Assembly: GCA_965197935.1 (NCBI GenBank)
Contig: CBDAOD010000003.1
Coordinates: 919,171-983,170, forward strand
Length of the DNA stretch: 64,000 nucleotides
Reading direction: 5' to 3'
From: Vicinamibacterales bacterium
GTDB lineage: Bacteria; Acidobacteriota; Vicinamibacteria; Vicinamibacterales; CAZQMT01
Of the stretch, positions 1 to 64,000 are shown piece by piece. Made by a program: the position numbers and the translations under genes. The notes under the pieces were generated by a model. The model was not told the DNA's origin, did no database searches, and saw only the letters and a program-made list of their open reading frames with translations. How positions within the stretch are numbered: the first letter of the stretch is position 1; every line of letters begins with the position of its first letter.

Positions 1-2
1 CG

Positions 3-224
3 ACGTTTGCAGCGGACACCACATTCGAGCGGCATTATTCCGTCGAGGAGCTTTGTGAGCAATGGAAGATGAGCGACGAGTTCATCCGTCGGCTGTTCCT
101 CCGCGAACCAGGCGTCGTTGTGTTCTCTCAGGCAAGGCCAGGTCGACGAGTGTATCGAACGTTGAGAATTCCGGAATCTGTTGCGAAGGACGTGCATCGG
201 CGGATGAGAAAAGAAGCGACGTGA
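3..224 (+). CDS. Partial small HTH DNA-binding protein, excisionase-like (5' end outside window)
   Basis: Read manually in frame 3: TFAADTTFERHYSVEELCEQWKMSDEFIRRLFLREPGVVVFSQARPGRRVYRTLRIPESVAKDVHRRMRKEAT*. Pattern resembles small excisionase-like HTH proteins of acidobacterial integrative elements; not in the ORF track. Confidence 0.6.
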   Translation, partial: TFAADTTFERHYSVEELCEQWKMSDEFIRRLFLREPGVVVFSQARPGRRVYRTLRIPESVAKDVHRRMRKEAT

Positions 225-242
225 ACGGCGTCGCCACACGAG

Positions 243-502
243 TGAAGTTGCCTCGAATTCGTGGACACCTGATCCTCTTTGCGAGGAGGGGGTATCCAGG
301 ATGCCGAGCACAAGGCCGCCGTATGCGGCGGTATTCCGGCAGCAGATGGTCGAGTTGGTCCGGTCGGGACGGACACCGGGCGAGTTGGCTCGGGAGTTCG
401 AGCCATCGGCCTAGACGATACGCAACCGAGTTGCGCAGGCTGAGCTCAATGCGGGCGAGTGCAGTGACGGCCTGCGCACCGAGGAGCGTGAGGAACTGCG
501 TC
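243..502 (+). pseudogene. IS3-family remnant: left end plus broken orfA
   Basis: TG-starting end TGAAGTTGCC...GTGGACACC at 243. ATG 301 gives MPSTRPPYAAVFRQQMVELVRSGRTPGELAREFEPSA*TIRNRVAQAE...EEREELR, with in-frame TAG at 412-414; sequence breaks off near 502; no orfB. Confidence 0.75.
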
Positions 503-533
503 CGTCAGTATCGAGCCGTTGGGTCCCCGAGCT

Positions 534-3173
534 CTACGAGTGCGACGACAGCAGTCGGATGACCCCAGCCGTCCCGTCGACTTCGACCCGCTGACCGTCG
601 TGCAGCCGGGTCGTCACCCGGTCGATGCCGACGACGCACGGTTTTCCGTACTCGCGGGCGATGACCGCGCCATGCTGCAGAACCCCGCCGACTTCGAGCA
701 CGACTGCTGCGACGCTCGTGAATAACGGGGTCCAACCCGGGTCGGTCGTGTAGGCGACCAACACGTCTCCCTTCCTGACCGGTGTCTCACGCGGGTTGCG
801 GATCACTTTCACCGGTCCGCGCGCGACTCCCGGCGACACGGCCATGCCGACGAGCTCGCCGGGCTTGCCCTCCTGCGGCGGCGGGCGCAGGATCCGGCCG
901 CGCGAGTCGATCACCTGCGGGAACTCCGTCACGTGGGCGGCGAGCCGCTTCGCGAAGCGGGTCCGCTCGGTGCGCCGCGCGCGTAGGTCCGACGCGGGAT
1001 CGTGGACGGCCGCCGCGAGGTCGCCAAGCGTCAGGTCGAAGACATCCTCGACCGCGTCGAGACGCCCCTCGGTCACGAGGCGTCGCCCCTCAATTAGGGC
1101 GCGCTTGCGAATCGCGTATGTGAGCATGACGGCGTGATACTTGGGCGTGTCGCGGGCTCCGCCGAACAGCTCGATGAGCCGGGAGACGCGTCGCAGCAGG
1201 GCTCGCCGCAGCCACCCCGAGCGCCGCCGTAGCTCTTCGGAGGCGCGCCGCCGGTCCTCGACGTTGCGCCGGTGCGCGACCTCCGGGTCGAAACCAGCCT
1301 CGTCGGCGGCCATGTAGGACATCTGCCGCAGCGCGAGCGTGAGGTCGTCGGCGTAGCGCGGGCTCGCAATATCCATTTCGTGCGGACCACGGCAGCCGAA
1401 GCGCCGGAGAAAGGTGTCCCACTCACTCAGGAACTCGGCCGGCATCCCGCGCTGGTCGATCCGCTCGGCCAGTGCCTCGACGTCACGAAAGTCGGAGCGC
1501 TCCAGCCGCCTGGCCAGTCGAAACAGCGCGAGCCCCTGCTCGACGACGAGGTTGCCCGTGAATCCCCGCCTCAGCCTGTCGGCCAGCGAGTTCATCTCCC
1601 GAGTCTTCTTCGGGATCAGAAAGTCGGGCGAGACCAGCCCGGCGAAGAGTGCGGGTAGCGTCACGCCGAACATCTCCCCCCACACCCGCTGCGTGTAGCT
1701 GCGTGCAAAGTCCTCGAGCGGCAGATCGTAGTTCAATCTCTCGGTGAACTCTTCTTCGAAGGCGTGGACGCTGCGCTGATACGCGCGCCGCGCGCGCTCC
1801 GGGGCCAGCAAGACCTCGAGCCCACTCCACAAGAGCCCACGCAGTGTCCAGAGCAGCCTGGGAATGAGCCGGAGCCGCAACCACGGAGGCCGGGTCGGCG
1901 CGCGGTGTTGCTCCGGGTCGATGTTGGCCAGGATCTGGCCCAGCAGGGCGTCCGTCAGGGCGGTGCTCCTCGCCATCGTCCTGGGGCTCATTCCCAGCCA
2001 CAGGAGGTTGGAGAGGTTCACGTAGAGACGGTTGCCAGCCGTGAACACGAGTCCGTCTACGGCCGAGACGTCCTGCATCCCGAGGAGCCCCCTCAGCGCG
2101 CTCGAGTACATGGCGTCGATCCAGGAGAGACCGGGCGAGGAGATCGGCTGGTTGGTGGTCAGGCCCTTCGACAGCGCCGCGTCGGCGTACAGCCGCCGGC
2201 GCTCGCCGGGGTCCGTCACCATCTCCGGCGGGAGTGGTACGTAGGTGGTGATGGGGCGCGCCTGCAGGACGTGGAGCCGCCCGCCCGCGTAGGCCCACTC
2301 GACGTCCATCGGTTCGCCGTAGAGCGTCTCGATACGGCGGAGCACGTCGGCCAGCTCGCGGAGTTGCGCGTGACTCAAGGTCGGATCCGTCGAGCGATCT
2401 TCCGTGCGCTCGACCGTGCCGCCGTCGGGGCCCAGACGGGTCGAGATCTGCTTGGACCCGAGCTTTGTCTGGACGAGCTCGCCGTTGACCTTGTCGATGA
2501 CGTAGTGGTCGGGCGACGCCAGATCCGCGACGACCGACTCGCCGAGCCCCCAGTTCGCGTCGACGACGGCCTCGTCGTAGTCGTTCGTCACCGGGTTCAG
2601 CGAGAACCCCACACCGGCGACGTCGCTATCGAGTTGCTGCTGTACGACCACGGCGATGCGCGGTGACAACACGTCGAAGCCATGCGCCCGCTTGTAGACG
2701 AACACGCGGTGGTCGAGGCTCGAGGCGAAGCAGCGTCTCACCGCGTCGTCCAGATCGGCCGGGCGAACGCCCAGTCGGCTCTCGTAGCCACCGGCGAACG
2801 AGGCGGTGGCCAGGTCTTCCTCCGGTGAGGATGAGCGCACCGCGAAGAGCACCTCGCCGCCCGGCCCCACGAGGTCGTGGCGCAGGTCGGCCAGGGCGCG
2901 TCGCTGAGCCGCCGTCATCGGAAGAGCGGGGCAGAGCGCCTTCAACTCGGCGCACAGGGCAGCCCACTGGTCCGGCGTCGCCTCGGCGAGCGCCTTCCAC
3001 GTCGCGGAGGTCTGAATCTCGTCGAACCAGGGCGCGAAGAATTCCGTCGTGAGCACGACGCCGGGCGGAACGCGCAGGCCCGCCCTGGCGATCCGGATCA
3101 GTGACGCGCCCTTGCCGCCGACCTCCGCCAGAGTCGGCTGCCCGGCGCCGGGGAACGAGACGACCAGGGTCAT
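534..3173 (-). CDS. PEP/pyruvate-binding (ATP-grasp) plus C-terminal His-swivel phosphotransferase, rifampin-phosphotransferase-like architecture
   Basis: N-terminal GGKGASL and AVRSSSPEEDLATASFAG motifs, EWAY/LQARPIT, C-terminal TTDPGWTPLF and GGVLQHGAVIAREYGKP. Start placed at ATG 3173 (MTLVVSF) to avoid overlap with the upstream gene. Confidence 0.85.
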   Translation of the reverse strand: MTLVVSFPGAGQPTLAEVGGKGASLIRIARAGLRVPPGVVLTTEFFAPWFDEIQTSATWKALAEATPDQWAALCAELKALCPALPMTAAQRRALADLRHDLVGPGGEVLFAVRSSSPEEDLATASFAGGYESRLGVRPADLDDAVRRCFASSLDHRVFVYKRAHGFDVLSPRIAVVVQQQLDSDVAGVGFSLNPVTNDYDEAVVDANWGLGESVVADLASPDHYVIDKVNGELVQTKLGSKQISTRLGPDGGTVERTEDRSTDPTLSHAQLRELADVLRRIETLYGEPMDVEWAYAGGRLHVLQARPITTYVPLPPEMVTDPGERRRLYADAALSKGLTTNQPISSPGLSWIDAMYSSALRGLLGMQDVSAVDGLVFTAGNRLYVNLSNLLWLGMSPRTMARSTALTDALLGQILANIDPEQHRAPTRPPWLRLRLIPRLLWTLRGLLWSGLEVLLAPERARRAYQRSVHAFEEEFTERLNYDLPLEDFARSYTQRVWGEMFGVTLPALFAGLVSPDFLIPKKTREMNSLADRLRRGFTGNLVVEQGLALFRLARRLERSDFRDVEALAERIDQRGMPAEFLSEWDTFLRRFGCRGPHEMDIASPRYADDLTLALRQMSYMAADEAGFDPEVAHRRNVEDRRRASEELRRRSGWLRRALLRRVSRLIELFGGARDTPKYHAVMLTYAIRKRALIEGRRLVTEGRLDAVEDVFDLTLGDLAAAVHDPASDLRARRTERTRFAKRLAAHVTEFPQVIDSRGRILRPPPQEGKPGELVGMAVSPGVARGPVKVIRNPRETPVRKGDVLVAYTTDPGWTPLFTSVAAVVLEVGGVLQHGAVIAREYGKPCVVGIDRVTTRLHDGQRVEVDGTAGVIRLLSSHS

Positions 3174-3240
3174 CGTTATCGTTTCGGGTCGGTCCCGGGG
3201 ACGCGGCCTCACGACCGAGGAGGGGCCCGGCAAGCCGGTG

Positions 3241-4065
3241 TCAGCGGTCGCCCACCTCCTCGATGAAGCCTCGAATCGGTTCCCAGTAGCTCTCGTCGTC
3301 GTCGGCGTAGAAGTCGTTGTGATCCGCACCGTATAGGGTGACGAAGCGCTTCTCGGTCCTCAGGCCGTCGAACAGCCGTCGGCCCTGCTCGAACGGGACG
3401 ATCGTATCCGCGTCGCCGTGAACCACCAGCACCGGTCGATCCAGGCTCCGCAGGAACGAGGCCGTGGGAAAGCGGTAGCTGGAGAAGAGACTCAGAATCT
3501 TGAGGACCGGGTCGCGACTCAGGAGCGACCGCGCGCTGGGAAACGATGATTCGAGGATGAGGGCGTCCGGCGTCTCGACCGTGGTCGCGTAGGCGGCGAA
3601 CACGCCCCCGAGCGATCGCCCCCAGTAGACGACCGTGGTCTCGGGCCGGTGCAGCCTCTCGAAGAAGCGCGCGACCAGGGCGTCGGTGTCCCGGTAGAGA
3701 CCCTGCTCGGAGGGAGAGCCGGTGCTCGTGCCGTAGCCGCGATAGTCGAGTGCCAGGACGCTGAGCCCCTGGCGGGAGATCCCGGCGAGGATGTCGACCC
3801 AGAGCGAGAGGTTGCCGCCGTTGCCGTGCCAGAACACGACCTCGGCCCTCGGCTCGGGGTGCGGGAGCCACCACGCCGACACCGTCTCTCCGTCGCTGGT
3901 CTCCAGCGAGATCTCTTCGTACGGGATCCCGAGGTCGGTCGGAGTCGCCTGCACCCCCGGGAGCGGATAGAACGCGACATGGCGCTCGAGCACCGACACG
4001 AGCAGCTTCAGCACGACGATGCCGGCCAGCGTGATGAGGACGTACGGCAGCACGGTTCGCGCCAT
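3241..4065 (-). CDS. Alpha/beta hydrolase (ABHD/BEM46-like) with N-terminal membrane anchor
   Basis: HGNGGN, DYRGYG, nucleophile elbow GRSLGG, HGDADTIVP, GADHND. Confidence 0.9.
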   Translation of the reverse strand: MARTVLPYVLITLAGIVVLKLLVSVLERHVAFYPLPGVQATPTDLGIPYEEISLETSDGETVSAWWLPHPEPRAEVVFWHGNGGNLSLWVDILAGISRQGLSVLALDYRGYGTSTGSPSEQGLYRDTDALVARFFERLHRPETTVVYWGRSLGGVFAAYATTVETPDALILESSFPSARSLLSRDPVLKILSLFSSYRFPTASFLRSLDRPVLVVHGDADTIVPFEQGRRLFDGLRTEKRFVTLYGADHNDFYADDDESYWEPIRGFIEEVGDR

Positions 4066-4272
4066 CGTTGGGGGGAGAGTTCAGCCTCCCGATATTATTG
4101 CTCGTTGCGCTCGGCCCGGCAGGCGCCCCACGGTCGTCGCCGTCCTGGCCGGCGTCGCTGTCCTCGAAACGGCGCGGGGCCTCTGCCGGCAAGCGGCAGG
4201 CCGTTCGCACCTGTCGTCTCCAGCCGCCGGGCCGACCGCAGCGGTCGTGGGGCGCATGGTACACTGCACCAC

Positions 4273-4881
4273 ATGCTCTACATGGCGCCGGTACCCTGGC
4301 TTCGTGTGCTGGGGGTCGTGGGCGGCCTGGCCGAGGCGGCCGCGCGGTTTCGCGCGCCGAGCCCGCCGCCCGGCGCGCCGGTGCCGGGCGGGTCCGCGAT
4401 CACGCAGCTCGAGGAGCGGCTGGCCGGCGTCGTCGTGGCGGCGTTGAAGGAGGCCTTCGACCGCGATCGGGCGCGGCTCGATCTCGAGCGAGACCAGATC
4501 GACGCCGAGCGCAGGCGCGTCGAGGAGGCGCTCCGGCTGGAGACCGTCCGCCAGGTCGCGGAGCAGGCCTCGAGTCAGCTCCGCCTGCTCGTCCTGACCA
4601 GCGTCGCGATCTGGCTGGCCTCGGCGGGCCTCGCGGTCTGGCTGCCGACGATGCGTGAGTCCGTCTCGAAGATCCTGCTCTCGGCCGGATGGGGTGCGCT
4701 TACCCTGGCGATCGCGTGCGCGTTCCTGGGATACAACCGCGTGGCGAGCTGGCTGGCCGTCTCGGGGCAGGCTGGCGCCGTCGAGGGCGAGCCCGCCCGT
4801 GGATGGATGTCGACGGCGAGCCCCGGGTTGCTGATCGTCGGGTTCGGGCTCGTCGCGGGCAGTCTGATTGCCGCGTTGTGA
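4273..4881 (+). CDS. Hypothetical membrane protein (coiled coil plus three C-terminal TM helices)
   Basis: LEERLAGVVVAALKEAFDRDRARLDLERDQ coiled region followed by hydrophobic helices; start chosen at ATG 4273 inside a longer ORF. Confidence 0.7.
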   Translation: MLYMAPVPWLRVLGVVGGLAEAAARFRAPSPPPGAPVPGGSAITQLEERLAGVVVAALKEAFDRDRARLDLERDQIDAERRRVEEALRLETVRQVAEQASSQLRLLVLTSVAIWLASAGLAVWLPTMRESVSKILLSAGWGALTLAIACAFLGYNRVASWLAVSGQAGAVEGEPARGWMSTASPGLLIVGFGLVAGSLIAAL

Positions 4882-4909
4882 GGGGCGTCGCCCCGGAGCC
4901 GCCGGACCC

Positions 4910-5320
4910 CTACCCCTTCCGCTTCGACATCTTCTCGATCTCGGCCCACTCCCGATCGCTCACCGGCATGACGGACAGCCGCGGCACGCGTGTCAGCGGA
5001 AAGGACGCGAAGACCGTCCGTGCCTTGACCTCGGCCAGCGTGACCGGACGGGCGAGCTTCTTCACGGGCACGATGTCGACCGTGACCCTCCGACCGGTCT
5101 CGTCGGCCGGGTCCGGGTAGGCGTTGGTCACCGCCTTCGCGATGCCCACGACCGCCTTCTCGTTGCCCGTGTGATAGTAGAAGATGCGGTCGCCCTTCTT
5201 GACGGACCGGAGATGCTTCTGGGCGGCGGGGTTCCTGACACCGGTCCACTCGGTCCGTCCATCCGCGACGAGCGCATCGAAGTTGTAGCTCGACGGCTCT
5301 TCCTTGAACAGCCACTGCAT
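4910..5320 (-). CDS. EVE domain protein
   Basis: WLFKEEP, WTGVRN..A, GDRIFYYHTG, RLSVMPV motifs; 136 aa. Confidence 0.92.
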   Translation of the reverse strand: MQWLFKEEPSSYNFDALVADGRTEWTGVRNPAAQKHLRSVKKGDRIFYYHTGNEKAVVGIAKAVTNAYPDPADETGRRVTVDIVPVKKLARPVTLAEVKARTVFASFPLTRVPRLSVMPVSDREWAEIEKMSKRKG

Positions 5321-5364
5321 CGGCGGGTGCCTCCTCGGAGGGTATTCTACCGGGTGACCGGGCC

Positions 5365-5985
5365 ATGAGGATGGCGGCGCCGGCGGACCGGGGCTACGAG
5401 GCCCGCCGGCTGCGGGACCACATTCGTCCCGACGTGCGCGTCCTGTTCGTGGGCATCAACCCGGGAGTCAGGTCGGCCATGACCGGGCATCATTTCGCCG
5501 GTCACGCGAACCGGTTCTGGAAGCTGCTCCACGAGTCGGGTCTGCTGCCCTCGCGGATCTCCTTCGAGGATGACGGGCGCCTCCCCGGCTGGGGGTACGG
5601 GATCACCAACCTGGTCGCCCGGCCCAGCCCGGGCATCGACACCCTGACGCCGGCCGACTACCAGGCGGGAAAACGACGCCTGCTCTCGAAGATCCGGCGC
5701 CACCGACCGCGGGTCGTGGCGCTCACGGGGGTGACGCTCTACCGTGCGTTGTTCCGGGAGTCGCTCGCGCCGCGGCGGGAGGCGACCGGGCGTCGGGTGT
5801 CGCGGGGCGGGGGCGCGGGTGGCGGCGGGCGGCCGTCGGTGGTAGGGCTGCGGCCGGAGCGCATCGCCGGGGCGCAGGTGTTCGTCCTCCCGAATCCGAG
5901 CGGGCGCAACGCGCACTATTCCTACCGCGACATGCTGAGCGCGTTCCGGGCGCTCCGCCGCCATCTCGACACGCTGGAGCCGTGA
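5365..5985 (+). CDS. mug: Mismatch-specific uracil-DNA glycosylase
   Basis: VLFVGINPG, GHHFAGHANRFWKLL, GITNLVARP, LPNPSGRNA. Confidence 0.9.
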   Translation: MRMAAPADRGYEARRLRDHIRPDVRVLFVGINPGVRSAMTGHHFAGHANRFWKLLHESGLLPSRISFEDDGRLPGWGYGITNLVARPSPGIDTLTPADYQAGKRRLLSKIRRHRPRVVALTGVTLYRALFRESLAPRREATGRRVSRGGGAGGGGRPSVVGLRPERIAGAQVFVLPNPSGRNAHYSYRDMLSAFRALRRHLDTLEP

Positions 5986-5991
5986 GGGCCG

Positions 5992-7053
5992 ATGTCGAGC
6001 TCCCCCCGCCATCTGGTGGTCAGGGTCGATGCCAGTCCCCGCATCGGGACGGGTTACTTGACGCGTTGCCTCGCCCTGGCGGAGGCGTGGCCGGCGCCGG
6101 GCGGTGGTGTCACGTTCGTCGGCCGGTGCGAGGGACGCGGCCTCGAGGACCGCGTCCGCCGGATTGGCGCCAGCCTCGTGCCGCTTCCCGCCGACCGGGA
6201 TCCCGCCGAGGACCTGGCGCGGATGCTCCACACGTTGGGTCGCGCGCCGGGCGCGCGGTGCGTGCTCGACGGCGCGCATCACGATGCCCACGACCAGGCC
6301 GCGATCCGAGCGGCCGGCCATCGGCTACTCGTCATCGACGACGTCGTGCGGCTGCCGCGCTATCACGCCGACCTCCTGCTGAATCAAAACGTCAACGCGT
6401 CGGAGTGCGGCTACGACGTCGACGCCGAGACGGTCATCCTGCGCGGCCCACGATACGCGCTGCTCCGGTCCCGGTTCCTGCGATGGCGCGGACGCGCCCG
6501 GGAGACCGTCCGCACCGCCCGCAGGATCCTCGTCACGATGGGCGGCGCCGACGCCGACAACGTGAGCCTGCGGGTTCTCGAATCGATCCACGGGGAGACG
6601 GGGTTCGAGGTGAAGATCGTGGCCGGACCCGCGAATCCTCACGTCGCGTCGCTGCGACGCGCCGCCGGATCCGCGTGCGAGGTCGTGACCGACCCGAGCG
6701 ACATGGCCGCCCTCATGGCCTCGAGCGCTCTCGCAGTCTCGGCGGCCGGAAGTACCTGCCTCGAGCTGGCGTGCCTGGGTGTCCCGGCGGTCCTGCTCGT
6801 GACCGCCGCGGATCAACCCGGGGCGGCGGCCGGGTGGCATGCGTCCGGGACGGCCGTGAGCCTGGGCTGGCACCACGACGTGCCCGACGCGCACCTCGGC
6901 GAGACCATCGTCGGCCTGGCGGCCGACCGGCCGGCGCGGCTCGAGATATCCCGGCGGGGCCCGGATGTCGTCGATGGGCGGGGCGCCGGGCGTGTCGTCG
7001 AGGCCCTCCTTGGGTTGGATGACCGGGCGAAGGACCGCCTGCCGCGCGGGTGA
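5992..7053 (+). CDS. PseG/SpsG-family UDP-sugar hydrolase (GT-B fold)
   Basis: RVDASPRIGTG(Y)LTRCLALA, VIDD, DLLLNQN, LRGPRYALLR..F, ILVTMGGAD, SAAGSTCLE; the expected His after GTG is Tyr. Confidence 0.8.
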   Translation: MSSSPRHLVVRVDASPRIGTGYLTRCLALAEAWPAPGGGVTFVGRCEGRGLEDRVRRIGASLVPLPADRDPAEDLARMLHTLGRAPGARCVLDGAHHDAHDQAAIRAAGHRLLVIDDVVRLPRYHADLLLNQNVNASECGYDVDAETVILRGPRYALLRSRFLRWRGRARETVRTARRILVTMGGADADNVSLRVLESIHGETGFEVKIVAGPANPHVASLRRAAGSACEVVTDPSDMAALMASSALAVSAAGSTCLELACLGVPAVLLVTAADQPGAAAGWHASGTAVSLGWHHDVPDAHLGETIVGLAADRPARLEISRRGPDVVDGRGAGRVVEALLGLDDRAKDRLPRG

Positions 7054-7126
7054 CCCGCCGAAAGTCGGGCCGCGGTGCATGCTACACTCGGATGACCGCC
7101 ACTCGCGCGGGTCGACGGCCCGGCAC

Positions 7127-7216
7127 GGAGAGATGTCCGAGTGGTTGAAGGAGCACGCTTGGAAAGCGTGTGTAGGGGAAACTCTACCGTGGGTTCGAAT
7201 CCCACTCTCTCCGCCA
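7127..7216 (+). tRNA. tRNA-Ser (GGA)
   Basis: GGAGAG acceptor stem, anticodon arm CACGC-TTGGAAA-GCGTG, long variable arm, GGTTCGAATCC T-arm, encoded CCA. Confidence 0.97.
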
Positions 7217-7275
7217 ACTTTTCAGAACCACGTCTTTTCTTAAGAAATAATCCGTTCTTGACTCCTCAAACGGCC

Positions 7276-7322
7276 TGAGTGACATTCTTGAGTGACATTT
7301 TGATCGTCCTCAGGGTCACTCG
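7276..7322. repeat. Short direct and inverted repeats next to the tRNA 3' end, like integrase arm-type sites
   Basis: TGAGTGACATT at 7276-7286 and 7289-7299, plus inverted GTCACTCG at 7315-7322, in a lower-GC patch. Confidence 0.5.
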
Positions 7323-7460
7323 ACATGGGGGACATCTGCCGAGATCCGCCCGACACAACAGTTACGACGACTTCACACACGCATCTGCCCCTGTTTCCTG
7401 TGGGTGTCGCTGGTCACGTGAAGAGTGAAGGACCCGAGGCTTCAAAACTCGCCAGCCTAG

Positions 7461-8874
7461 TACTACTTTGTTAGATCCGCAAGTGCACCGACTTTAGCGC
7501 CTCGATGCGCTTCAGGTAGAACGGCCGTGGAGCAAAGAGGTACGCGGTGAAGATTTCCTGCACGATCGCGCGGGCCACTGGAAAGGTGAGCCCGGCGAGG
7601 TGCCGCCGCCGCTCGGCCTGCAGGAAGTTGTACGTCACGGCGGTGAGCACGACGTGATGGTGCCAGCCCGGGAACGTGCGGCCTTCGAAGTGATCCAACC
7701 CGAGGTGGGGCTTCAACTCTTGGTACTGCTGCTCGATGGCCCACCGCTGATGCGCGAGTCGGACGAGCTGCGGCCAGGAGGTGGTGGCCGGCAGGTTGAC
7801 GAAGAAGTATTTGGTCCGCGGCGTCGCGCCCGTGTCGCGTTCGGCCAGCAGCCACACCTCGGGGGCGAGCCGGCGGTCGCGCCAGTCGTGGGCCGGGGTC
7901 ACCCGCAGGGCCACACACTGGACCGTCCAGCGGCGCCCGCCGCGGCGGTTGCGCCAGCTGATGGGCCGCCACCGCGGCTGCGCCTTGGCGGCCTGGGCCA
8001 CCGTGTACGCCCGCCCGCCCGCCGCCAGGTCTGGCCGGGTGCGCGGGCGCCCCAGCCGGCCGCCCCGCCGGTGCCCGAGGCGCGGCCGCCCCAGGAACAC
8101 GGTCTGCGACGAGGAAATCCCCACCGCATAGGGGAGCCGCAACCGATGCCACATGGCCCGAAACAGGCCGGTATCGCCAAACTCCGCATCGGCCAGCACG
8201 CCGGTGCCGGTGAGGCCGCTGGCGCGCACCTGCCGGAGCAGGGTGAGCGCTTGGCGCCACTTCGCCTGCAACCGGACACCCCGGGGAAGCCGCGCCCGAT
8301 CGCGGGCGGCGTCGGTCAGCCACGCCTCGGGCACATAGAGCGCGGCCCCCAGCAAGTAGGCGCGCAGCCCGGTCCACAGCGCCGCGGTGACCGCCACTTG
8401 GCCATTGGCGACTTTCCCCACGGCCCCACAGTACTGGCGGGCCACCCCGACCGAGGACGTCCCTGGCTTGGGGAAACTCGTGCCAGCGAAGATCACCAGC
8501 CCTTCGCGTTCGGGCAGCACCGCCCGCAGGCAGCGCCAGACGCCGTCGGCACTCCACGGCGCATCGGTGATGAAGTGTTGGAACGCTTGATAGCCCCCGG
8601 GATCGGTCCCCCGCGCCAGCATCGCTTCCATCGACTTGCGCGGGCTGTCGCTGAGCAACCCCTGGACGTACCGGCGCAACGCCAGCTCCTGTGCGCGCTG
8701 GCCGAAGCACGCCTTGAAGGCCTCGAGCCATCTCATCAGGCGACGCAACTGCCCCACCGTGCGGCGGTCGTGCACTACCGCGCAGGGTCCCGAATTCGCC
8801 GGAAAAGTACAATGTCCTCAAATTAGATCGCTTGTCGGATCTCGCCCAAATTGTGCGATCTAAACAAAGTAGTA
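7461..8874 (-). mobile_element. IS701-family element, copy 1 (transposase 7471-8775)
   Basis: Terminal IRs TACTACTTTGTTAGATC, CTAG target duplication at 7457-7460 and 8875-8878; 434-aa transposase with SVGVARQY, VLADAEFG, RWAIEQ, GLDHFEGR. Confidence 0.95.
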
Positions 8875-8877
8875 CTA

Positions 8878-10014
8878 GTGTAGTGTCCCTGAAATACCAT
8901 TACACATCAACGACCTGCGTGCAATATAGGCGGGATGAATGATGCCGCCGCCGCTCTGTCCATGGCCGCGAAGGATCGGCGACTCCTGGAACAGTGGGCC
9001 CGTAGTACGTCGGCCCCGCATCGGGTAGTCATCCGCGCGAAGGCGTTGCTGCTGGCGACCGAGGGGGGTTCCAACAGCCGCATTGCCGCGACCGTGGACG
9101 TCAGCCGGCCGACCGTGCTGGCTTGGCGCGACCGGTTTGGAGAGGAGGGCGTTGATTCGGTGTTCGAGATGCGTGAGGGGCGCGGGCGCAAACCGACGAT
9201 CAGTGCGCGCAGGGTCAAAGCCATCGTCCACGCAACGTTGCACCGCACGCCACCGGGGGCGACCCCCTGGAGTTGTCGCACGATGGCGAAGGCGCAGGGG
9301 GTCAGTCGCTCGACCGTGCAGCGGATCTGGGACGCGCATGGCCTCCAGCCCCATCGAGTGGAGACGTTCAAGCTGTCGACCGATCCCGCGTTCGTGGAGA
9401 AGCTGACGGACGTCGTGGGGCTGTACATGAATCCGCCCGAGAAGGCCGTCGTGCTGTGTGTGGACGAGAAGAGTCACATTCAGGCGCTGGACCGGACGCA
9501 GCCCGGGCTGCCGATGAAGAAGGGCCGCTGTGGGACACTCACGCATGACTACAAGCGCCACGGGACAACGACCTTGTTCGCCGCGCTGAACATGCTGACC
9601 GGGCAGGTCATCGGCGAGTGCCACGGCCGGCATCGGCATCAGGAGTTCCTGAAGTTTCTTCGCCAACTCCACCGCGCGTTCCCCTCTCGCCTCGACCTCC
9701 ACCTCATTCTGGACAACTACGGCACGCATAAACATCCGACCGTGCGGGCCTGGCTGGCGGCCCATCCGCGCTTCACGCTCCACTTCACCCCTACCGGCGC
9801 ATCGTGGCTCAACCTCGTCGAGAGTTGGTTCAGCCAGCTCACGCAGAAACGCATCCGCCGCGGGGTGTTTTGCAGTGTCGACGAACTCGTCGCCGCCATC
9901 AACGATTACCTCCAGCGCTACAACGACAACCCCCAACCCTTTGTCTGGACCGCGACGGTCGATACGATTCTAGAGAAGGTTGGGAAGTGCAAAGTTATTC
10001 TTGGGACACACCAC
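8878..10014 (+). mobile_element. IS630-family element (transposase 8935-10017)
   Basis: HTH region, then VLCVDEKS, HDYKRHGTT, LILDNY, SWLNLVESWF. Imperfect IRs GTGTAGTGTCCCTGAAATA / GTGGTGTGTCCCAAGAATA; TA duplication at 8876-8877 and 10015-10016. Confidence 0.95.
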
Positions 10015-10017
10015 TAG

Positions 10018-11430
10018 TACTACTTTGTTAGATCGCACAATTTGGGCGAGATCCGACAAGTGATCTAATTTGAGGACATTGTACTTTTCCGGCGAATTCG
10101 GTACCCTGCGCGGTAGTGCAGGACCGCCGCACGGTGGGGCAGTTGCGTCGCCTGATGAGATGGCTCGAGGCCTTCAAGGCGTGCTTCGGCCATCGCGCAC
10201 AGGAGCTGGCGTTGCGCCGGTACGTCCAGGGGTTGCTCAGCGACAGCCCGCGCAAGTCGATGGAAGCGATGCTGGCGCGGGGGACCGATCCCGGGGGCTA
10301 TCAAGCGTTCCAACACTTCATCACCGATGCGCCGTGGAGTGCCGACGGCGTCTGGCGCTGCCTGCGGGCGGTGCTGCCCGAACGCGAAGGGCTGGTGATC
10401 TTCGCCGGCACGAGTTTCCCCAAGCCAGGGACGTCCTCGGTCGGGGTGGCCCGCCAGTACTGTGGGGCCGTGGGGAAAGTCGCCAATGGCCAAGTGGCGG
10501 TCACCGCGGCGCTGTGGACCGGGCTGCGCGCCTACTTGCTGGGGGCCGCGCTCTATGTGCCCGAGGCGTGGCTGACCGACGCCGCCCGCGATCGGGCGCG
10601 GCTTCCCCGGGGTGTCCGGTTGCAGGCGAAGTGGCGCCAAGCGCTCACCCTGCTCCGGCAGGTGCGCGCCAGCGGCCTCACCGGCACCGGCGTGCTGGCC
10701 GATGCGGAGTTTGGCGATACCGGCCTGTTTCGGGCCATGTGGCATCGGTTGCGGCTCCCCTATGCGGTGGGGATTTCCTCGTCGCAGACCGTGTTCCTGG
10801 GGCGGCCGCGCCTCGGGCACCGGCGGGGCGGCCGGCTGGGGCGCCCGCGCACCCGGCCAGACCTGGCGGCGGGCGTGCGGGCGTACACGGTGGCCCAGGC
10901 CGCCAAGGCGCAGCCGCGGTGGCGGCCCATCAGCTGGCGCAACCGCCGCGGCGGGCGCCGCTGGACGGTCCAGTGTGTGGCCCTGCGGGTGACCCCGGCC
11001 CACGACTGGCGCGACCGCCGGCTCGCCCCCGAGGTGTGGCTGCTGGCCGAACGCGACACGGGCGCGACGCCGCGGACCAAATACTTCTTCGTCAACCTGC
11101 CGGCCACCACCTCCTGGCCGCAGCTCGTCCGACTCGCGCATCAGCGGTGGGCCATCGAGCAGCAGTACCAAGAGTTGAAGACCCACCTCGGGTTGGATCA
11201 CTTCGAAGGCCGCACGTTCCCGGGCTGGCACCATCACGTCGTGCTCACCGCCGTGACGTACAACTTCCTGCAGGCCGAGCGGCGGCGGCACCTCGCCAGG
11301 CTCACCTTTCCAGTGGCCCGCGCGATCGTGCAGGAAATCTTCACCGCGTACCTCTTTGCTCCACGGCCGTTCTACCTGAAGCGCATCGAGGCGCTAAAGT
11401 CGGTGCAATTGCGGATCTAACAAAGTAGTA
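10018..11430 (+). mobile_element. IS701-family element, copy 2 (transposase 10116-11420)
   Basis: 1413 bp, same IRs as copy 1, CTAG at 10014-10017 and 11431-11434; inverted relative to copy 1. Confidence 0.95.
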
Positions 11431-11513
11431 CTAGTGTCCTGTAACAGTAATTCGTGGTGTAAGTCCCGCGCGCGGCGCCCGGCTGGCAGGGCGCGAGGAG
11501 CGAGCATACCGGG
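11431..11513 (+). mobile_element. Left half of a MITE-like element related to 51231-51394
   Basis: End CTAGTGTCCTGTAACAGTAATT resembles TAGTGGACTGTATCAGTCATT; 11475-11511 matches 51275-51311 at 33/37 nt. Confidence 0.65.
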
Positions 11514-11525
11514 CAGCGGGGAACG

Positions 11526-12584
11526 CTACCCGTTCCCGTCGAGCCACCGCTCGATGCCGAACGGGCATTGATTCTCGAGGACGATCCGAACGGCCTCTGG
11601 GAGCGGTCGGCTGAAGCCGGCTTTCGGGCTCGTCGGACCGAACCACTCATCATAGATCTCGTCGTACACCCCCGACGCGATCACATGACACAGAGCGTTG
11701 TCGACCATGTCCTTCCAGTCGGAATCATCCTCGGGCAACAAGACACCGTTGGGGATGCAGAACAGCTCCGGCCCACGCACCTCCCAGTCGTCCGGATTCT
11801 GCGTCTTCGCCTTCAGACTCCGGAGGGTCGTCTCCAGGGTCACGTGGGCGTCGGTCTTGCCTTGGCTCAAGGACAGGAAGCCCACCGAGTGCGTGTCGTG
11901 CGTGATCAGGATGGGCGGAGGGGTCAGCTCTCCGCTCAGCCCCATGTCCGTCAGGAACCTCTCCTCGACGCTGCCCCTCGTGACGCCTATCCTCTGTCCG
12001 GACAGATCCGTCTGCCGCGCGATCGGGCTACTCTTCGACACCAGCGTCATGACGCACGAGACGTTGGTCTGATGAGAGAAATCGATGACCTCTTCGCGCT
12101 CGGGGGTACGACCGGTCGTGCCCAGCACCCAGTCGAGCGTTCCGTTGACGATGAGGGGGATCCGCGTCTGCGGAGAGACCGCCTTGAATTCAAGGTCGAT
12201 GCCGAGGCCCAGCTTGGTCTCGATCGCTCCGTGGAGTGCCTTGCTCAGATCGATGGACCACCCGACCCACTGGCCACTCTCATCGTAGAACCCGAACGGC
12301 GGTGCGCCGTCTCGCGCGCCGACCACGAGTTTCCGCTCTCGCCTGACCTTGTCCAGTACGCTCGGGCCGCCGGTGACGCCGAGATCGTCGTCGGCCATCG
12401 TCGCAGGCGCCCCGCCCGGGACTCGGGTCGACGGGCCAGGGGACTCGCTGCCGCAACCCGCCGACAGCGCGGCGAAGAAGGGAGCGAGAAGAACCGCTCT
12501 CAGAACGCGCCTGGCTGCGTCGCGGCCACGAGGCCGATCTCGACGTTCCAGATCAGGTGGGTTCGGGCGGCCCGGGTGCCGCAT
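11526..12584 (-). CDS. Polar amino-acid ABC-type substrate-binding lipoprotein
   Basis: Lipobox LSAGC, PPFGFYD, TRIPLIVNGTLD, TPEREEVIDFS; GGAGG RBS before ATG 12584. Confidence 0.88.
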   Translation of the reverse strand: MRHPGRPNPPDLERRDRPRGRDAARRVLRAVLLAPFFAALSAGCGSESPGPSTRVPGGAPATMADDDLGVTGGPSVLDKVRRERKLVVGARDGAPPFGFYDESGQWVGWSIDLSKALHGAIETKLGLGIDLEFKAVSPQTRIPLIVNGTLDWVLGTTGRTPEREEVIDFSHQTNVSCVMTLVSKSSPIARQTDLSGQRIGVTRGSVEERFLTDMGLSGELTPPPILITHDTHSVGFLSLSQGKTDAHVTLETTLRSLKAKTQNPDDWEVRGPELFCIPNGVLLPEDDSDWKDMVDNALCHVIASGVYDEIYDEWFGPTSPKAGFSRPLPEAVRIVLENQCPFGIERWLDGNG

Positions 12585-12711
12585 CGCTGACCTCCGTTCG
12601 GGTGAGGGTCGTTGGCCATCGTCGAGGCGCGAGAGAAGGATTGCTGGAAGAGTATTCCACATGGACCTTGTCGGGCCAGTCGAAAGGAATACCGAGGGAG
12701 ACGCGATCCGG

Positions 12712-14337
12712 CTACTGCGCCAGGAACCAGTAGCACGCGAGGGTGGCGACGACAACCGCCGCCGCGACCGGTTCGGCGGCCCTCCAGGGTGTCATGTCGA
12801 CGTAGTTGCGACGCGGCGCGAGGTCGGGCTCGACGCGCGCACCGGGAACGCGCCAGCTCAGCGCCGCCATGCCAACGACCGTCAGGACGAAGACGCACCC
12901 GAGAAAATGCAAGTAGTGCACGTCCTCCTGTAGATCGAAGCCGCGCCGCAAGAGCCCCTGCACTTCTTCTCCGAACCCGAACACGATCGCGTAAAATAGG
13001 ATTGGCCCCGCGACCAGCGCCGTCTTTGCTGACCGGGCCGTCGCCCACCGCGTCGTCATTCCCAGGAGTATGACCGCCAACATCGGTCCGAAGAACGTTG
13101 CGTTGATCTGCTGCAAGTAGTTGTAGAGGCTTCCCTCGGTGTTGATGAGGGGCGCGATCGCCATGGCGGCCAGTGCCAACGCGACGCTGCACAGGCGCCC
13201 CGATCGCACGGTCTGCGCGTCGCTCGCGCGCGGGTGGATCCAGTGTCGGTAGATGCCCCGACTGAACAGCGTTGCCGAGCTGTTGAGGACGCTGTTGAAG
13301 GTGCTCAAGATGGCGCCGACCATGACCGCGGCAAAGAAGCCTTTGAGCGCATCTGGCAAGACGTGCTTCACGAGCCGAGGATAGGCGAGGATCGCGTTGG
13401 CGTCGCCGAGCTCCTCATGGAACATGTGAAACGCGATGACGCCGGGCAGCACGATGACCAACGGTCCAAGGAGCTTGAATCCAGCCGCGATCAACACGCC
13501 CTTCTGACCTTCCGCCAGGCTCCGGGCTCCGAGCGCCCGCTGCACGATGGACTGATTGGTGCACCAGAAGAAGATCTGGTTGACGATCATCCCCGTGAAC
13601 AACGCGCCCAGAGGGAGAAACGATCCTGGTTCGTCGCCGGTGATGTCGAATTTCTCCGGGTTCTCCGCGTAGACCGCCGCAAGTCCCGTCCAGACACTGC
13701 CGTCGCCCAGATCGCGGAGCGCAAGATACGGGATCAACAGGCCCGCGATCAAGAATCCCACGCCATTGACCGTATCGGAGATTGCCACCGCCTTCAGGCC
13801 GCCGAAGACGGCGTACGACGCGCCGAGGACGCCGACGCCCCAGATCAGCATCCACGTGGCGCGCTCGCGCGGGATGCCCCACGTCGCGGACACGTCGAAG
13901 AGGCTCTCCAGGCCAGCGGCGCCGAACAGCAGCACGATCGGAAGAATCGCCGCGGCGTAGGAGAGCAAGAACAGCAGCGAGGCAATGAGCCGGGTCGTTT
14001 GATCGTAGCGGTCGGCCAGGAACTGAGGAATGGTCGTCAGGCCGCGTGCGAGATACCTGGGCAAGAAGTAGAGGGCCGTGAGCACCATCGCCAGGGCCGC
14101 GGTCGTTTCCCACGCCATCACGGCAATCGTGTGTGCATACGCGTCCGCGTTGAGCCCGATGAGGTGCTCGGTCGACAGGTTGGTGAGGATCAGCGACCCG
14201 GCGATCACCCAGCCGTTGAGACTGCGGCCGGCGAGAAAGTATCCCTCCGACGTGCGGACCTCTTCGCGATGGGTGAGACGATAGGCGACGATTCCGACCA
14301 GCGCGGTGTACGTCGCGAATGACAATAGCGAGATCAC
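12712..14337 (-). CDS. Sodium:solute symporter (SSS, YidK-like sugar/inositol type)
   Basis: YFLAGRSL, TNLSTEHLIGL, FWCTNQSIVQRALGA; about 14 hydrophobic segments. Confidence 0.92.
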   Translation of the reverse strand: MISLLSFATYTALVGIVAYRLTHREEVRTSEGYFLAGRSLNGWVIAGSLILTNLSTEHLIGLNADAYAHTIAVMAWETTAALAMVLTALYFLPRYLARGLTTIPQFLADRYDQTTRLIASLLFLLSYAAAILPIVLLFGAAGLESLFDVSATWGIPRERATWMLIWGVGVLGASYAVFGGLKAVAISDTVNGVGFLIAGLLIPYLALRDLGDGSVWTGLAAVYAENPEKFDITGDEPGSFLPLGALFTGMIVNQIFFWCTNQSIVQRALGARSLAEGQKGVLIAAGFKLLGPLVIVLPGVIAFHMFHEELGDANAILAYPRLVKHVLPDALKGFFAAVMVGAILSTFNSVLNSSATLFSRGIYRHWIHPRASDAQTVRSGRLCSVALALAAMAIAPLINTEGSLYNYLQQINATFFGPMLAVILLGMTTRWATARSAKTALVAGPILFYAIVFGFGEEVQGLLRRGFDLQEDVHYLHFLGCVFVLTVVGMAALSWRVPGARVEPDLAPRRNYVDMTPWRAAEPVAAAVVVATLACYWFLAQ

Positions 14338-15295
14338 TAGGGATCGGCAGGTCGCGCGGCTCGCTGCTCCAGGTAGGCCATCAACTCCCTGGGCCGGTCG
14401 GTCTGAATCATGTTGACGCCCAGATCGACGAGATAACCCCAGTTGCCGTCGGGGTCGGCCAGGCTCCGGTCGTCACTGCGGCCTGCGGCGAACTCGGGAC
14501 CCAGCGTGTTCACCCACAAGCGAATGCCCTGGCTTCGTACCGCCTTGACACCTTCGGCAGGTAGGCATCGGTCTCATTGACGACCTCGACGGCAACCGGT
14601 GCGTATTTGGAGTATCGGGGAACGACTTCGCTGAACACGGCGGCGCACGTTCGCGCCGGATCATCGTTGCATTGCTGGACAATCGGCATGAAGTGGGTTC
14701 GCCCAAGAAACTCGGACCGGTCGAGGCGTGGATCGTCGGGTGCGGCAGACATCTTCATCACGATCTCGTCGGCCACTCCGACCTCATCGACGACCTGCAA
14801 TGCCTGTGTGTACAGATCCGCCTTGATATCGAGGTTGACCAGAATTCGACCCCTGGCGGCCTGTAGCGCCTCGCGCAATGTCGGAATGCCGAAGTTGGTC
14901 AGCGGCATGGCATCGCCGCCAGCGCCCGGCTTGAGCGACAGCGTCTTCAGTTCGGCCAGATCGAGATCCTGTATCGAGCCGCTGCCATTGGTCGTCCGAT
15001 CCACCGTCTCGTCATGCATGAGAACCAATCGACCGTCCTTCGTTCTACGGACATCGACTTCGATCATGTCGACCCCGATGGAGATACATTCCTCGATGCC
15101 CGCCAGTGAATTCTCCGCAGTGTCCCGCCAGCAACCACGATGCGCGATCACCATGACGTCGGTAGCGTTCGCGTCTTCCAATCGCTCCCGAAGATGCTCC
15201 ATGCGCGATGCGCCGTTCATGGGCCCACTGCTGCACGAGATCGCAGCCACCGCGCACATCAGGGCCAACAGACGGGAGTCGCTTTTCGCAGACAT
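14337..15295 (-). CDS. Glycerophosphodiester phosphodiesterase, split by a 1-nt deletion near 14557
   Basis: IAHRG, ENSL, EVDVRRTKDG, MHD..DRTT; the C-terminal WVNTL...GVNMIQTDRP continues in another frame. Confidence 0.85.
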
Positions 15296-15316
15296 GAAGC
15301 GTCTCGTGGGGCGGGT

Positions 15317-16603
15317 CTACCCACGGTCCCGCAGCGCGTCCGGCTCGAGGTGCCACTCTAGGTTGTTCGGCGGTGTCACGGCCAGCTCGTCGGGTCGGGA
15401 CATCGCCCGGAGCTGCGGCGTGAAGTCGTAGAGCACGGGTGACGGGCGCGTGGTGCCCCCCCGGTTGACGTACTCCCAGACGATCTCGCCGTCGGGCTGC
15501 ACTTGGAAGAGGCGGCCCGTATTGTCTTCGGCGATGAAGGTGTTCCCGTTCGGCAGGCGGCGCTGCGATCCCATCGTCTTGCTGAAGAACTTGATGTTCG
15601 CATAGCCCTCGGTCTCGTATGTCCAGACGATCTCCTGGCTCGTCGGGTCCATCTCCATGATGAACGTCTGGCCGCTGTGAGTCCGGTGCCTGGGGAAGAG
15701 CCCGTTGTCAAAGAAGATGATGTGGCCTGCCCCGGGGAGCCCCTTCTCGATCATCTCGGGTTCGTGCGAGTGCGCCATGCCGCCCTTGTAGTCGTGCGTA
15801 CCCTCCCAGACGACCTGCTTCGTGGCCTTGTCGATGATGTACATCGTGTCGATGTTTCGGGTATTGACGAGGATGTTGCCCGGTCTGAACCTGTCGTCTC
15901 CAGCGTCGTGCCACTTATTCTCGGGTAGCGGCGCGATCGAGTTCACGTGTAGCCAGTCGTTTTCCGGCGTGGCAGGGGAGAAGCGGTTCAGGTCGAGGTG
16001 GTTGTGCGCATGCCACTCCCAGACGACCTCACCGGCCGCGTTGACCTCGTAGATGTCCGCACCCAGCTGGTGCTCCTCGGTCCCACGCTTGCGTGGAGCC
16101 CACCAGGGACTCATGTCGACATCCCCGACCCGGCTCTGGAATTCGTCCGGAATCGGTTCGTGCGCGATCAGTAGCTTATTGCCGTTGGGCAAGACGCGCA
16201 GATCGTTGACCGACCCGATCCCCTCGTGTGTCCAGACGACGTTGCCGTCCCAGTCGTATTCGAAGATGGTCTTGTCGGGGCCGGCGTAGACGAGATGGCC
16301 GTCGGGGAGCAGTCGGCTCCGCTTGTTGAAGGTGGGCGCGACCGTCCAGGTGTGCACGACGTTGCCGTTCATGTCGATGAGACGGATGTCGTCCGGAGTT
16401 TCGCTCTCCGCTCTCACCTTGGCATCCGCATGGTTGCCCGTGGTCGAGTGGTCCGAGATCAGGATGTAGCTGCTGTAGCTCTCGCTCGGCCTGTAGATTG
16501 TCGTTCCGGTCGGAAAGATCGTCGGGTACGCGACCAGATAGGCGGCGGCCAGCGACACGAGCAGGCTAGCCGTGAGTGATGCGGTGATGCTGCTTCGGGC
16601 CAT
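15317..16603 (-). CDS. Aryl-sulfate sulfotransferase (ASST) family beta-propeller
   Basis: YPTIFPTGTTIY start, DWLHVNS, HSHEPEMI, IIFFDNG, SQRRLPNGNTFI. Confidence 0.82.
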   Translation of the reverse strand: MARSSITASLTASLLVSLAAAYLVAYPTIFPTGTTIYRPSESYSSYILISDHSTTGNHADAKVRAESETPDDIRLIDMNGNVVHTWTVAPTFNKRSRLLPDGHLVYAGPDKTIFEYDWDGNVVWTHEGIGSVNDLRVLPNGNKLLIAHEPIPDEFQSRVGDVDMSPWWAPRKRGTEEHQLGADIYEVNAAGEVVWEWHAHNHLDLNRFSPATPENDWLHVNSIAPLPENKWHDAGDDRFRPGNILVNTRNIDTMYIIDKATKQVVWEGTHDYKGGMAHSHEPEMIEKGLPGAGHIIFFDNGLFPRHRTHSGQTFIMEMDPTSQEIVWTYETEGYANIKFFSKTMGSQRRLPNGNTFIAEDNTGRLFQVQPDGEIVWEYVNRGGTTRPSPVLYDFTPQLRAMSRPDELAVTPPNNLEWHLEPDALRDRG

Positions 16604-16856
16604 GGATCACCCCCCGGTCAGGACAGTCGTCGGTCCCCGGTCATGCATCCCTGCCAGAGACGCCGACGGGACTGGTGTGTGGGACGAGAATCGACCCGGA
16701 TCATATCTCGAATCTCGGGAGGGAGGCTCGGGGTCCATGCGTTGCCGCGCCCTGCCGCTGACGAATCTGTGATCGCAGGCACAGACCCGCAAGTCTGACG
16801 GAGCGGATCGGCTCGCCTTTCCCGCGGTTCGGCGGCCATGAGGGTCGAGTCCGGCG

Positions 16857-19150
16857 GTGTCGTTGACGCACCCCTCCGTCCCGACCTGGCATCTTCATTG
16901 CTTTTGCTCCCATGGTCCCGCGTGCCACCGGAGGTCGGGAGTCCCACCCGTAACTCGCTCAAGAGACGAAACGTTGCTGGACAGGGTCGTCGAGGATCGC
17001 TTCATCGAGTTCACGCGGGCGTGTCGCGCCGCGGTGGCCATGCTGTCGCTGTATCCTCCCGAACACCCGGCCGTGGATGGCTCGCTGGGCCGGCTGTGCG
17101 ACGCCGCAGCCCAGATGTTGAGCCAGGGTGCCGTCGCCCTCACGGTTCTGCCGCACGACGTGTTGTTCAACCAGGCCGCCGCGTCGCGTCGGGACCGTGC
17201 AACCGAGGAGCTGGCGCGGTTGCTCCACGAGCATGGCGTCGCGGGGCTGAACCTCACGGCCGACGTCGACATCGAGACGTGGCGCACGTTGCTGCTGCTG
17301 CTGGGACGCAGTGTCGACACCGTCAAGGCCGATGGCGGATTCGGTCGTGCCTGGCGCGAGACCGGCGATGCTCGCATCGAGGTCCTGGAGATCGACTACG
17401 CGCTGGTCATGCGTGGCCGTCGCGGGCCGGAGACGGCCCTCGTCGCCGTCCTCGCCGGCGCCGCGCGAGTGGGTGGGTCGGCGAAGCTCGACCCCGAGAC
17501 CGCCGAGAGCCTGACGGCAGCCGTGGACGACCCACGGATGCTGGAGCAGCTCGCGTCGGACCTGGCCGGCGAGGCGCAGGGCGGCGCCGACCGCCAGACG
17601 AGTCTCTGGCTGTCGCTCCTGCGTGGCGTCGCCGAGGCAACGGCGCAGCAATCCCCGGGCCAACTCGACCGTCGGTTTCGTGGCCTGGCCCGCGAGGCCG
17701 GTCGGCTCTCGCCTTCGGTGTTGTGCGGCCTCATCGACCAGCGCGGTGCAGCCGAGGCGACCGCTGGCTCGCTGGACGTCGTCACGGCTCTCACGCGGCG
17801 GATGGACGATGAGGGGATTGCCGGGTTCGTCGCCCGCGCCGTCGCGGAGGAAGAGACTCCAGGCGCAGCGCTGGCCATCGCCTTTCAGGCGCTGGCGCCA
17901 GAACCGGCTCGCCACCCGGAGCTCCTGGCGCGCGCGCGCTGGCGAAGGGTTCGGAGTCGGGCGACGCGCGTCAGACGGCCGAGCGTTGGTCGAAGGTCAC
18001 GCAGGCGCTCACGGGCGAGACGAGCGCGTCGGAGGAGTACGCGCGTGCCCTGGCAGCCAGATCGCGAGACGTCACGGAGATCGAGCGGTTGCTCGACGAT
18101 CCCCCCGAGCGCATCGCTGCGTGGCTTTCCACCGTGGAGGCTGCGGCCGTGGACGCCCTGGATCACCAGCTCCTGGTCGACCTCCTCGAGATCGAGTCGG
18201 ATCCGATCGAGTGGCGCGATCTGTTGCCGGCGGTCGTCGCGCGGATCGAGTCGGACGGTGCAGCGGGCCGGCTGGATGAGGCCGCGATGCTGGTCGGCGC
18301 AATAGCCAAGACCACCGGGGAGGTGGGAGTCGCCTCGCGCGCGCCAGTCGCCCGCGACGCGCTCCAGCAACTGGCACAGGGGCCGCTCCTCGATCGGGTC
18401 GTCGAGCATCTGAGAACCGGGCAATCGCACGAGGTCGAGGAGCTGTGCCGCGCGCTGGGTCCGACCGTCGTTCCGCGACTCATGGAGGCGTTGTCGCGTC
18501 GGCCGGACCATCTGACCCAGCGGCGGCTGGTGAAGATTCTGGCGAGCTTCGGCACGGACAGCCGCGCCGCTGCCGAGCAGCTCATGGACGCGTCAGGCTG
18601 GCGACTCCGCTCGACGGCGGCGTACGTCATCTGGACGGCGGGTGGCGAGGGCGCCCTTCAGGCCATGGAGCGCCTCCTCGGGGATCCGGAGCCACGGGCA
18701 CGAGGAGAGGCCATCCGCGCGATCGTCTTCGGTGGACACGAGCGGGGCCGCGAGATGCTCGTCGAGGCGCTGGTGTCCGGGACCGCAAGTGTCAGGCGGG
18801 ACCTCTCGGCCTCGCTGGCGGCGCTGCAGGACAAGCAGGCGGCAGGGTTCTTCGCGTATCTCTTGAGACACGCGATGTCCGCGAAGCTTCCCCTCGCGGT
18901 CTGCGTGCGCGCGATGGACACGATTGCTCAGGCCGGGGCGGACGACGCCGTGGACACCCTGCACCTTGGTTTGCATGCCGGGCGGTGGTGGACTCCGGCG
19001 CGCACCTGGCGGCTGCGCCGTGGCGCCGCCCGGGCGCTGAGAGCCCTCGGCACGCCCGAGGCGCTCGAGGCGCTCCAGGACGCGGTCTCCCACGGAAGCT
19101 ACGGGGTCTACCTCATCGCGCGACAGGAGCTCGCGGGAGGCGTGAAGTAG
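16857..19150 (+). CDS. Large helical/HEAT-repeat protein, one frameshift near 17935; start uncertain
   Basis: LYPPEHPAV N-terminus; the second frame continues ALAKGSESG...LLDDPPERIAAWL into HEAT-like repeats; the shift lies in a GCGCGC run. Confidence 0.7.
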
Positions 19151-19152
19151 TC

Positions 19153-20528
19153 ATGGGTGAGCGGGACGCCCGACGACCGCTGCTCGAGGATCTGGTGCCG
19201 CTGCTCGCGACCGCCCTGCGGTCGGGTCAGCTCTACACGTGGTCGCATCCCCACGCGGTCCGGTCGCTGAACAGGTTGGCCGACACGGTGCATTCGGCGC
19301 TCGTCGCCCACGCCTCTCTGACGATCGGGATCATCGAGGACGAGGTCGTCGTCTGCTCCGTTCCGTTGTCGAGAACCTCTGTCGCCGTGGACGAACTCGC
19401 GGCCCTGCTCCGATCACTGGATGTCGAGCTGATTCGGATCAGCCGCGGCGTGGAGGCCGACGAGCTCGCGCCGCGACCGGGGAATCCACCCGTCCCGCCG
19501 CCGCCGCGCGCGCCGAGCGGGATCGCCCGGCTCACATCTTGCTGCCGCACATCCGCACGGATCGCGTCAGGGCGGAACCACCGGCCGGCGACACACCCGC
19601 GAGCCCGGCCACGATCCGACGGCTTTATACGGCGGCGACGGCCGCCGCCGAGCGGCTCTGGGAGGGCGCGAAGGCGGAGGGGCAACCCGACGTTCCCCAC
19701 GCGCGCGAGATGGTGGAGGGGCTTGCGACGGCGGTGACCGAGAACCAGACGGCGCTGCTGGGCCTCACGGCCATGAAGGAGTACGACGACTACACGTTCA
19801 CGCACATGGTGAACGTGTCCATCTTGACGATGGCGCAGGCGCGCTCGCTGGGCGTCACGGGTCGGCTGCTGCACGACCTCGGCCTCGAGGGGCTCATGCA
19901 CGACATGGGAAAGGTGCGGACGCCGCTCGAGATCCTGAACAAGCCATCGACGCTGACCGATGATGAGTTTGCGGTGATGAAGCAACACACGGTGGACGGT
20001 GCGGGGATGCTCAGGCGGGCGCCCGAGATGCCCGCCCTGGCCCCGATCGTGGCGCTCGAGCACCACCTACGGCTGGATGGCCAGGGCTACCCGGAGGGGA
20101 TCACGCGAGGACGGCTCAACGTGGGCACGATGCTCTGTAGCATCGGAGACGTCTACGACGCGATGCGGTCTCAGCGCCAGTATCAGCAGGCGTTTCCCAC
20201 CGATCGGATTCTGGCGGTGCTCAAGCGGAACGACGGCTCGCAGTTCGACCAGCACCTCGTGCGACGCTTCGTCCAGCTCCTCGGCATCTATCCACCCGGC
20301 ACCCTCACGCGGCTTACGACCGGGGAGCTGGCGATCGTGATTCGAACCAGCGCCAGCGATCCCTATCGGCCCAGGGTTCGTGTGCTCTTCGACTCCGCCG
20401 GGGAGTCAGTGACCTCGTCGCCGCCCCTCGATCTCTCGAGCGCGCGGGATGACGAGGGAGGCGCACCCCGCATCGTTGCTCCGGTCGACCCGGCGGAGTA
20501 CGCCATCGACCCGCTGAGCTATCTCTGA
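19153..20528 (+). CDS. HD-GYP domain phosphodiesterase, one frameshift near 19470
   Basis: YTFTHMVNV, LMHDMGK, EHHLRLDGQGYP, DVYDAMRSQR; N-terminus LYTWSHP parallels the upstream HEAT protein. Confidence 0.88.
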
Positions 20529-20584
20529 GGATCGGAGCGCGAACGAAGGCAGGAGGGCTACCGTTGGAGCCCGGGCTGAAGGAC

Positions 20585-20617
20585 AAAGACCCCGCTGCCT
20601 GATCGGCAACGGGGTCT
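20585..20617 (-). terminator. Intrinsic terminator after the cold-shock gene
   Basis: Stem AGACCCCGCTGCC / GGCAACGGGGTCT followed by TTT on the minus strand. Confidence 0.65.
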
Positions 20618-20650
20618 CGTGTCTACACGATCGTGCGGTTGGCGGGTGCC

Positions 20651-20860
20651 TTATCCGACCTTGACGACGTTCTCGGCGGCGGGGCCTTTCTGCCCCTGCA
20701 CCACGTCGAACTCGACCTTTTCGCCTTCGGTCAGGCTCTTGAACCCCCCACCCTGAATCGCCGAGTGATGGACGAACACGTCTTTCTCGCCGTCGTCGCG
20801 GGTGAGAAAGCCGAATCCCTTGCTGTCATTGAACCACTTCACTGTTCCCGTCATTGGCAT
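20651..20860 (-). CDS. csp: Cold-shock protein (CspA family)
   Basis: [33 protein letters not shown]. Confidence 0.97.
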
Positions 20861-21064
20861 CACCGTACTCCACTGGGTTATCGTCGGAGTCCGGTCCTGC
20901 CGTACGCCGACTTCTCGGTGCGCGGTGACCCGCGCGTTTGACACGCCGAAGCGGCGCTGACTCAATACACTAGCCTAGCAGGATGTCAAAGATCGGGCGC
21001 CCCTGTCAAGCCTGGCCTCGCTCCGCGCGCCGACGCCATAAGCGACGCCCGTCGCCCACGCGCA

Positions 21065-21424
21065 TCAGCAGCCCGGCTTCTCCCCACGGGAGATGAACTC
21101 CGACCTGAGGAATTCCTTGGCGCTGGCATGTTCTCCGGTCAGATTGAGGATCGTGCGCTCGCCGGCGGGAATTATCTCGAGGGTGAGGAACGGACAACAG
21201 CGGCGCTCTAGAGCGACGAGCTCCGGCAGGGTCCGGGTGACTGGAGCCGCCGTGTCGATCTCGACGTCGTAGCCGTTCGGTAGCTCCTCGACGCGTCGCA
21301 TCGAGAGCGCGAGTGCGCTCGCCAGTCGAGCGCGGCGCTCTCGTTCGACCTCCGTTAACGCATCCAACCGGCACGCGATCGGCTTCATCCCGTCTCGTTC
21401 TCCGCGCGACGGCATCGCCACCAT
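21065..21424 (-). CDS. Small conserved hypothetical protein with IAC and ERRCCPF motifs
   Basis: PIACRL, ELPNGY, ERRCCPFL, LTG..AKEFL; start could be 21388. Confidence 0.7.
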   Translation of the reverse strand: MVAMPSRGERDGMKPIACRLDALTEVERERRARLASALALSMRRVEELPNGYDVEIDTAAPVTRTLPELVALERRCCPFLTLEIIPAGERTILNLTGEHASAKEFLRSEFISRGEKPGC

Positions 21425-21564
21425 GGTCTCTCTCTTCGTGAGCCATGTCTACCGGGAGCCGCCGGTGGCCGAACCGGCGTGGCCCCTCGGCCCCAACGAG
21501 CCCTTGCGGGTCCTGGCCTCCACAGCGTAGGCTAGGGCGCTTCGGATAGACACAAGGAGTACCG

Positions 21565-22965
21565 ATGGTTCGACAAACAATCGTGGCGTGCGGCCTCCTG
21601 GCCCTCGTGGCGGGCTGCTCGGGACCCCCGGCCGAGAGCCAGCCCGAGCCAGCGAGCTCTGCGGTGCTCTTCGAAGGCGCGCGGCTGATTCCGGGCGATG
21701 GTGGTCCGCCGATGGAAGAGTCCGCGGTGTTGGTCGACGAGGGTACGATCACCACGGTCGGCGCGCGGGGCGACCTGGTCGCGCCGGCCGGAGCGGCACA
21801 CGTCGATCTGAGCGGTACGACCATCATGCCGCTGATCGTCGACACCCACGTTCATCCAGGCTTCCAGAAGGGCCTCACCCTCGCCGGAGAGAACTTCTCG
21901 CGCGAGACGATCATCGCGGATCTCGACCGCGCCCTGTACTTCGGGGTCGGAGCCGTCATGTCGCAGGGCATCGAGCGAGGGGATCTCATCGATCGCGTCC
22001 GAGCCGAGCAGGAGGCGGGCACGCTCGGTGGCGCGCGTGTGCGCATTGCCGGACGGGGCATCGGTGCGCCGAACGCCGGCCCGGGAAGCGCCGCGTTTCA
22101 GGGCATCGCCTACGAGGTCGCCAGCCAGGAAGAGGTTCGACAGAGCGTCAGGGACCTCGCGGCCCGAAACGTCGATGTCGTCAAGTTGTGGGTGGACGAC
22201 CGTGGCGGGCGCGCCCCGAGGCTGAGCCCGGCGCTCTACCGGGCGGCCATTGACGAAGGTCACGCCCACGGCCTGCGCGTGAACGCTCACGTGTTCTATC
22301 ACGAGGATGCCGTCGATCTGGTCGAGGCGGGCATCGACGGGTTTGCCCACCTGGTGCGAGATATGGAGATGGACGATGCCCTGGTGGCCGCGATCGTCGA
22401 GCGGGGCGTCTACGTGATGGGCAACCTGTCAGGCACCCAGCGCTCGACCTACGCCGAGCTGCCTCCCTGGTTGCGCGATGGCGATCCGCTCTTCCGGCTG
22501 GTGCAGGAGTCGGTCCTGCCGGACGTGGTGAGCCGCATGCGGGACGCCTTCGCGGACCCCGATGCGGAGACGGTCGCCGACCGGCAGGCGCGCTACGCGA
22601 TCCTGGAACGTAGCCTGGCCAAGCTCAACGCCGCGGGCGCCCGGATCATTCTGGGGGCCGACACCGGCCTGCAGGATCATTTCTTCGGACTCGCCGCGCA
22701 GCGGGAGCTCGAGGCGATGGTGCGGGCGGGGATGACACCCGCCGGGGGGATCGTTGCCGCGACGAGCCGGGGCGCCGAGTATCTCCGGCTCGACACGATG
22801 GGCAGCCTGGCGCCCGGGAAGAGCGCCGACTTTCTCGTGCTCGACGCGAATCCGCTCGACGACATCACGAACACGCGGCGGATCGCCGCGGTCTACGTGA
22901 AGGGCGCCGAGCTCGATCGAGCGGCGCTGCGAGCGGGGTTGATGACCGGCACGGCGACGGAGTGA
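21565..22965 (+). CDS. Amidohydrolase-family lipoprotein
   Basis: Lipobox VAGC, DTHVH, AH..H, GADTG, GKSADFLVLDANPLDDITNTRRI. Confidence 0.9.
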   Translation: MVRQTIVACGLLALVAGCSGPPAESQPEPASSAVLFEGARLIPGDGGPPMEESAVLVDEGTITTVGARGDLVAPAGAAHVDLSGTTIMPLIVDTHVHPGFQKGLTLAGENFSRETIIADLDRALYFGVGAVMSQGIERGDLIDRVRAEQEAGTLGGARVRIAGRGIGAPNAGPGSAAFQGIAYEVASQEEVRQSVRDLAARNVDVVKLWVDDRGGRAPRLSPALYRAAIDEGHAHGLRVNAHVFYHEDAVDLVEAGIDGFAHLVRDMEMDDALVAAIVERGVYVMGNLSGTQRSTYAELPPWLRDGDPLFRLVQESVLPDVVSRMRDAFADPDAETVADRQARYAILERSLAKLNAAGARIILGADTGLQDHFFGLAAQRELEAMVRAGMTPAGGIVAATSRGAEYLRLDTMGSLAPGKSADFLVLDANPLDDITNTRRIAAVYVKGAELDRAALRAGLMTGTATE

Positions 22966-23066
22966 ACGCCCCACGCGAACCGCGCTCGCGTGGAGACCGC
23001 TCGATCGTGTCGTCGCGTGTCGGCAGGCTGTCGGACTCTCTGGAGGTCAATCAGATGGAGACGTTC

Positions 23067-23715
23067 ATGCGTCGTCACGTGCTCTCGTTGTCCATGTTCG
23101 GGCTCGTGCTGGTCCTGTCAGCCGGCTGCGGAGGCGGGTCGAGCCAGGAGACGTCCTCCGGTGACGATGTCACGAGCCAGGGGGAGACGATCGACGATCC
23201 GTTGAGCGCGCTCGGCGCTCTGAGCGGGCTGGTCAGCGGGGCTTGACGCCCTGCAGACGGAGCTCGAGAACCTGGAACCGGTCGAGCCGGTGCACTTCTC
23301 CACCCTGCTGGAGGCGCTGCCGGAGGCGCCGGATGACTGGACTGCCGAAGAGCCGCGGGGGGAAACCACCCAGATGAGCATGTTCTCGATCAGCAATGCC
23401 AGCAATACGTATCGCGGCCCGGACGACCAGCGGATCATCTTGACGATCTCGGATTTTGCGTTCAACAAGCTCGCCTACGCGGGATTCACCATGGCCGCGG
23501 CGTTCAGCCAGGAGACCACCGAAGGCTACGACCGGGGGATCACCGTCGGCGACGATCCCGGCCGCGAGGAGTTCAACCACGAGCAGCGGCGCGGCGAGCG
23601 CCAGGTACTCTACGGCAAGCGCTACCACATCGAGGTCGAGGGCCGGAACGTCTCGCCGGAAGATCTCGACACCTGGTATCGCCGGGTGAACAAGGACGGG
23701 CTGCCTCTCGAGTAG
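23067..23715 (+). CDS. Hypothetical lipoprotein, +1 frameshift in a G run near 23240
   Basis: Lipobox LSAGC; the frame continues LDALQTELENLEPVEPVHFSTLLEALP after removing one G. Confidence 0.65.
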
Positions 23716-23772
23716 GTCGAGGGGCGCGGCGGGGCGAAGCCGTGCATTCGCGTGCGCGCCGGGCGCGACCGC

Positions 23773-25086
23773 TCAGTCGGCCGTGAGGTTGTTCGCCGGC
23801 GTCGGAAACATCTGGTTCTCGCTGGCCGCCACGACCGAGGCGACCGCGGCATCTCCGGTCACGTTGGTCGCCGTCCGGCACATGTCGAGGATGCGGTCGA
23901 CACCGATGATGAGACCGATCCCCTCGGTCGGCACGCCGATGGCCTCGAGAATGATGACGAGCATCACGATGCCCGCGCTCGGGACCCCGGCGGTGCCGAT
24001 CGATGCCAACAGGGCCATCAGGACGATCGTCACCTGGGCGCCGAGATCGAGCGGGATCCCCAGTGTCTGGGCGATGAAGACCGCCGCGACGGCCTGGTAG
24101 AGAGCCGTGCCGTCCATGTTGATCGTCGCGCCAAGCGGCAGCACGAACGCGGCGACCTCGCCCGAGACTCCGAGGTTCCTCTCGACGTTCTTCATCGTCA
24201 CCGGCAGGGTCGCGGCGCTGGACGAGGTCGAGAACGCCAGGAGCTGGGCCGGCACGATTCCGGGGAAGAAATGCTTCAGATGAATCGGCGTGAAGAGCTT
24301 CAAGAGCAGCGGATAGGTCACGAGCAGATGGATGGCCAGCCCGATCAGGACGGACAGGCAATAGAACGCCAGCGCGCCGATGAGCTGGGCCAGCTCCGTC
24401 GGGTCGTCGCCGGTGACCAGCGTGATCGTCCCGGCGATGAGGGCGAAGACCCCCACGGGCGCAAACACGAGAATGAGCTCGACGATCTTCACGATGACCG
24501 CGTCGAGGCTCTCGAAGAACAACATCAGCGGTCGTGCCTTCCGGCGCGGGAGGAGCATGAGCGCAATCCCGAACAGAAACGCCACGAAGACGACGTTGAG
24601 CATGTTGCGGTTGCTCGAGGCCGCGCCGAATAGGTTGTCGGGCACCATGTCGACGAGCGGTTGGAGTGGGCCCGCTTCCTGTGCCTCCGCCGCCGCCTGC
24701 TCACCCGCTTCGACGTCTCGGGCGTAGGTCTGCTGCAGCCGGTCGCGCAGTCCCTCGGGAATCGTCTCGCCCGGTCGCAGGACGTTGACGACCGTCAGAC
24801 CGATGACGAGCGCAATCAGCGTCGTGCCCACGTAGATCACGATCGTCTTGCCCCCGATCCGGGAGAGTCTCTGCAGATTCGACAGCGAGGCGATGCCCGT
24901 GATGAGCGACGCCAGAATGAGCGGGATGGCGATCAGCAGCAGGAGTCGAAGGAAGATCGTGCCGAAGGGCGTGATCCAGTCAGACGTGAAGCGGCCCCAG
25001 CCCGCCAGTGCCGCCACGACGCCGTAGACGAGACCGAGGCCGAGCGCAATGAGGATTCGCCAGTGCGGCTGTTGGTGCCAGGCCAT
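23773..25086 (-). CDS. Dicarboxylate/amino acid:cation symporter (DAACS)
   Basis: FSTSSSAATLPVT, PLGATINMDGTALY, GTAGVP, GVDRILDMCRTATNVTGD. Confidence 0.95.
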   Translation of the reverse strand: MAWHQQPHWRILIALGLGLVYGVVAALAGWGRFTSDWITPFGTIFLRLLLLIAIPLILASLITGIASLSNLQRLSRIGGKTIVIYVGTTLIALVIGLTVVNVLRPGETIPEGLRDRLQQTYARDVEAGEQAAAEAQEAGPLQPLVDMVPDNLFGAASSNRNMLNVVFVAFLFGIALMLLPRRKARPLMLFFESLDAVIVKIVELILVFAPVGVFALIAGTITLVTGDDPTELAQLIGALAFYCLSVLIGLAIHLLVTYPLLLKLFTPIHLKHFFPGIVPAQLLAFSTSSSAATLPVTMKNVERNLGVSGEVAAFVLPLGATINMDGTALYQAVAAVFIAQTLGIPLDLGAQVTIVLMALLASIGTAGVPSAGIVMLVIILEAIGVPTEGIGLIIGVDRILDMCRTATNVTGDAAVASVVAASENQMFPTPANNLTAD

Positions 25087-25158
25087 TGGAGCTGTCAGAG
25101 ACGGTATCGGGCCGGTCGGGGCCCTGTCAATGCCGGCCCTCAACAGGAGCCTGGCGGG

Positions 25159-26511
25159 TCACGCGCGGATCGCCGCCACGATCTTCCGGATCAACGTGTC
25201 GCTGAAGATCTGGCCATCGACGCGGCGACGGTTGTCGTTCCCCTGTCGGACCACCACCAGGTGTCGACTCGGAATGATGTAGCTGTGGTTCTGGTTGTGG
25301 CCTCGCGACATGAACGTGTCGCGCGGCACCCCTGCCGTGTCGTCCTGGATCCAGAACGTGTAGCCATAGGGGTTGGGGGTAGCCCCATCGTCTCGGACGA
25401 ACCGGCGCGTCGCCAGGTTGAGCCAATCTGCGGACACGAGCTGCCGGTCTCCCCACCGGCCCTCGTTCAGCCAGAGGTAGCCGAGTCTGGCGAAGTCGCG
25501 CGCCGTGCACCTGAGCGTGCTGCCGACGACCGAGTTGTAGCCGTACGGGCTGTCGCTCCTGTCGGCGCCGTAGGCATCGCAGCCCTCGCTCCCACCGACG
25601 CCCCATCCTGGCTCGTCGGCGAAGTTCAGCTCCCGGTCGTCCGCGTAGGGCATGTCCCGGTACTGGTTGTCGCGGATGCCCCTGGGCATGCCGATCGGAC
25701 CGAGCACGCGGTCGTAGACATAGGGGCCCACGGCCTCGCCCGAGATGTTCCGCATGGCCAGCGCCATCTGCTCCAACCCGTAGTTGCTGTAGGTGAAGTC
25801 GGATCCAGGTTCGAATTTCAACGCGTGGTGGTCCGGAATCCCATCGAACCGCCACCAGCCGAAGCAGTACTCGTACATCTGATAGGCACCGGAGTAGCCC
25901 GGATAGCGATGGCGGGTGCTCGGCGCCAGCCAGGGCTCACGGGTCTCGTGCCCGGAGGCCATCGAGATGACGTGCTTGATCTTGATCCGTGTCTTGCGTT
26001 CGTCCGTGATCGCCTGGTCCCAGATCTGCGGGATGAGCGACTCTCCTCGGGCGGCTCCGACCAGAGAGGAGTCCAGGCTCACCCGGTCGCGGTACTCGTC
26101 GAGGAAGACACCGACGGCCGTGCCGAAGACGGACTTGGTCGACGACTTCATGTCGTTGCACGACCGAGCGGTCCAGGGTTGGGGGCCACCCTCCGCCCCG
26201 GTGACGTAGCTCTCACCGATGAGGTATCCCTTGTAGACGATGACGATCGCCCCGCCGTGAGTCGTGCTCACCGGGCTCGCGTCGTGGTAGCCGATCGCCT
26301 CGCGAAGCCGCGCGGCATCGACTCCCAACGTCACGGGATCGCCGACACGCCAGCCGCCCTCCTCCTCGGTGGGCGGGACATACGGGTCCGTTGTCTGCCG
26401 GGCGCCGAGGAGCGACTCCGCCGCCAACGGCGACAGACTCAAGCCGGCGGCGCCAACCCCGGCGGCCGCGAGGAATCGTCTTCGCGTGACGACGCTGTCT
26501 GGCGTGGCCAT
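25159..26511 (-). CDS. Tat-exported serine hydrolase (beta-lactamase/AmpC-like)
   Basis: TRRRFLAAAG signal, SSTKS (SxxK), YSN, CTARDFARLGYLWLNEG. Confidence 0.85.
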   Translation of the reverse strand: MATPDSVVTRRRFLAAAGVGAAGLSLSPLAAESLLGARQTTDPYVPPTEEEGGWRVGDPVTLGVDAARLREAIGYHDASPVSTTHGGAIVIVYKGYLIGESYVTGAEGGPQPWTARSCNDMKSSTKSVFGTAVGVFLDEYRDRVSLDSSLVGAARGESLIPQIWDQAITDERKTRIKIKHVISMASGHETREPWLAPSTRHRYPGYSGAYQMYEYCFGWWRFDGIPDHHALKFEPGSDFTYSNYGLEQMALAMRNISGEAVGPYVYDRVLGPIGMPRGIRDNQYRDMPYADDRELNFADEPGWGVGGSEGCDAYGADRSDSPYGYNSVVGSTLRCTARDFARLGYLWLNEGRWGDRQLVSADWLNLATRRFVRDDGATPNPYGYTFWIQDDTAGVPRDTFMSRGHNQNHSYIIPSRHLVVVRQGNDNRRRVDGQIFSDTLIRKIVAAIRA

Positions 26512-26740
26512 GATGGATTCCAGTCGTCCTCTCGCGGCTATTCTCGTTCCTCGTGTCTTGCTCGGGCCGAACGCACGCATCGCTCACGGCGGCCCTTGGT
26601 GCGATGCAAGACGTTCACCACGGGCCGCAAGGGTAGGAGAGCCGATGCCCGCTGTTCTTCAGGTACAGGCCGTCGGTCCCTGGTCCACCACCTACGTGGA
26701 CGGAGACGGGGAGCCCCGATGAGCGCTTACTGATGTGAGC

Positions 26741-29437
26741 TTAAGGGAGGGCGACCTGTCCCTCGTTCATCGTGCCTCCTGATTGTTGAATCAGCTTGGC
26801 GACCAACCCGGTCCAGCCCGTCTGATGGCTCGCGCCGAGGCCAGCCCCACTCTCACCGTGGAAGTACTCATTGAAGAGGAGCCAATCTCGCCAGTGTGGA
26901 TCGCCCTGGAACCTCTCGCGATCTCCGTAGATGGGGCGCCGCCCATTGCTGTCCAGGAGGAACAGGCGCGTCAAGCGAATCGATAGATCGCGGGCCACCT
27001 CGTCGAGCGACGCCATGTAGCCAGACCCTGTCGGGCACTCGACCCTAAGGCCATCGCCATAGTAATGATGGAATCGCTGGAGGGCTTCGATCAACAAGTA
27101 GTTGATCGGAAACCACACCGGACCCCGCCAGTTGGAGTTTCCGCCAAAAAGGCCGCCTTTCGACTCACCCGGCTGGTAGCCGATGGCGAACGTCTCACCG
27201 CCAAGGGTAACGCTGTAGGGCTTCCCCGCGTGTGCCTTGGACAGGGACCGAATCCCGTAGGGTGAGAGGAATTCGTTCTCGTCGAGCATGTAGCGGAGGA
27301 CGCTGATGAGCTGGTCGCGGCTGACTATCGCGGTGAGGTGGCGTTGCTTCGCCCCCGGGACGTCCACACTCGCGATGTTCCCGGCAAGATGCGGACGGTT
27401 CGCGAGAAACCAGTGCATTCGCCGTTCGAAATCCGGCATGGTCTCCAGCAATCCTGCCTCGAGGGTCTCGACTGCGAGCAGGGGCATGAGACCAACCAGG
27501 GACCGCACTCGCAACGTCCTCACGGTTCCGTCCGGCACGTGAAGCGCATCGTAGAAAAAGCCGTCGCGTTCATCCCACAGGGCATGACCGTGGCTCCCAC
27601 GATCGGTCATGGCTCTGGCGATCGACAAGAAGTGCTCGAAGAACTTCGTCGCCATGTCCTGATACACGGGGTCTTCTCTGGCCAGCTCCAGGGCGATCTT
27701 CATCATCTCCAAGCTGTAGAAGGCCATCCCTGCCGTGCCATCCGATTGGTCGATGTGGCCGCCCGTGGGAAGCGTTGCGCTCCGATCGAAGAGGCTGATG
27801 TTGTCGAGGCCAAGGAAGCCGCCCTGGAATACGTTGTTACCACCCTCGTCCTTCTTGTTCACCCACCACGTAAAGTTCAGCAGCAGCTTGTGGAAGATGC
27901 CCTTGAGGAACGCGGTATCCATCTTCCCGTGTTGTCTTCCGTCGATCTTGTAGACGCGCCAGGCCGCCCACGCGTGAACCGGCGGATTGACGTCGCCAAA
28001 TGCCCACTCGTACGCCGGTAACGCGCCGTTCGGGTGCATGTACCATTCTCGTGTGATGAGCTCGAGTTGCCGCTTGGCCAGGTCGGGATCCACGAGAACC
28101 AGGGGGATGCAGTGAAACGCCAGATCCCAGGTTGCGTACCAGGGATACTCCCATTTGTCCGGCATGGAAATCACGTCAAAGTTGGTCAGGTGTTGCCATT
28201 CCCGATTTCTGCCCGTGCGGCGGGACGGTGGCGGAGCGGGTTGTCCCGGGGCGCCCTTCAGCCATTGCTCGACGTCGTAATAATAGAGCTGCTTCGACCA
28301 CAGCATTCCGGCGAAGGCCTGCCTCTGTACGCGCCTGGCGTCGTCGTCCAACCTGGGATTTTGGATCGCGTCATAAAACTCGTCTGCTTCAGCCCTTCTT
28401 TGCTCCAACGTGTCATCAAAGCGCTCGAACGGTGCATCCGTGGGCGAGCGCGAGAGGTGGAGACGGAAGGATCGGGCCTCGCCAGAACCGATCTCGGCAT
28501 CGAAGACAAAGGCGGCTTTGGTGCCCTGCTGGTTGGGGTTCACCGCGGCCTCATCTCGATTGACGAAATAACGGTGAAAGGCATCCTTCACGAACTCGGT
28601 GCCGTTGGACACACCGAAAAGCCGGCCGGCATTGGTCTCGTTCTCCGTAAAGAGCAGCCCAGCTGCACCATCGGCGTAGAGAGAGTACATGCCCGCGGCC
28701 GGATGCCAGGCTTCGAGTCCGCGTATGCGTCCGGGGGTCGTGAGCTCTTTGATGATCGGCTTGCCGGCGACATCTCCCATGGGCCCGGACTCGTATCCCC
28801 AGCTCCACGTATTTCGGAACCACAGGGTCGGCAGCAGGACGCATCGGGCCGGATCTGGCCCGTGGTTCGTCACGCGTACGCGAACGAGAAGATCCTGCTC
28901 CGCAGCCTTGCCGTACTCGACGAGCACGTCGAAGTAGCGATCTTCGGCGAAGACCCCCGTATCGATCAGCTCGAATTCGCGCTCGCTCACGCTTCGTCGT
29001 TGATTCTCCGCGACCAGCTCTCGATACGGAAACTCGCGCTGTGGGTACTTGTACAGCATGCTCATGTAGCTGTGCGTTGGCGTGCTGTCGATGTAGAAGT
29101 AGTATTCCTTGACGTCCTCGCCATGGTTCCCCTCCGGTCCCGTGAGGCCGAAGAGGCGTTCTTTGAGGATCGGATCGTTGCCGTTCCACAATGCCAGCGC
29201 AAAACACACGTGCTGATGTCGGTCGCAGATTCCGGCGAGGCCGTCCTCGTTCCACCGGTATGCACGAGAGCGGGCATGGTCGTGCGGGAAGTAGTCCCAG
29301 GCCGCTCCGTTTGGGCTGTAATCCTCCCTCACCGTGCCCCAGGCGCGTTCACTGAGGTAGGGTCCCCACTGTTTCCAATTCGATGCCCGTCGGCGATAGT
29401 CGACCAGGCGTTGGTGTTCGGCAGTCGAGTGCGTCAT
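26741..29437 (-). CDS. MGH1-like / GH63 glucosidase
   Basis: [42 protein letters not shown]; 898 aa. Confidence 0.93.
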
Positions 29438-29444
29438 TCACTCT

Positions 29445-31415
29445 TCACTCGTTCAGCTCGATCCATACGCGCAGCACCTCGGCGACACTCCAGGCCTGGG
29501 CGAAGCAGCCACGCGGATCCTGGGGGGGCTCTCCATCGCAGATTTCGCTGACCGAGCCGATCCCGGCCTCGAGAAGATGGGTCTGCATGGATGTCAGGAA
29601 GGTGCGCGCGAGCGCCGCATCTCCGTGAGTTCTGAAATGAGCCATCGCGAATGGACCGAGAAGCCACGGCCACACCGTTCCTTGATGATAGGCTCCGTCA
29701 CGCTCCCGCCTGTCTCCTCCATAGACGCCGATGTAGCTGGAATGGCTCGGGGCGAGCGTCCTGAGACCGTGGGGGGTATAGAGCTGCCGACCACACGCGT
29801 CAACCACCGATCGGGCTTTCTCGCCGCTGACGAGCGGGAAAGGCAGTGAGAGCGCGAGAATCTGGTTCGGTCTGAGGGACCCGTCGTCGCCATCGGGTCC
29901 GTCGACGACGTCGTAGAGGAATGCGTCTTTCTCGTTCCAGAAGCGATTCTCGAAGGAGCGTTGAACACGTTCGGCGGCTGCGCCGTACTCTCGTGCGAGA
30001 TCGCGCTTCCGTAGGTGTCGACCAAGTTCCGCCACGATACGTAGCGCGTTGTACCAGAGTGCGTTGACTTCAACCGGTTTGCCGGTTCGAGGTGTCACCA
30101 CCCACTCCCCGACCTTGGCGTCCATCCATGTGAGCTGCACACCGGGCTCCCCCGCGTGGAGGAGCTCGTCGTCCGGGTCGACGTGAATGCGGTGGCGGGT
30201 GCCCCGGCGATGCGCCTCGACTATCTCGATGAGGATCGGCATGAGCTCTTCTGCAAGCCCGACGTCGCCCGTCGAGAGCAGGTGCGCGTGAACGGCGACA
30301 AAGTACCAGAGCGTCGCATCGACGGAATTGTACTCGGGCTCGCCATCCGCCTCCGCGAAGCGGTTGGGCACCATGCCCTCGCTGACGTGCGCGGCGAAGG
30401 TTCTCAAGATCTCGGCGGCGACCGTCGGCCGACCCGTCGAGAGGGTGAGCCCCGGCAAGGCGATCATCGTGTCGCGCCCCCAGTCTCCGAACCAGGGATA
30501 GCCCGCGATGACTGTCGCACCTGGCTTCTGACCTCGCGAGCGACGGACCACGAACTGATCCGCCGCGAGGGTCAGTTGCCGGCGAACATCATCATCCTTC
30601 GGACAACCGTGGAGAAGCGCTTGCTGCCGCTCCCGCTCCGCAGCGAGCGCAACACGTGCGCGGGCCGGGTTGTCCGTCTCCGAAGAGCAAACCAGGGTGA
30701 CTGAATCCCCTTCGTCGAGACGGGCGCGAAACTCGCCTGGCCGAAAGAGGTCCTCAGTGTCATCGAGGCCCCGATACGTCTCCACACGATGGTGGAAATT
30801 CCAGAACCAGTCTCGACGTTCCTCGAAGTCGGCGCGATCGGCCACGACACGATACGGCTGGGCACCGTCGAACGCCGTCAACTCGACCCCGCCACTGGTC
30901 GGGCGAAGACCAGGCTCCCAACCTCCCCGGGCGTGGCTGTGGAAGTCCCGATAGGTGCACAGGGGTGAGACGGTCAGTTCCAGGGGGGCGCCGCCTCGCG
31001 CCCGGGAGTAGGTGACGTAGGTCGTGTTCCGCCCATGCACCATCCACAATCGAACCTCGAGCAGTGCGTCGGAGAACGCGTAGCGCCAAACTGGAATAAG
31101 GCCTTCGAGCTCGAAGAGATCGAGGTGCTTGTAGCCGTGAGGGTCAATGGTGCCGTCGGCGAACTCGTTGCAAGAAAGGGGGTAGCGCTCTCCGCGATAC
31201 ACGACGGTCGCATCGAGTTTGGACACCAGGACCGTGCGAGCGCCTGGCGGGTGAAGTGCCGCAACGAGGACACCGTGATAGCGCCGCGTGTTGAGACCCG
31301 CGACCGTACCGGCGGCATAGCCACCGATTCCGTTCGTGAACAACCACTCACGGCGGTGACTGAGATCCAGGGTCCCACAAGTGGAACGGCCAAGCCTCAA
31401 ACGTGGAATGTCCAC
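29445..31415 (-). CDS. Amylo-alpha-1,6-glucosidase (glycogen debranching enzyme)
   Basis: EWLFTNGIGGYA, IAGYPWFGDWGRDTMI, TWMDAK, YHQGTVWPWL, QAWSVAE. Confidence 0.93.
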   Translation of the reverse strand: MDIPRLRLGRSTCGTLDLSHRREWLFTNGIGGYAAGTVAGLNTRRYHGVLVAALHPPGARTVLVSKLDATVVYRGERYPLSCNEFADGTIDPHGYKHLDLFELEGLIPVWRYAFSDALLEVRLWMVHGRNTTYVTYSRARGGAPLELTVSPLCTYRDFHSHARGGWEPGLRPTSGGVELTAFDGAQPYRVVADRADFEERRDWFWNFHHRVETYRGLDDTEDLFRPGEFRARLDEGDSVTLVCSSETDNPARARVALAAERERQQALLHGCPKDDDVRRQLTLAADQFVVRRSRGQKPGATVIAGYPWFGDWGRDTMIALPGLTLSTGRPTVAAEILRTFAAHVSEGMVPNRFAEADGEPEYNSVDATLWYFVAVHAHLLSTGDVGLAEELMPILIEIVEAHRRGTRHRIHVDPDDELLHAGEPGVQLTWMDAKVGEWVVTPRTGKPVEVNALWYNALRIVAELGRHLRKRDLAREYGAAAERVQRSFENRFWNEKDAFLYDVVDGPDGDDGSLRPNQILALSLPFPLVSGEKARSVVDACGRQLYTPHGLRTLAPSHSSYIGVYGGDRRERDGAYHQGTVWPWLLGPFAMAHFRTHGDAALARTFLTSMQTHLLEAGIGSVSEICDGEPPQDPRGCFAQAWSVAEVLRVWIELNE

Positions 31416-31502
31416 TCTCGAAACTCCACGAGTCGACTCCGCCTTCGTTTCTACTGGGAGTGTCGGGACTGTCTCGCTTCCTACACGAGCCCAGCTACTC
31501 CT

Positions 31503-33791
31503 TCAGCTGCCCGGTCGTATCGACCTTGAGGACAGGTCGAGATGGCCATCGTCGTCGTAATCACCCCAGGCGGCGGTCCGGGTCACGTCGCTATCGGCAA
31601 TCCCGGTCTGCACGGCGACGTCCTCGAACGTGCCGCCGTCGTTCCGGTACATTCGGTTGGGCTGTTGGCCGAACCCGACGAACATGTCCAGGTCGCCGTC
31701 GTTGTCGAAATCGGCAATGGCGTTGGTCAGCGTGTTGCCGTCCGAAAAAGTCTCTTGCTGGGTGAGCGCGAACTGCGGCCGCGTCCGGGTCGCCGTTTCC
31801 GCCCGCTTGAAGTGCTCGGCGACCCAGTCCACCCAGCGCCGCCGCACGTCCCGGCGGTGCACGGGGTCGGGCGGGAAGTGACCACTCACCGGATACGCAA
31901 AGAACCGCGTCTCGACGCCGTTGTCCTTGAGAGCATGGTAGAGCTTGTAGGACTGGGTCACGGTCACCCGCTCGTCTCCCGTCGCGTGGAGGATCAGCGT
32001 AGGCGTACGGATCTCGTGGGCGTAGGCCATGGGCGACTGGCGCCAGTAGTTCATGGCGTTGCCATTGAGCCACGGCGATCCATCCAGTCCCTCGCCGGCC
32101 CAGACGTTCATGTCCGCCATGCTGTACCAGTCGAACCAGTCGGTCACCGAGGCGCCCGCCACGGCCACCGCCCACCCGGGGTAGTGGGAGGTGAGCCAGG
32201 CGGTCATGTAGCCGCCGTACGACCAGCCCGAGCCGGCGATCCGACGTTCGTCCACGATGCCAAGGGCTCGCACCGCCTCGACGCCCGACATCACGTCCCG
32301 TCCGGGCCCGTCGCCGGCATCGTTGACCACGGCGCGCTGGAACGCCTTCCCCTGCGTGCTGCTCCCCCGGTAATTCGGGCTGAACACGAGCCAGCCCTGG
32401 GCGGCCATGATCTGGTTGAAGGTGCTGAACGATTCGGTGGACGCGCCCATCGGACCGCCGTGGATGCTGAGGACGAGCGGGTAGCGCCGTCCCTCCTGCG
32501 CACCTGGTGGGTAGATGAGGACGCCGTTCTGGCCGAACCCGTCCGGGCCATCCCACGTGATCGTCTCCACGTCGCCGAGGTGCATCGAGGCAAGCGGATC
32601 GTTGAAGCCCGTGAGGCGACGGGGCGCCCACTCCCCGGCGGTCATCACGAAGAGCTCGGAGGGTCGATGGGGCTCCCGCCCGATGAATGCCACGGTTCCG
32701 CTCGACGCCACGACCGGGATGGAGGCCGGGTGAATACTTCCGAGATCGAGCCGGCGCACGGCTCCGTCCAGGGCGATGTGCCACATCGCGCGTGAGGTCA
32801 GGTCGGTACCGGTCACGAGCAGGGCTTGGTCGTCCAGCCAGGCTGCACCGCCGAGGCTCCGATCGATTCGTTCCGTGATGTCCTGGACGGCGCCGCCATC
32901 GATGGGCTTCAGCAAGATCCCCGTCGGGTTGAAGTAGGGCTCGGCGCCGCGCGGCTGGCTGAACGCCAGGTGCTCACCATCGGGCGAGAAGGCCGAGAGG
33001 GACACGGCGGGATCGGTTACGAGCGGGCGCTGCTCGCCCGACTCCAGGTCCAGCACTCGGATCGCGGAGCGAATGCTTTCGCCGGTGTGAGGGCGCGGCA
33101 GGACCTCGAGGGCCACCGTGTGGCCATCCGGCGACACGAGGATGTCGGCCAGGCTCTCCACGCCCTCGGTGAGCCGGCTGGCTCCCCCCTCCTTGGCCGA
33201 GACCCTCCACAGATGAACCGATGTCGGGGCCGCCTGGGTCAAGTAGCTGTTGTTGCCCACCTCGAACGATCGATTGTGACGCTCCTCGCCCTCGCGTTCC
33301 TCGGTTTCGTCTGGCGCGGTGTACAGGAGGTGCGATCCGTCTGGCGTCCATCGAAACACGCGCACGCCGTTCTTCGTGTCCGTGCGCTGCCGGGCTTCAC
33401 CGCCCACCATGGGCAGGACGAACAGCTGAGGTTCGCTCTCGTCCGTCCCCGAGTCCAGGAAGGCGATCCGGTCACCGGACGGCGACCAGCGGGGCTGTCG
33501 CACGGCTGGTCGATGAGGTGTCAGCTCTTTCTCCGCGCCGGTCGCCACATCCACGAGGATCAGCGTGCGATCGAACCGGTTGTCCTCGTAGTTGGGTCGG
33601 CTCGTGACGACCACCACAGACCGTCCGTCCGGCGAGATGACCGGATCCGACAGCCCAACCTCGAGGCGTAGGTCGTCGACGGTCAGCGTTCGGGTCTGAG
33701 CGGACAGCGCCGGCGCAAGTACGGCGCCGAGCGCCACGGTCACCGCGAGGAGGACGAACCTGGCGAGCCGATGATCTCTGGAGAATCTCAT
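31503..33791 (-). CDS. S9 peptidase with a C-terminal FG-GAP/VCBS segment that ends abruptly
   Basis: WSPSGD propeller, IHGGP, GWSYGG nucleophile, D/H triad region, then DFDNDGDLD and DYDDDGHLD repeats ending SSRSIRPGS*. Confidence 0.85.
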
Positions 33792-34210
33792 GGTGGCTGA
33801 CCCCATCCGAGGAAGCGCCGACCCGCCGGACGGTGGACCGCGGCGTCGACGATGACCCTCAGTCTGGCCACGCGCTTCGCCCACGTCAATGGTCTTCAAC
33901 GGATCCGATCGCCCGGGACAGGAGACCGTCGCACCCGCACGGATCCCGGCTGGCGACGGTCTCACGCCGTGGGCCGAATGCGCTCGAGAGCCGATCCGGG
34001 GTATACTATCGGTGTTTGTGCGCTGCACCTTGGATTTCCCGCTGGAAGCCTGAAGTGACGGCCGAGTCATTTCGGTTGTCGGTTAGCGTTCCCACCGCCT
34101 AGGTCCCACCGCTCAAATCCACGCGCCACTCCGGCGCCCGATTCAGTACGTTTACCGTCGGCCTGCTGCGCGGTTAGGGAAACGCTCCAGGCAATTCAGG
34201 AGCAGTGTCT

Positions 34211-35506
34211 ATGCCGTTCTCGACCCTCGGGCTCTCGCCCTCCCTCTGTACTCCGCTCGCGCGACGGGGCTATACACGACCCACGCCCGTGCAAACCGAG
34301 TCGATCCCCGTCGTCCTCAGCGGCAGCGACCTGCTGGCCCGTGCGCAGACGGGAACCGGCAAGACGGCCGCGTTCGGGTTGCCGATGATCGACCGCCTTC
34401 TCGTGCGCGGCCGGCGCCCGGCGCGGACGCGCAAGCCGCGGGGCCTCGTCCTCGTGCCGACGCGCGAGCTCGCGCTCCAGGTGCACAAGGCGCTCACGAC
34501 CTACGGCGCCCCCGTCAACCTGAGAGCCACCGCGGTCTTCGGCGGCGTGCCGATGCGGGCGCAGGTGCGGGCCCTCCAGCGCGGCACCGACATCGTCGTG
34601 GCGACGCCGGGCCGACTCATCGACCACATGCAGCAACGCACCATCGATCTGTCGGCCGTGGAGATCCTCACACTCGACGAAGCCGACCGAATGCTCGACA
34701 TGGGCTTCCTTCCGCCGCTGCGTCGCGTGGTCGGGACGCTTCCGCGCGACCGGCAGACGCTGCTGCTCTCGGCCACATTCTCGAAAGAGGTGGAGCGCCT
34801 CTCCAGCGGGTTCACACGCAAGCCGGTGCGCGTGGACGTCTCGGAGGAGCAGGTCGTGGCGCCAACGGTGACCCATCGCGTCCACCCGGTGGCGGACGGA
34901 CGCAAGGGCGACCTGCTCGCGCACGTGCTGATGCAGCCGCCGGTGGGGCAGGCGCTCGTGTTTTGTAGGACCAAGCGCGGATCGAATCGTGTGGGCGAGG
35001 CGCTCGACAGGGCCGGCGTGCGGGCAGCGGTCATTCACGGCAACAAGAGTCAGGGCGCGCGAAACCGGGCGCTCGGCGACTTCAAGGCCGGCCGCGTGTC
35101 CGTGCTCGTGGCGACCGATCTCGCCGCGCGCGGGCTCGACATCGCGCAGCTACCGCTCGTCGTCAACTATGACCTGCCGCTCGTGGCCGAGGACTACATC
35201 CACCGCGTGGGACGCACCGGTCGGGCTGGGCTCGCCGGCCGCGCTGTCTCGCTCGTGTCCTCGGCCGATCGGAGCCTGCTGCACGACATTCAGCGACTGC
35301 TCCCGTCGTTGCTCGAGCAGGTCGTGGTCGAAGGTTTCGAGGTGACCCAGTCCGCGCGAGCGGCGACGGTGGCGCCGGCGGGCCGGCACCCGCGGGGCTC
35401 GCACGGCCGCGGTTTCACGCCAGGCGCGCGTCGCGGTGCGCGCCCCGCATTCGGCGGAGCGGGGCGGTGCACGGCGAGGCCCGGGCGTCCGGGCTCGCGG
35501 TCGTAG
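34211..35506 (+). CDS. rhlE: DEAD-box RNA helicase (RhlE-like)
   Basis: AQTGTGKT, PTRELA, TPGRL, DEAD, SAT, ARGLD, HRVGRTGRAG; basic tail. Confidence 0.9.
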   Translation: MPFSTLGLSPSLCTPLARRGYTRPTPVQTESIPVVLSGSDLLARAQTGTGKTAAFGLPMIDRLLVRGRRPARTRKPRGLVLVPTRELALQVHKALTTYGAPVNLRATAVFGGVPMRAQVRALQRGTDIVVATPGRLIDHMQQRTIDLSAVEILTLDEADRMLDMGFLPPLRRVVGTLPRDRQTLLLSATFSKEVERLSSGFTRKPVRVDVSEEQVVAPTVTHRVHPVADGRKGDLLAHVLMQPPVGQALVFCRTKRGSNRVGEALDRAGVRAAVIHGNKSQGARNRALGDFKAGRVSVLVATDLAARGLDIAQLPLVVNYDLPLVAEDYIHRVGRTGRAGLAGRAVSLVSSADRSLLHDIQRLLPSLLEQVVVEGFEVTQSARAATVAPAGRHPRGSHGRGFTPGARRGARPAFGGAGRCTARPGRPGSRS

Positions 35507-35546
35507 GCCAGCTCGCGGTTCCCGCCGACACGACTGCCGATTCTGC

Positions 35547-35578
35547 TTGACTCCCGAGTCTCTTCCAGGGTTCATACT
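35547..35578 (+). promoter_or_regulatory. MerR-family-type promoter with long spacer
   Basis: TTGACT (35547-35552), 20-nt spacer CCCGAGTCTCTTCCAGGGTT, CATACT (35573-35578); weak dyad in the spacer. Confidence 0.55.
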
Positions 35579-35729
35579 GGTCTCAGCGCCGAGACCGGCA
35601 CACCTGGATGGGCACACCCGCCGAGGTGTCGGCGGCGCCGCCGGGCGACTGTCGTGGCCGTCGGGACTCTCGGTGAGCGATGGTCGCGATGCAGAGGCGC
35701 GACACGCGAACAATTGCGAGATCAGGAGC

Positions 35730-36146
35730 ATGTTCATCACTCGATCGGTGTGGGTGGGAGTCGTCGCACCCCTGGCGGCGGTCTTCACGTTCGTCGCAGT
35801 GGGCCGTAGTGAAGTGGACACGGCGAACGCGTCGCCGCAGGGGACCCCGGGGCACACCGTTGACGCCGGCGACGCGGGTGTCGCCGTGGAGACTCGAACC
35901 GTTGCGCTCCACATCGAAGGCATGACGTGAGGGGGGTGCCCCCTGGCCGTGCGCCAGGCTCTCCTGAATGTCGACGGCGTCGTCTCAGCAGAGGTATCGT
36001 TCGACGACAAGCGCGCCGAGGTCCGTTGCGACGCAGCGGTCGATGCTGCACTGCTGGTGCAAGCCGTCGAGGACGCCGGCTTTGAGGCTCGGGTCATCGA
36101 CACCGCCGACGACACGGCCAGCGGGGACCGCCGATCGTCCCGTTGA
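35730..36146 (+). CDS. Predicted selenoprotein: exported MerP-like HMA protein, motif GMT-U-GG-C (U67)
   Basis: AGGAG RBS and ATG 35730; hydrophobic N-terminus; LHIEGMT-TGA(35928-35930)-GGCPLAVRQALLNVDGVVSAEVSFDDKRAEV...LVQAVEDAGFEA, in frame to TGA 36146. Confidence 0.88.
35928..35964 (+). promoter_or_regulatory. SECIS-like hairpin
   Basis: Upper stem CCTGGC/GCCAGG (35942-35958) with loop CGTGC 17 nt after UGA; lower stem GGGGGG/CTCTCC. Confidence 0.65.
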
Positions 36147-36592
36147 GAGCGCCGGACGCCCGGGCGCAACAGACGCACAGGCACACCGCAAACGGTCGTC
36201 AGGAAGGGACGCTCTTGAACGACCCCTCCCCATGGGATCCGCGCGCTCTGAACGATCGTCTGCCGGGTGTCGCAAGCGCCGTCTCCGCCCTCCTCGCGGC
36301 CAGTTGCTGTCTCCTGCCGATCGCCTTGATCACCTTGGGGATCGCCGGGGCGGGCATCATGATGACGATGATGCGCTACGAGTGGCTGACACTTCCCCTC
36401 GGCGTGGGTGGCCTCGTGGGCGCCGCCGCCCTGTACGTCAGCAACCGTCGGCGGTGTGAAACGACCGGCTGCCGTTTTGTCGGACAGCGGTTCAACCAGG
36501 CGATGCTGGGGCTCGCTGCGCTGGTCGTGGCAGTGGCGCTATTGCTGAAGGTGTTCCCCGCGTGGACCGCGACGCTGCTACAGCAGCTCTGA
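36143..36592 (+). CDS. MerT-like heavy-metal transport membrane protein (start may be TTG 36215)
   Basis: Three TM helices, AASCCLLP in TM1, loop RRRCETTGC; same Cys layout as MerT. Confidence 0.8.
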   Translation: MRAPDARAQQTHRHTANGRQEGTLLNDPSPWDPRALNDRLPGVASAVSALLAASCCLLPIALITLGIAGAGIMMTMMRYEWLTLPLGVGGLVGAAALYVSNRRRCETTGCRFVGQRFNQAMLGLAALVVAVALLLKVFPAWTATLLQQL

Positions 36593-36604
36593 CGCGAGGG
36601 CGGC

Positions 36605-37453
36605 GTGCTGAGGCCTGACGAAGTCGCATGGATGGCTCTGGCCGCCGTCCTTTCGATGCCCCAGTCTTCGCCGGCCCAGATCGTGGCACCAGCCGGCCGA
36701 ACGCTGTTCAACCGATCGGTGATGCTTCGCAGTTTCGTGCGCGTCGATCACTTCATCGACACCGGACCGGGCGAAGAGACTCGTCGCCTCGTGAACCCGT
36801 ATGCGGTCGTGTGGGGCGTGTATCCCAACGTCAGCGTGACCCTGGTCACGCCCGTGGTCAGCCTGCGACGTCAGACCCCAGGCGGATCCGAGCGACCATC
36901 CCCGCTGACGAGCTTCGGCGATAGCAGCCTCCTGGCTCGCGTGGACGTGTGGCGCCGGCTCGTCCCGGGCGGGTACACGCGGCTCTCGCCGGAAGTCGGC
37001 GTCAAGATGCCCACCGGAGGAACGTTCGGCAGCGGATCGACCGACGCGATCGCCGGTTTGGTCCTGTCTCACGTGCGCGACCCGCATTGGTTGGTCGGTG
37101 ACGTTCAGTTCACCTACACCACGACCGGGGACGGTGACCTTCGCGCCGGCAATCGCTGGCGGTATGATTTCGCATATCTTCACCGTTTGCTCCCGCGAGA
37201 CGGATTGGGCATTCCGACCGTCTTGGCCGTCCTGGAGGTGAACGGTGAACACGGCCGGCACGCCCGCGCTGGCGATGTGCCGCTACCGAATAGCGGAGGC
37301 GATCTGGTGTTCCTCTCACCGGGTGTCGAGCTCATCACGTCGCGGCGGCTCGTCATCGAGTGCTCGGTGCCGATACCGATTCACCGCGATCTCAACGGAT
37401 CGCAGCTGGAACCGGCATGGAGCTTCATCGGGGGCGCGCGATGGCTGTTCTGA
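36605..37453 (+). CDS. Outer-membrane beta-barrel, transporter/MetA-pathway-like
   Basis: Signal peptide, GDSSLLARV, GVKMPTG..GSGSTD, NSGGDLVFLSPG, terminal RWLF. Confidence 0.7.
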   Translation: MLRPDEVAWMALAAVLSMPQSSPAQIVAPAGRTLFNRSVMLRSFVRVDHFIDTGPGEETRRLVNPYAVVWGVYPNVSVTLVTPVVSLRRQTPGGSERPSPLTSFGDSSLLARVDVWRRLVPGGYTRLSPEVGVKMPTGGTFGSGSTDAIAGLVLSHVRDPHWLVGDVQFTYTTTGDGDLRAGNRWRYDFAYLHRLLPRDGLGIPTVLAVLEVNGEHGRHARAGDVPLPNSGGDLVFLSPGVELITSRRLVIECSVPIPIHRDLNGSQLEPAWSFIGGARWLF

Positions 37454-38442
37454 GGTTCCAGGTGGTCGTTGTCTTGCTGGGAGGCTTCGTTGCATCTCTG
37501 ATGCTGGCCGACCACGGGCGGGCTGCCGGACCACCGTACGCCTCGGACGCGACGGACGGAGCCGCGTTGCCCCGGGCCGACCCGCACTACCGGACGGTGG
37601 GACGGTGGGGCGTGGCTGGCGAGCGCCCTGGTCAACTGAACGGTGTGCAGGGGATCGCGGTTGATTCGGCGGGCGAGGTGTACGTCGCAGACGCCGAGAA
37701 CTGCCGCATCCAGGTCTTCAGCCGCGAAGGGGAGTTTCGTCGATCGTGGGGCGAATGCGGGGAGGGCGAGGGCGAATTCATCAAACCAACCGACGTGGCG
37801 GTGGGGGTCGATGACGAGATCTTCGTCGTGGACTTCATGCTCGACCGGCTCCAGGTCTTCGACGGACAGGGAGCCTACCTGCGGGGGTGGGGTACCTCGG
37901 GCACCGGCCCGGGGGAGTTTTCGTCGCCGGTTGGAGTCGCAGCCGGTCGGGACAGGTCCGTCTATGTCGTCGAGTTCTACGGCCATACCATACAGAAGTT
38001 CTCCAGCGACGGGCTCTGGATGGCCACGTGGGGCGGCGAGGGACACGGTGAGGGACAGCTCTACTATCCGGCGAAGATTGGCCTGGGCCCGGACGGTGGT
38101 GTCTATGTGGCCGACGCACATAATGCCCGCATTCAACGGTTCGATCGCGAGGGCCGGTTCGTCGGTACCTGGGGTCAGGCTGGTACGTGGTACGGTCATC
38201 TCAACGATCCGGTAGACGTCGTCATCGCGCGCGACGGTTCGATGCATGTGGCCGACAGTGCGAATTTTCGTGTGCAGTGGCTGGCCGCCGATGGCAGCTA
38301 CATCGCGGAGTGGAAGTTGCCCGGAGAGACGGCCGGCCGGTTTCAGTCGCCGCAGGCGCTGGTGCAGGATGCGCAGGGCTATCTCTACGTGAGCGATACG
38401 GCTGGCAACCAGATCTACAAGCTGGAGGCGGTGCGACCATGA
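37441..38442 (+). CDS. Exported NHL-repeat six-bladed beta-propeller
   Basis: Repeated P..IAVD..G.VYVAD..N.RIQ.F units with WG..G.GPGEF linkers; start and stop overlap both neighbours. Confidence 0.92.
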   Translation: MAVLRFQVVVVLLGGFVASLMLADHGRAAGPPYASDATDGAALPRADPHYRTVGRWGVAGERPGQLNGVQGIAVDSAGEVYVADAENCRIQVFSREGEFRRSWGECGEGEGEFIKPTDVAVGVDDEIFVVDFMLDRLQVFDGQGAYLRGWGTSGTGPGEFSSPVGVAAGRDRSVYVVEFYGHTIQKFSSDGLWMATWGGEGHGEGQLYYPAKIGLGPDGGVYVADAHNARIQRFDREGRFVGTWGQAGTWYGHLNDPVDVVIARDGSMHVADSANFRVQWLAADGSYIAEWKLPGETAGRFQSPQALVQDAQGYLYVSDTAGNQIYKLEAVRP

Positions 38443-40205
38443 AGAGAGTGATCAGACATCTCGCGCGGGCGGGGCTCGCCAGCGTCACGACCGCGGTACT
38501 GCTACTCACGGCGGCTCCGGCAGTCGCCCAGGTGGATCAGGCATGGGTGCGCGTCGATGGTCTGACTTGACCGCTCTGAGCCTATGGGGTCGAGAAGGCC
38601 CTCCGACGCCTGGATGGCGTCGATCGTGTGACGGTGGATCTGAGAGCCGGTACGGCTGTCGTGCAGTCGGCGGAAGGGGAGGGGTTCGATCCGACCTCGA
38701 TCGCCACGGCGGTTCGAGACGCGGGATTCAGCGCCGAGCGGATCGATGTGACAGCCGTCGGCACCGTGGTGAATGAGGGTGGCGCCGCTCGACTGGAGAT
38801 GACCGCTCCATTGACGGCTCTCCGCCTGCGGGACGGAACAAAGACCGCACAGCTGAAGGAACGCCGCGGTCTTCTCCAGGGGCCGCTACGTCTCACGGGC
38901 CGGCTCGAGCCGGCCCGTGAGGGGCAGCCTGCGCTCCTGGCCCTCGAGACCTGGGAGCCGGTTGATGACGGGAGTGCGAGAAGGGATCGATCAGATCCGA
39001 GGTGGCAGGCGGAGGCTTCGCCACCCGCGATCGGCGAGCTGGAGATGCTCGCGTCGCCGGCTGGACCGAAGAGCGGGCAGCCGCAGCTCCACCGACCCCA
39101 GGAGGGCCGCGTCATCCTGAGCTGGCTCGAGCCCGGCGCGTCGGCCAAGACCCGGCTGCGTTTCGCGGAGCGTGACGGGAGCGGCTGGTCGGCTCCGCGG
39201 ACGGTAGTGGATGGCGAAGAGTTCTTCGTGAACTGGGCGGACGTCCCATCCGTGGTTCGGCTGGCCGACGGCCGCCTCGCGGCGCACTGGCTGAACAAGA
39301 GCGGACCGTCCACCTATGCCTACGATGTCCGACTGAGGATATCGGATGACGGCGGCGGGGTGTGGTCGTCCGCGCTCACGCCCCACCGTGACGGAACGCT
39401 GACCGAGCACGGCTTCGCGTCGCTGTTCGACTGGGCTCCAGGCGGCCTGGGCCTCGTGTGGCTCGACGGCCGGGAGATGAGCGCCGAGAGCGGGCCCGGG
39501 CGGGACGACAGAGGCTCGATAACCTTGCGGGCGACGACGCTATCGCCCGATCTCGAATTCGCCCCTGAGGTTCTCCTCGATGGCCGCGTCTGTGAGTGTT
39601 GTCCGACGGCGGCGGTGCAGACCGACCAGGGAGTGGTGGTCGCCTATCGTGATCGCAGCGACGAGGAAGTACGCGACATCGCTACGGTTCGGTATCACAA
39701 CGGGAGCTGGAGCGACCCCGTCATCGTTCATCGGGATGGCTGGCAGATTCGCGGATGTCCGGTGAACGGTCCGGCGCTGGCGAGCGACGGTCAGATCGTC
39801 GCTCTGGCCTGGTTCACGGCCGAGGCCGGCGACGGTCGGGTCCAGGTGGCGTTCTCCCAGGACGCAGGCGCCTCGTTCGGTCGGCCGATCCGCATCTCCA
39901 GCGACGTGGCGCTCGGGCGTGTCGACCTCACCTTGCTCCCGGACCGGTCGGCGCTCGTGACCTGGATCGGCTCCCGAGCCGGAACGTCGGAGTTCCTGCT
40001 CCGACGGGTGGCACGTTCGGGCGAGATGGGGGCTCCCCGGTCGATCGTGGCCATCGACTCGAGCCGCGCGAGCGGCGTGCCGCGCCTGGTGCGGTCGGGT
40101 GACGAGCTCGTATTCGCGTGGACCGAGACCGGGGCGGTCTCGCGCGTGCGCACGGCGGTGGCAGCGCTCGTCGAGACGAAAGTGTCCCCGACCCGGTCGC
40201 ACTAG
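38439..40205 (+). CDS. Predicted di-selenoprotein: signal peptide, HMA domain (GLT-U-PL-U; U44, U47) and BNR/sialidase-like propeller with CECC and GCPVNGP
   Basis: ATGA overlap with the NHL stop; VRVDGLT-TGA(38568)-PL-TGA(38577)-AYGVEKALRRLDGVDRVTVDL is in the same frame as track ORF 38628-40205; 588 codons. Confidence 0.85.
38568..38622 (+). promoter_or_regulatory. Two tandem SECIS-like hairpins after the UxxU codons
   Basis: GGGGTC-GAGAA-GGCCCT (38586-38602) and CGACGCC-TGGAT-GGCGTCG (38604-38622). Confidence 0.5.
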
Positions 40206-40223
40206 CAGCGCGTAGCGAACGTC
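40202..40223. mobile_element. Degenerate IS/MITE terminus starting at a CTAG that contains a stop codon
   Basis: CTAGCAGCGCGTAGCGAACGTC matches the reverse complement of 46228-46249 at 18/22 nt. Confidence 0.4.
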
Positions 40224-40289
40224 TGGCTGCAGCCGGCCGGCGCAGCAGCCCCCTCTGCCGCTTGAGCAGGCCCACGACAATCGAGCGGC

Positions 40290-40646
40290 TCAGCTTCTCG
40301 ATTGACCCAACGGTGGAGACGAGTAGGAATGCGACGCCGTCTCCACGTCATGCGGAACTGGCATCCAGTCGTGCACGAGCCGTGAGGCCGCCGACGAGAC
40401 CCAGCAGACCACCTGCCGCAGCACGGCAGACACCTCGGGTAGCTGGATGCGCACGGTGATGGTCTCGATAGACTCGGCAGGCGCCGTCTGCGCGACCTCG
40501 CCGAGACGATCCGCCTCGATACCTACCCTCAGGTGAGCCGGATTCCGGTCGCCCGCTACGGCGGCCGACGCGCCGACGACGCTCCAGATCGCAGTGATCA
40601 GGATCAGGGCACCGGCTCTGATGGTAGTGCTTCGCACTCGTGTCAT
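40290..40646 (-). CDS. Hypothetical exported protein
   Basis: AGAGGAG RBS, ATG 40646, signal-peptide-like N-terminus ending AAVA. Confidence 0.5.
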   Translation of the reverse strand: MTRVRSTTIRAGALILITAIWSVVGASAAVAGDRNPAHLRVGIEADRLGEVAQTAPAESIETITVRIQLPEVSAVLRQVVCWVSSAASRLVHDWMPVPHDVETASHSYSSPPLGQSRS

Positions 40647-40950
40647 ATCGTTTCTCCTCTTCCGGTATAGACGCAGGACCGCCCCCGGGGGTTCGATGAA
40701 TCGTACCAAGCGATGCCCCCGATCACCCATTGGGGCCGTATTGGGGTGATGCAAGCGGACACCCCTCACGAGATCGTCGAACGCAGCAGAGAGGGAGGGA
40801 CCGATGCGATCTGGACTGTCGCAGTAATTCGTGAACGCGAGCCCTGCGTGCGGGAGAGTCCCTCCACGTCCCGCCCGGGGTCGGCCAGTCTGGGGGACCG
40901 GTGAGCGCTCGCCGAGGGTCGGGGAGGGCCTGACGGTGGTTCCGGTCCGC

Positions 40951-41859
40951 CTACAAGACGTGTGCCTGGCGCATCACGGACTCACACTTCTGCCTGATCT
41001 CGGTTGCGACGTCGGATGGATCCCCCTGGACGAACTCCGTCCGGAACAACTCGACCGACAGCGCTCCAGCGTACCGCTTCTCTGCCAGCTTCTGGATGAT
41101 ACGGACCACTGGCGCGATCCCGTCGCCGGGAATCAGCCGTGAATCGTTGTCGATGAGCTCGCGGGGCGTATCGAGCAGATCCTGGAAGTGCGCGTGGGCG
41201 AGCTCGCCCGGTCGGAGCGAGTCCAGGTCGTCGAACTTGCTCAATCCCGACCAGAAATGGAAGAAGTCGAGCATCGGCCGAACGCTGGGGTGCGCCGCCT
41301 CCCGGATCATCTTGAGCGATGAGCTGAGCGTTGCCAGGTGGGTCGACGTGCGGATGAACTCGATCATGGCCGTGAGGTCGTACTCCCTCGCGATCTCTCC
41401 CGTCTCGCGGATGCAGTCCGGGGTTGCCGCGAAGTCTTCGGCGGTCACGGCCCGGTTGGTGGTCGACGGGGAGTAGATCTTCCGCAGACCGAGACTCGAG
41501 AACTGATCGCAACGCCTTCTCCACGTCTCGAGCGAAGCCGCCCGCGCCGGCCCCGGGATCCAGATATCCGGTAGGACCGCGGCGGCGGAAACCGGCGTCA
41601 GCCCAAGGTCGCTCAGCACGCGCCCCGCGGCAGGCATCGTCTCGCGCTCGAGGAATCCGTCGAGCAATCTGTCGCTCAGCTCGACGTACTCGATCCCGGC
41701 CTTCGCCCAGCCCTCGAGCGATCCGCGGTATCCCGCCGCCCGGGATGTGTTCTGGTGGATGCTGAGCAGCATCTTGCCCGGCGCAGCGGATTGCGCGCTG
41801 ACCACTCGCGCCAGGGGTGCCGCCAACGGAGCGAGAAGGAGGCTTCGTCTCGTGAGCAC
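40951..41859 (-). CDS. Sugar phosphate isomerase/epimerase (xylose-isomerase-like TIM barrel) with Tat-like leader
   Basis: LTRRSLLLAP, MIEF, MLDFFHF, HAHFQD, PGDG, LSVELF. Confidence 0.88.
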   Translation of the reverse strand: MLTRRSLLLAPLAAPLARVVSAQSAAPGKMLLSIHQNTSRAAGYRGSLEGWAKAGIEYVELSDRLLDGFLERETMPAAGRVLSDLGLTPVSAAAVLPDIWIPGPARAASLETWRRRCDQFSSLGLRKIYSPSTTNRAVTAEDFAATPDCIRETGEIAREYDLTAMIEFIRTSTHLATLSSSLKMIREAAHPSVRPMLDFFHFWSGLSKFDDLDSLRPGELAHAHFQDLLDTPRELIDNDSRLIPGDGIAPVVRIIQKLAEKRYAGALSVELFRTEFVQGDPSDVATEIRQKCESVMRQAHVL

Positions 41860-42109
41860 GTGCCTACTGTATCGCCGATTGCGAACGGCGCCCACATCCC
41901 GGGTGTCCTGGCACTCGTCGTGTGTCGATGGCCCGCGCGGTGCGGTTGCGACTCGGCACGCAAGAACCGGCCTCGACCAGGCTCGCCTTGAAAACCTCCC
42001 AGAGTTGACACTCTGGAGCGATAGGGTCATCATCGGCTGATTGCCTGCTATCGTCCGGTGGCCCACCGAGTCCGGCCAACGGGTCCCGAGAACCAGAGAG
42101 GAGATCCGC

Positions 42110-43723
42110 ATGAGGATTCTGTCCGCGTGTATGGTGGCGCTCGCGTTGGTCGTCGGCTGCGCCGGCGAGAATGCGGTCGAGGAAGCACCGAGCGGGGCCG
42201 CACCGGCCAACGAGATGCCCGCCCTCGGGCTCCGGCCGCAGGGCGACACCGAGATTCAGCCGGACCTGACCAAGGTCTCGCCCGAGCTGAAGGAGGTGTA
42301 CGACCACATCGACGCCAACTTCGACCAGCACGTCATGAACCTGCAGCGGTGGATCCAGCAGCCGAGCATCTCGAATACCGGCGAGGGGATCCCCGAGTCG
42401 GCCGTGATGGTCCGGGGCTTCTGGGAGGAGCTGGGCTGCGAGGCGCAGGTGCACGAGGTGGGCGAGACCGAATGGGGCGCCCAGGGCAACCCGGTCGTCT
42501 ACGGCCGGTGCGATGTCGGCGCGGAGCGCACGCTGATCATCTGGTGGATGTACGACACGATGCCGATCACGCAGCCCGACCTGTGGAACTATCCGCCGTT
42601 TGCGGCCGAGCTGGTCGAGCAGCCGCCCTACCCGAAGGTCGTGATCGGCCGGGGCGCCACGAACAGCAAGGGGAGGCAGATGGCGATGTGGAACGCCCTG
42701 ATGTCGATCAAGGCGGTCTCGGGGACGTTGCCGGTGAACTTCATCATCATCGCCGAGGGCGACGAGGAACGGATGGACATCGGCCTCCGCAAGTTCGTCA
42801 AGGAGAACGTCGAGCTGTTCGAGGGTGCCGACGCCCTCATCAGCGGTGGTGGCGGCGGGAGTGTGAGCGGCGGTGGCTCGGAAGGGTGCGTGTATATCGA
42901 GCTGACGACGAGCGGCGCCAAGTGGGGGCGCGGACCGGTGTATGGCGACATCCATGGCGGCCGCAAGCGGGCCGTGGACAGCCCGGCCTGGCGGCACATC
43001 CAGATGCTCGAGTCGATCATCGACGAGAACGGGAACATCGCGCGAGTCGAAGGGTTCTACGATGACATGGAGCCCCTCAGCGAGCAGATGATCGCGGACC
43101 TCAGGGAGCGGGCGGAGGGGCTCGACCTCGAAGCCGCGGCACGCCGAACCGGAGTGGCGCGGTTCATCTCGGACGACCCCTACGAGTATCTACGGATGTC
43201 GCGGCACGGCATGTCGTTCAACCTGGACGGCATCTGGGGTGGGAACATGTATGGCGGCGGGGCGGGCGCGATCCTGCCGAGCAAGATCACCTCGAAGCAC
43301 AACATCCGCTACGTGCCTGCGCAGGACGGGATCGACATCGTGAACAAGATCAAGGCGCAGATCGTGAAGAACGGCTACGAGGACGTCGAGATGCAGATCA
43401 TCGGCGACGTGCCCTGGCGGAAGCCGACGCTGGAGGGCGACCTGCCGCCGGCGCAGCTGCGCGCGCTCGAGATCATGAACATCCCGCACCGGGTGCCGCG
43501 GGAGCTGCGTGAGCCGCAGGAGCTGGGTGGCTACTGGCCGGCGTATCTGTTCGGCCGGGATCCGCTCAACATTCCGATCTCCGGCGCCGGCACTGGGGCC
43601 GGCGGCGGCGCGCACGCGAACAACGAGTACTACGTGATCGAGGGCTCGGGCAACACCTATGGCATGGCGGGCGCCGAGAAGATGTTCGCGACGGTGCTCT
43701 ACAACTTCGCCGGGAAGAACTAG
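42110..43723 (+). CDS. M20/M25/M40 metallo-hydrolase lipoprotein
   Basis: Lipobox VVGC, MYDTMP, GRGATNSKG, EGDEE, GAHANNEY. Confidence 0.88.
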   Translation: MRILSACMVALALVVGCAGENAVEEAPSGAAPANEMPALGLRPQGDTEIQPDLTKVSPELKEVYDHIDANFDQHVMNLQRWIQQPSISNTGEGIPESAVMVRGFWEELGCEAQVHEVGETEWGAQGNPVVYGRCDVGAERTLIIWWMYDTMPITQPDLWNYPPFAAELVEQPPYPKVVIGRGATNSKGRQMAMWNALMSIKAVSGTLPVNFIIIAEGDEERMDIGLRKFVKENVELFEGADALISGGGGGSVSGGGSEGCVYIELTTSGAKWGRGPVYGDIHGGRKRAVDSPAWRHIQMLESIIDENGNIARVEGFYDDMEPLSEQMIADLRERAEGLDLEAAARRTGVARFISDDPYEYLRMSRHGMSFNLDGIWGGNMYGGGAGAILPSKITSKHNIRYVPAQDGIDIVNKIKAQIVKNGYEDVEMQIIGDVPWRKPTLEGDLPPAQLRALEIMNIPHRVPRELREPQELGGYWPAYLFGRDPLNIPISGAGTGAGGGAHANNEYYVIEGSGNTYGMAGAEKMFATVLYNFAGKN

Positions 43724-43738
43724 ACCGACTCACCTTCG

Positions 43739-43762
43739 GGGGCGCACCTTCGGGTGCGCCCC
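43739..43762. terminator. Perfect 10-bp hairpin with C(UUCG)G tetraloop between convergent genes
   Basis: GGGGCGCACC-TTCG-GGTGCGCCCC. Confidence 0.65.
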
Positions 43763-43784
43763 ACTCTCTCCCGATACCATCCAG

Positions 43785-44585
43785 TCAATACTCGTCGTAG
43801 CCTTCGGTCAGCTCGATGTAGACGCCCGAGGGATCGGTGAGGAACGCGATCTTCAGCCCGACGCCGGCCACCTCGCGATACGCGATGTCGAACTCGATGC
43901 CGCTCGCCTCGAGCTTCTTGCAGAAGGCTTCCAGGTCGTCGACCTCGAACCCGATGTGGTCGAGCGCCCGACCCCGGGTGCCGACCGTCGGCTCCGGCGC
44001 GTTCGCGAAGCTCATGTTCATCCCCGGCACGTCCGTCGTCGTCTGAATCCTTCCGCGCGCGCGGCGGTCGATCGAGAACACCTCCGTGTACCAGTCCAGC
44101 AGCTCCTCGAAGTCCGGCGTGAAGAAGTGAATGTGGTAGCCGGCGATCTCCTCCGCGAGCTCCCGGTCCTCCTGCAGCTCGACCCAGACATCGTCGGGCG
44201 CCATCACGTAGGCGTTGGAGAACACCTCGGCTCCCGTGAACTCGGGGCCCACCTCCAGCCCGGCGGCGCGCCACTTCGCGAGGAAGGCCTCGATGTCGCG
44301 CACCTTGAAGCCGAAGTGGTCCAGCACCGACCCCTTCGTGCCGCCGGTCGGCTCCTGCTCGGTCAGCACGATCAGAACGTTCGGCAGCCGAACCGCAGTC
44401 AGCGGCCCCTTCCGGACCACGATGCCGCCGAAGTGCTCGACCCAGAGCTTCTCGTGGACCTCGACATCGCTGACGTTCAGGTGCACGTGGCCGTAGGTGA
44501 GGCCGTTCTCGTTCGGCGGGGCGAGCTGGGCGTATGAGAGCGATGCGAGCAAGCAAGCGACGGTGGCGATGAAGGGAAGCCGCAT
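43785..44585 (-). CDS. Exported two-domain VOC/glyoxalase-family protein
   Basis: GHVHLNV, DHFGFKV, HIHF, DHIGFEV, DPSGVYIELTE. Confidence 0.9.
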   Translation of the reverse strand: MRLPFIATVACLLASLSYAQLAPPNENGLTYGHVHLNVSDVEVHEKLWVEHFGGIVVRKGPLTAVRLPNVLIVLTEQEPTGGTKGSVLDHFGFKVRDIEAFLAKWRAAGLEVGPEFTGAEVFSNAYVMAPDDVWVELQEDRELAEEIAGYHIHFFTPDFEELLDWYTEVFSIDRRARGRIQTTTDVPGMNMSFANAPEPTVGTRGRALDHIGFEVDDLEAFCKKLEASGIEFDIAYREVAGVGLKIAFLTDPSGVYIELTEGYDEY

Positions 44586-44698
44586 GTTCGACGGAGTTCC
44601 ACTCGCCGCAGCGGGTCGCAACCTACCAGATCCCGCGCTACTGGAAGATCCGCGGGCCACCGTTTCGCCCCACTAGCGGGCGATTGGACAAAGCCGTG

Positions 44699-45900
44699 CT
44701 AGGGCGACGTCGGCCAGACCACGCCCTGATCGCGGGACGTGACCGGGCCCAGACCCTTGTAGACGAACTTCTGGAGCCGCTTTCCTTCGTAGGTTTCTGT
44801 CGTGTAGATGTTGCCCTTCGAATCGGTCGCGATGCTGTGCACGCCGTAGAAGGCGCCGGCCTGTCGGCCGCCGTCCCCGAAGCTCGTCAGGACTTCGAGC
44901 GACTCTCGCTCGATGATGTACACCTTCTCGTTCAGCCCATCCGCCACGTAGATGTACCGTTGCGCGTCGTCACGCGAGAACGCGAGATCCCAGACGGATC
45001 CGGAGCCGCGGGAGTTCTTCGCCACGAACTGCTCCTTGACGAAGGTGCCGTCCTTCTGGAACACCTGGATCCTGTCGTTGGCACGGTCGCAGACGTAGAT
45101 CAACCCGTCGTTCGAAACCTCGGCACAGTGCACCGGGCTCCTGAACTGCTGAGGCGGGGGAGCACTCGGGTCGTAGAGACCGATGTCGCTGTCGTCCGGC
45201 CGGTTGCCATACGCTCCCCAGTACCTCTTGAGCTCGCCGGTGTCCATGTCGACCACCGCCACGCGACGGTTGCCGTACCCGTCTGCGAAATAGGCCTCGT
45301 TGGCCTCCGTGTCGAACGAGACCTTGGCCACCCGCGAGTAGTGCGTGCGGCTGTTGCTGTCGATGCCTTGTCCCGCCTCTCCCACCTGCAGGAGGAATCG
45401 ACCGTCACGCGTGAATTTCAGGACGTGTGAATCCCCTGGCCGTTGCCGCCGATCCAGACGTTCTCCTTGTGATCGATCGTGATGCCGTGGTTCGACACCG
45501 GCCACGTGTATCCTTCCCCGGGCCCGCCCCAGTGCCCGACGAGGTTCCCCTCCGGATCGAATTCGAGTGCCTGCGGCGCCGGCACGCAGCATTGCTCGGC
45601 AATCGGTGGATCGAGCGAGGCCGGGATCTCGTTCGCGCCGAGCGTGTCCACCGAGCCACGGTGCACGATCCAGACATGGTCCCGTGCATCGACTCCCACC
45701 CCGATCGCCGACCCGAGCACCCAGTGGTTCGGCAAGGGCTTGGGCCAGAATGGATCGACCTCGAACATGGGAGCCTGGCCCCCCTGGGCTCCGGCGACGG
45801 TCGCCCTGTCCAGCATGGCCTGGCCGACTCCCAGCGCCGCGATTGTGACGATGCCGCCCGCGGCGATCAGGAGACGTCGTTGGTGCGTGGGGCGCTGCAT
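44699..45900 (-). CDS. NHL-repeat protein (PAL-like), 1-nt deletion in a G run near 45433
   Basis: FEVDPFWPKPLPNHWVLG, then DSHVLKFTRDG, ADGYGNRR, CDRANDRIQVF in the next frame. Confidence 0.85.
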
Positions 45901-46194
45901 GCTGTCCCTCCCCTGAGTGACTGTGTGTCCGTGTCGCGAAGGGTGCCATGGAACGGCCGCGAGCGCAAGCGTGTGGAGAGAGGCGGTGGTGCGCATGTGA
46001 ACCACCGGCCCTGCGTGGCATGATGACTCACCCGAGGGCACTCGGGCGCCCACGACGCGCTCTACGTGGGCACCAGCAACCGGGATGGCCGACGGGATCC
46101 CCTCCCGGGAGACGACCGGGTGCTGCGGATCGCGCCGGCGGGACGTTGAACTCCTCCAGTTTGTCAGGTTCGCTCGTTGTGGGGCGGAGCGGCG

Positions 46195-46249
46195 GCCGGG
46201 CGCCGCGCCGTCCTTGGTGCGACGCAGGACTTTCACCACGGGCTGCTAG
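46195..46249 (-). mobile_element. MITE/IS terminus remnant abutting IS701 copy 3
   Basis: Reverse complement CTAGCAGCCCGTGGTGAAAGTCC...GCGCGGCGCCCGGC shares blocks with 11453-11483 and 54568-54592. Confidence 0.5.
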
Positions 46250-47662
46250 TACTACTTTGTTAGATCCGCAAGTGCACCGACTTTAGCGCCTCGATGCGCT
46301 TCAGGTAGAACGGCCGTGGAGCAAAGAGGTCCGCGGTGAAGATTTCCTGCACGATCGCGCGGGCCACTGGAAAGGTGAGCCCGGCGAGGTGCCGCCGCCG
46401 CTCGGCCTGCAGGAAGTTGTACGTCACGGCGGTGAGCACGACGTGATGGTGCCAGCCCGGGAACGTGCGGCCTTCGAAGTGATCCAACCCGAGGTGGGGC
46501 TTCAACTCTTGGTACTGCTGCTCGATGGCCCACCGCTGATGCGCGAGTCGGACGAGCTGCGGCCAGGAGGTGGTGGCCGGCAGGTTGACGAAGAAGTATT
46601 TGGTCCGCGGCGTCGCGCCCGTGTCGCGTTCGGCCAGCAGCCACACCTCGGGGGCGAGCCGGCGGTCGCGCCAGTCGTGGGCCGGGGTCACCCGCAGGGC
46701 CACACACTGGACCGTCCAGCGGCGCCCGCCGCGGCGGTTGCGCCAGCTGATGGGCCGCCACCGCGGCTGCGCCTTGGCGGCCTGGGCCACCGTGTACGCC
46801 CGCACGCCCGCCGCCAGGTCTGGCCGGGTGCGCGGGCGCCCCAGCCGGCCGCCCCGCCGGTGCCCGAGGCGCGGCCGCCCCAGGAACACGGTCTGCGACG
46901 AGGAAATCCCCACCGCATAGGGGAGCCGCAACCGATGCCACATGGCCCGAAACAGGCCGGTATCGCCAAACTCCGCATCGGCCAGCACGCCGGTGCCGGT
47001 GAGGCCGCTGGCGCGCACCTGCCGGAGCAGGGTGAGCGCTTGGCGCCACTTCGCCTGCAACCGGACACCCCGGGGAAGCCGCGCCCGATCGCGGGCGGCG
47101 TCGGTCAGCCACGCCTCGGGCACATAGAGCGCGGCCCCCAGCAAGTAGGCGCGCAGCCCGGTCCACAGCGCCGCGGTGACCGCCACTTGGCCATTGGCGA
47201 CTTTCCCCACGGCCCCACAGTACTGGCGGGCCACCCCGACCGAGGACGTCCCTGGCTTGGGGAAACTCGTGCCAGCGAAGATCACCAGCCCTTCGCGTTC
47301 GGGCAGCACCGCCCGCAGGCAGCGCCAGACGCCGTCGGCACTCCACGGCGCATCGGTGATGAAGTGTTGGAACGCTTGATAGCCCCCGGGCTCGGTCCCC
47401 CGCGCCAGCATCGCTTCCATCGACTTGCGCGGGCTGTCGCTGAGCAACCCCTGGACGTACCGGCGCAACGCCAGCTCCTGTGCGCGCTGGCCGAAGCACG
47501 CCTTGAAGGCCTCGAGCCATCTCATCAGGCGACGCAACTGACCCACCGTGCGGCGGTCGTGCACTACCGCGCAGGGTACCGAATTCGCCGGAAAAGTACA
47601 ATGTCCTCAAATTAGATCACTTGTCGGATCTCGCCCAAATTGTGCGATCTAACAAAGTAGTA
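46250..47662 (-). mobile_element. IS701-family element, copy 3 (transposase 46260-47564)
   Basis: 1413 bp, same IRs, CTAG at 46246-46249 and 47663-47666. Confidence 0.95.
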
Positions 47663-47807
47663 CTAGTACCCACAGTCTGAAAGACGGATACGATGTCCAC
47701 GATGGTGGAGACGACCACATGGCCGCCGTTTCGGCCTACAGTGGGCGGTCTGACAACGTGGTAGTTAACCGGTGAGGTAACGACGGACCGAAGGGGGGCG
47801 AAGCACC

Positions 47808-48983
47808 ATGAACAGTGTCGACCGACGGCGGTTCCTCCAGGCAGGCGCCCTCGGGCTCGGGGGCGGCTTGCTCGATCCCGGTGGCGCCGTGGCCCAGGGC
47901 GCGGCGGCGATGGCGAGCCACGGAGCCGAGCCGACAGCCTCGAGAGTCAGGATGACCGGGGATGGGCTGGGTCTCACGGCGGCCGATCAGGCGCGGCTCC
48001 TGACGCGGCTGGCGGACGAGGACCGGATCGACCGGGACTCCTACTCGAACGGCGGAACGGTCCAGCAGCTGGAGGAGCAATTCGCTGCATTGCTCGGGAA
48101 GGAACGGGCCGTGTTCATGCCAACCGGCACGCTGGCGAATCATCTCGCCGTGCGCGCGCTTGGCGCCGGCGAGGGCCGCGCCATCGTCCAGGCCGAGAGT
48201 CACCTGTTCAACGACTCGGGCGACTGTGTCCAGACGTTGAGCGGCATCACGCTGATGCCCCTGGCGCCGGCCAGGGCCACCTTTACGCTCGAGGAGGTGC
48301 AGGAGGTCATCGGGCGCACGGCGAGCGGGCGGGTAGCGAGACCGGTGTCGGTGATTTCGGTCGAGACCCCGGTCAGGCGACGCTCGGGAGAGGCGTTCGA
48401 CCAGGTCGAGCTGGATCGGATCACCGCCTTCGCGCGAGGGGAGGGGATCCGACTGCACCTCGACGGCGCCCGGCTGTTTCTGCAGAGCGCCTGTACTGGC
48501 ATGGAGGTCGCCGCCTACGCGCGCCCCTTCGACACCGTCTACGTGTCGCTGTACAAGTACTTCAACGCGGTCTCCGGAGCGATCCTGGCTGGCCCGCGGG
48601 CGTTGCTCGACGGGATGTATCACACGCGCCGCATGTTCGGCGCCGGGCTTCCCGGTGCGTGGCCGTTCGCCGCTGTCGCCCTCCACTACCTGCCGGGGTT
48701 CGTCGATCGCTTTCGCGACGCCGTCGCGGTAGCCGAGTCGTTCATCGATCGGCTCACCAGCCACGACACCTTTACAGTCGAGCGGATGCCGGGGGGCACC
48801 AATCTCTTCCGGCTCCGCGTCGGCGCAGCCGACCCGGCAGAGTTCCGCGGACGACTGCGGGACCGTGGCGTCGATCTCGGGGCGGTGCGGCCGGACGGGA
48901 GCTTCCTGGTCGCGATCAACGAGACGTGGAGTCGCGTCGCGCCCGGCGCGCTGGCAGACCGCTTCGTGACGGCGCTGGGATGA
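47808..48983 (+). CDS. Tat-exported low-specificity threonine aldolase family PLP enzyme
   Basis: DRRRFLQAG, FMPTGTLAN, LHLDGARL, SLYKYF (PLP Lys). Confidence 0.88.
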   Translation: MNSVDRRRFLQAGALGLGGGLLDPGGAVAQGAAAMASHGAEPTASRVRMTGDGLGLTAADQARLLTRLADEDRIDRDSYSNGGTVQQLEEQFAALLGKERAVFMPTGTLANHLAVRALGAGEGRAIVQAESHLFNDSGDCVQTLSGITLMPLAPARATFTLEEVQEVIGRTASGRVARPVSVISVETPVRRRSGEAFDQVELDRITAFARGEGIRLHLDGARLFLQSACTGMEVAAYARPFDTVYVSLYKYFNAVSGAILAGPRALLDGMYHTRRMFGAGLPGAWPFAAVALHYLPGFVDRFRDAVAVAESFIDRLTSHDTFTVERMPGGTNLFRLRVGAADPAEFRGRLRDRGVDLGAVRPDGSFLVAINETWSRVAPGALADRFVTALG

Positions 48984-49047
48984 GGAAGGCGGGAGCGACG
49001 GATGCCGGCGAAAGTGAGCAGTACGGGGCGCATGTCGGTGTATAAGG

Positions 49048-49692
49048 GTGCTGATCCGACAGGTCGAAATGGACACCTTGAGCCACCCGCGACCGTCGAA
49101 GGAGCCTCCTCCCAACAAGAACATCGTGGTCTGCTCGGACGGCACCGGAAATACCGTCAACAAGATCTTCATGTTCGGATTCAGTCGCGGTGCGTTCACC
49201 GTCCGCACGCTTGTGGGGTTGATCGCCGACTGCGGACTCATCGATGCGAAGACCCCCAGGCCGATCAAGGCGCTTGGCCTGTTGACGCCGGGCACGGATC
49301 TCTGGCTCCGGTGGGTCGCCTGGAGGGCGTGGCGAGTACATCGATGGCACTATCGCGCGCTGCTCGAGACGCTGCTCCTGTCCACGGATTGCGAAGACCT
49401 GGCCCATGATCCCGCGGCGCGGGGCGGCGCTCTACTACTTTTACAAGCCCCGGAACATCGCCGAGCCGACCGCAAGGTGCCGCCCATCCCAGGGCTGTGG
49501 GCTCATCACGGCGCCGGTGCGCGAATGCCACGGCCCGCTGGAGCGGGTACCCGGCCACCGATTCGAAGGGCCAACCATCCGCTGACACCTGACCGCTGGG
49601 AGGATGCGCGACATGGCGAAGAGGAAGATCCGCACTCGAAGGCGGGCGCGCAAGAGGCGTGTCCCCCCGCCGCCGACCTACGTGCTCGGTAA
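49048..49692 (+). pseudogene. DUF2235 (Tle1-like alpha/beta hydrolase) fragment with an internal deletion
   Basis: KNIVVCSDGTGN is joined almost directly to IFMFGFSRGAFTVR; downstream sequence is not recognisable. Confidence 0.6.
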
Positions 49693-50176
49693 GGGCGGGC
49701 CCTCTCTGCTCGACCTGCGACTCCGGCGCAGCGAGGTCAGGATCCTGGTGACAGGGCCGGGCATGCTCTACGAAAAGCTCCGTCTCGTCACCTCGCTGAG
49801 CGTTTCCGAGGGGTGCCATTACCGCAGCATGCAACGCCTCGCGAGCGATCTGGTCGCCACGGCGCTGTGCGGCGCGCAGGGCTCACGACCGGCTGAGATT
49901 CGGGTCGTGGGTCGCCGGACGAGCGCCGTCCTCGAGATCGAGCCGGGTCCGTCCAGCATGTATCAGAACGAGCTGGTGCTTCGCACCCGCAACGGCTGGT
50001 CGTTCGACCGCGTCATTGGTCGTGCCCTCGCCGCGGGGTACGAGAAAAAAGACTACATCGTCGCCCTCGAGCCCATCCCGGCGACCGGGCATCTCGAGCA
50101 TCATGCCGTCCCCGGCCTGTCGGGGGAGGGCGACCCGCACCAGGGTCACGGCCGCGGAGGACGTCACCATGGATGA
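49613..50176 (+). CDS. Hypothetical protein with basic N-terminus and His-rich C-terminus, coupled to tyrosinase
   Basis: GGGAGG RBS; ends GHLEHHAVPG...PHQGHGRGGRHHG; stop overlaps the tyrosinase start. Confidence 0.65.
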   Translation: MAKRKIRTRRRARKRRVPPPPTYVLGKGGPSLLDLRLRRSEVRILVTGPGMLYEKLRLVTSLSVSEGCHYRSMQRLASDLVATALCGAQGSRPAEIRVVGRRTSAVLEIEPGPSSMYQNELVLRTRNGWSFDRVIGRALAAGYEKKDYIVALEPIPATGHLEHHAVPGLSGEGDPHQGHGRGGRHHG

Positions 50177-51233
50177 GCGTCGCAGCGTCGTCGCGCTGGC
50201 ACTCGATACCTCCGCACGCGATGATTTCCTCGAGGTCCTGATCCGGCTCAAGCACCGCCAGGTCGTCGGGGCCCCGGCCGGCTTCAGTGTCTACGATCAG
50301 TTCGTTCTCATCCACGGCGCGATCATGGCGCTACAGGTCCCCCTGTGGCCCGGCACCGTCAACGTCGGTCACTGGAATATCGGCTTCTGCCCCTGGCACC
50401 GACTCTACCTGCGGGAGTTCGAGCTGGCACTGCAGAACGAGGTTGGCGGGGTCTCGCTGCCCTACTGGGACTGGACGGACCACCCCGGTGCGCTGAATCG
50501 TCTCTTTACCGACGACTTTCTTAGCGAGCTGCGCTCTGGCGCGGCCAGTCCGGTGACGAACGGCGTCCTTCGCAACCCGGTACCGGTGGCGGACCGTCCC
50601 GACTGGTGGCCGACGAGCACTGGGGCGACCGGATTTCCGGTCTTCATCGAGGAGCAACGCGGGCCGTCTCTGAGCCGCGGCACGCCCTTGGGGGTCAGCT
50701 GGCCGCCAAGCGCCCAATCGATTGAGACCATCGAGAACCTCGATGTGTCCTCGTCGACACTGCATCGCTACTGGGTGTTCTGGATCGCGCTCGAGGGAGG
50801 CGTGCCCAACGTGTCCCTGGGCGCGAATCTCGGTACGCTGGCCAGTCGAACCCACAACGCGGGGCACAATCTTATCGGCGGCCACATGGGTGGTAGCTAC
50901 TCGCCCAACGACCCCGTGTTCTTTCTGCACCACTCGAACGTCGACCGGATCTGGTTCAACTGGCAGCAGAACATGCTCGCGGCGCATCCAGGGACCACAC
51001 ATCCCGACCACTATCCGCCGGAGGATGACGTCACGCCGTGGGACGGGGAGCCGATTCCGCGCGGACACCGGATCGACGATGCCCTCTGGCCCTGGGTCGG
51101 GGGTGCCGCCGGGTACGATGCCACGAACTTGAGTCCGCTTGGGAAGAGCCTGCTGCCCGACACTGGCGCTGCGCCGCCGGTTGCGGTGAGAGATGTCCTC
51201 GACATTGCGTCTATGGACTACCAGTACGTTTAG
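50169..51233 (+). CDS. Tyrosinase (type-3 di-copper)
   Basis: CuA His in LIHG, VGHW and FCPWHR; LPYWDW; CuB THNAGHN and DPVFFLHHSNVDRIW. Confidence 0.92.
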   Translation: MDERRSVVALALDTSARDDFLEVLIRLKHRQVVGAPAGFSVYDQFVLIHGAIMALQVPLWPGTVNVGHWNIGFCPWHRLYLREFELALQNEVGGVSLPYWDWTDHPGALNRLFTDDFLSELRSGAASPVTNGVLRNPVPVADRPDWWPTSTGATGFPVFIEEQRGPSLSRGTPLGVSWPPSAQSIETIENLDVSSSTLHRYWVFWIALEGGVPNVSLGANLGTLASRTHNAGHNLIGGHMGGSYSPNDPVFFLHHSNVDRIWFNWQQNMLAAHPGTTHPDHYPPEDDVTPWDGEPIPRGHRIDDALWPWVGGAAGYDATNLSPLGKSLLPDTGAAPPVAVRDVLDIASMDYQYV

Positions 51234-51394
51234 TGGACTGTATCAGTCATTTCTGTAGCGGTCGCCGGAGCTCAGCGCCCGGCAGGCAAGGCGCGACGAC
51301 CGAGCATACCGCGAGTATTCGAGGGAGGAGCAACGCCGTCCGCCGGGATGCTCCGCCCGGGGAGTGCTACAGACATGACTGATACAGTCCACTA
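51231..51394. mobile_element. Complete ~160-bp MITE, IS630/Tc1-mariner type
   Basis: 29-bp terminal inverted repeats TAGTGGACTGTATCAGTCAT(T/G)TCTGTAGC with one mismatch, including TA at both ends; begins in the tyrosinase TAG stop. Confidence 0.85.
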
Positions 51395-51441
51395 GTGCGA
51401 CCTGTCCGCGAAGTTGGGGCAGGCCAGGGAGGAGGGGTGGA

Positions 51442-52365
51442 ATGCGACTGAAGGCAGAGAGGCCCAGTCGGCGCGGACGGTGGGTGACCAGCCTGGCTCT
51501 CGTTGTGTGTGGCCTGACGGGGTTCGTTCCCGCTGGAGACGAACGGGCGCACGCTCAGGCAGCCGGTGCGCAGCCGGAAGCCGTGGGCCGATTGAATACG
51601 ATCATCGAGAACGCCGAGCAGGGGAAGCTCAGCTTCAACGGCGAGTCGTGGCAGATGATGCCCGACAACGAACACAACATCTTCGGAGTCATCGCCCTTC
51701 AGGCCGCGATGGCCGAGAACCGCCCGGAAGGTGCCGAGCGGTTCTTGCTGCCGCCAGTCGTTCGAATGAGCCTGGAGGCCAACCATCTCGAGAAGCACAG
51801 GGTCAAGCAGTATCTGGATGCGGGCCTCATGGGCCTGATTCTGTCCCAGTCGGAGACCCTCGACCAGGTACGGGAGTTCATCAGCATGATGCGATACCCC
51901 CCGCAGGGGGCGTTCTACGCGACGGGGCCGAGAGGACGCCGCGGTTGGGCGCCGACCGCGGCGACCCGGTACTGGGGCGTCGACATGGACACCTACATGC
52001 GCAAGGCCGATCTGTGGCCGTTGAATCCGGACGGAGAGCTCTTGGCCATCGTCCTGCTAGAGACCAAGGCGCAAGTGGAGAACATCGAGCAACTCCTCGA
52101 GTTGCCGGGGTTGGGCGCGGTGATGTTTGGCACGGCGGACATGAGCATGAGCTACGGGCTCGGGACGCCGGCCCCTCCCCCGAACCACCCGATCATCATG
52201 GCCAACATCGAACGGTTCGCACGGGCGTGTGCCGCGCATCACGCCAGGGGCGGAAAAGTGATTTGCGGCGCCTATCAGACTCCGCAGGGCCTCGCGACCG
52301 CCGTCGAGCAGGGCCTCACGATGTTCACCACTCAGCGGGGCGATTTCCGTGGAGACTCGCGTTGA
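51442..52365 (+). CDS. HpcH/HpaI aldolase-family protein with N-terminal export signal
   Basis: VKQYLDAG..GLI, MRYPP.G, GRRGW, LLET, MFGTADMS. Confidence 0.82.
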   Translation: MRLKAERPSRRGRWVTSLALVVCGLTGFVPAGDERAHAQAAGAQPEAVGRLNTIIENAEQGKLSFNGESWQMMPDNEHNIFGVIALQAAMAENRPEGAERFLLPPVVRMSLEANHLEKHRVKQYLDAGLMGLILSQSETLDQVREFISMMRYPPQGAFYATGPRGRRGWAPTAATRYWGVDMDTYMRKADLWPLNPDGELLAIVLLETKAQVENIEQLLELPGLGAVMFGTADMSMSYGLGTPAPPPNHPIIMANIERFARACAAHHARGGKVICGAYQTPQGLATAVEQGLTMFTTQRGDFRGDSR

Positions 52366-52476
52366 TGGGAGGGAGCGTGGCAATGGTCAAGGCGCACCAT
52401 GGCGACGACGCGCAGTTCTGTGATGCCCGTCCGATGAGGAGTAGAGATTTCCGCAAGGGCGTCGATTGCGTCCTTG

Positions 52477-52983
52477 ATGACATTAGATGCTTCAACGCCC
52501 CTCGCGCGCGCCATCTTGACCCTCGGCATCATCAGCCTGCTGAGCGTGCCCGTTGCGGGTGCGCAGGAGGATGATGGGCGGATTCTGCAATCCGCCGCCG
52601 CACAGGCCAGCCAGCTCGATCCGGTCACCGCCCGCCGCCCCCTGGGCCCGGCGCTTCCGGCGTTTGCTCGACCACCCGGGCGGCCAGCGGGGTTGGTCCC
52701 GCTCTACGTCTCGTTCGGCCTGCTGCAGATGCTCGACGCCCACTCGACGACCCGGGCCCTGGAGAACGGCGCCGTCGAGACCAACCCGTTCCTGACCAAG
52801 ATCGCGGGCAACCCAACCGCCTTCTATGCCACGAAGGCGGCGACGTCTGCCGCCGCGATCTACTTCGCAGAGAAGCTGTGGAAGCGCAACCGGGCGGCGA
52901 GCCTGGTGATGATGATCGCCCTCAACTCGACCTATGGCATGGTCGTCCGGCACAACTACGCAGTGGCCGGCGTGGGGAAGTAG
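52477..52983 (+). CDS. Hypothetical membrane protein (DUF5658-like)
   Basis: LQMLDAHST..AL.NGA.ETNPF, K....A motif, hydrophobic helices. Confidence 0.65.
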   Translation: MTLDASTPLARAILTLGIISLLSVPVAGAQEDDGRILQSAAAQASQLDPVTARRPLGPALPAFARPPGRPAGLVPLYVSFGLLQMLDAHSTTRALENGAVETNPFLTKIAGNPTAFYATKAATSAAAIYFAEKLWKRNRAASLVMMIALNSTYGMVVRHNYAVAGVGK

Positions 52984-53097
52984 CGCCGGCAGGCGGACCA
53001 CGGAGACTGGCCGCCTTCAGGGTTTGCCTGGCGGCCGCCGTTCCACCCCATACAAGACTGACAACGTAGCACTCGAGGCGGCGAGGTGGGCGGTTGC

Positions 53098-54237
53098 CTA
53101 CTTCGCGAGAACGAGCGGCTTGCCGACGAGCTTGCCTGGATCGGCGCCCGGTTTCGGGACGAACTTGTTCACCCATCCGCCGTCCCAGCTGGCGACATAG
53201 ACGTTGCCATCCTGGTCCACGTCGAGCTGGTGCGGGCGCGACAGGCCCCCCGCAAAGCCTCCCCGCGTCCCTCCGTACGCGCCCCAGTGGTACTCGAGCT
53301 CGCCGTCCCGGCTGTACTTGAGCATGCGGTTCAGTCTCGCCGAGATCACCCAGACCGCGTCGTGCTCGTCGATGAAGACGCCAACGGGATCGGAGATGTC
53401 GGGCCATTCCTCGATGAACTCACCGTCCTCCGTGAAGATCTGAATGCGGTTGTTGGTCCGGTCGCCGACGTAGACGCGGTGATCCCGGTCGACCGCGACG
53501 CCGTGAACGAGGTCGAACTGCCCAGGGCCGCTCCCGAGCTCCCCCCACTCCATCACGTACTCGCCGCCCGCGTTGTACTTGACGATGCGCGAGTGCCAGT
53601 ACCCGTCGCCGAGATAGAAGCTGCCGTCGGGGAGGAAGGCGAGCACCGCCGGGTCACCGTAGGTGAAGGGACCGGGGTGCGGGTTTGCCCGCGCCTCTGC
53701 CCGGCTCGTCGGGTGGTTGGGGTCGACGAGCCGCATCACCAATCCACTTCCGTCGTTGGTGAACTTGAGGATCTGCATGTTGACCCCCCTGCCGCCACCG
53801 CGCTCGACGACCCAGACGTGGCGCTCCGGATCGTAGGGACTGATGTACACCTGGTGGGGCTTGTTGAGGATCGAGTCCCACTGCGTCCATCTCTCCACGA
53901 TGGCGCCGGTCCGGTCGGCGACCACGAGGTAGTTCGTGCCGCCCTCCCGCTCTTGCCCTTCAGCGTTTCGGTCCCCCCACACCGCCACGATGATCCGGTT
54001 TGGGTTGTCCACCGCGATGCCCGACACCTGCCCCCAGGTCCACGGTCCCTCGTGGTCGGGCGCCGGCTTCCACCAATTCTCGACGGCCTCGTATTCACCG
54101 GTCCTCTCGTCTCCACCCTTCATGATCGCTGCCTGCGATCCCGATTGCGGCTCGGCCTGGCTCTCGACGGCGTAGGCCGAGAGCATCGCCACCGCGGCGG
54201 CGAGGACAGGGGCCACACGCATACGCTCCGGTCTCAT
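53098..54237 (-). CDS. NHL-repeat protein (PAL-like)
   Basis: GAGGAGG RBS, WWKPAPDH, DGYWHSRIVKY, GPGQFDLVHGVAVD, PHQLDVD. Confidence 0.88.
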   Translation of the reverse strand: MRPERMRVAPVLAAAVAMLSAYAVESQAEPQSGSQAAIMKGGDERTGEYEAVENWWKPAPDHEGPWTWGQVSGIAVDNPNRIIVAVWGDRNAEGQEREGGTNYLVVADRTGAIVERWTQWDSILNKPHQVYISPYDPERHVWVVERGGGRGVNMQILKFTNDGSGLVMRLVDPNHPTSRAEARANPHPGPFTYGDPAVLAFLPDGSFYLGDGYWHSRIVKYNAGGEYVMEWGELGSGPGQFDLVHGVAVDRDHRVYVGDRTNNRIQIFTEDGEFIEEWPDISDPVGVFIDEHDAVWVISARLNRMLKYSRDGELEYHWGAYGGTRGGFAGGLSRPHQLDVDQDGNVYVASWDGGWVNKFVPKPGADPGKLVGKPLVLAK

Positions 54238-54464
54238 GATGCCTCCTCTTTGGAAGGGCTTCCGAGCAACGTGCTTGTTCACCCCGGTCGTCCCCGCAGA
54301 GCCTTCGCCGCCAGCAGCTTCACGTGCGCGCCGCCTCGCACCGACGGAGCCGTCGTCGCCGGGATGGCGCCATCGTCACGCCCTGACTCTGCCAGGGAAG
54401 CCGACCCGTGTCGACGCCGCAGCGCCGCACTCGATTGGTCGCGCTGGTCACGACCTGGGCTCGA

Positions 54465-54592
54465 CAGGGCACGAGGAGCGAGAATACCGGAGTTCCGGGT
54501 GTATGTGACCCTACGGGGCTGATGCCCGGCGCACTCTGTGTCGGGATGCAGCGCGGGCCGACTGCAGCAGGACTTCAACCACGGGCGGCTAG
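54465..54592 (+). mobile_element. Right half of a MITE-like element ending at the CTAG of the ThuA stop
   Basis: Core CAGGGCACGAGGAGCGAGAATACCGG resembles 11487-11512; end CAGGACTTCAACCACGGGCGGCTAG resembles 46225-46249. Confidence 0.55.
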
Positions 54593-55485
54593 TCCTCCAG
54601 GCGCAACGCCCAGCGAATGCCGCCCGTGAGGTGATGGCGGAACACGTCGTTCTGGGTCCAGCTCTCCTCGCGGTGCCCGAGGGAGGTATAGAACGACCGA
54701 CCCTGGCCGTAATCTCGCCACCAGGACTGCGGGTAGTCGCCGCCCGGGAACACTCGGCGCAGGCCCTCGAGATTGCTGTGCTCGGTGTCGAGGCTCAGCA
54801 GCACGTTCACGCGGTCGCGCGAAAACCCGATCGGTGGATGGAACTCGCCGGGCTGCGTCACATTGAACGTCGGATCTTCCTCAGCCCAGGGCAGCCACGC
54901 GTAGTTGTAGAGCTCTTCGTTGATGGGCCAGCTGTGGCCCAACATCCTCGTTGCCGGGTGAGTCGTATCCTCGACCTTGAGTGTGCTGATTCGGCCCGCC
55001 GCCATGTCCGGCATCGGGGTGATGGATCGCACGTAGTAGCCGCCCAGCATCTCCCCGAACTCGGGATATTCGTACATCGTCAACGCGGCGCAGTGGACGC
55101 CTATGAAGCCTCTGCCACTGCGCACGAAGTCGACGATCCCCTTCCGTTGCACGTCGGTCCACGGCAGGTCCCCGTTGGTCATCAGCATGAGACCATCGAA
55201 GGAGTCGAGGTGCTCCATCGTGAGGAAGCTCAGGTCGTGATTGCCGGCCGTCTTGTAACCCTCGTGGACCGTCACGTCAAAGCCGCCGGTCTTGCCGTAC
55301 TCGATGGCCATCCGCTCGGCGGCCGGCAGGCTGTCGTGACCGGTGCCCACACCCGGGTGTGTCAGGAACAGCAGCTTCTTGGGGGGCGGTGCTCCCTGAC
55401 CGCCGAGGGAGATACTCCACGTCAGCGCGACCAGGGAAGCCGTGACCAGCGTGAGGAGTGTCAGCCGCAGATTGTCCTGTCGCAT
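54589..55485 (-). CDS. ThuA-domain (class I GATase-like) exported protein
   Basis: LLFLTH..GH.S, GFIGVHCA, EELY, GRSFYTSLGH, HLTGGIRWA. Confidence 0.88.
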   Translation of the reverse strand: MRQDNLRLTLLTLVTASLVALTWSISLGGQGAPPPKKLLFLTHPGVGTGHDSLPAAERMAIEYGKTGGFDVTVHEGYKTAGNHDLSFLTMEHLDSFDGLMLMTNGDLPWTDVQRKGIVDFVRSGRGFIGVHCAALTMYEYPEFGEMLGGYYVRSITPMPDMAAGRISTLKVEDTTHPATRMLGHSWPINEELYNYAWLPWAEEDPTFNVTQPGEFHPPIGFSRDRVNVLLSLDTEHSNLEGLRRVFPGGDYPQSWWRDYGQGRSFYTSLGHREESWTQNDVFRHHLTGGIRWALRLED

Positions 55486-55554
55486 AGGTCGAAGATGCTA
55501 GCGGATCCTCACGACCGGCGCAAGGCCCCGACGGGCCGCCTCATGCATGGTACG

Positions 55555-56404
55555 TCATGGGACCGTCGGATCGTTGGCTCGGTCCGCCCGCAGCGCCTCC
55601 TTGAGCTGTCTGAGCGCATTTCGCGCCTCTCGCAGTGCGGGCCGCAATTGTTCAACCTGAGACCGGAGACGATCCAGTTCACTACGGTCGGCCCCCTGTA
55701 CCTCCCTCATCTGACGCACCTGTCAGCGTGCCCGGATAGATCGTCTCTCACCTGGTCGATCTCGCGCCGGAGGTTGTGGACAGTCTCCAGCGCCGCAGCG
55801 ATGCTGGATTGTTGCCTGACCATCTCCTTACCCAAATCGTCTAGCCTGTCGCCCTGATTCGCATGCGTCCGAGTCGTCTGTGCAAGATCGCCGGATAGAT
55901 CGTCTCTCACCTGGTCGATCTCGCGCCGGAGGTTGTGGACAGTCTCCAGCGCCGCAGCGATGCTGGATTGTTGCCTGACCATCTCCTTACCCAAATCGTC
56001 TAGCTGTCGCCCTGATTCGCATACGTCCGAGTCGTCTGTGCAAGATCGGCGGTGTCGCCCACCGACGCGGAGTTGGTGTCGAGCAGTTCCTGTCGGTTCT
56101 CTGCGAGGGCCTGTCTGGCGTTCTCTAACCCGGACAAACCGTCGCGCCGGATCATGTCCGTTTCCACAGGACGGAATCGATCCTCGGCACCAGACTCGAG
56201 TTCGACGCTGGAACCATCGGATGGCTTCGCCCGCAGACGGTCTGACGGCCCGCCAAGCAGCAACCCCCGTGCAAAGAAGCGCTCCGAGCAGATCTTGCAC
56301 CGCATCCGGAGTAAAAGGAACTTGCGCGGCCAATAGACGCCGGAGTTACCGCGTTGGCTGATAGCGACGTCGTTCGATGAGCAATTGGGACAGGACACGA
56401 TCAT
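55555..56404 (-). pseudogene. Zn-ribbon plus repeated coiled-coil protein, frameshifted
   Basis: MIVSCPNC...CKIC, then 53-aa repeats (DLAQTTRTHANQGDRLDDLGKEMVRQQSSIAAALETVHNLRREIDQVRDDLSG) and a tail SELDRLRSQVEQLRPALRE...TVP*; two frame changes. Confidence 0.55.
55732..56048. repeat. Tandem duplication, 2 x 159 bp
   Basis: Units start at 55732 and 55891; they differ by one substitution and one missing C near 56004. Confidence 0.92.
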
Positions 56405-56441
56405 GTCTGTTGCGACGGACGGCGTTGGTGCACGACTCTAG

Positions 56442-57434
56442 TACTACTTTGTTAGATCGCACAATTTGGGCGAGATCCGACAAGTGATCTAATTTGAGGA
56501 CATTGTACTTTTCCGGCGAATTCGGGACCCTGCGCGGTAGTGCACGACCGCCGCACGGTGGGGCAGTTGCGTCGCCTGATGAGATGGCTCGAGGCCTTCA
56601 AGGCGTGCTTCGGCCAGCGCGCACAGGAGCTGGCGTTGCGCCGGTACGTCCAGGGGTTGCTCAGCGACAGCCCGCGCAAGTCGATGGAAGCGATGCTGGC
56701 GCGGGGGACCGATCCCGGGGGCTATCAAGCGTTCCAACACTTCATCACCGATGCGCCGTGGAGTGCCGACGGCGTCTGGCGCTGCCTGCGGGCGGTGCTG
56801 CCCGAACGCGAAGGGCTGGTGATCTTCGCTGGCACGAGTTTCCCCCAGCCAGGGACGTCCTCGGTCGGGGTGGCCCGCCAGTACTGTGGGGCCGTGGGGA
56901 AAGTCGCCAATGGCCAAGTGGCGGTCACCGCGGCGCTGTGGACCGGGCTGCGCGCCTACTTGCTGGGGGCCGCGCTCTATGTGCCCGAGGCGTGGCTGAC
57001 CGACGCCGCCCGCGATCGGGCGCGGCTTCCCCGGGGTGTCCGGTTGCAGGCGAAGTGGCGCCAAGCGCTCACCCTGCTCCGGCAGGTGCGCGCCAGCGGC
57101 CTCACCGGCACCGGCGTGCTGGCCGATGCGGAGTTTGGCGATACCGGCCTGTTTCGGGCCATGTGGCATCGGTTGCGGCTCCCCTATGCGGTGGGGATTT
57201 CCTCGTCGCAGACCGTGTTCCTGGGGCGGCCGCGCCTCGGGCACCGGCGGGGCGGCCGGCTGGGGCGCCCGCGCACCCGGCCAGACCTGGCGGCGGGCGG
57301 GCGGGCGTACACGGTGGCCCAGGCCGCCAAGGCGCAGCCGCGGTGGCGGCCCATCAGCTGGCGCAACCGCCGCGGCGGGCGCCGCTGGACGGTCCAGTGT
57401 GTGGCCCTGCGGGTGACCCCGGCCCACGACTGGC
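56442..57434 (+). mobile_element. IS701-family element, copy 4, 3'-truncated
   Basis: CTAG at 56438-56441 and intact left IR; identity with the other copies stops after CACGACTGGC at 57434. Confidence 0.93.
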
Positions 57435-59820
57435 CAGTCTGGCCGCCACGTTCGGCCGGGGGGCAATGACCAACCACTGGAAGGACATCAAGAACGCCGA
57501 TGTCGTCCTGGTGATGGGAGCGAACCCGGCGGAGAACCACCCCTGCGGTTTCAAGTGGGCCGTCGAGGCGCGTGACCACCGCGGCGCCAAGCTGGTCACC
57601 ATTGACCCGCGCTTCACGCGGACTTCGGCGGTCGCCGACAAGCACCTGCAGATCCGGCCGGGCGCCGACATCGCGGTGCTCGGCGGGTTCATCCGTCACA
57701 TCCTCGAGCACGACCTGTATCACGCCGACTACGTCCGTGCGCACACCAATGCGTCATTCATCGTGACGGGGGAGTTTGGCTTCGAGGATGGCCTGTTTGC
57801 CGGATTCGACGAGGCGGCCAGCGCCTACGACAAGACAGCCTGGGACTACCAGCGGGGCGCCGACGGGTACGTGCGCCGGGACCCGTCGCTCGAGGACCCG
57901 CAGTGCGTCTTCCAGCTCCTGAGGCGGCACTACAGTCGCTACACCCCTGACGTCGTCGCGCAGATCGCCGGCTGCTCGGAGGAAGACTTCCGCCGGATGG
58001 CCGACATCATCTGCTCGACCGGGACCGGCCGACCGGGTCGGGACGATCATGTACGCCGTCGGCTGGACGATGCACACGGTGGGCAGCCAGATCATCAGGA
58101 CGGCGGCGATCGTCCAGCTGTTGCTCGGCAACATCGGGCGCCCCGGCGGGGGCATCAACGCGCTGCGCGGTCATGCCAACGTGCAGGGTGCCACCGACCA
58201 TGCGATCGTCGCCGACATCCTTCCGGGTTATCTCAAGATCCCGACGCCTGGCCAGACCTCGCTCCGTGAGCACTTCGACGACTCGACGCCGAAGCCCCTC
58301 GTCCCGGACACGGTCAACTACTGGGGGAATTACCCGAAGTTCTATGTCTCGCAGATGAAGGCGTGGTTCGGCGAGCACGCGACCGAGGCGAACGACTTCG
58401 CCTACGACTACCTGGGCAAGCCAGCCGACGATGCGACCTGGCTGAGCATCTGGAACGAGGCGTTCCAGGGCCGGCTCGAGGGTTTCATCGCGCTCGGGTT
58501 CAACCCACTCCTGGCCGGTCCCGATGTGGCGCGTCTGCTGCAGGCGATGTCCAGGCTGAAGTGGAAGGTGGTCATCGATCCCTTCATGCTCGATTCGGCC
58601 GAGTTCTGGAAGGCGCCCGGCATGAACCCGGCGGAGATCGACACCGAGGTCCTGTATCTGCCCAGCACGCACTGGATCGAACGCGATGGTTCGTTCACCA
58701 ACAGCGGCCGGTGGGCGCAGTGGAAGGAGCAGGCGATCGATCCGCCGATCGGCGTGCGGTCAGATACCTGGATCCTGTCCGAGCTGTTCTGGCGCGTGAA
58801 GGAGCTCTATCAGGCGGAGGGGGGCGCGTACGACGACCCGATCCAGTACCTGACCTGGGGCTACTTGAACCCGCGCGAGCCGACGCTGGTCGAGCTGGCG
58901 CAGGAGATCAACGGCCGCGATCTGACCACCGGCCGCTTGCTGCGTCGTTCGGCGAGCTTCGGGACGACGGCACGACCGCCTCGGGCAACTGGCTCTACAG
59001 CGGGAGCTACACCGAGGCGGGGAACCAGATGGCCCGGAAGGGAACCGCCGACCCGACCGGGATGGGTATGCACCACGGCTGGGCCTTCAGCTGGCCGCTC
59101 AACCGGCGCGTGCTCTACAACCGCGCCTCCGCCGACGCGGAGGGTCATCCCTGGGATCGAAGCCGCGCGGGCATCGCCTGGGACGGACGGGAGTGGGTTG
59201 GCGACGTGCCCGACTACGGCCGGACGACGCCGCCCGGCGGACCGGGCGCCTTCATCATGACGGAGGATGGCGTGGCCCGGCTGTTCAGCAGCCACCTCGC
59301 CGACGGGCCGTTCTCCGAGCACTACGAGCCGGCCGAGAGCCCGACGACCAACACCCTGCACGAGAACGTGCCAGTGAACCCGGTCGTCAGGTGGTACGAC
59401 GGCGTTCGCGACACGCTCGCCCAGGCGGGCGACGACTTTCCGTACGCCTGCACCGTGTATCGCGTCGTCGAGCGCGAGCACTTCGTGACCAGCAACGTCC
59501 CGTATCTGGTCGAGGCGATGCCCGACTTCTTCGTCGAGGTGCCCGACGGGCTGGCGCGGGAGAAGGACATCCCCAACGGCAGTCGTGTCCGTGTCTGGTC
59601 GAAGCGGGGCGAGGTCGAGGGCACGGCGGTCGTCACCAAGCGGATCCGGCCGCTCACGGTCAACGGTCGAACGGTCTGGACGATCGGCATCCCGGTCCAC
59701 TGGGGCTTCGTGGGGCTGACGACCGGATCGATGGCCAATCAGCTCGCGCCGTTCATCGGTGACGCCAACACCCGGTGCCCCGAGTTCAAGGCGTTCTGCG
59801 TGAATCTCGAGAAGGCCTGA
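57431..59820 (+). pseudogene. fdnG: Formate dehydrogenase-N alpha subunit, lacking roughly 200 N-terminal aa, with two indels (~58027, ~58942)
   Basis: SLAATFGRGAMTNHW, NPAENHP, DPRFTRTS, YAVGWT, NALRGHANVQGATD, FSEHYEP, PVHWGF, PEFKAF. Confidence 0.9.
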
Positions 59821-60464
59821 TGGCCGACACCCTCTCCATCCGGCGCGTGTCGGCGAGCCCGAGGGGCACGATCCCGCTCGACGCGCTGCGCTCGGGCGGG
59901 CCGACCTACGCGAAGCTGGTGGACATCTCGAAGTACATCGGCTGCAAAGGCTGCGAGGTCGCCTGCAAGGAGTGGAACGACCTGCCGGTCGAGCCGACGG
60001 CCAACTTCGGCAGCTACCAGAGTCACCAGGATCTCTCGCCCGCTACCTGGCTCCTGATGCGGTTCGACGAGGTGGAGGTCGACGGCGATCTGCGGTGGCT
60101 GATCAAGAAGGATGCCTGTCTCCATTGTGAGGACCCCGGGTGCCTGTTCGCCTGCCCGGCGCCGGGCGCCATCGTGCAGTACACGAACGGCATCGTCGAC
60201 TTCAATCAGGAGAACTGCATCGGCTGCCAGTACTGCGTCACCGGGTGCCCATTCGACATCCCGCGCTTCGACAGGAACACGCGCACGGTGTCGAAGTGCA
60301 ACATGTGCGTCGACCGGGTCGAATCGGGTCTCGAGCCCGCCTGCGTCAAGACGTGCCCCACCAATGCCATCGCCTGGGGGAGCAAGCAGGACATGCTCGC
60401 GCTGGCCGATCGGAAGGTCGAGACGCTGAGGAACCGGGGCTACGCCAAGGGGATGTCCCAGTAG
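59820..60464 (+). pseudogene. fdnH: Formate dehydrogenase beta (4Fe-4S) subunit, C-terminally cut by IS256; first Cys is Tyr
   Basis: SKYIGCKGCEVAC, CLHCEDPGC, CIGCQYC, KCNMC..R...PACVKTCP; ends GYAKGMSQ* inside the IS end. Confidence 0.88.
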
Positions 60465-63124
60465 CTGTTGAAATTTGAAGCGGCGGCTCTTCACTGGTCG
60501 TGCTATACGACCGGTGACGAAACCGAGGTGCAAGCCTCCCAGTAAGGAGCCGCCATGAAGAAGCAGTCTCGCACAGTCCCTCGCCGTCGCCAATCGGTAT
60601 CCCCGACGCCACGGCACCTTCCGTTGGTCGATATCCTCATTGATACGCAGGCCGCGCTCCAGGAGCTGGTCGTCGCGTCTGGCCTGAAGGTACTCGAAGC
60701 CATGCTGGAAGAGGATCGGGCCGCCGTCTGTGGGCCACGGTATGCGCATCAACCTGCGCGCCAGGCGTATCGAACGGGGCATACGCCGAGTCAGGTCGTG
60801 CTGGGCGGGCGGAAGGTGGCGATTCGTCGGCCCCGTGCGCGGCGCGCCGGCGAGGAGGTTCCGTTGCCAACGGCCCGGGCATTCGCGAATGCGGACCCGC
60901 TGAACCGGCGCGTGGTCGACCAGATGCTGATCGGTGTGGCGACCCGCCAGTATGCGCGGAGTCTGGAACCGCTCGGCGCCGACGTCACCACGGGGGGCAC
61001 GAGCAAGAGTGCGGTCAGTCGACGCTTTGTCGAGAGGTGGACCCCGAAATTCGGACAGGTTGCTAAGGTGGGATCCAGACCACAGAGAAGGAGTCTGGAA
61101 TGTCCCGAAAGAGACGGAACTACCCGGCTGAGCTGAAGGCGAAAGTCGCGCTGGAGGCTCTCCGCGAAGAGGCAACGATGACCGAGCTGGCCTCTCGGTA
61201 CGACGTTCACCCGAATCTGATCGCGAACTGGAAGAAGAAGGCACGCGAACACGTGCTGGCGAGCTTCGCAGGCAAGCACGAGTACCAGGAGGCCTCTCGA
61301 GCGGTCGAGATCAAGGAGTTGCGAGCGAAGGTGGGCGAGCTCGTGATCGAGTGGGATTTTTTGTCCAAGGCCTTCGGTCGGTGAGCCACGGCCGGAGGGA
61401 AACGATGGTCGATCCCGACCATGCCGCGCTCAGCATCACACGCCAGTGTGGCCTGCTCTCGATCGCCCGCTCGTCGTTCTACTACGAGGGCAAGGGCGAG
61501 AGCCCGCTGAATCTGCGGCTGATGCGGCGCATCGATGAGCAGTTTCTGGAGACGCCCTTCTACGGCTCGCGGCAGATGACGCGCTGGCTGCTGCGCCAAG
61601 GCGCCAGGGTCAGCCGCAAGCGCGTCCGGCGCCTGATGCGGCGCTTGGGCCTGGAGGCGATCTTCCAACGGCCCAGGACGTCTCAGCCGCACCCGGCGCA
61701 CAGGGTCTATCCCTACCTGTTGCGCGATCTGCCGATCACGCGGCCGAACCACGTGTGGTGCACGGATGTTACCTATATCCCGTTGCAGCGAGGCTTTCTG
61801 TACCTCGTCGCGGTGATGGATTGGGCGAGCCGCAAGGTGCTGTCCTGGCGTCTGTCCAACACGCTCGATGCGCACTTCTGCGTCGAGGCCTTGCACGAGG
61901 CGCTCGAGCACTATGGCCCTCCGGAGATCTTCAACAGCGACCAGGGCAGCCAATTCACCAGCGTCGACTTCACCGACGTGCTCACGGAGGCTGGCATTCG
62001 CATCTCAATGGACGGCAAGGGCCGCTGGATGGACAACGTGTTCATCGAGCGGCTGTGGCGATCGCTCAAGTACGAGTGCGTCTACCTGTCTGAGTTCGCG
62101 ACCGGCGCCCAGGCCCGGACCGGCATCGGCTGGTGGATGGACTTCTACGACCGACGCCGGCCCCACTCGGCGCTCAACGACCGGACGCCGGCCGAGGCGT
62201 ATACTGACGACGGGGCTGACCGGAGCCCGGGGCTATGCCCCGGTTCCCGTCAGCCCAAGGTCGCTTGAATCATGAACCGGATTCCACCTTAGCTGTGACG
62301 AAAACCTGTCCAAAGGATGGGGTCCACCTCTGTCGCGCAGACCCAGGCGCAGCTGGATGCGTGGCGGGCGACGCCGCTCGATGCGCTGGACCTGGTGGGG
62401 CTACTGATTGATGGCGTGCACGTGGGTGGACACTGTATCGTTGTCGCCCTAGGCATCGATAAAATGGGCGCGAAACACCCGCTCGGCCTGTGGGAAGGGG
62501 CCACGGAGAACGCGACGGTCTGTCAGGGGCTCTTGACCAATCTCGGCCGCCGCGGGCTGCGCACCGACCGGAGCCTGCTGGTGATCGTCGATGGCGCGAA
62601 GGCCCTCGACACGGCCGTGACCCAGACATTCGGGCGCGCCGCGCTGGTGCAGCGGTGTCAGGTCCATAAGGGCCGGAACATCTTGGAGCATCTCCCTGAG
62701 GCACAGCGGCCGTGGGTGAAGGCGGTCCTCACGCGTGCCTACACGAACAGCCACGTCAAGACGGCCAAGCGTCTGCTGCAGGACCTGGCGCGGCGCTTGG
62801 ACACTGACTACCCGAGTGCGGCCACGAGCGTGCGGGAAGGGCTCGACGAGACGCTGACCGTGCTCGGCTTGGGTCTGTCGGAGCGTCTCCAACGATCGCT
62901 CGCCACCACGAACGCCATCGAGAGTCTCCTCAGCCGAACGCGCCACGTGCAGCGCCATGTGAAACGCTGGCGCGGCGGGACGATGGTGCTGCGCTGGGTG
63001 GCCGCCGGGGTGCTCGAAGCGGCGAAGGGGTTCCGTCGGGTGCAAGGATGTCAAGATATGCCCGCGCTGGTCGCTGCCCTCCTGGCACGCGACGCGCGGT
63101 TAGGACTCGGGGAGTCGTCAGAGA
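60450..63124 (+). mobile_element. IS256-family element, interrupted by IS3 and lacking its right end
   Basis: Left end GGGATGTCCC at 60450; N-half 60555-61032 (TSKSAVSRRF) and C-half from 62332 (LLIDG, LWEGATEN, IVDG, QRCQVHK, TTNAIES) rejoin as RFVAQTQAQL. Confidence 0.9.
61033..62331 (+). mobile_element. IS3-family element (orfA 61100-61384, orfB to 62268)
   Basis: IRs AGAGGTGGACCCC...GGACAGGTT; GTCG duplication at 61029-61032 and 62332-62335; TTTTTT slip site at 61357-61362; WCTDVTY, SDQGSQF, DNVFIERLW. Confidence 0.95.
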
Positions 63125-64000
63125 TGGCGGGCCGAGGCGATGCGCGGATACTTCGAGCGCCTGGAGAACTGCCGGTATCGCCGGGAGGGCATCGGGAATC
63201 GATCCCGCCACGGCTTCGACGGGTGGCTCACCACCGAGCGGGCGATCCCCAAGAGCGCGCTGAGGGACGGCGACCTGGTCAAGGTGCTGCTCCAGGCCTC
63301 CGAGAACGCCATGGACGAGCTCGGACAGCCGTGGCGGCAGATCGGCTGGGCGCTGGAGTCGCACGGCGATCCGAATGACTGGCGGCTCGTACAGGACGAC
63401 GCGGTCGGCGTACGGTTTCTGCCGCTCACCACGCGCGACCATATCCGCGTCGGAACGCGAGAGTTCTTACGCCAGGTCGAAGCGGAGCATCCGGCCCGGC
63501 TCACGATCGAGCTCGACGCCCTGGCCACGCGCGTCGTGCTCGACGATCGGCAGCGTGCCGTCGGCGTCGACTATCTCAAGGGTGGGCGTTTGTACCGAGC
63601 GCACGCGCAACCGAGCGCGGAGGCTGGCGAGGCCAGGAGGGCGCGCGCCACGCGAGAGGTCATCCTGGCCGGCGGTGCGTTCAACACGCCCCAGCTCCTC
63701 ATGCTGTCCGGCATCGGCCCGCCCGGTGAGCTGGGGCGCGCCGGGATCGACATCCCCGTGCGGGTGCCGCTCAACGGCGTCGGGAAGAATCTGCAGGATC
63801 GGTACGAGGTGTCCGTCGTCAACCGGATGAAGCAGGACTGGCGGGCACTCGAAGGCGCTCGATTCGAGAAGGGCGACCCGCTCTACGAGAGCTGGGCCCG
63901 CGAGCGTGACGGCGTGTACACGACGAACGGCGCCGTCCTGGCTCTCGTGGCGAAGTCGGCCCAGAACCCGCCGCTGTCCGATCTGTTCTGCTTTGCCCTG
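63125..64000 (+). pseudogene. GMC oxidoreductase internal fragment: 5' end replaced by IS256, runs off window
   Basis: Read manually: WRAEAMRGYFERLENC...EVILAGGAFNTPQLLMLSGIGP...GVGKNLQDRYE; no N-terminal GxGxxG FAD motif before the junction. Confidence 0.85.

Follow-up and report, generated by a model that had tools for sequence, protein, structure and literature searches.

Three in-frame TGA codons at positions where related metal-binding proteins carry ligand cysteines raise two questions about the operon described here, namely, how these codons are read and which metal the encoded proteins handle. The window, a 64,000-nucleotide stretch of a contig from a Vicinamibacterales bacterium, contains five tightly packed genes on the same strand between positions 35730 and 40205, which encode, in order, a MerP-like HMA protein (G1), a MerT-like protein (G2), a probable barrel (G3), an NHL protein (G4), and an HMA-BNR protein (G5) (Table 1). 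The gaps between G1 and G2 and between G2 and G3 are 68 and 12 nt, G3 and G4 overlap by 13 nt, and G4 and G5 share an ATGA overlap. All five reading frames are intact past the in-frame TGAs. G1, G2, G3, and G4 end with TGA and G5 ends with TAG; because TGA terminates the first four genes, the genome is not recoded. The five co-oriented genes and their identities had been proposed in the first-pass annotation, made from the letters alone, and both proposals were borne out, the former by the open reading frame and stop/start coordinates and the latter by profile scores and sequence features. The expectation that standard pipelines would truncate both selenoproteins also held.

Table 1. Coordinates of the features of the operon and its upstream region in the window, with the basis of each assignment
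Feature	Position	Strand	Basis
MerR-type promoter/operator remnant, TTGACT-N20-CATACT	35547..35578	+	Homology to relatives' merR-operon promoters
G1, exported MerP-like HMA selenoprotein (predicted), 138 aa, GMT-U67-GG-C70	35730..36146	+	Profile scores, homologs
In-frame TGA of G1, predicted Sec67	35928..35930	+	Codon conserved in relatives
SECIS-like hairpin of G1, 6-bp stem CCUGGC/GCCAGG, loop CGUGC	35942..35958	+	RNAalifold, covariation
G2, MerT-like inner-membrane protein, 125 aa, three hydrophobic segments	36215..36592	+	Weak MerT matches, Cys pattern
G3, probable outer-membrane beta-barrel	36605..37453	+	Signal peptide, C-terminus, synteny, family alignment
G4, exported or membrane-anchored NHL-repeat beta-propeller, 333 aa	37441..38442	+	NHL score of 113 bits, synteny
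G5, 588 aa, HMA domain with U44-P-L-U47 fused to sialidase-like propeller	38439..40205	+	Profiles, alignments, model
In-frame TGAs of G5 (38568-38570 and 38577-38579), predicted Sec44 and Sec47	38568..38579	+	Match to L038
Candidate SECIS of G5, hairpin A (38586-38602) and hairpin B (38604-38622)	38586..38622	+	Prediction
BNR/sialidase-like propeller of G5	39036..40202	+	Equals the mature part of a ~410-aa secreted family

G1 carries a signal peptide and adjoins G2. With Cys put in place of U for scoring, G1 belongs to the HMA family PF00403 (52 bits against the Pfam gathering threshold of 24.8), its ligand loop lying where strand 1 ends. Its best-scoring family is NF041115, with 77.4 bits, yet this is below the 95-bit cut-off, and its score on the MerP model TIGR02052 (59.8 bits) is below the curated cut-off of 92.55. 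The translation around the TGA, marked by an asterisk, reads HIEGMT*GGCPLAVRQAL, and G1 is 40 to 72% identical to homologs whose frame continues past this TGA. All 33 G1-type genes read, the window's included, have TGA at this codon; among them are 30 distinct acidobacterial genes (one being that of the window), a Gemmatimonadetes gene (L014), and a gammaproteobacterial gene (L088). No Cys-form gene was found within the G1 clade among the genes read. Canonical MerP proteins have Cys at the Sec67 position (NMTCxxC).

The hairpin of G1 begins 11 nt past the UGA, has the geometry of a classical bacterial SECIS, and was predicted independently by RNAalifold. It is 100% paired in 30 sequences, with compensatory changes in three of the six pairs, and four of the six covary when the L088 gene is added. 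The stem of L088 is unrelated in sequence, yet its hairpin retains the same CGUGC loop and the same 11-nt spacer, and the G1 SECIS is defined by covariation across three phyla. As a negative control, 28 Cys-form merP genes can pair at only 36% of the hairpin positions. G1 combines three of the features by which a bacterial selenoprotein is recognized: a conserved UGA with the frame kept downstream, Cys-containing homologs, and a SECIS stem-loop.

G5 consists of a signal peptide, the HMA domain, a second domain of approximately 90 aa, a 21-aa linker, and the BNR propeller. The HMA domain, scored like that of G1, reaches 42.4 bits on PF00403 against 24.8, and its scores on TIGR02052 (34.1 bits) and NF041115 (35.5 bits against 95) are both below the cut-off. 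The translation reads VRVDGLT*PL*AYGVEKAL, and the homolog L038 has TGA at both positions (U-G-L-U), so that conservation of the UGAs in G5 rests on two genomes, those of the window and L038; the remaining homologs read of the N-terminal part of G5 (G5N) have CPFC, the prevailing form, or CPYC. Both hairpins are predicted in the window and L038, with compensatory differences, hairpin B having a 7-bp stem and the loop UGGAU, and they are not present in the three Cys-form genes folded. Their support is weaker than that of the G1 hairpin because it is carried by two sequences only. The conservation of the TGAs, the Cys-form homologs, and the covarying SECIS-like hairpins support the prediction that the UGA positions are selenocysteine codons at ligand sites. 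The first-pass claim that the TGAs fall on metal-ligand positions beyond chance is upheld by the recurrence of TGA at the same codon in the G1 relatives and at both G5 codons in L038, and the Cys-containing homologs that it had asked for exist, as NMTCxxC in MerP and CPFC in G5N.

The C-terminal part of G5 corresponds to a widespread secreted family with the invariant motifs C-E-C-C and C-P-V-N-G-P, in which the invariant residues are four Cys. It scores 30.7 bits on BNR_2 against a cut-off of 31.4. The propeller is modeled with a pLDDT of approximately 90, and the best PDB matches are sialidases and lectins with 10 to 15% identity. In the fusion, the signal peptide of the BNR protein has been replaced cleanly and in frame; this arrangement was found in no genome but that of the window among the relatives compared.

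G2 has a CC pair (ASCCLLP) in the first hydrophobic segment and a CETTGC pair (CxxxxC, C81/C86) in an Arg-rich, positively charged loop between segments two and three, and these four Cys are invariant in 26 homologs. Its scores of 19.6 bits on MerT PF02411 (cut-off, 32.9) and 22 bits on the NCBIfam MerT model PRK13751 (cut-off, 150) are below both cut-offs. G2 has the traits that define MerT functionally, namely, three helices plus one Cys pair (CC) in the first helix and another on the cytoplasmic side, with the topology read from sequence. The signal peptide of G3 ends in PAQ and its C-terminus in RWLF; its match to Phenol_MetA_deg PF13557 is subthreshold (18.6 bits against 22), and it is syntenic with homologs of G5N and G4 in metagenomes. 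The G5N-G3-G4 module is found in many metagenomes, and a MerR-type regulator often adjoins it; its genes are neighbors in approximately 20 of 40 metagenome loci, several of which also have MerR or MerA close by. We infer the roles of the G3 barrel, the G4 NHL protein, and the BNR domain from synteny and fold only.

The region upstream of G1 bears on the metal. It matches, with 2 mismatches, the consensus drawn from merR-operon promoters of the relatives, TTGACYCTGGAG-N5-TCCAGRGTKCATACT; no other match occurs in the window, and the expectation from 100 shuffles is 0. A standard promoter scan with a 16- to 18-nt spacer gave no match at these positions. The long-spacer promoter proposed from the sequence is supported by its homology to the MerR-type promoters of relatives, and its 20-nt spacer lies in the 19- to 20-nt range of MerR-regulated promoters. 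The left half-site of its operator dyad is degenerate, with 2 mismatches, and operators of this class presumably resemble the ZntR operator and not the Tn21 mer operator. A merR gene and a DF-family gene follow the same promoter in the relatives, and both are missing in the window, which contains no merR, merA, cytoplasmic partner, or further HMA gene, so that the MerR-type promoter alone remains; the absence of merA had been correctly noted. In nearly all of the aligned regulators of the relatives, the three MerR ligand positions are occupied by Cys. This three-Cys signature marks divalent-ion sensors in the MerR family. The regulators score alike on the MerR, ZntR, and CueR models, and NCBIfam does not separate them.

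In L014, the genes for the Sec-MerP, the MerT-like protein, and MerA are consecutive, and this MerA, at 549 bits on TIGR02053, clears the cut-off of 454; merR also accompanies the orthologous pair there. In L037 and L088, merR, merP, and merA lie beside these genes, the merP of L088 being the related Sec-merP. At most acidobacterial loci, MerA was not seen within 8 kb. A mercury-type divalent soft metal is the best-supported substrate, ahead of copper or nickel, because the relatives sit behind MerR-type regulators and sometimes beside a genuine mercuric reductase. The first-pass view that copper or nickel scavenging is as plausible as mercury does not agree with relatives that adjoin bona fide MerA behind three-Cys regulators. 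Nickel is not known as a ligand of the HMA CxxC motif. It is unlikely that the substrate is instead Cu(I), Ag(I), or Au(I), handled by a CopZ-like periplasmic chaperone or uptake system, or Zn, Cd, or Pb. Both HMA domains score on CopZ models about as they do on MerP, one standalone BNR homolog lies directly upstream of copA-copB, and the module regulator L095 lacks the first Cys; the regulator scores and the absence of merA from this and most other acidobacterial loci could be read in the same way. However, MerT is the only protein that the permease resembles, the gene pair is followed immediately by a bona fide MerA gene in L014 and has one as its neighbor in L037 and L088, and the divalent-sensor Cys position is kept in nearly all regulators.

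The operon probably specifies a relay through the envelope that handles a thiophilic divalent metal, with Hg(II) the most probable candidate, and that is built on a MerP/MerT-type pair with selenocysteine ligands in the periplasm, and the MerP-to-MerT transfer suggested in the first-pass annotation is supported. SelB would read the hairpins, leading to the insertion of selenocysteine. The metal would cross the outer membrane via G3 and be captured by the diselenolate HMA domain of G5, with the NHL and BNR propellers as partners. From there, the metal would be handed to the selenolate/thiolate site of G1 and on to G2, first to its CC pair and finally to its cytoplasmic Cys pair. In the relatives, it would next meet a thiol protein of the DF-family or CopZ-N-terminal type, and some of them would also supply mercuric reductase. 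The merR gene and the cytoplasmic partners of this genome may be encoded elsewhere or lost.

Neither the window nor the relatives' loci fetched contain selA, selB, selC, or selD. The observations that were counted against the mercury relay are the missing merA, merR, and cytoplasmic partner, the degenerate half-operator, the scores of G1 and G2 below the MerP, MerT, and UxxU cut-offs, the absence of sel genes from the window, the lack of MerA at most acidobacterial loci, regulators not separated from ZntR or CueR by NCBIfam, the operator class, the BNR fusion confined to this genome, the synteny and fold basis of the G3, G4, and BNR roles, and signs of decay in the surrounding DNA.

The window is rich in insertion sequences (at least 7 copies), and a nearby formate dehydrogenase gene is a truncated and frameshifted pseudogene; decay of the locus is therefore possible. 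That the operon is a nonfunctional remnant, in which merR, the cytoplasmic partner, and possibly the Sec machinery have been lost and the TGAs terminate translation, nevertheless seems improbable. The loss of merR and the DF-family gene after the promoter, the altered operator half-site, and a G5 fusion seen here only would fit such a remnant, but the five frames continue past the TGAs with tight or overlapping junctions, the G1 hairpin of the window has six of six pairs and the consensus loop, both G5 hairpins are intact, and the BNR signal peptide was replaced cleanly in frame. It is highly unlikely that the UGAs are read by non-Sec means (for instance, by a suppressor tRNA that inserts Cys or a different amino acid), although unusual, possibly nonsense-suppressor tRNAs have been reported in Acidobacteria (PMC5389517), or that the U/CxxC sites are redox sites, although UxxC is also a typical selenoprotein redox motif, given the position-specific, covarying hairpin of SECIS geometry past the UGA, which Cys forms lack, the use of TGA as the terminator of G1 to G4, and the HMA fold and motif with metal genes as genomic partners.

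Within the mercury relay, we tentatively suggest that G5N-G3-G4 might be an undescribed outer-envelope module that captures Hg(II)-type metals upstream of MerP/MerT and is often MerR controlled, joined in marine Vicinamibacterales to a Sec-MerP and, in this genome, with its HMA domain turned into a diselenolate form tethered to a Cys-rich propeller. This recurrent three-gene module, linked to MerR and mer genes, may be the missing outer-membrane step of mercury handling and, if so, would form part of a relay tuned to scavenge metal at the very low concentrations found in seawater. The operon also provides a clean, well-supported example in which selenocysteine is predicted to bind a metal instead of catalyzing redox chemistry. 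The Sec-MerP gene is invisible in an abundant marine acidobacterial lineage because gene callers cut at UGA.

The designation as a new system in the first-pass annotation is overstated because selenoprotein forms of MerP, MerT, HMA-ATPase, and UxxU HMA proteins are already present in the literature and NCBIfam. "Mercuric transport protein MerP" and "Putative mercuric transport protein" have been catalogued as selenoproteins (PMC2398784; PMC9312934), as has a UxxC cation-transporting ATPase, and NCBIfam holds NF041115 (UxxU metal-binding [seleno]protein) and NF045683 (MerT/CopZ fusion selenoprotein). These entries share with the present operon Sec in place of ligand Cys in HMA/MerT-type proteins, UxxC/UxxU motifs, and computational prediction. 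Here, in contrast, the MerT-like G2 lacks Sec, the UxxU domain is within a multidomain protein, and the barrel, NHL, and BNR operon partners are missing from their descriptions. A prior description of the HMA/barrel/NHL module, its union with Sec-MerP/MerT, or the propeller fusion was sought and not found.

The SAO system (Haft, bioRxiv 10.1101/2022.07.06.499078) is likewise a multigene, multi-selenoprotein system with proposed envelope traffic of a mercury-like metal and Sec at presumed metal-contact positions. It differs in its unrelated families (an ABC transporter and a MerB-like lyase), its occurrence in anaerobic Firmicutes, and its CU motifs, and no homology was seen between its proteins and the genes here. 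The CopZ/CopA copper chaperones share the HMA fold, the CxxC-type loop, and CopZ-model scores comparable to those on MerP, but the proteins here are exported and not cytoplasmic, there is no P-type ATPase, and the membrane partner is MerT-like. A further close counterpart is the MerP/MerT pair of Tn21/Tn501-type mer operons, in which, as here, an exported HMA protein with the GMTxxxC loop adjoins a three-helix membrane protein that bears CC in its first helix and a second Cys pair on the cytoplasmic side; MerR-type control via a long-spacer promoter recurs in the relatives, and MerA follows directly in L014. The window locus differs from Tn21/Tn501 mer in lacking merA and merR and in scores below the curated cut-offs for both proteins, and the cytoplasmic pair here is CxxxxC, the order is merP-like and then merT-like, and the first ligand is predicted to be selenocysteine.

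Our reading of the genes G1 to G5 (35730-40205, forward strand) matches the description in the first-pass annotation, and its central observation, five genes of which two have in-frame TGAs on metal-ligand positions, is confirmed. The genes are separated by gaps of 68 and 12 nt and overlaps of 13 and 4 nt. The only family match of the G2 product is a weak one to MerT; its cysteines lie in ASCCLLP, within the first hydrophobic segment, and in a CETTGC pair on the Arg-rich loop that joins segments two and three. Two more genes of the window (44699-46021 and 53098-54282, both on the reverse strand) code for NHL-repeat proteins with distant similarity to G4. G1 to G4 end at TGA and G5 at TAG; TGA is thus an ordinary stop codon in the window's genome, which rules out a recoded genome as the cause of the in-frame TGAs.

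Features of the operon, its promoter and the transposase genes of the window
Feature	Position	Description
MerR-type promoter	35547-35578	TTGACT-N20-CATACT
G1	35730-36146	138 aa; hydrophobic N-terminus; HMA domain with loop HIEGMT-TGA-GGCPLAV
G1 in-frame stop	35928-35930	TGA inside the HMA loop
G2	36215-36592	TTG start; GGAAGG ribosome-binding site; three hydrophobic segments
G3	36605-37453	Signal peptide; RWLF C-terminus; sub-threshold match to the Phenol_MetA_deg outer-membrane family
G4	37441-38442	NHL-repeat propeller
G5	38439-40205	Signal peptide; HMA reading VDGLT-TGA-PL-TGA-AYGVEKAL; about 90 further residues; BNR/sialidase-like domain
G5 in-frame TGAs	38568 and 38577	Both in the HMA loop
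DDE_5 insertion sequence	7471-8775 (-), 10116-11420 (+), 46260-47564 (-), 56540-57469 (+, truncated)	434-aa transposase; four copies
IS630-like transposase (DDE_3)	8935-10017	
IS3-like transposase (rve)	61100-62268	
IS256-like transposase (Mutator)	62317-63378	

The reading of the TGAs as selenocysteine (Sec) codons gains support from UGA conservation in relatives and from a covarying hairpin. An alignment of G2 homologs, scanned against one genome per species, yielded 35 loci in Acidobacteria, among them Vicinamibacterales, plus one genome of the Gemmatimonadetes. A G1 homolog lies directly upstream of G2 at 31 of the 35 loci, and all of these homologs have TGA at the first ligand position with a conserved open frame beyond it (VEGMT-TGA-GGC...). 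The merP gene of a gammaproteobacterial merR/merT/merP/merA cluster likewise has TGA there (NMT-TGA-NFC). Starting 12 nt past the G1 TGA, 15 bases are nearly invariant, third codon positions included, while adjacent third positions vary. RNAalifold and our own tally give a hairpin with an 11-nt spacer, a 6-bp stem, and the loop CGUGC, which pairs at 100% across 30 distinct sequences; three pairs carry compensatory changes (CG to GC, UA, or AU), some of them at the cost of two linked amino-acid substitutions (L/Q to V/H). In the gammaproteobacterial gene the stem sequence is very different (ACUUAC/GUAAGU), yet spacer, stem length, and loop are unchanged; once this gene is included, covariation extends to four of the six pairs, and the observed values were not reached in any shuffle. 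As a control, the hairpin columns in 28 distinct Cys-form HMA genes of canonical mer operons pair at 36%, which is the chance level. The hairpin has the geometry of the Escherichia coli fdhF SECIS, likewise with an 11-nt spacer. Single-sequence folding failed to pick out the hairpin, which the alignment alone did, and neither Rfam nor tRNA scans detected a SECIS family, a tRNA-Sec, or any further RNA at the locus. The conservation and covariation rule out sequencing error or a pseudogene as the source of the TGAs, and Sec insertion at the operon's UGAs, with SelB reading the hairpins, is predicted.

For G5, the support for Sec is thinner than for G1. A single further genome, L038, shares the double TGA, in a gene for a standalone 190-aa homolog of the N-terminal part of G5 (GMF-U-GL-U). 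Two hairpins after the TGAs are common to the window's G5 and the L038 gene, with compensatory differences, and are absent from the three Cys-form genes that were folded. The other relatives of this part whose sequences were read have GL(S/T)CPFCAYGLEKKL or a close variant. A search with the part of G5 past the second TGA as the query found no homologs, and the middle domain is modelled only with low confidence. Residues 200 to 588 share 46 to 55% identity with standalone secreted proteins of about 410 aa over the mature portion of the latter; G5 has the HMA protein plus a linker of 21 residues in place of their signal peptide, and no other HMA-propeller fusion ranked among the propeller matches. 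The propeller family (window 39036-40202; relatives P0002-P0120) has more than 7,000 matches at about 50% identity across phyla, with four invariant cysteines in the invariant motifs CECC and CPVNGP, and carries no annotation other than sialidase or glycoside hydrolase. The predicted propeller structure is confident, and a fold search with it pointed only to a generic likeness to sialidases and lectins; a PDB sequence search with the propeller returned nothing. Standalone BNR homologs occur in mixed gene contexts, just one of them beside copper genes, and these contexts point to no function. In one lineage, the propeller gene precedes copA-copB, encoding a multicopper oxidase and CopB (L131, 5001-9376).

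In relatives, the Sec-MerP/MerT-like pair usually follows a MerR-family regulator and in some lies beside merA. Marine assemblies are rich in homologs of G2 (about 122 aa, 56 to 71% identical), in which the four cysteines never vary. The usual order is a MerR-family regulator, a DF-family small thiol (seleno)protein (NF049942) or a metallochaperone (NF047645), Sec-MerP, and the MerT-like gene. The DF-family gene (99 bits) lies in L010 (7292-7597), L038 (7247-7549), and nine other loci, and that of the CopZ-N-terminal-type iron-sulfur metallochaperone (116 bits) in L013 (7177-7563), L019, and L020; both products are small cytoplasmic thiol proteins, both families have known selenoprotein members, and the window encodes neither. 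Directly after the pair, the Gemmatimonadetes genome encodes a protein above the MerA equivalog cut-off (549 bits against 454), and L037 carries merR/merP/merA immediately upstream. Nearly all aligned regulators of the relatives have Cys at each of the three Hg(II)-binding positions of MerR, including the start of the dimerisation helix, where Cys marks the divalent-ion sensors of the MerR family. NCBIfam scores do not separate these regulators from ZntR and CueR, every one falling below the cut-offs. In two loci (L026 and L027) the MerT-like gene, the G2 homolog, lacks a MerP-like partner and has an ArsR-family regulator upstream in its place.

The long-spacer promoter reported earlier is confirmed and is homologous to the promoters before merR in relatives, differing from the consensus of six of them by two mismatches. 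Its match is unique within the window, where none is expected by chance; a standard promoter scan, which allows only spacers of 16 to 18 nt, found no promoter. The relatives' dyad is perfect or near-perfect (ACYCTGGAG-N4-CTCCAGRGT), and the left half of the window's operator is the degenerate CCCGAG. A second class of relatives has a CCGTAC...GTACGG dyad, which is the Tn21 mer operator, and the window's class resembles the ZntR operator; the metals sensed may differ between the classes. Sites of the window's class, CTGGAG...CTCCAG, lie at L016 6541, L038 6771, and L010 6744, as against L013 6561/7036, L019 6697, L037 4795, and L098 5817 for the second, which in L037 accompanies the canonical merR/merP/merA set. 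G1 starts 150 nt after the window's promoter, and no remnant of merR or the DF gene was found between them. The whole window contains no merR, DF gene, merA, or other HMA gene, which bears out the earlier statement on merA. L002, the most abundant marine relative, with the gene set NHL, Sec-MerP, and MerT-like, retains at 6500-6630, ahead of its Sec-MerP gene, a short remnant of a MerR-like helix-turn-helix (IYRIGEVAARTTLSKDTLRYYD, followed by a stop), indicating that merR was lost there, as in the window's lineage.

G3, G4, and the N-terminal part of G5 belong to a second recurrent unit. An initial alignment of G3 homologs was too divergent for scanning; the metagenome scan with the G3 barrel gave 40 loci, about 20 of which have, next to the barrel gene, genes for an HMA protein of the G5 N-terminal type and for an NHL propeller, the order differing among loci. 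This module has a MerR-family gene as its neighbour in L095, L098, and L104 and one within about 2 kb in L108; the contigs of L098 and L106 also carry MerA, and the gammaproteobacterial mer cluster has the same barrel and NHL genes about 5 kb upstream. L038 reads merR, DF, Sec-MerP, MerT-like, barrel, UxxU-HMA, and NHL, which is the window's operon minus the BNR part. Given the Sec-MerP/MerT-like context and the recurrence of barrel, HMA, and NHL genes, the window joins two recurrent modules.

Elsewhere in the window, an FdnG-like formate dehydrogenase alpha pseudogene (57414-59800, with 59775-60464, forward strand) abuts a truncated insertion-sequence copy and is followed by an intact 4Fe-4S beta subunit gene. 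Its match to E. coli FdnG begins at residue 198 (E = 3e-73); the gene is 5'-truncated near the Sec codon (TGA at 57414, a CCCC run, and a frame change) and frameshifted twice, and it occupies three frames. This remnant is a hint of selenocysteine use in the lineage, and of decay or assembly indels in the region. The insertion-sequence load is unusually high for 64 kb. The missing merR and cytoplasmic partners, the degenerate operator half, the decayed surroundings, and the formate dehydrogenase pseudogene count against a working system; the intact frames, intact hairpins, and tight gene junctions count for one.

The operon probably encodes a relay of the MerP/MerT type that handles a thiophilic divalent metal, with Hg(II) the likeliest candidate; its periplasmic carriers would use selenolate ligands, and an extra outer-envelope module would have been added. 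What we observe directly is the homology, the positions of the motifs, the conserved UGAs, the covarying hairpin, the neighbouring merR and merA of relatives, and the type of promoter. We infer the direction of transfer, passage through G3, and roles for G4 and the propeller, as well as the metal and the Sec insertion itself.

The interpretation given in the first-pass annotation is partly supported: its relay idea gains support, and its claim of a new system does not, because selenoprotein MerP, MerT, and UxxU families are already catalogued. Selenoproteins named "Mercuric transport protein MerP" and "Putative mercuric transport protein" are in the literature (PMC2398784, PMC9312934), both listed in a 2008 ocean survey, and later reviews list a selenoprotein MerT, an HMA-bearing ATPase with UxxC, and the UxxU metal-binding protein NF041115. 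NCBIfam holds a MerT/CopZ fusion selenoprotein family, and Haft's preprint (bioRxiv 10.1101/2022.07.06.499078) counts a few relatives of MerT among the selenoproteins. A paper search on mer genes together with NHL repeats yielded no description of the barrel/NHL/HMA module, and we likewise found none of the conserved Vicinamibacterales Sec-MerP clade with a defined SECIS, of its union with the module, or of the UxxU-HMA-propeller fusion. Compared with the catalogued families, G1 and G5 differ in that both score below the cut-offs of the curated selenoprotein metal families.

Follow-up and report, generated by a model that had tools for sequence, protein, structure and literature searches.

A metal-binding HMA gene with a probable selenocysteine UGA and a conserved SECIS-type hairpin in a Vicinamibacterales genome

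One gene in the 64-kb stretch of Vicinamibacterales DNA analysed here (the window), which we call gene A, most probably encodes an exported MerP/CopZ-like HMA protein with a Sec-x-x-Cys metal-binding loop, in which an in-frame UGA is decoded as selenocysteine. The frame runs from the ATG at 35730 to the TGA at 36144-36146, a span of 139 codons comprising 138 residues and the terminal stop, and translation of 35730-36146 meets a single internal stop, the TGA at 35928-35930. This codon specifies the first ligand of the metal-binding loop, G-M-T-[UGA]-G-G-C (residues 64-70), and Cys-form homologs read GMTCGGC, with a cysteine aligned to the UGA. With cysteine substituted for the stop, the product passed the cut-off of the Pfam HMA profile PF00403 (52 bits; cut-off 24.8) and covered profile positions 2-62 of 62. 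An earlier, sequence-only reading of this DNA had placed the TGA at the first cysteine of a GMTCxxC HMA loop and followed the frame through a complete HMA fold, and both the translation and the Pfam alignment bear this out. As GC content by codon position was alike on the two sides of the TGA (0.70/0.53/0.79 upstream and 0.80/0.49/0.79 downstream), the coding signal is continuous across it, and the pattern is that of real genes in this window of 66.5% GC. The list of open reading frames splits the region in two (35436-35930 and 35949-36146), just as that reading had observed. In total, the case for gene A as a real gene for a small Sec-containing metal-binding protein, presumably exported, holds up well.

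In a PDB sequence search, MerP, CopZ and copper-ATPase metal-binding domains were matched about equally well, so the fold is that of a generic HMA domain, and with full-length Pfam and PDB sequence matches we take the fold as settled. A protein search with gene A returned three hits only, all distant Cys-forms. The N-terminus looks like a signal peptide; the N-termini of homologs carry a lipobox, L-A-G-C, and gene A has G-R at the same point, a change of Cys to Arg. The features discussed here and below are collected in Table 1.

Table 1. Positions of the two HMA genes, their UGA codons and hairpins, and the genes between them, numbered from the first letter of the window.
Feature	Position	Strand	Basis
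Gene A, HMA (MerP/CopZ-like) with one in-frame UGA (probable Sec67)	35730..36146	+	Translation, Pfam, codon-position GC, metagenome homologs
N-terminal hydrophobic signal or anchor (predicted), MFITRSVWVGVVAPLAAVFTFVAVG	35730..35804	+	Translation read by eye
UGA, probable selenocysteine codon, first Cys of GMT-C-GG-C	35928..35930	+	Translation, Pfam alignment, homologs
TGC, second metal ligand Cys70 of U-G-G-C	35937..35939	+	Sequence and translation
SECIS-type hairpin, 6-bp stem CCUGGC/GCCAGG, loop CGUGC, 11-nt spacer after UGA	35942..35958	+	Folding, RNAalifold, synonymous sites
MerT-like membrane protein, ASCCLLP in first hydrophobic segment and C-ETTG-C pair	36215..36592	+	Below-cut-off profiles, homologs
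Outer-membrane-like protein (weak MetA-pathway/phenol-degradation match)	36605..37453	+	Pfam PF13557 18.6 bits, cut-off 22
NHL-repeat beta-propeller protein	37360..38442	+	Pfam NHL 112.6 bits
Gene B, signal peptide, HMA with two in-frame UGAs (GLT-U-PL-U-AYG), linker domain, BNR/sialidase-like propeller	38441..40205	+	Translation, Pfam, metagenomic locus L136
Gene B first UGA, first Cys position of HMA loop	38568..38570	+	Translation
Gene B second UGA, second Cys position of HMA loop	38577..38579	+	Translation
Gene B hairpin 1, GGGGUC / GAGAA / GGCCCU	38586..38602	+	-8.8 kcal/mol
Gene B hairpin 2, CGACGCC / UGGAU / GGCGUCG, 31 nt after second UGA	38604..38622	+	-12.5 kcal/mol

Shortly downstream of the gene A UGA, the segments CCUGGC (35942-35947) and GCCAGG (35953-35958) pair around the loop CGUGC (35948-35952) to form a hairpin of -9.6 kcal/mol whose loop begins 17 nt from the UGA. 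Under the bSECIS model, a stem of 4-16 bp closes a loop of 3-9 nt that has a G as its first or second nucleotide, the loop lies 16-37 nt from the UGA, and the MFE is -7.5 kcal/mol or lower (PMC13188914). The gene A hairpin agrees with the model in all four respects, with its 5-nt loop carrying a G at position 2 followed by a U, its 6-bp stem, its spacing and its stability, and the G-containing loop within the 16-37 nt range had been correctly recognised in the sequence-only reading. As a control, all 1515 TGA trinucleotides in the window were evaluated; 55% were accompanied by some qualifying hairpin and 9% by one as stable as that of gene A, and the 68-nt local fold gave a z-score of 0.02 against shuffled sequence. 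By itself the hairpin is weak evidence, not beyond chance in the GC-rich DNA of the window, and its significance comes only through comparison with homologs. The minimal E. coli SECIS is a 17-nt stem-loop located 11 nt after the UGA. The gene A hairpin resembles the E. coli fdhF and fdnG elements and the bSECIS model in lying within the coding sequence just past the UGA and in its small loop with G then U at positions 2-3; unlike the E. coli elements, to which it is unrelated in sequence, it has no bulged U, and its binding by SelB is putative. An Rfam scan of the window matched one tRNA, and no family matched the gene A hairpin.

In order to collect homologs, metagenome contigs were scanned with a DNA pattern for [D/E]-G-M-T-TGA-G-x-C, in which the TGA was required, and at least 120 matches were obtained. 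Among the matches listed, 87 stayed open for at least 55 codons past the TGA, comprising 83 HMA genes and 4 false positives, and the 83 HMA genes with a TGA at the ligand codon, together with the window gene, make up 72 distinct sequences. The 31 closest homologs among the matches listed (…GMTUGGC[P/A]L[A/V]VRQAL…) were aligned without gaps to the window gene, giving 32 sequences on which conservation was assessed. Unguided RNAalifold on this alignment returned a single helix, identical to that of the window, with 98.4% of cells paired, and the gene A hairpin is the family consensus at 17/17 positions. The sequence-only reading had described a two-stem hairpin; the 6-bp helix is conserved, and the second helix, GGGG/CCCC directly after the UGA, was not recovered by RNAalifold across the 32 homologs. 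One pair of the helix varies on both sides with pairing kept (two sequences have UA and one has GU in place of CG), so that covariation support is thin, amounting to one pair and three sequences.

Synonymous sites within the helix provide further evidence. Across the 32 sequences, alanine was encoded by GCC in 25/25 cases, valine by GTG in 32/32, arginine by CGC in 29/29 and glutamine by CAG in 27/27, and the leucine codon was CUG in 29 sequences and UUG in 2. Synonymous entropy was 0-0.35 bits in helix codons, whereas the 21 remaining conserved codons with four- or six-fold degeneracy had 1.29-2.16 bits (Mann-Whitney p = 0.001, which is the lowest value attainable with groups of 4 and 21), and mean pairwise nucleotide identity was 0.91 inside the helix vs 0.60 outside it. 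A dN/dS estimate for the region downstream of the gene A UGA was set aside, as synonymous sites are saturated there (dS above 1) and the ungapped alignment behind it has a one-residue offset. Selection on synonymous sites maintains the hairpin.

A soil subfamily (…GMTUGACP…ALEGL…) does not have the window helix and carries a different, invariant one, GCCCU/GGA/AGGGC, 32 nt downstream of the UGA; its codons show no synonymous changes at all (GCC, CTG and GGG each 29/29). A model-compatible hairpin was present in 82% of the 72 U-forms among the matches listed, compared to 11% of 44 Cys-form HMA domains at the same position and with equal GC content (64.4% vs 63.7%; p = 6e-13), where the U-form homologs are mutually related, so that this p-value and the one above overstate independence. 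The contrast is large despite this kinship and holds for two different helices. The Cys-form control was drawn from the loci of a reference-genome scan with the Cys-substituted protein (peptide HIEGMTCG), in which 0/40 loci had a TGA at the motif and which the cysteine substitution biases to Cys-forms. A hairpin not conserved among UGA-containing homologs was one of the outcomes that the sequence-only reading had named as counting against it; the reverse was observed, as the consensus structure, the synonymous-site selection and the scarcity of such hairpins among Cys-forms all speak for conservation.

Gene A is followed by a gene for a MerT-like membrane protein, which scored below the cut-offs of Pfam PF02411 (20.1 bits; cut-off 32.9) and NCBIfam NF010314 (22.7 bits; cut-off 150). 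Its product, as read from the translation, carries ASCCLLPIALITLG and RRRCETTGC, that is, a Cys-Cys in the putative first membrane helix and a further Cys pair after the putative second helix, and the first of these motifs was Cys-Cys in 55/56 homolog alignments and contained a TGA in none. At 61 loci among the matches listed, the HMA-U gene shares a short locus with a MerT-like homolog, which is directly adjacent where inspected and 55-72% identical in the closest subfamily among those matches; the gene order is HMA then MerT-like in the subfamily of the window, and MerT-like then HMA in the soil subfamily. The stop of gene A had been read earlier as overlapping the next gene, which would apply only if the MerT-like gene started at TTG 36143. 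The homologs favour a later start, as 24/27 of the closest align only from about residues 8-14 of the product started at TTG 36215, and a start near this TTG, about 70 nt downstream of the gene A stop, is more likely. The outer-membrane-like gene and the NHL propeller gene follow, the true start of the latter probably lying downstream of 37360. Pfam scans of the larger ORFs of the window turned up neither merA (mercuric reductase) nor merR, and the cluster is flanked by housekeeping genes and insertion sequences.

A predicted U-x-x-U selenoprotein gene, gene B, lies 2.4 kb downstream of gene A and was absent from the sequence-only reading. A search through all 64 kb for TGAs with coding signal both upstream and downstream gave 17 candidates. 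Inspection left 2 of them inside a single gene, namely the gene A UGA and 38568/38577; these represent three TGAs in two genes of one cluster, all of them HMA ligand codons. The stability of gene B hairpin 2 was equalled by 2.8% of the control TGA sites. A metagenomic counterpart of gene B (L136) likewise has two TGAs, in GMF-U-GL-U-AYG, with a helix at the hairpin 1 site (GGGAUC/AAUC/GAUCCC) that is changed on both sides between the two sequences compared, and another, CAGCGCCU/GGA/AGGCGUUG, at the hairpin 2 site. Within the propeller family of gene B, the cysteines of C-x-C-C and G-C-P are invariant in 60/60 sequences. The neighbourhoods of three stand-alone propeller homologs were housekeeping contexts with no HMA or MerT genes, and the fusion in gene B is therefore not explained by a general linkage. 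Despite its U-P-L-U motif, gene B scored only 35.5 bits against NCBIfam NF041115, the curated family closest to gene A.

For gene A, the sequence evidence suggests the following course of events. The UGA at 35928-35930 would be decoded by Sec-tRNA(Sec) brought by the elongation factor SelB, itself recruited by the 17-nt hairpin starting 11 nt past the UGA, and the ribosome would then finish the beta-alpha-beta-beta-alpha-beta HMA fold. After export, the selenolate/thiolate pair may bind a soft (thiophilic) metal, with Hg(II) or Cu(I) as candidates by analogy, and the downstream MerT-like protein could take over this metal through the Cys-Cys pair of its first membrane helix, in the manner of MerP and MerT.

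Scans of the 64-kb window for tRNAs, Rfam families and Pfam domains found no selA, selB, selD or tRNA-Sec, which says little since this machinery is normally encoded elsewhere in the genome; the source genome presumably carries selA, selB, selC and selD. On one metagenomic locus (L096), an HMA-U gene is accompanied by selA and selB with full domain sets, tRNA-Sec and an AIR-synthase-family SelD-like gene, at distances of about 0.2-5.7 kb. Besides the two HMA genes, the only other candidate selenoprotein gene in the window is a remnant of an FdnG-type formate dehydrogenase, whose coding sequence is abutted by a partial insertion-sequence copy (56438-57434) and begins at a point that corresponds roughly to E. 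coli FdnG residue 203, a few codons past Sec196, with the remainder of the gene spread over three reading frames. This remnant neither shows nor excludes Sec use, and a lineage losing selenoproteins would fit it, which leaves some room for a reading in which the family is a true selenoprotein family and this genome has lost Sec decoding, so that translation ends at the UGA with a fragment of 66 residues, and genes A and B have only recently become pseudogenes. We consider this unlikely: the missing Sec genes, the interrupted FdnG-like gene, the several insertion-sequence copies in the 64 kb and the Cys to Arg change at the gene A lipobox would all suit it, but the HMA domains of both genes contain no stop or frameshift other than the three TGAs, the window hairpin has kept every position of the family consensus, and the MerT-like partner is intact with both Cys pairs present.

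Less probable still is read-through without selenium, in which a near-cognate tRNA (Trp or Cys) or another recoding signal would act at the UGA and the hairpin would merely slow the ribosome. A stable hairpin shortly 3' of a stop codon can promote read-through in general, but several observations speak against it here. At three codons in the two genes, the TGA coincides precisely with the codon for a metal-ligand cysteine, and the hairpins agree with the SelB-type bSECIS model in both the sequence and the spacing of the loop. In L096 the HMA-U gene has selA, selB, selC and a selD-like gene as neighbours, curators describe the nearest family as one of selenoproteins, and a Trp at the ligand position would destroy the metal site. 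An artefact, either a sequencing error turning TGC or TGT into TGA or two unrelated short ORFs that happen to abut, is hardly credible even though TGC to TGA is one base change and the frame changes in the FdnG-like region could be assembly errors, given a TGA at the same codon in the 72 distinct sequences from many samples (among the matches listed, the window included), two more TGAs at the equivalent ligand codons of gene B, and two halves that jointly form one HMA domain.

As a selenoprotein, gene A has curated relatives. HMA-fold selenoproteins are already represented by NCBIfam NF041115 and NF045683 (PMC13188914; PMC9312934), and the novelty implied by the sequence-only reading was accordingly overstated; selenoproteins of the HMA fold are not new, and gene A, judged by profile comparison, is a divergent U-x-x-C relative of NF041115. 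That family, UxxU_metal_bind 'metal-binding (seleno)protein', was the best NCBIfam match of gene A (77.4 bits, where the cut-off is 95, with profile positions 2-73 of 74 covered), and among the relatives of gene A a soil sequence (L045) passed with 99.4 bits and marine sequences reached 81.8, 86.2 and 90.3 bits. Both have a single HMA domain with Sec in the metal-binding loop, whereas gene A has U-x-x-C (U-G-G-C) rather than U-x-x-U, an apparent signal or anchor at the N-terminus, and a MerT-like gene as its dedicated partner. By score, gene A is outside NF041115 at the curators' threshold, and it is no MerP equivalog either.

The periplasmic Hg(II) binder MerP (TIGR02052; PDB 1afi, 1osd) has, like gene A, a single HMA domain with a GMTCxxC-type loop, is exported (as predicted for gene A), and adjoins a MerT-type gene whose product has two Cys pairs, one of them a Cys-Cys in the first helix; gene A matches the MerP chains in PDB at E about 1e-11. 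Gene A differs in having Sec for the first Cys, in the order HMA then MerT-like, and in having no merA or merR among the scanned window ORFs, so that of the mer-operon context (merT, merA, merR) only a MerT-like neighbour is found. The earlier description as a MerP-like selenoprotein is thus sound as regards the HMA domain, the signal-like N-terminus and the MerT-like partner, and does not extend to MerP in the strict sense, gene A scoring 59.8 bits against TIGR02052 (cut-off 92.55).

NF045683, 'MerT/CopZ fusion-like heavy metal transport selenoprotein', combines MerT-like and HMA modules and uses Sec in metal handling, as the gene A pair is predicted to do; in the window these are separate genes, the Sec would be in the HMA loop and the MerT-like CC stays Cys-Cys, and the scores obtained against this profile, 43 and 19 bits, are far below its cut-off of 375. 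MerT-family selenoproteins with a C-U motif have been described (bioRxiv 10.1101/2022.07.06.499078), including a 'putative mercuric transport protein' from GOS (PMC2398784), as has a cation-transporting P-type ATPase (E1-E2, COG2217) whose N-terminal HMA domain contains U-x-x-C (PMC2398784; PMC9312934). This ATPase shares the HMA domain with a U-x-x-C motif, but there the domain is the cytosolic part of a large pump, whereas the gene A product is small, free-standing and predicted to be exported. The GOS 'MerP' selenoprotein was considered as a member of the same family and set aside, its reads being 33-residue fragments (…AGTUCQSGV…) unlike gene A.

Standard gene calling breaks gene A and its relatives into pieces, and their scores lie just below the NF041115 cut-off; a widespread soil and marine family, with at least 83 HMA genes in the metagenome scan, is therefore being missed. 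The two clean SECIS variants within one protein family could widen the SECIS model, and what is known of how selenoproteins are made is unchanged. A selenolate in an exported metal-binding loop, next to a MerT-like importer and with no reductase, suggests high-affinity capture of a thiophilic metal (Hg, Cu), which would have a bearing on environmental mercury and copper cycling.

A broader reading takes the five genes of 35730-40205 as one selenium-dependent extracytoplasmic system for the capture of a soft metal or metalloid without mercuric reductase, in which the diselenol HMA-propeller would be a new architecture with its own function; we put this forward tentatively and regard it as doubtful. 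If true, its members would be a Sec-x-x-Cys HMA protein, a MerT-like transporter, an outer-membrane-like protein, an NHL propeller and a Sec-x-x-Sec HMA-propeller with C-x-C-C...C. The less ordinary items of this region are the fusion of a U-x-x-U HMA domain with a propeller and a cluster that lacks a reductase and is apparently conserved, and there is some small chance that they lead to something new. Parts of the five-gene cluster recur together in three metagenomic loci: in L143 and L155 the HMA-U/MerT-like pair has NHL homologs as neighbours, and an outer-membrane-like homolog adjoins the gene-B-like gene in L136.

A second candidate selenoprotein gene, gene B, lies in the window and had not been picked up in the sequence-only reading. 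Its product carries a signal peptide followed by an HMA domain with the motif GLT-U-PL-U-AYG, in which both ligand codons are TGA, and this domain is fused to a BNR/sialidase-like propeller. The U-x-x-U-AYG motif recurs at the metagenomic locus L136, where it is likewise encoded with two TGAs.

The propeller belongs to a "sialidase family" of more than 7000 members and spans approximately 410 residues. Four cysteines, in C-x-C-C-P-T and G-C-P-V-N-G-P, are invariant in all 60 aligned homologs and may form a metal or redox site. No metal genes were found around three stand-alone propeller homologs, whose genomic contexts were housekeeping.

Features discussed, in window coordinates unless a locus is named
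Feature	Position	Strand	Remark
G-R at lipobox position of gene A	35802-35807	+	comparison with homologs
Gene B, second selenoprotein candidate	38441-40205	+	TGAs 38568-38570, 38577-38579
Propeller of gene B	39100-40205	+	compared with proteins P0004-P0063
Tyrosinase-domain (copper enzyme) gene	50016-51233	+	
Second NHL-repeat propeller gene	53098-54282	-	
FdnG-type formate dehydrogenase alpha-subunit remnant	57435-59820	+	
ORF rich in Cys-x-x-Cys motifs	59775-60464		after FdnG-type remnant
Insertion sequence, full copies	7457-8879, 10013-11434, 46246-47667		
Same insertion sequence, truncated copy	56438-57434		partial
Mutator-family transposase	62317-63378		
Sec-gene locus	L096 5049-11697		metagenomic contig

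Homologs of the putatively exported HMA protein encoded by gene A (L044, L046, L072, L113 and L135) contain the lipoprotein box L-A-G-C, whereas the gene A protein reads V-G-R at that point and, in contrast to these relatives, is probably not lipidated. In a soil subfamily of HMA genes with TGA at a ligand codon (within L043-L159, e.g., L045 and L144), the MerT-like gene lies upstream rather than downstream, and a separate conserved hairpin, GCCCU-GGA-AGGGC, is found at UGA + 32 nt and depends on an invariant GGG glycine codon. At locus L096, tRNA-Sec, selB and selA share a span of approximately 7 kb with selD-like, LysR-family and thioredoxin-reductase-like genes and with an HMA gene, the last encoding a cytosolic, CopZ-like protein of 69 residues with U-x-x-C.

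The coding sequence of the FdnG-type remnant begins a few codons past the position of Sec196 in E. coli FdnG (the PDB 1kqf match starts at residue 198, E = 3e-73), directly abuts the truncated insertion-sequence copy, and then runs on in three different frames. By motif reading, the ORF that follows is a candidate 4Fe-4S (FdnH-like) subunit. The three full insertion-sequence copies (~1.42 kb, identity at least 99.4%) encode a 434-residue DDE_5 transposase. A gene for a DDE_3 transposase (8935-10017) lies between two oppositely oriented copies. The second NHL-repeat gene and the tyrosinase-domain gene lie approximately 10-14 kb downstream of the metal cluster.

Follow-up and report, generated by a model that had tools for sequence, protein, structure and literature searches.

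A putative di-selenocysteine HMA-OB protein fused to a Cys/His-rich beta-propeller, with tandem hairpins behind its two UGA codons, in a Vicinamibacterales bacterium

Proteins of the HMA type in which selenocysteine takes the place of both loop cysteines have been catalogued before (NCBIfam NF041115, UxxU_metal_bind; PMC13188914). Furthermore, selenocysteine is used in components of mercury-type transport, namely the MerT-family CU selenoproteins (bioRxiv 10.1101/2022.07.06.499078), and the family NF045683, "MerT/CopZ fusion-like heavy metal transport selenoprotein", has the HMA domain fused to another module. Also close is MerP (TIGR02052), which binds Hg(II) in the periplasm and is encoded in mer operons beside merT and merA; it is a secreted HMA protein whose two ligands sit in the loop where beta1 meets alpha1. 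Here we describe a gene from a Vicinamibacterales bacterium that resembles each of these systems in some respects. It lies in a stretch of DNA of 64,000 nucleotides, which was analysed as a whole and which we call the window.

The differences are considerable. The protein from the window shares with NF041115 the HMA-type fold, the replacement of both loop cysteines and the presumed role as a soft-metal ligand, but NF041115 is a 74-residue single-domain model with a cutoff of 95 bits, whereas our protein scores 35.5 bits and typical members of its family with a UPLU loop score 33-46. Beyond what that model describes, the family has a signal peptide, an OB-like domain, a PL spacer, an AYGxEKAL helix and a fixed gene trio. 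That is, UxxU selenoproteins of the HMA type are already catalogued, and the HMA-OB family falls below the cutoff of the model. In MerP the ligands are Cys and there is only one domain, and our protein reaches 34.1 bits against a cutoff of 92.55; note that a MerP-like UxxC protein is encoded by a gene of its own in the window (35730-36146). As for NF045683 and the MerT-family CU selenoproteins, they join a membrane MerT to an HMA domain and have a single selenocysteine (score 34.5, cutoff 375).

Two groups of homologues are closer. The Cys-form HMA-OB proteins (~170 aa, DG(M/L)xCPFCAYG(V/L)EKKLKK, e.g. P0167 in locus L055) have the same two domains and a signal peptide, and they are partnered with an outer-membrane barrel, an NHL-like propeller and mer genes; on the other hand, they have Cys instead of Sec, no hairpins, another gene order and no fused propeller. 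Stand-alone propellers annotated as "sialidase family protein" (P0002, P0025; weak PF13088) are 50-59% identical to our protein over the whole propeller and have all of its invariant His, Asp and Cys motifs in common with it, but each brings a signal peptide or lipobox of its own, and they lack the HMA-OB module and occur in variable neighbourhoods. In our literature search, which covered part of what has been published, we found no description of the HMA-OB family, the gene cassette or the fusion.

The gene has the following layout:

38424-38428, + strand: GGAGG, a Shine-Dalgarno-like sequence 10 nt 5' of the ATG at 38439 (read from the sequence)
38439-40205, + strand: whole gene, 588 codons: signal peptide, HMA domain with UxxU, OB-like domain, linker, Cys/His-rich propeller (translation, Pfam, structure models)
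38439-38528, + strand: Sec-type signal peptide, residues 1-30, cleavage between AVA and Q (translation; equivalents in all homologues)
38547-38738, + strand: HMA (ferredoxin-like) domain with the loop G-L-T-U-P-L-U (Pfam, residues 37-97; helix/strand pattern, pLDDT ~90)
38568-38570, + strand: UGA 1, codon 44, putative selenocysteine 44; takes the place of the first CPFC cysteine of the homologues
38577-38579, + strand: UGA 2, codon 47, putative selenocysteine 47; aligns with the second Cys of CPFC in the homologues
38745-38960, + strand: OB-fold-like beta-barrel, residues ~103-174 (family alignment; model with beta1-3, helix, beta4-5, pLDDT ~90)
38970-39014, + strand: charged junction or linker EPVDDGSARRDRSDPRWQAE, residues ~178-192 (pLDDT 55-64, flat codon-position GC pattern)
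39015-40202, + strand: Cys/His-rich sialidase-fold beta-propeller (homologues, invariant residues, model with pLDDT >90)

A single frame leads from the ATG at 38439 to the TAG at 40205 and contains exactly two internal stops, both of them TGA. Its translation reads MKRVIRHLARAGLASVTTAVLLLTAAPAVA up to the cleavage site of the signal peptide, QVDQAWVRVDGLT up to the first TGA, PL between the two TGAs and AYGVEKALRRLDGV after the second. GC content by codon position follows this one frame over the whole gene. When the stops were substituted by Cys, Pfam HMA (PF00403) matched residues 37-97 with E 9e-11 and 42.4 bits (cutoff 24.8). Thus the translation and the Pfam match bear out the earlier note on this DNA, which had proposed an HMA domain with two in-frame TGA codons and a propeller in one frame. 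The same holds for its reading of VDGLT-U-PL-U-AYGVEKAL as a metal-binding loop in which both Cys codons are TGA: the loop GLT-U-PL-U-AYGVEKAL lies within the HMA domain behind the signal peptide, and both TGAs align with the cysteines of CPFC. That two selenocysteines in one loop are rare was also claimed; here the two codons stand, while the rarity has to be qualified by the precedents cited above.

We found the same TGA-xx-TGA arrangement in at least 33 other distinct loci, mostly from Acidobacteriota. It occurs in 19 species-level genomes and in 14 contigs from metagenomes, always behind a signal peptide; the search for homologues that had been called for thus returned both these UxxU forms and CxxC homologues. 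In L004 and L005, the UPLU motif with its double TGA was recovered through protein similarity alone. In addition, a degenerate DNA pattern of 30 nt, compared with 596 Gb of genomes, gave 22 matches, and in 19 of them it was this gene again, with the same neighbours. The recurrence in L004 and L005 and in these 19 matches shows that the double TGA is not a matter of chance. In more than 30 loci the coding sequence is conserved both before the UGAs (signal peptide, strand beta1, loop) and after them (helix, remainder of the protein). From these comparisons of sequences we infer that both TGAs are genuine selenocysteine codons at which Sec is inserted.

Alternatively, the TGAs could be true stops, either in a pseudogene or upstream of an internal GTG start (38628 or 38661). 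The public gene call P0001 indeed begins at 38661, and tRNA-Sec, selA, selB and selD were not found within the 64-kb window, nor was tRNA-Sec found in 30 related loci. However, a product of an internal start would come without a signal peptide and with only half an HMA fold, whereas the 43 upstream codons, both TGAs and the hairpins described below are conserved across more than 30 diverged loci. The same truncated call is seen for ~36 of 150 cluster representatives of the HMA-OB family, about a quarter, and these truncated calls are probably selenocysteine forms. The specific proposal of a translation start solely at 38628 is excluded by the signal peptide, strand beta1 and UxxU loop, which more than 30 homologues have kept in frame, and it is countered by the GGAGG sequence and by the translational coupling at 38439, where the ATG overlaps the stop of the upstream NHL gene (ATGA). 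We regard true stops as hardly credible.

Two tandem hairpins, which begin 15 nt after the first UGA, form a putative recoding signal:

38586-38602, + strand: hairpin A, GGGGUC-GAGAA-GGCCCU, with a loop that starts 21 nt after UGA 1 (fold and comparison)
38604-38622, + strand: hairpin B, CGACGCC-UGGAU-GGCGUCG, with a loop that starts 31 nt after UGA 2 (fold and comparison)

Both hairpins were found in all 33 distinct UxxU sequences, with 99.1% of the cells paired. The four-fold-degenerate codons in the stems are frozen: GGG, CGC, CTG and GTC in 34 of 34 sequences each, GGC in 33 and GCC in 32 of 34. Comparable codons outside the stems show a wobble entropy of 1.3-1.9 bits. In the CxxC homologues the two hairpins are not formed, and the mean fold energy of the 37-nt region is -8.8 kcal/mol, compared to -23.0 kcal/mol in the UxxU genes. 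Since the hairpins are nearly invariant, covariation is minimal (one pair with compensatory changes), and the evidence at the RNA level consists of conservation and of the control by the Cys forms, not of covariation. The fold of the region in this single sequence is not significant (z = -1.26), so that the case rests on the comparative data only. Rfam gave no match at the gathering threshold, nor at E up to 10 around the UGAs. A common criterion for bacterial SECIS elements, as used in bSECISearch, is a distance of ~16-37 nt between UGA and loop and a G in the apical loop; hairpin A (21 nt) and hairpin B (31 nt) both have these properties. The invariant tandem hairpins could be an undescribed bacterial recoding signal for UGAs 9 nt apart. 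Each hairpin could serve one UGA (A for UGA 1 and B for UGA 2), or the pair could act as a composite element.

The part of the protein in front of the propeller belongs to a family of secreted proteins of ~175 aa which exists in CPFC and in UPLU forms and which can be aligned end to end: a signal peptide, an HMA domain with an xPxx-AYGxEK helix and a beta-barrel of ~70 aa. A phmmer search for the HMA-OB module gave 199 matches down to E 1e-19 with query residues 1-130; a word-indexed protein search with residues 48-188 gave no matches. Residues ~100-175 had been taken for a linker, but the alignment and the model place there a conserved, OB-like second domain. The structure prediction asked for in the earlier note was made for residues 48-209, which cover the part after beta1 and the loop. 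With a pLDDT of ~90 it shows the order helix, strand, strand, helix, strand expected of an HMA domain and an OB-like barrel behind it; the propeller model exceeds 90. A Foldseek search with the OB-like domain returned weak and generic OB-fold neighbours. All other Sec-type members keep the motif HPSHADxPPG in the OB domain, whereas the protein from the window reads LEPAREGQPA at this place; therefore, this copy may work differently.

The gene belongs to a cluster, in which we see the following genes and elements upstream:

35730-36146, + strand: MerP-like secreted HMA protein, first gene of the cluster, with the motif GMT-U-GG-C (UxxC) (translation)
35942-35958, + strand: candidate SECIS hairpin of the MerP-like gene, CCUGGC-CGUGC-GCCAGG (-9.6 kcal/mol, single sequence)
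36215-36592, + strand: MerT-like protein of the inner membrane, CC motif present; uncertain start (the open frame reaches back to 36143)
36605-37453, + strand: outer-membrane beta-barrel-like protein of the Phenol_MetA_deg type, first gene of the trio (weak Pfam match)
37417-38442, + strand: secreted six-bladed NHL-repeat propeller, second gene of the trio (NHL, E 3e-33); the start is uncertain (37360, 37417 or 37441)

The MerP-like gene has one in-frame TGA (35928-35930) at a Cys position and is, to judge by its sequence, a second candidate selenoprotein gene. Its candidate SECIS element starts 11 nt after this UGA. With Cys substituted, its product matches HMA with E 9e-14, and its best match in NCBIfam is NF041115 (77.4 bits, cutoff 95). 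The matches of the MerT-like protein to MerT are weak (E 1e-3 and 1e-4), and both the MerT-like and the MerP-like protein are below every curated cutoff. The trio consists of the outer-membrane barrel, the NHL protein and the HMA-OB protein, and the first two genes are found upstream of the third in nearly all loci with enough flanking sequence: in the UxxU loci, orthologues of the barrel (50-62% identity) come right before the NHL gene, and orthologues of the NHL protein (50-63% identity) in turn precede the UxxU gene, with no gene in between, at almost every locus.

Other loci connect the trio with mercury genes. Locus L008 has a bona fide MerA (TIGR02053, 582 bits, cutoff 454) and a CsoR-like gene; MerR-like genes are present in L013 and L020, and MerTP-like genes in L005, L006 and L027. 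In the Cys-form locus L055, a csoR-merT-HMA-merA operon is divergent from the HMA-OB gene, the outer-membrane barrel, an NHL-like gene and merR. The trio could be a part of mer systems that works in the periplasm of Acidobacteriota and their relatives, often depends on selenium and has gone unrecognised. It is also conceivable, although we think it unlikely, that the metal is Cu(I) or Ag(I) and that the trio is a periplasmic copper-handling system instead. In L005, L008, L019, L025, L027 and L055 the cassette is flanked by regulators of the CsoR type, which as a rule sense copper, the top NCBIfam matches of the HMA domain are CopZ models, and no merA gene was found within the 64-kb window; merR and csoR genes were not found there either, which counts against the mercury model given below. 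Against copper speaks that the adjacent reductase, where there is one, exceeds the curated cutoffs and is a genuine MerA (L008, L055), and that beside MerA the CsoR-like gene shares an operon with merT and merA. The transporters that accompany the cassette are MerT-like or MerTP-like, not CopA or CusCBA, and all CopZ scores are below the cutoff.

Periplasmic capture or relay of Hg(II), or of another soft metal, by a bis-selenolate site is likely the function of the HMA domain. Taken as a whole, the model that we favour, with moderate confidence, is that of a periplasmic three-module di-selenocysteine protein for soft metals, with hairpin-aided reading of its UGAs, a trio that moves Hg(II) and a propeller fusion that is a singleton. 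Both tandem hairpins would aid the reading of UGA as Sec, and a soft metal ion would be held between Sec44 and Sec47 of the N-terminal HMA domain. The trio would carry Hg(II), with Cu(I) or Ag(I) as less likely alternatives, first across the outer membrane and then through the periplasm. The bis-selenolate loop would be a capture and hand-off site of very high affinity that feeds the MerP/MerT route, or it would sequester the metal. Only here is the mature propeller joined to the C-terminus of the HMA-OB protein, via the charged linker of ~15 residues, which stands where the propeller would otherwise have its signal peptide; the fusion would tether the conserved Cys/His cluster of the propeller to the selenolate site. 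The sequence data establish both UGAs, the conservation of the hairpins, the domains, the gene neighbours and a fusion that is unique and cleanly joined; Sec insertion, the identity of the metal, the direction of the transfer and any function of the fusion we infer.

The propeller belongs to a large family (7273 homologues, at 50-59% identity). The motifs FVNWAD, EHGF, CECC and GCPVNGP, on which its recognition in the earlier note was based, are all present and occupy invariant or near-invariant columns of the family; the full set of family motifs, FVNWAD, AHWL, PHRDG, TEHGF, CECC and GCPVNGP, is also complete. CECC (C385, C387 and C388) is encoded at 39591-39602 and GCPVNGP from 39753, with C440 at 39756, and four propeller cysteines are conserved in the family. 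The match to BNR_2 (PF13088) is weak and below the gathering score (30.7 bits, cutoff 31.4), and sialidases from PDB come no closer than E 0.004. We see no F/YRIP motif in the protein, but two Asp-box-like motifs (SDDGGGVW, SQDAGASF). In the AF2 model, which has a pLDDT >90, the propeller has a sialidase-type beta-propeller fold; Foldseek relates it to sialidases, lectins and lyases with TM scores of 0.4-0.5 and at most 16% identity. Sequence and Foldseek searches gave generic propellers, and no characterised relative of the family was found among them.

We also considered that the UxxU loop is a selenol/diselenide redox centre instead of a metal site, with the Cys-rich propeller as a redox partner or substrate. 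Among prokaryotic selenoproteins with a UxxC or UxxU motif, the majority are redox proteins (PMC13188914, PMC2398784), the propeller has its four conserved cysteines, and one stand-alone homologue adjoins DsbD and a redoxin. However, the fold is HMA and not thioredoxin, the motif is at the canonical position of the metal loop, and the neighbours are metal transporters, regulators and MerA. Moreover, the stand-alone homologues (~410 aa, with their own signal peptide or lipobox) have no conserved neighbourhood: the context differs in each of the five distinct loci and gives no lead to a function. The association of the propeller family with thiol-redox and TonB systems, which had been named in the earlier note, is seen in one of the five neighbourhoods and not in the remaining four. 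A redox centre appears very improbable to us, and we keep to the metal site.

The residues of the junction (~178-192) have homology to neither parent family; the homology to propellers starts at residue 193, whose counterpart in the stand-alone P0002 lies ~8 residues behind the lipobox Cys, so that the HMA-OB module takes the place of the signal peptide and lipobox of the propeller. Since the stand-alone homologues carry their own signal peptides, both parents are periplasmic. No other protein among 5.8 billion covers both HMA-OB and propeller, in agreement with the initial impression that the fusion was unfamiliar; it is found in a single assembly. No propeller homologue was found near the cassette loci of the UxxU or CxxC type. 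One doubt raised beforehand was that the HMA and BNR parts are always separate genes and that an indel explains the join. They are indeed separate elsewhere and never neighbours there, but there is no indel or frame break: the frame is continuous at 38900-39050, and no other frame in this region has a start and a signal peptide. For this reason the fusion is real in this sequence, although it is a singleton. The GC3 of the cassette is 0.71-0.82, compared to 0.82-0.92 in most neighbours. The idea that the cassette is a recent horizontal insertion beside a resident propeller gene is unsupported, because two unrelated upstream genes have an equally low GC3.

The fusion may still be an error of the assembly or consensus, or a very recent in-frame deletion, in which case HMA-OB and propeller would be functionally independent. 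We judge this doubtful, although it has to be taken seriously: apart from being a singleton with no propeller homologue near related cassettes, the fusion has a junction of ~15 codons in which GC content is flat across the codon positions and little order is predicted, and its HMA-OB and propeller halves differ in GC3 (0.71 and 0.83). Yet the join is exactly at the domain boundaries and removes nothing of the propeller except the signal peptide and lipobox, and the frame is kept for 396 more codons with all family-invariant residues intact. The fusion sits on a contig of 3.36 Mb, and a separate propeller gene would have no alternative frame with a start and a signal peptide. Furthermore, the C-terminus is extended in other proteins of the UxxU clade as well, for instance by a DUF5818-like part in L005, which means that C-terminal add-ons are tolerated. 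We thus continue to treat the fusion as genuine.

Three further readings are conceivable and linked with one another: a new tandem-hairpin signal, the trio as an arm of mer systems and the fusion as a "Rosetta stone". That they all hold jointly is rather unlikely in our estimate. If the last one is true, the fusion would assign the family of Cys/His-rich propellers (>7000 proteins) to soft-metal chemistry and, if real, it would be the only functional clue so far to this very large family. The gene is mis-called publicly (from 38661), as are roughly a quarter of the family clusters, and such truncated calls make a di-selenocysteine periplasmic clade of soil and groundwater Acidobacteriota invisible to annotation and to surveys of mercury cycling. 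With two UGAs and two hairpins within 55 nt, the clade would be a compact natural system for SelB and two UGAs that are three codons apart, and it would allow bis-selenolate and bis-thiolate sites of the MerP type to be compared for the capture of Hg(II).

The reading frame of the gene under study runs from ATG 38439 to TAG 40203-40205 (588 codons by translation of the window), and its only internal stops are TGA 38568-38570 (codon 44) and TGA 38577-38579 (codon 47). These fall exactly where the HMA loop has its two ligands (GLT-U-PL-U), and once Cys is put in for both, residues 37-97 match the Pfam HMA domain at 42.4 bits (cutoff 24.8). The ATG is preceded by GGAGG 10 nt to its 5' side, as read from the sequence, and shares bases with the TGA that ends the gene before it (ATGA overlap); the protein starts with MKRVIRHLARAGLASVTTAVLLLTAAPAVA|Q, a signal peptide of typical Sec type. 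The public gene call P0001 (514 aa, 38661-40205) begins at an internal GTG 3' of both TGAs and so misses the signal peptide along with half of the HMA domain. An earlier note had read this frame as a double-selenocysteine HMA domain fused to a BNR propeller. Translation and Pfam confirm the double TGA in the HMA loop with the propeller in the same frame, all the propeller motifs that it quoted are present, and its interpretation is supported overall, with corrections.

Run exhaustively with the 162 residues that follow the second TGA, phmmer retrieved 199 relatives. They form a family of secreted proteins of about 170-180 aa, with a signal peptide, an HMA domain and a second domain of about 70 aa, whose HMA motif is DG(M/L)xCPFCAYG(V/L)EKKLKK (CPFC in 87 of the 150 listed cluster representatives). 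About 36 of these 150 are short calls that start directly after the motif, as is usual when selenoprotein genes are miscalled; in the DNA fetched for two of them, both a signal peptide and the double TGA of the study gene lie upstream in frame. The related locus L004 reads VLGIT*PG*AYGVEKAL, and L005 reads RIDGMV*PL*AYGAEKAL. In 185,579 species genomes, a degenerate nucleotide pattern encoding U-P-x-U-A-[YF]-G-x-E-K matched 22 places, 19 of them this same gene; these are mostly from Acidobacteriota (Terriglobia, Thermoanaerobaculia, Acidiferrales), with one from Gemmatimonadota. With TGA, TGC or TGT permitted at both loop positions, a census of JGI metagenomes added 14 UxxU genes, and also 8 CxxC genes that belong to a short, more distant group. 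Of the homologues that the earlier note proposed to look for, CxxC forms were thus found, but this census held no genuine mixed UxxC or CxxU form.

Two adjacent hairpins are present in 33/33 distinct UxxU sequences, within 37 nt starting 15 nt past the first UGA; in the window they are:

38586-38602, + strand, hairpin A, GGGGCC-GARAA-GGCCCU
38604-38622, + strand, hairpin B, CGRCGCC-UGGAN-GGCGUCG

Standard pairs occupy 99.1% of the pair cells, against 29-49% after shifting the partners by 1-3 columns. So little varies in this region that there are hardly any compensatory changes, and the argument for the hairpins is therefore synonymous-site conservation. Four-fold-degenerate codons in the stems are fixed (GGG, CGC, CTG and GTC in 34/34 each, GGC in 33/34, GCC in 32/34), and wobble entropy reaches 1.3-1.9 bits at Gly, Ala and Val codons that are just as conserved but lie outside them. 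The mean fold energy of 26 distinct UxxU sequences is -23.0 kcal/mol; in ten CxxC homologues, used as a control, the equivalent region averages -8.8 kcal/mol and the two-hairpin form is impossible (+5.4 kcal/mol). Hairpin A has its loop starting 21 nt after the first UGA, hairpin B 31 nt after the second, and both loops have a G within their first two positions, which fits the usual description of the bacterial SECIS, that is, the bSECISearch criteria. Rfam has no matching family for the hairpin region. Either each UGA would have its own hairpin, or the pair may act as one element. Selenocysteine machinery was not found within the 64-kb window. We consider selenocysteine at both UGA positions very likely.

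What had been taken for a linker behind the HMA domain is itself a domain: residues ~103-174 align across the whole HMA-OB family and are modelled as beta1-beta2-beta3-helix-beta4-beta5 with a pLDDT of about 90. Its structural neighbours, though weak, are consistently of the OB-fold (SSB, RPA, periplasmic YgiW and the NlpE C-domain; E about 5e-3). Every other UxxU member has retained an HPSHADxPPG motif here. The window copy has LEPAREGQPA instead (38889-38918, residues ~151-160), and Val rather than Ala precedes EKAL, which marks it as divergent within the Sec-type clade; L004 likewise shows AYGVEKAL. HPSHADxPPG could be an additional His-based site (compare L005-L051). Short single-domain HMA proteins (~105 aa) with CPFC/CPYC and AYGxEKAL, without the OB domain, were seen on metagenome contigs (L030, L041, L040, L047), and in L030 and L041 they too lie near outer-membrane barrel and NHL homologues.

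Over residues 193-588, the protein shares 50-59% identity with more than 7000 stand-alone proteins of ~410 aa that carry their own signal peptide or lipobox. FVNWAD, AHWL, PHRDG, TEHGF and GCPVNGP, among others, are invariant in this family, and CECC nearly so. The AF2 model of this part is a confident propeller, with only generic likeness to solved sialidases, lectins and lyases (TM 0.4-0.5, <=16% identity); no FRIP motif is visible, and the BNR_2 Pfam match is sub-threshold. Five distinct neighbourhoods of stand-alone members have nothing in common, one of the five adjoining DsbD and a redoxin, and the partnership with thiol-redox and TonB systems named in the earlier note is therefore not generally borne out.

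The homology to stand-alone propellers begins at residue 193, about 8 residues past the lipobox Cys of the homologue P0002 in the alignment, and HMA-OB proteins usually stop within ~10 residues of window residue 178. Thus, the joint is a charged, low-confidence segment of about 15 residues, EPVDDGSARRDRSDPRWQAE, standing in for the propeller's signal peptide. The frame across it is continuous, and a separate start in other frames was not found. The fusion is real in this sequence, but it was found in no other assembly: a collection of 5.8 billion sequences holds no second protein covering both HMA-OB and propeller, and no cassette locus (outer-membrane barrel, NHL propeller and HMA-OB genes) has a propeller homologue of this kind. 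Since the fusion is known from one assembly only, it may have arisen through misassembly or through a neutral deletion of recent date, which we regard as unlikely though deserving serious weight. Both parent proteins are periplasmic, which makes the topology of the fusion sensible, and other UxxU members have different C-terminal extensions, e.g. a DUF5818-like one in L005, so the HMA-OB module tolerates C-terminal additions and has at least two kinds of them. The propeller fusion by itself is a singleton of uncertain significance. In L005 (3094-3798), L006, L038 and L048, the UxxU HMA-OB gene has ~70-80 extra codons, and the DUF5818 match of L005 is weak.

The study gene is the fifth and last of five tightly packed co-oriented genes, the first four being:

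35730-36146, + strand, MerP-like HMA protein with its own in-frame TGA (translation)
second in the cluster, + strand, MerT-like membrane protein
third in the cluster, + strand, Phenol_MetA_deg-like outer-membrane barrel
directly upstream of the study gene, + strand, NHL propeller

The secreted MerP-like protein has TGA 35928-35930 in HIEGMT-U-GG-C (UxxC), and a hairpin, CCUGGC-CGUGC-GCCAGG, begins 11 nt past this UGA; its best NCBIfam match is NF041115 (77.4 bits vs a cutoff of 95). It is a second candidate selenoprotein of the cluster. From GTG 37360, the NHL frame would overlap the end of the barrel gene by up to 94 nt (37360-37453); the alternative starts ATG 37417 and 37441 give a signal-anchor-like N-terminus and a shorter overlap. 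Elsewhere in the window, an insertion sequence has three near-identical ~1.43-kb copies, two of them oppositely oriented and ~1.3 kb apart, encoding a 449-aa DDE_5/DDE_Tnp_1 transposase:

7471-8817, - strand, IS copy
10074-11420, + strand, IS copy
46260-47606, - strand, IS copy

Barrel and NHL orthologues (50-63% identity) lie directly 5' of the UxxU gene in nearly all loci with enough flank. Further upstream there are a bona fide MerA (TIGR02053, 582 bits vs a cutoff of 454) with a CsoR-like regulator in L008, MerR-like regulators in L013 and L020, MerTP-like fusions in L005, L006 and L027, and CsoR-like regulators in L019 and L025. L055, the locus of the Cys-form HMA-OB protein P0167, is a divergent operon pair: csoR-like, merT, HMA and merA in one, HMA-OB, outer-membrane barrel, NHL-like gene and merR in the other. 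These mer genes around related loci argue that the trio of barrel, NHL and HMA-OB genes is an accessory of mer-type systems; within the window itself no merA, merR or csoR was found. In L008 (5112-6882) and L055 (2140-4858), adjoining the cassette, a CsoR-family regulator shares an operon with merT and an above-cutoff merA. Control of mer genes by a CsoR-type instead of a MerR-type regulator would be unusual.

In the picture that we consider most likely, a soft metal, with Hg(II) as the most probable ion, would come in via the outer-membrane barrel and be trapped in the periplasm by the two selenolates of the HMA loop, and it could then be handed to the MerP-like/MerT-like route or be retained. 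It is established that at neutral pH selenolates carry no proton and that their hold on Hg(II) is tighter than that of thiolates, which gives a rationale for the Sec forms. The main alternative to mercury, copper or silver as the metal, seems improbable to us, and a redox role of the UxxU loop less likely still.

HMA-type selenoproteins are known, so that two selenocysteines in an HMA loop are not new as a kind: the GOS analysis has UxxU entries for MerP and a 'putative mercuric reductase' (PMC2398784), NF041115 'UxxU_metal_bind' is in the list of a 2026 review (PMC13188914), MerT CU selenoproteins have been described (bioRxiv 10.1101/2022.07.06.499078), and NF045683 is a MerT/CopZ fusion selenoprotein. 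On the other hand, the window protein and typical clade members score 33-46 bits against NF041115, far under its cutoff of 95, and no NCBIfam model spans the two-domain HMA-OB family. A literature search of incomplete coverage found no description of the family, the trio or the tandem hairpins. Judging from these comparisons, we rate the HMA-OB di-selenocysteine clade as distinct, widespread and uncatalogued, and the propeller fusion as unique. The conserved di-selenocysteine clade, with its paired hairpins and mer-linked cassette, is a solid finding that can be tested and has apparently not been described before.

Follow-up and report, generated by a model that had tools for sequence, protein, structure and literature searches.

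The window analysed here, a stretch of 64,000 nucleotides from the genome of a Vicinamibacterales bacterium, carries an open reading frame with two in-frame UGA codons that lie 9 nt apart, followed closely by two RNA hairpins. The genes and features of this locus are as follows.

35730..36146, forward strand: gene of a MerP-like HMA selenoprotein (GMT-U-GGC), with its UGA at 35928-35930; it is in the same operon and belongs to the UxxC clade E described below.
35943-35957: the single SECIS-like hairpin of that gene, CUGGC-CGUGC-GCCAG, which is kept in 6 clade-E genes.
36605-37453, forward strand: outer-membrane-barrel-like gene, present in 13 loci in a tblastn search against the UxxU ortholog loci.
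37360-38442, forward strand: NHL-repeat gene, present in 9 loci in the same kind of search.
38439..40205, forward strand: the Sec-read open reading frame, 588 amino acids with TGA translated as selenocysteine (Sec), a single open frame if both TGAs are read through; its domain order is signal peptide, HMA domain, a second domain of ~90 amino acids and a C-terminal BNR/sialidase-like domain.
38568..38570, forward strand: UGA1, read as Sec44, replacing the first Cys of the GMTCxxC metal-binding motif.
38577..38579, forward strand: UGA2, read as Sec47, replacing the second Cys of the same motif.
38586..38602, forward strand: hairpin 1, with arm GGGGUC (38586-38591), loop GAGAA (38592-38596) and arm GGCCCU (38597-38602); 6 bp including G.U pairs.
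38604..38622, forward strand: hairpin 2, with arm CGACGCC (38604-38610), loop UGGAU (38611-38615) and arm GGCGUCG (38616-38622); 7 bp.

The motif in the HMA domain reads G-L-T-U44-P-L-U47 where GMTCxxC is usual. The Pfam HMA match (PF00403) covers residues 37-97 and spans both U44 and U47 (E 9e-11; 42.4 bits against a cut-off of 24.8). The second domain of ~90 amino acids is common to the relatives of this protein, and the C-terminal domain matches Pfam BNR_2 with an E value of 2.6e-7, slightly under the gathering score. Scanning the product against NCBIfam gave matches to CopZ, UxxU_metal_bind and MerP, all of them under cut-off. At the column of UGA1 the codon is TGA in 18 UxxU orthologs and TGC or TGT in CxxC homologs. 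Judged from its sequence, the product is a predicted exported HMA-domain UxxU selenoprotein and a candidate metal binder.

The host genome (6.54 Mb in three contigs, 67% GC) encodes the machinery that accompanies a bacterial SECIS. A tRNA-Sec (UCA) was found at C3:1466944, and selB and selA both exceed their cut-offs, with 341 and 527 bits respectively. No other UxxU gene was found elsewhere in this genome, and tblastn revealed no paralog of the N-terminal part of the protein. Searches for tRNA-ReC with ARAGORN and Rfam found none in the host genome. A 94-nt ‘tRNA-Cys’ called by ARAGORN at C3:795750-795843 was considered as a candidate and set aside as a false positive; it has no Rfam match at E <=1, and several other over-long ARAGORN calls occur in the genome.

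Homologs of the barrel-like and NHL genes adjoin most UxxU genes, and genes for the MerP-like selenoprotein and a MerT-like permease adjoin the cassette of UxxU, barrel and NHL genes. This context points to a selenium-based handling of soft metals. The MerP-like gene at 35730-36146 moreover provides a one-UGA comparison for the UxxU gene from within the same operon. The fusion to a sialidase-like domain occurs only in the host genome among the UxxU relatives found. When the whole protein was used as query, the search returned stand-alone sialidase-like proteins of ~410 amino acids only, and no HMA gene lies beside the 80 loci that encode them.

The initial annotation of this DNA, made from the sequence alone, had described two hairpins in tandem and proposed that there may be one SECIS per UGA. 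Their positions, the loops GAGAA and TGGAT, the 7 bp of hairpin 2 and the 21- and 31-nt spacings are all correct. The stem of hairpin 1 starts 15 nt past UGA1 and 6 nt past UGA2, and its loop lies 21 nt from UGA1 and 12 nt from UGA2; its folding window has an energy of -9.3 kcal/mol. Hairpin 2 is separated from hairpin 1 by 1 nt and folds with -14.0 kcal/mol. Its stem starts 24 nt past UGA2 and 33 nt past UGA1, its loop lies 31 nt from UGA2 and 40 nt from UGA1, a distance that is 43 nt in clade F, and the codons beneath it encode R-R-L-D-G-V-D.

Taken by itself, the evidence for these hairpins from the host genome is weak. The local fold of 81 nt reaches a z-score of only -1.5 in the host sequence alone, and its minimum free energy structure pairs the region of UGA1 instead of forming hairpin 1. 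That alternative pairing, of CUUGACC (which includes UGA1) with GGUCGAG, was dropped as RNAalifold did not keep it in the orthologs. Hairpin cores of the form CGCC-NGGNN-GGCG number 341 in the host genome, and those elsewhere in the genome show no association with in-frame UGAs. An Rfam search of the window returned no match to SECIS or any other RNA family. The caution in the initial annotation, that hairpins in GC-rich DNA carry little weight unless they covary, was therefore well placed, given the z-score and the abundance of similar cores. Both numbers also speak for the reading in which the hairpins are by-products of GC-rich coding and of a conserved peptide (YGxEKAL-RRLDGV) and have no function as RNA. 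In favour of such by-products, R-L-D-G-V written in preferred codons yields a stem of 4-5 bp automatically. Against them, the 7-bp stem occurs in the UxxU gene only among 65 long genomic frames that encode [RK]L[DE]GV.

Comparative evidence came from a search in which the N-terminal 195 amino acids and a small alignment were run against genomes of the same order and phylum, after which the DNA was retrieved. The UxxU set comprises 18 genes in four well-supported clades, D1-D4, with the host gene in D1. Its members are not near-identical copies: protein identity between the UxxU clades is 26-42%, and the best identity of the host protein to another UxxU member is 42%. Three further clades have a single UGA and are of the UxxC type. 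Clade A contains ~29 genes (GMDUxxCAHAV), clade E contains 6 (GMTUGxCPLAVRQAL), one of which is the gene at 35730-36146, and clade F contains 5 (GITUPxCAA). Many CxxC homologs were retrieved as well, ten of which were compared for hairpins. In the searched genomes of the order and phylum we found no CxxU member of the HMA family, and no CxxU or UxxC member inside the UxxU clades. A tree intended to polarise clade F relative to the UxxU clades gave a backbone without resolution, with D1-D4 themselves well supported. A metagenome scan with the alignment of clades D and F returned CxxC genes only, plus one Cys form of clade F; it yielded no Sec genes because Cys had been back-translated as TGY.

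Both hairpins occupy identical codon positions in all 18 UxxU orthologs. RNAalifold, applied to the 17 distinct UxxU sequences, predicted exactly these two helices and no other within 96 nt. The initial annotation had named covariation across UxxU, UxxC and CxxC homologs as a way to check the hairpins; in this comparison, both stems covary. In hairpin 1, four of the six pairs show compensatory double changes and 92% of cells are paired among the UxxU orthologs. It has a covariation score of 0.564, whereas shuffles give 0.277 and none of 500 reaches the observed value, and the pairing collapses in slid registers. The stem variants across clades (GGGGCC/GGCCCU, GGGAUC/GAUCCC, AGGUC/GACCU and AGCCUC/GGGGCU) illustrate how far its sequence has changed. 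The loops differ too. GAGAA, GAAAA or GUCAA is present in three clades, AACC, AAUC, AGCC or ACCC in D2, and AUCAA in L264, so that 6 of the 18 UxxU genes (clade D2 and L264) have no G in the first two loop positions. With its variable sequence, hairpin 1 looks like a structural element rather than a protein-binding site.

Hairpin 2 is more constrained. Its core of four pairs does not vary, 97% of cells are paired, and its covariation was likewise matched in 0/500 shuffles. Outer pairs exchange, with A-U, G-C or G-U at one position and C-G or G-C at another. Selection is also visible at synonymous sites: the codons CGC and GGC are fixed in 22/22 genes, compared with 26% (Arg) and 44% (Gly) elsewhere in the same genes, and pairs are maintained by means of rare codons, as where CGA or CAA faces GUC or GUU. 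The loop is NGG in 18/18 UxxU genes and in the clade F genes, with GGA or GGC at the apex. When synonymous codons were shuffled within genes, z was negative in 18/18 genes for hairpin 2 and in 17/18 for hairpin 1, and around 0 in the ten CxxC homologs. The z-scores of single genes are modest, as by-products of coding would predict. However, the compensatory changes in both stems, seen among orthologs that differ so widely, largely refute that reading, and the rare codons that maintain pairs together with the fixed CGC and GGC argue further against it.

The hairpins are linked to the presence of Sec. None of the ten CxxC homologs has either hairpin, contrary to what the initial annotation had given as one of the grounds for rejecting its proposal, namely stems equally present in Cys-only homologs. 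Energies in the folding window of hairpin 1 range from -0.6 to -6.5 kcal/mol in CxxC genes and from -4.3 to -14.6 kcal/mol in UxxU genes. The corresponding ranges for hairpin 2 are -1.1 to -6.0 and -8.9 to -14.0 kcal/mol. Where CxxC homologs have almost the same peptide (KRLDGV, L238), it is written in other codons and the stem of hairpin 2 is absent. This is a further point against hairpins that arise from GC-rich coding and peptide conservation, a reading to which we now give almost no credence. Both hairpins exist, are under selection at the RNA level and are tied to Sec use. Very probably, both are functional parts of the signal for Sec decoding.

A more difficult question is how hairpin number relates to UGA number. 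For the folding window of hairpin 2, the four groups of Sec genes compare as follows.

UxxU genes: n=18, mean -11.5 kcal/mol, 18 at -8.9 or lower.
Clade A: n=29, mean -3.5 kcal/mol, 0 at -8.9 or lower.
Clade E: n=6, mean -4.0 kcal/mol, 0 at -8.9 or lower.
Clade F: n=4, mean -13.0 kcal/mol, 4 at -8.9 or lower.

In clades A and E, the 35 UxxC genes each carry a single hairpin, which lies at the first position; an equivalent of hairpin 2 occurs in 0/35. Clade F, in contrast, carries a long hairpin 1 and a hairpin 2 in 5/5 genes despite its one UGA. Within this clade hairpin 2 covaries (CAA/GUU against CGG/GUC), and in the sole Cys version seen, hairpin 2 is broken by a mismatch (CGG for CGC). Hairpin 2 thus goes with Sec use but is not exclusive to a second UGA.

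These distributions bear on the possibility that hairpin 1 is the sole SECIS. Hairpin 2 would then have another role as RNA; it might, for example, slow the ribosome, protect the mRNA or bind another factor. UGA2 would be decoded otherwise, for instance by SelB retained near the ribosome or by near-cognate read-through. It fits such a division of roles that hairpin 1 occupies the site at which the UxxC clades A, E and F have their single SECIS, and that clade F has a hairpin 2 without a second UGA. Conversely, hairpin 2 is retained in all 18 UxxU genes, and it is broken in the Cys form of clade F and absent from CxxC homologs, which ties it to the use of Sec. In addition, hairpin 1 would have to be unwound with UGA2 in the ribosomal A site and could not act there. 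We consider both the assignment of the SECIS function to hairpin 1 alone and the alternative decoding of UGA2 that it entails to be unlikely.

A bacterial SECIS, of which that of E. coli fdhF is the prototype, must sit just behind its UGA; reading two UGAs three codons apart as Sec is therefore an unsolved problem. According to the summary in PMC13188914, the bSECIS model of Zhang and Gladyshev describes an apical loop of 3-9 nt and an upper stem of 4-16 bp, and it asks for a G at loop position 1, loop position 2 or both, most often with G or U as the letter after the G. The loop should lie 16-37 nt from the UGA, and the energy should be no weaker than -7.5 kcal/mol. Both hairpins agree with the model in the sizes of stem and loop: each has a 5-nt loop, on a stem of 6 bp in hairpin 1 and of 7 bp in hairpin 2. 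With respect to spacing, each hairpin is in range of a single UGA: hairpin 1 of UGA1, at 21 nt, being too close to UGA2 at 12 nt, and hairpin 2 of UGA2, at 31 nt, being too far from UGA1 at 40 nt. The initial annotation had stated that both spacings fit the model. The energies of the host sequence also agree with the model; among orthologs, hairpin 2 is always at -8.9 kcal/mol or lower, and hairpin 1 is weaker than -7.5 kcal/mol in 3/18. The early G that had been claimed for both loops is present in both in the host and in hairpin 2 of all 18 UxxU genes, but hairpin 1 lacks it in six of the 18.

The hairpins therefore resemble bacterial SECIS elements in being short stem-loops that lie inside the coding sequence and closely follow an in-frame UGA, each within 16-37 nt of one UGA. 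As expected of such elements, they are kept together with the UGA (18/18 UxxU genes) and lost in Cys homologs (ten CxxC genes). They differ from the usual case in that two hairpins stand side by side, that the loop of hairpin 1 is not conserved and is without G in one clade, and that binding of SelB is a prediction. For comparison, other Sec genes in the host genome were sought as in-frame UGAs flanked on either side by coding signal. This yielded nine further candidates: Grx-like, AhpD-like, Prx-like, redoxin, DsbA-like and rhodanese-like genes and three W-U-P paralogs. The spacer from UGA to stem is 11-15 nt in the seven of these nine that were counted; the corresponding distances are 15 nt from UGA1 to hairpin 1 and 24 nt from UGA2 to hairpin 2. 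Loops of the further candidates include GGUCA, GGACUG, GUG, GGUCC, CGUGC, CGUGU and GUU.

The main rival to one hairpin per UGA follows from the contrast between the two hairpins. Hairpin 2 may be the sole SelB site for both UGAs, with hairpin 1 as a structural spacer or pause element. When folded, hairpin 1 would reduce the distance between UGA1 and hairpin 2; it would melt once the ribosome reaches UGA2. Hairpin 2 is invariant, including its loop and synonymous sites, as expected of a protein-binding site, and its GGA/GGC loop fits the commonest loop pattern of the bSECIS model and resembles the GGACUG loop of the host AhpD-like Sec gene. Hairpin 1 is conserved as a structure only, with no loop G in clade D2. 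The retention of hairpin 2 in the one-UGA clade F points in the same direction, as does the single SECIS proposed for both UGAs of UxxU hydrogenases (PMC13582414). On the other hand, the 40 nt that separate the loop of hairpin 2 from UGA1, like the 43 nt in clade F, exceed the range of 16-37 nt. In the UxxC clades A and E, the UGA at the position of UGA1 is decoded with a hairpin that occupies the site of hairpin 1, and hairpin 2 is absent. A single site would also need SelB to be reloaded within two codons. We regard a lone SelB site on hairpin 2 as possible, and the spacer role that it would assign to hairpin 1 as possible to the same degree, and we rank both a little behind one hairpin per UGA.

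The assignment of one hairpin to each UGA is the reading that we rank first, with rather less than even confidence. With UGA1 in the ribosomal A site, hairpin 1 would act as the SECIS, its stem 15 nt and its loop 21 nt downstream. The ribosome would then advance three codons and would have to melt hairpin 1, the 5' arm of which lies only 6 nt past UGA2. Given the known footprint of the ribosome, hairpin 1 should be unwound when UGA2 is in the A site, because it starts 6 nt downstream, and hairpin 2 would therefore be the only structure left. Hairpin 2, possibly preloaded with a second SelB.GTP.Sec-tRNA complex, would deliver Sec to UGA2 from a loop 31 nt away. Two preloaded SelB complexes would spare the reloading of one site within two codons. 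Three parts of this model are inferred: both hairpins are bound by SelB, each of them serves a single UGA, and hand-over occurs as hairpin 1 melts.

The proposal of one SECIS per UGA draws support from the covariation of both stems, their loss with Cys, the one hairpin of clades A and E and the spacing. Against a simple one-to-one assignment stand hairpin 2 of clade F, the hairpin 1 loops without G, the 24-nt spacer of hairpin 2 and the single-SECIS proposal for hydrogenases (PMC13582414). The complete model, a natural tandem bacterial SECIS in which two hairpins are loaded separately with SelB and hand over by melting of the first after Sec has been inserted at UGA1, is accordingly put forward as a tentative hypothesis, a shade more guarded than the assignment itself.

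UxxU selenoproteins with an HMA domain and the bacterial SECIS are both already known. As far as the searched literature shows, no conserved tandem of SECIS-like hairpins has been described behind two UGAs that are three codons apart. Among the closest known systems are the proteins of the NCBIfam families NF041115 ‘UxxU_metal_bind’ and NF045683, a MerT/CopZ fusion-like selenoprotein, which share the HMA/CopZ/MerP fold and have Sec in the CxxC motif, as UxxU in NF041115. The host protein scores 35.5 bits against NF041115, below the cut-off of 95, and four other UxxU orthologs, one per clade, score 30-48 bits. It is far under the cut-off of the NCBIfam MerT/CopZ selenoprotein, and none of 401 genomes of the phylum contains a member of NF041115 above cut-off. 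Unlike NF041115 and NF045683, the HMA UxxU family has the second domain of ~90 amino acids and, in the host genome, the sialidase-like fusion.

In eukaryotes, the SELENOP mRNA has two SECIS elements in its 3' UTR for many UGAs. The tandem hairpins resemble it in that there is more than one SECIS per multi-UGA mRNA, a likeness that is conceptual only, as structure, position and factors differ. The tandem hairpins could reveal how two UGAs at a distance of three codons are decoded in bacteria, a question that is directly testable. If the tandem model is true, back-to-back insertion of Sec in bacteria would have its first defined solution. The model would also offer a design rule, or template, for engineering diselenide, UxxU or closely spaced Sec proteins.

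The same decoding problem arises in the UxxU Group 4 [NiFeSe] hydrogenases described in 2026 (PMC13582414), in which both Cys of a metal-binding CxxC motif are encoded by UGA, three codons apart, and for which decoding was left open. One predicted SECIS is common to the CxxU and UxxU hydrogenases and was proposed to serve both UGAs, and tRNA-ReC is enriched in genomes of UxxU hydrogenases (PMC13582414). In contrast to these hydrogenases, the HMA family has two conserved hairpins, its one-UGA relatives are UxxC and not CxxU, and no tRNA-ReC was found. The HMA family thereby constitutes a natural comparison of its own, with no hairpin in CxxC genes, one in the UxxC clades A and E and two in UxxU genes, and with clade F as the informative exception.

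The genes around the UxxU gene, an HMA-domain reading frame with two in-frame UGAs, include a second HMA selenoprotein gene, and the reading frame itself ends in a sialidase-like half:

35730-36146 (+), MerP-like HMA selenoprotein gene, motif GMT-U-GGC, the second HMA selenoprotein gene of the window
35928-35930 (+), its in-frame UGA
35943-35957 (+), its only SECIS-like hairpin, CUGGC-CGUGC-GCCAG
36143-36592, MerT-like CC-motif membrane protein, next after the MerP-like gene
36605-37453 (+), outer-membrane-barrel-like gene, neighbour of the UxxU gene
37360-38442 (+), NHL-repeat gene, neighbour of the UxxU gene
39020-40205 (+), sialidase/BNR-like domain, C-terminal half of the UxxU reading frame

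Members of other families within the phylum likewise have the barrel and NHL genes beside their UxxU orthologs (loci L231-L247, L108, L260 and L261), the former in 13 ortholog loci and the latter in 9; with the UxxU gene they look like a conserved three-gene cassette. Fusion of the sialidase/BNR-like domain to the UxxU HMA part is found only in the source genome. The domain lacks a separate signal peptide. Homologs number roughly 7000 and are separate proteins of about 410 aa, with no HMA gene near the stand-alone homologs in the 80 loci inspected.

The hairpin of the MerP-like gene is kept in six genes of clade E, the single-UGA UxxC relatives to which it belongs. Clade A (GMDUxxCAHAV), likewise UxxC relatives with one UGA, has a conserved SECIS, CCACGC-CGUGC-GCGUGG, and has undergone several Sec-to-Cys switches. 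One genome, G361, carries both a Sec and a Cys copy (L134, L159); the hairpin is still intact in the Cys copy, which suggests that this switch was recent.

In the source genome outside the window, a 94-nt tRNA-Cys(GCA) was called by ARAGORN:

C3:795750-795843 (-)

This is probably a spurious prediction and not tRNA-ReC, the tRNA enriched in genomes with UxxU hydrogenases: Rfam gave no match with an E-value up to 1, and the genome is GC-rich, with several more ARAGORN predictions that are over-long.

Further genes with in-frame UGAs lie on two contigs:

C2, UGA near forward 2115701, 2051561 and 550555 (-), three paralogs with the UGA in a conserved W-U-P motif
C3, 81352, 81893, 801945, 2242435, 2299931 (+) and about 2848068 (-), six further likely selenoprotein genes

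Each W-U-P paralog has a hairpin of 6-8 bp 13 nt after the UGA, with loop CGUGU or GUU and stem sequences that differ between paralogs; the three probably form a selenoprotein family. The likely selenoproteins on C3 comprise Grx-like (TPTUPHC), AhpD-like (CHYU), DsbA-like (FQUPFC), Prx-like (FTKGUT), redoxin (WUPFC) and rhodanese-like (YCTUP) types, the Prx-like gene having a single UGA followed by two adjacent hairpins. Most of the six have canonical SECIS-like hairpins, which argues for a large thiol-redox selenoproteome in the source organism.
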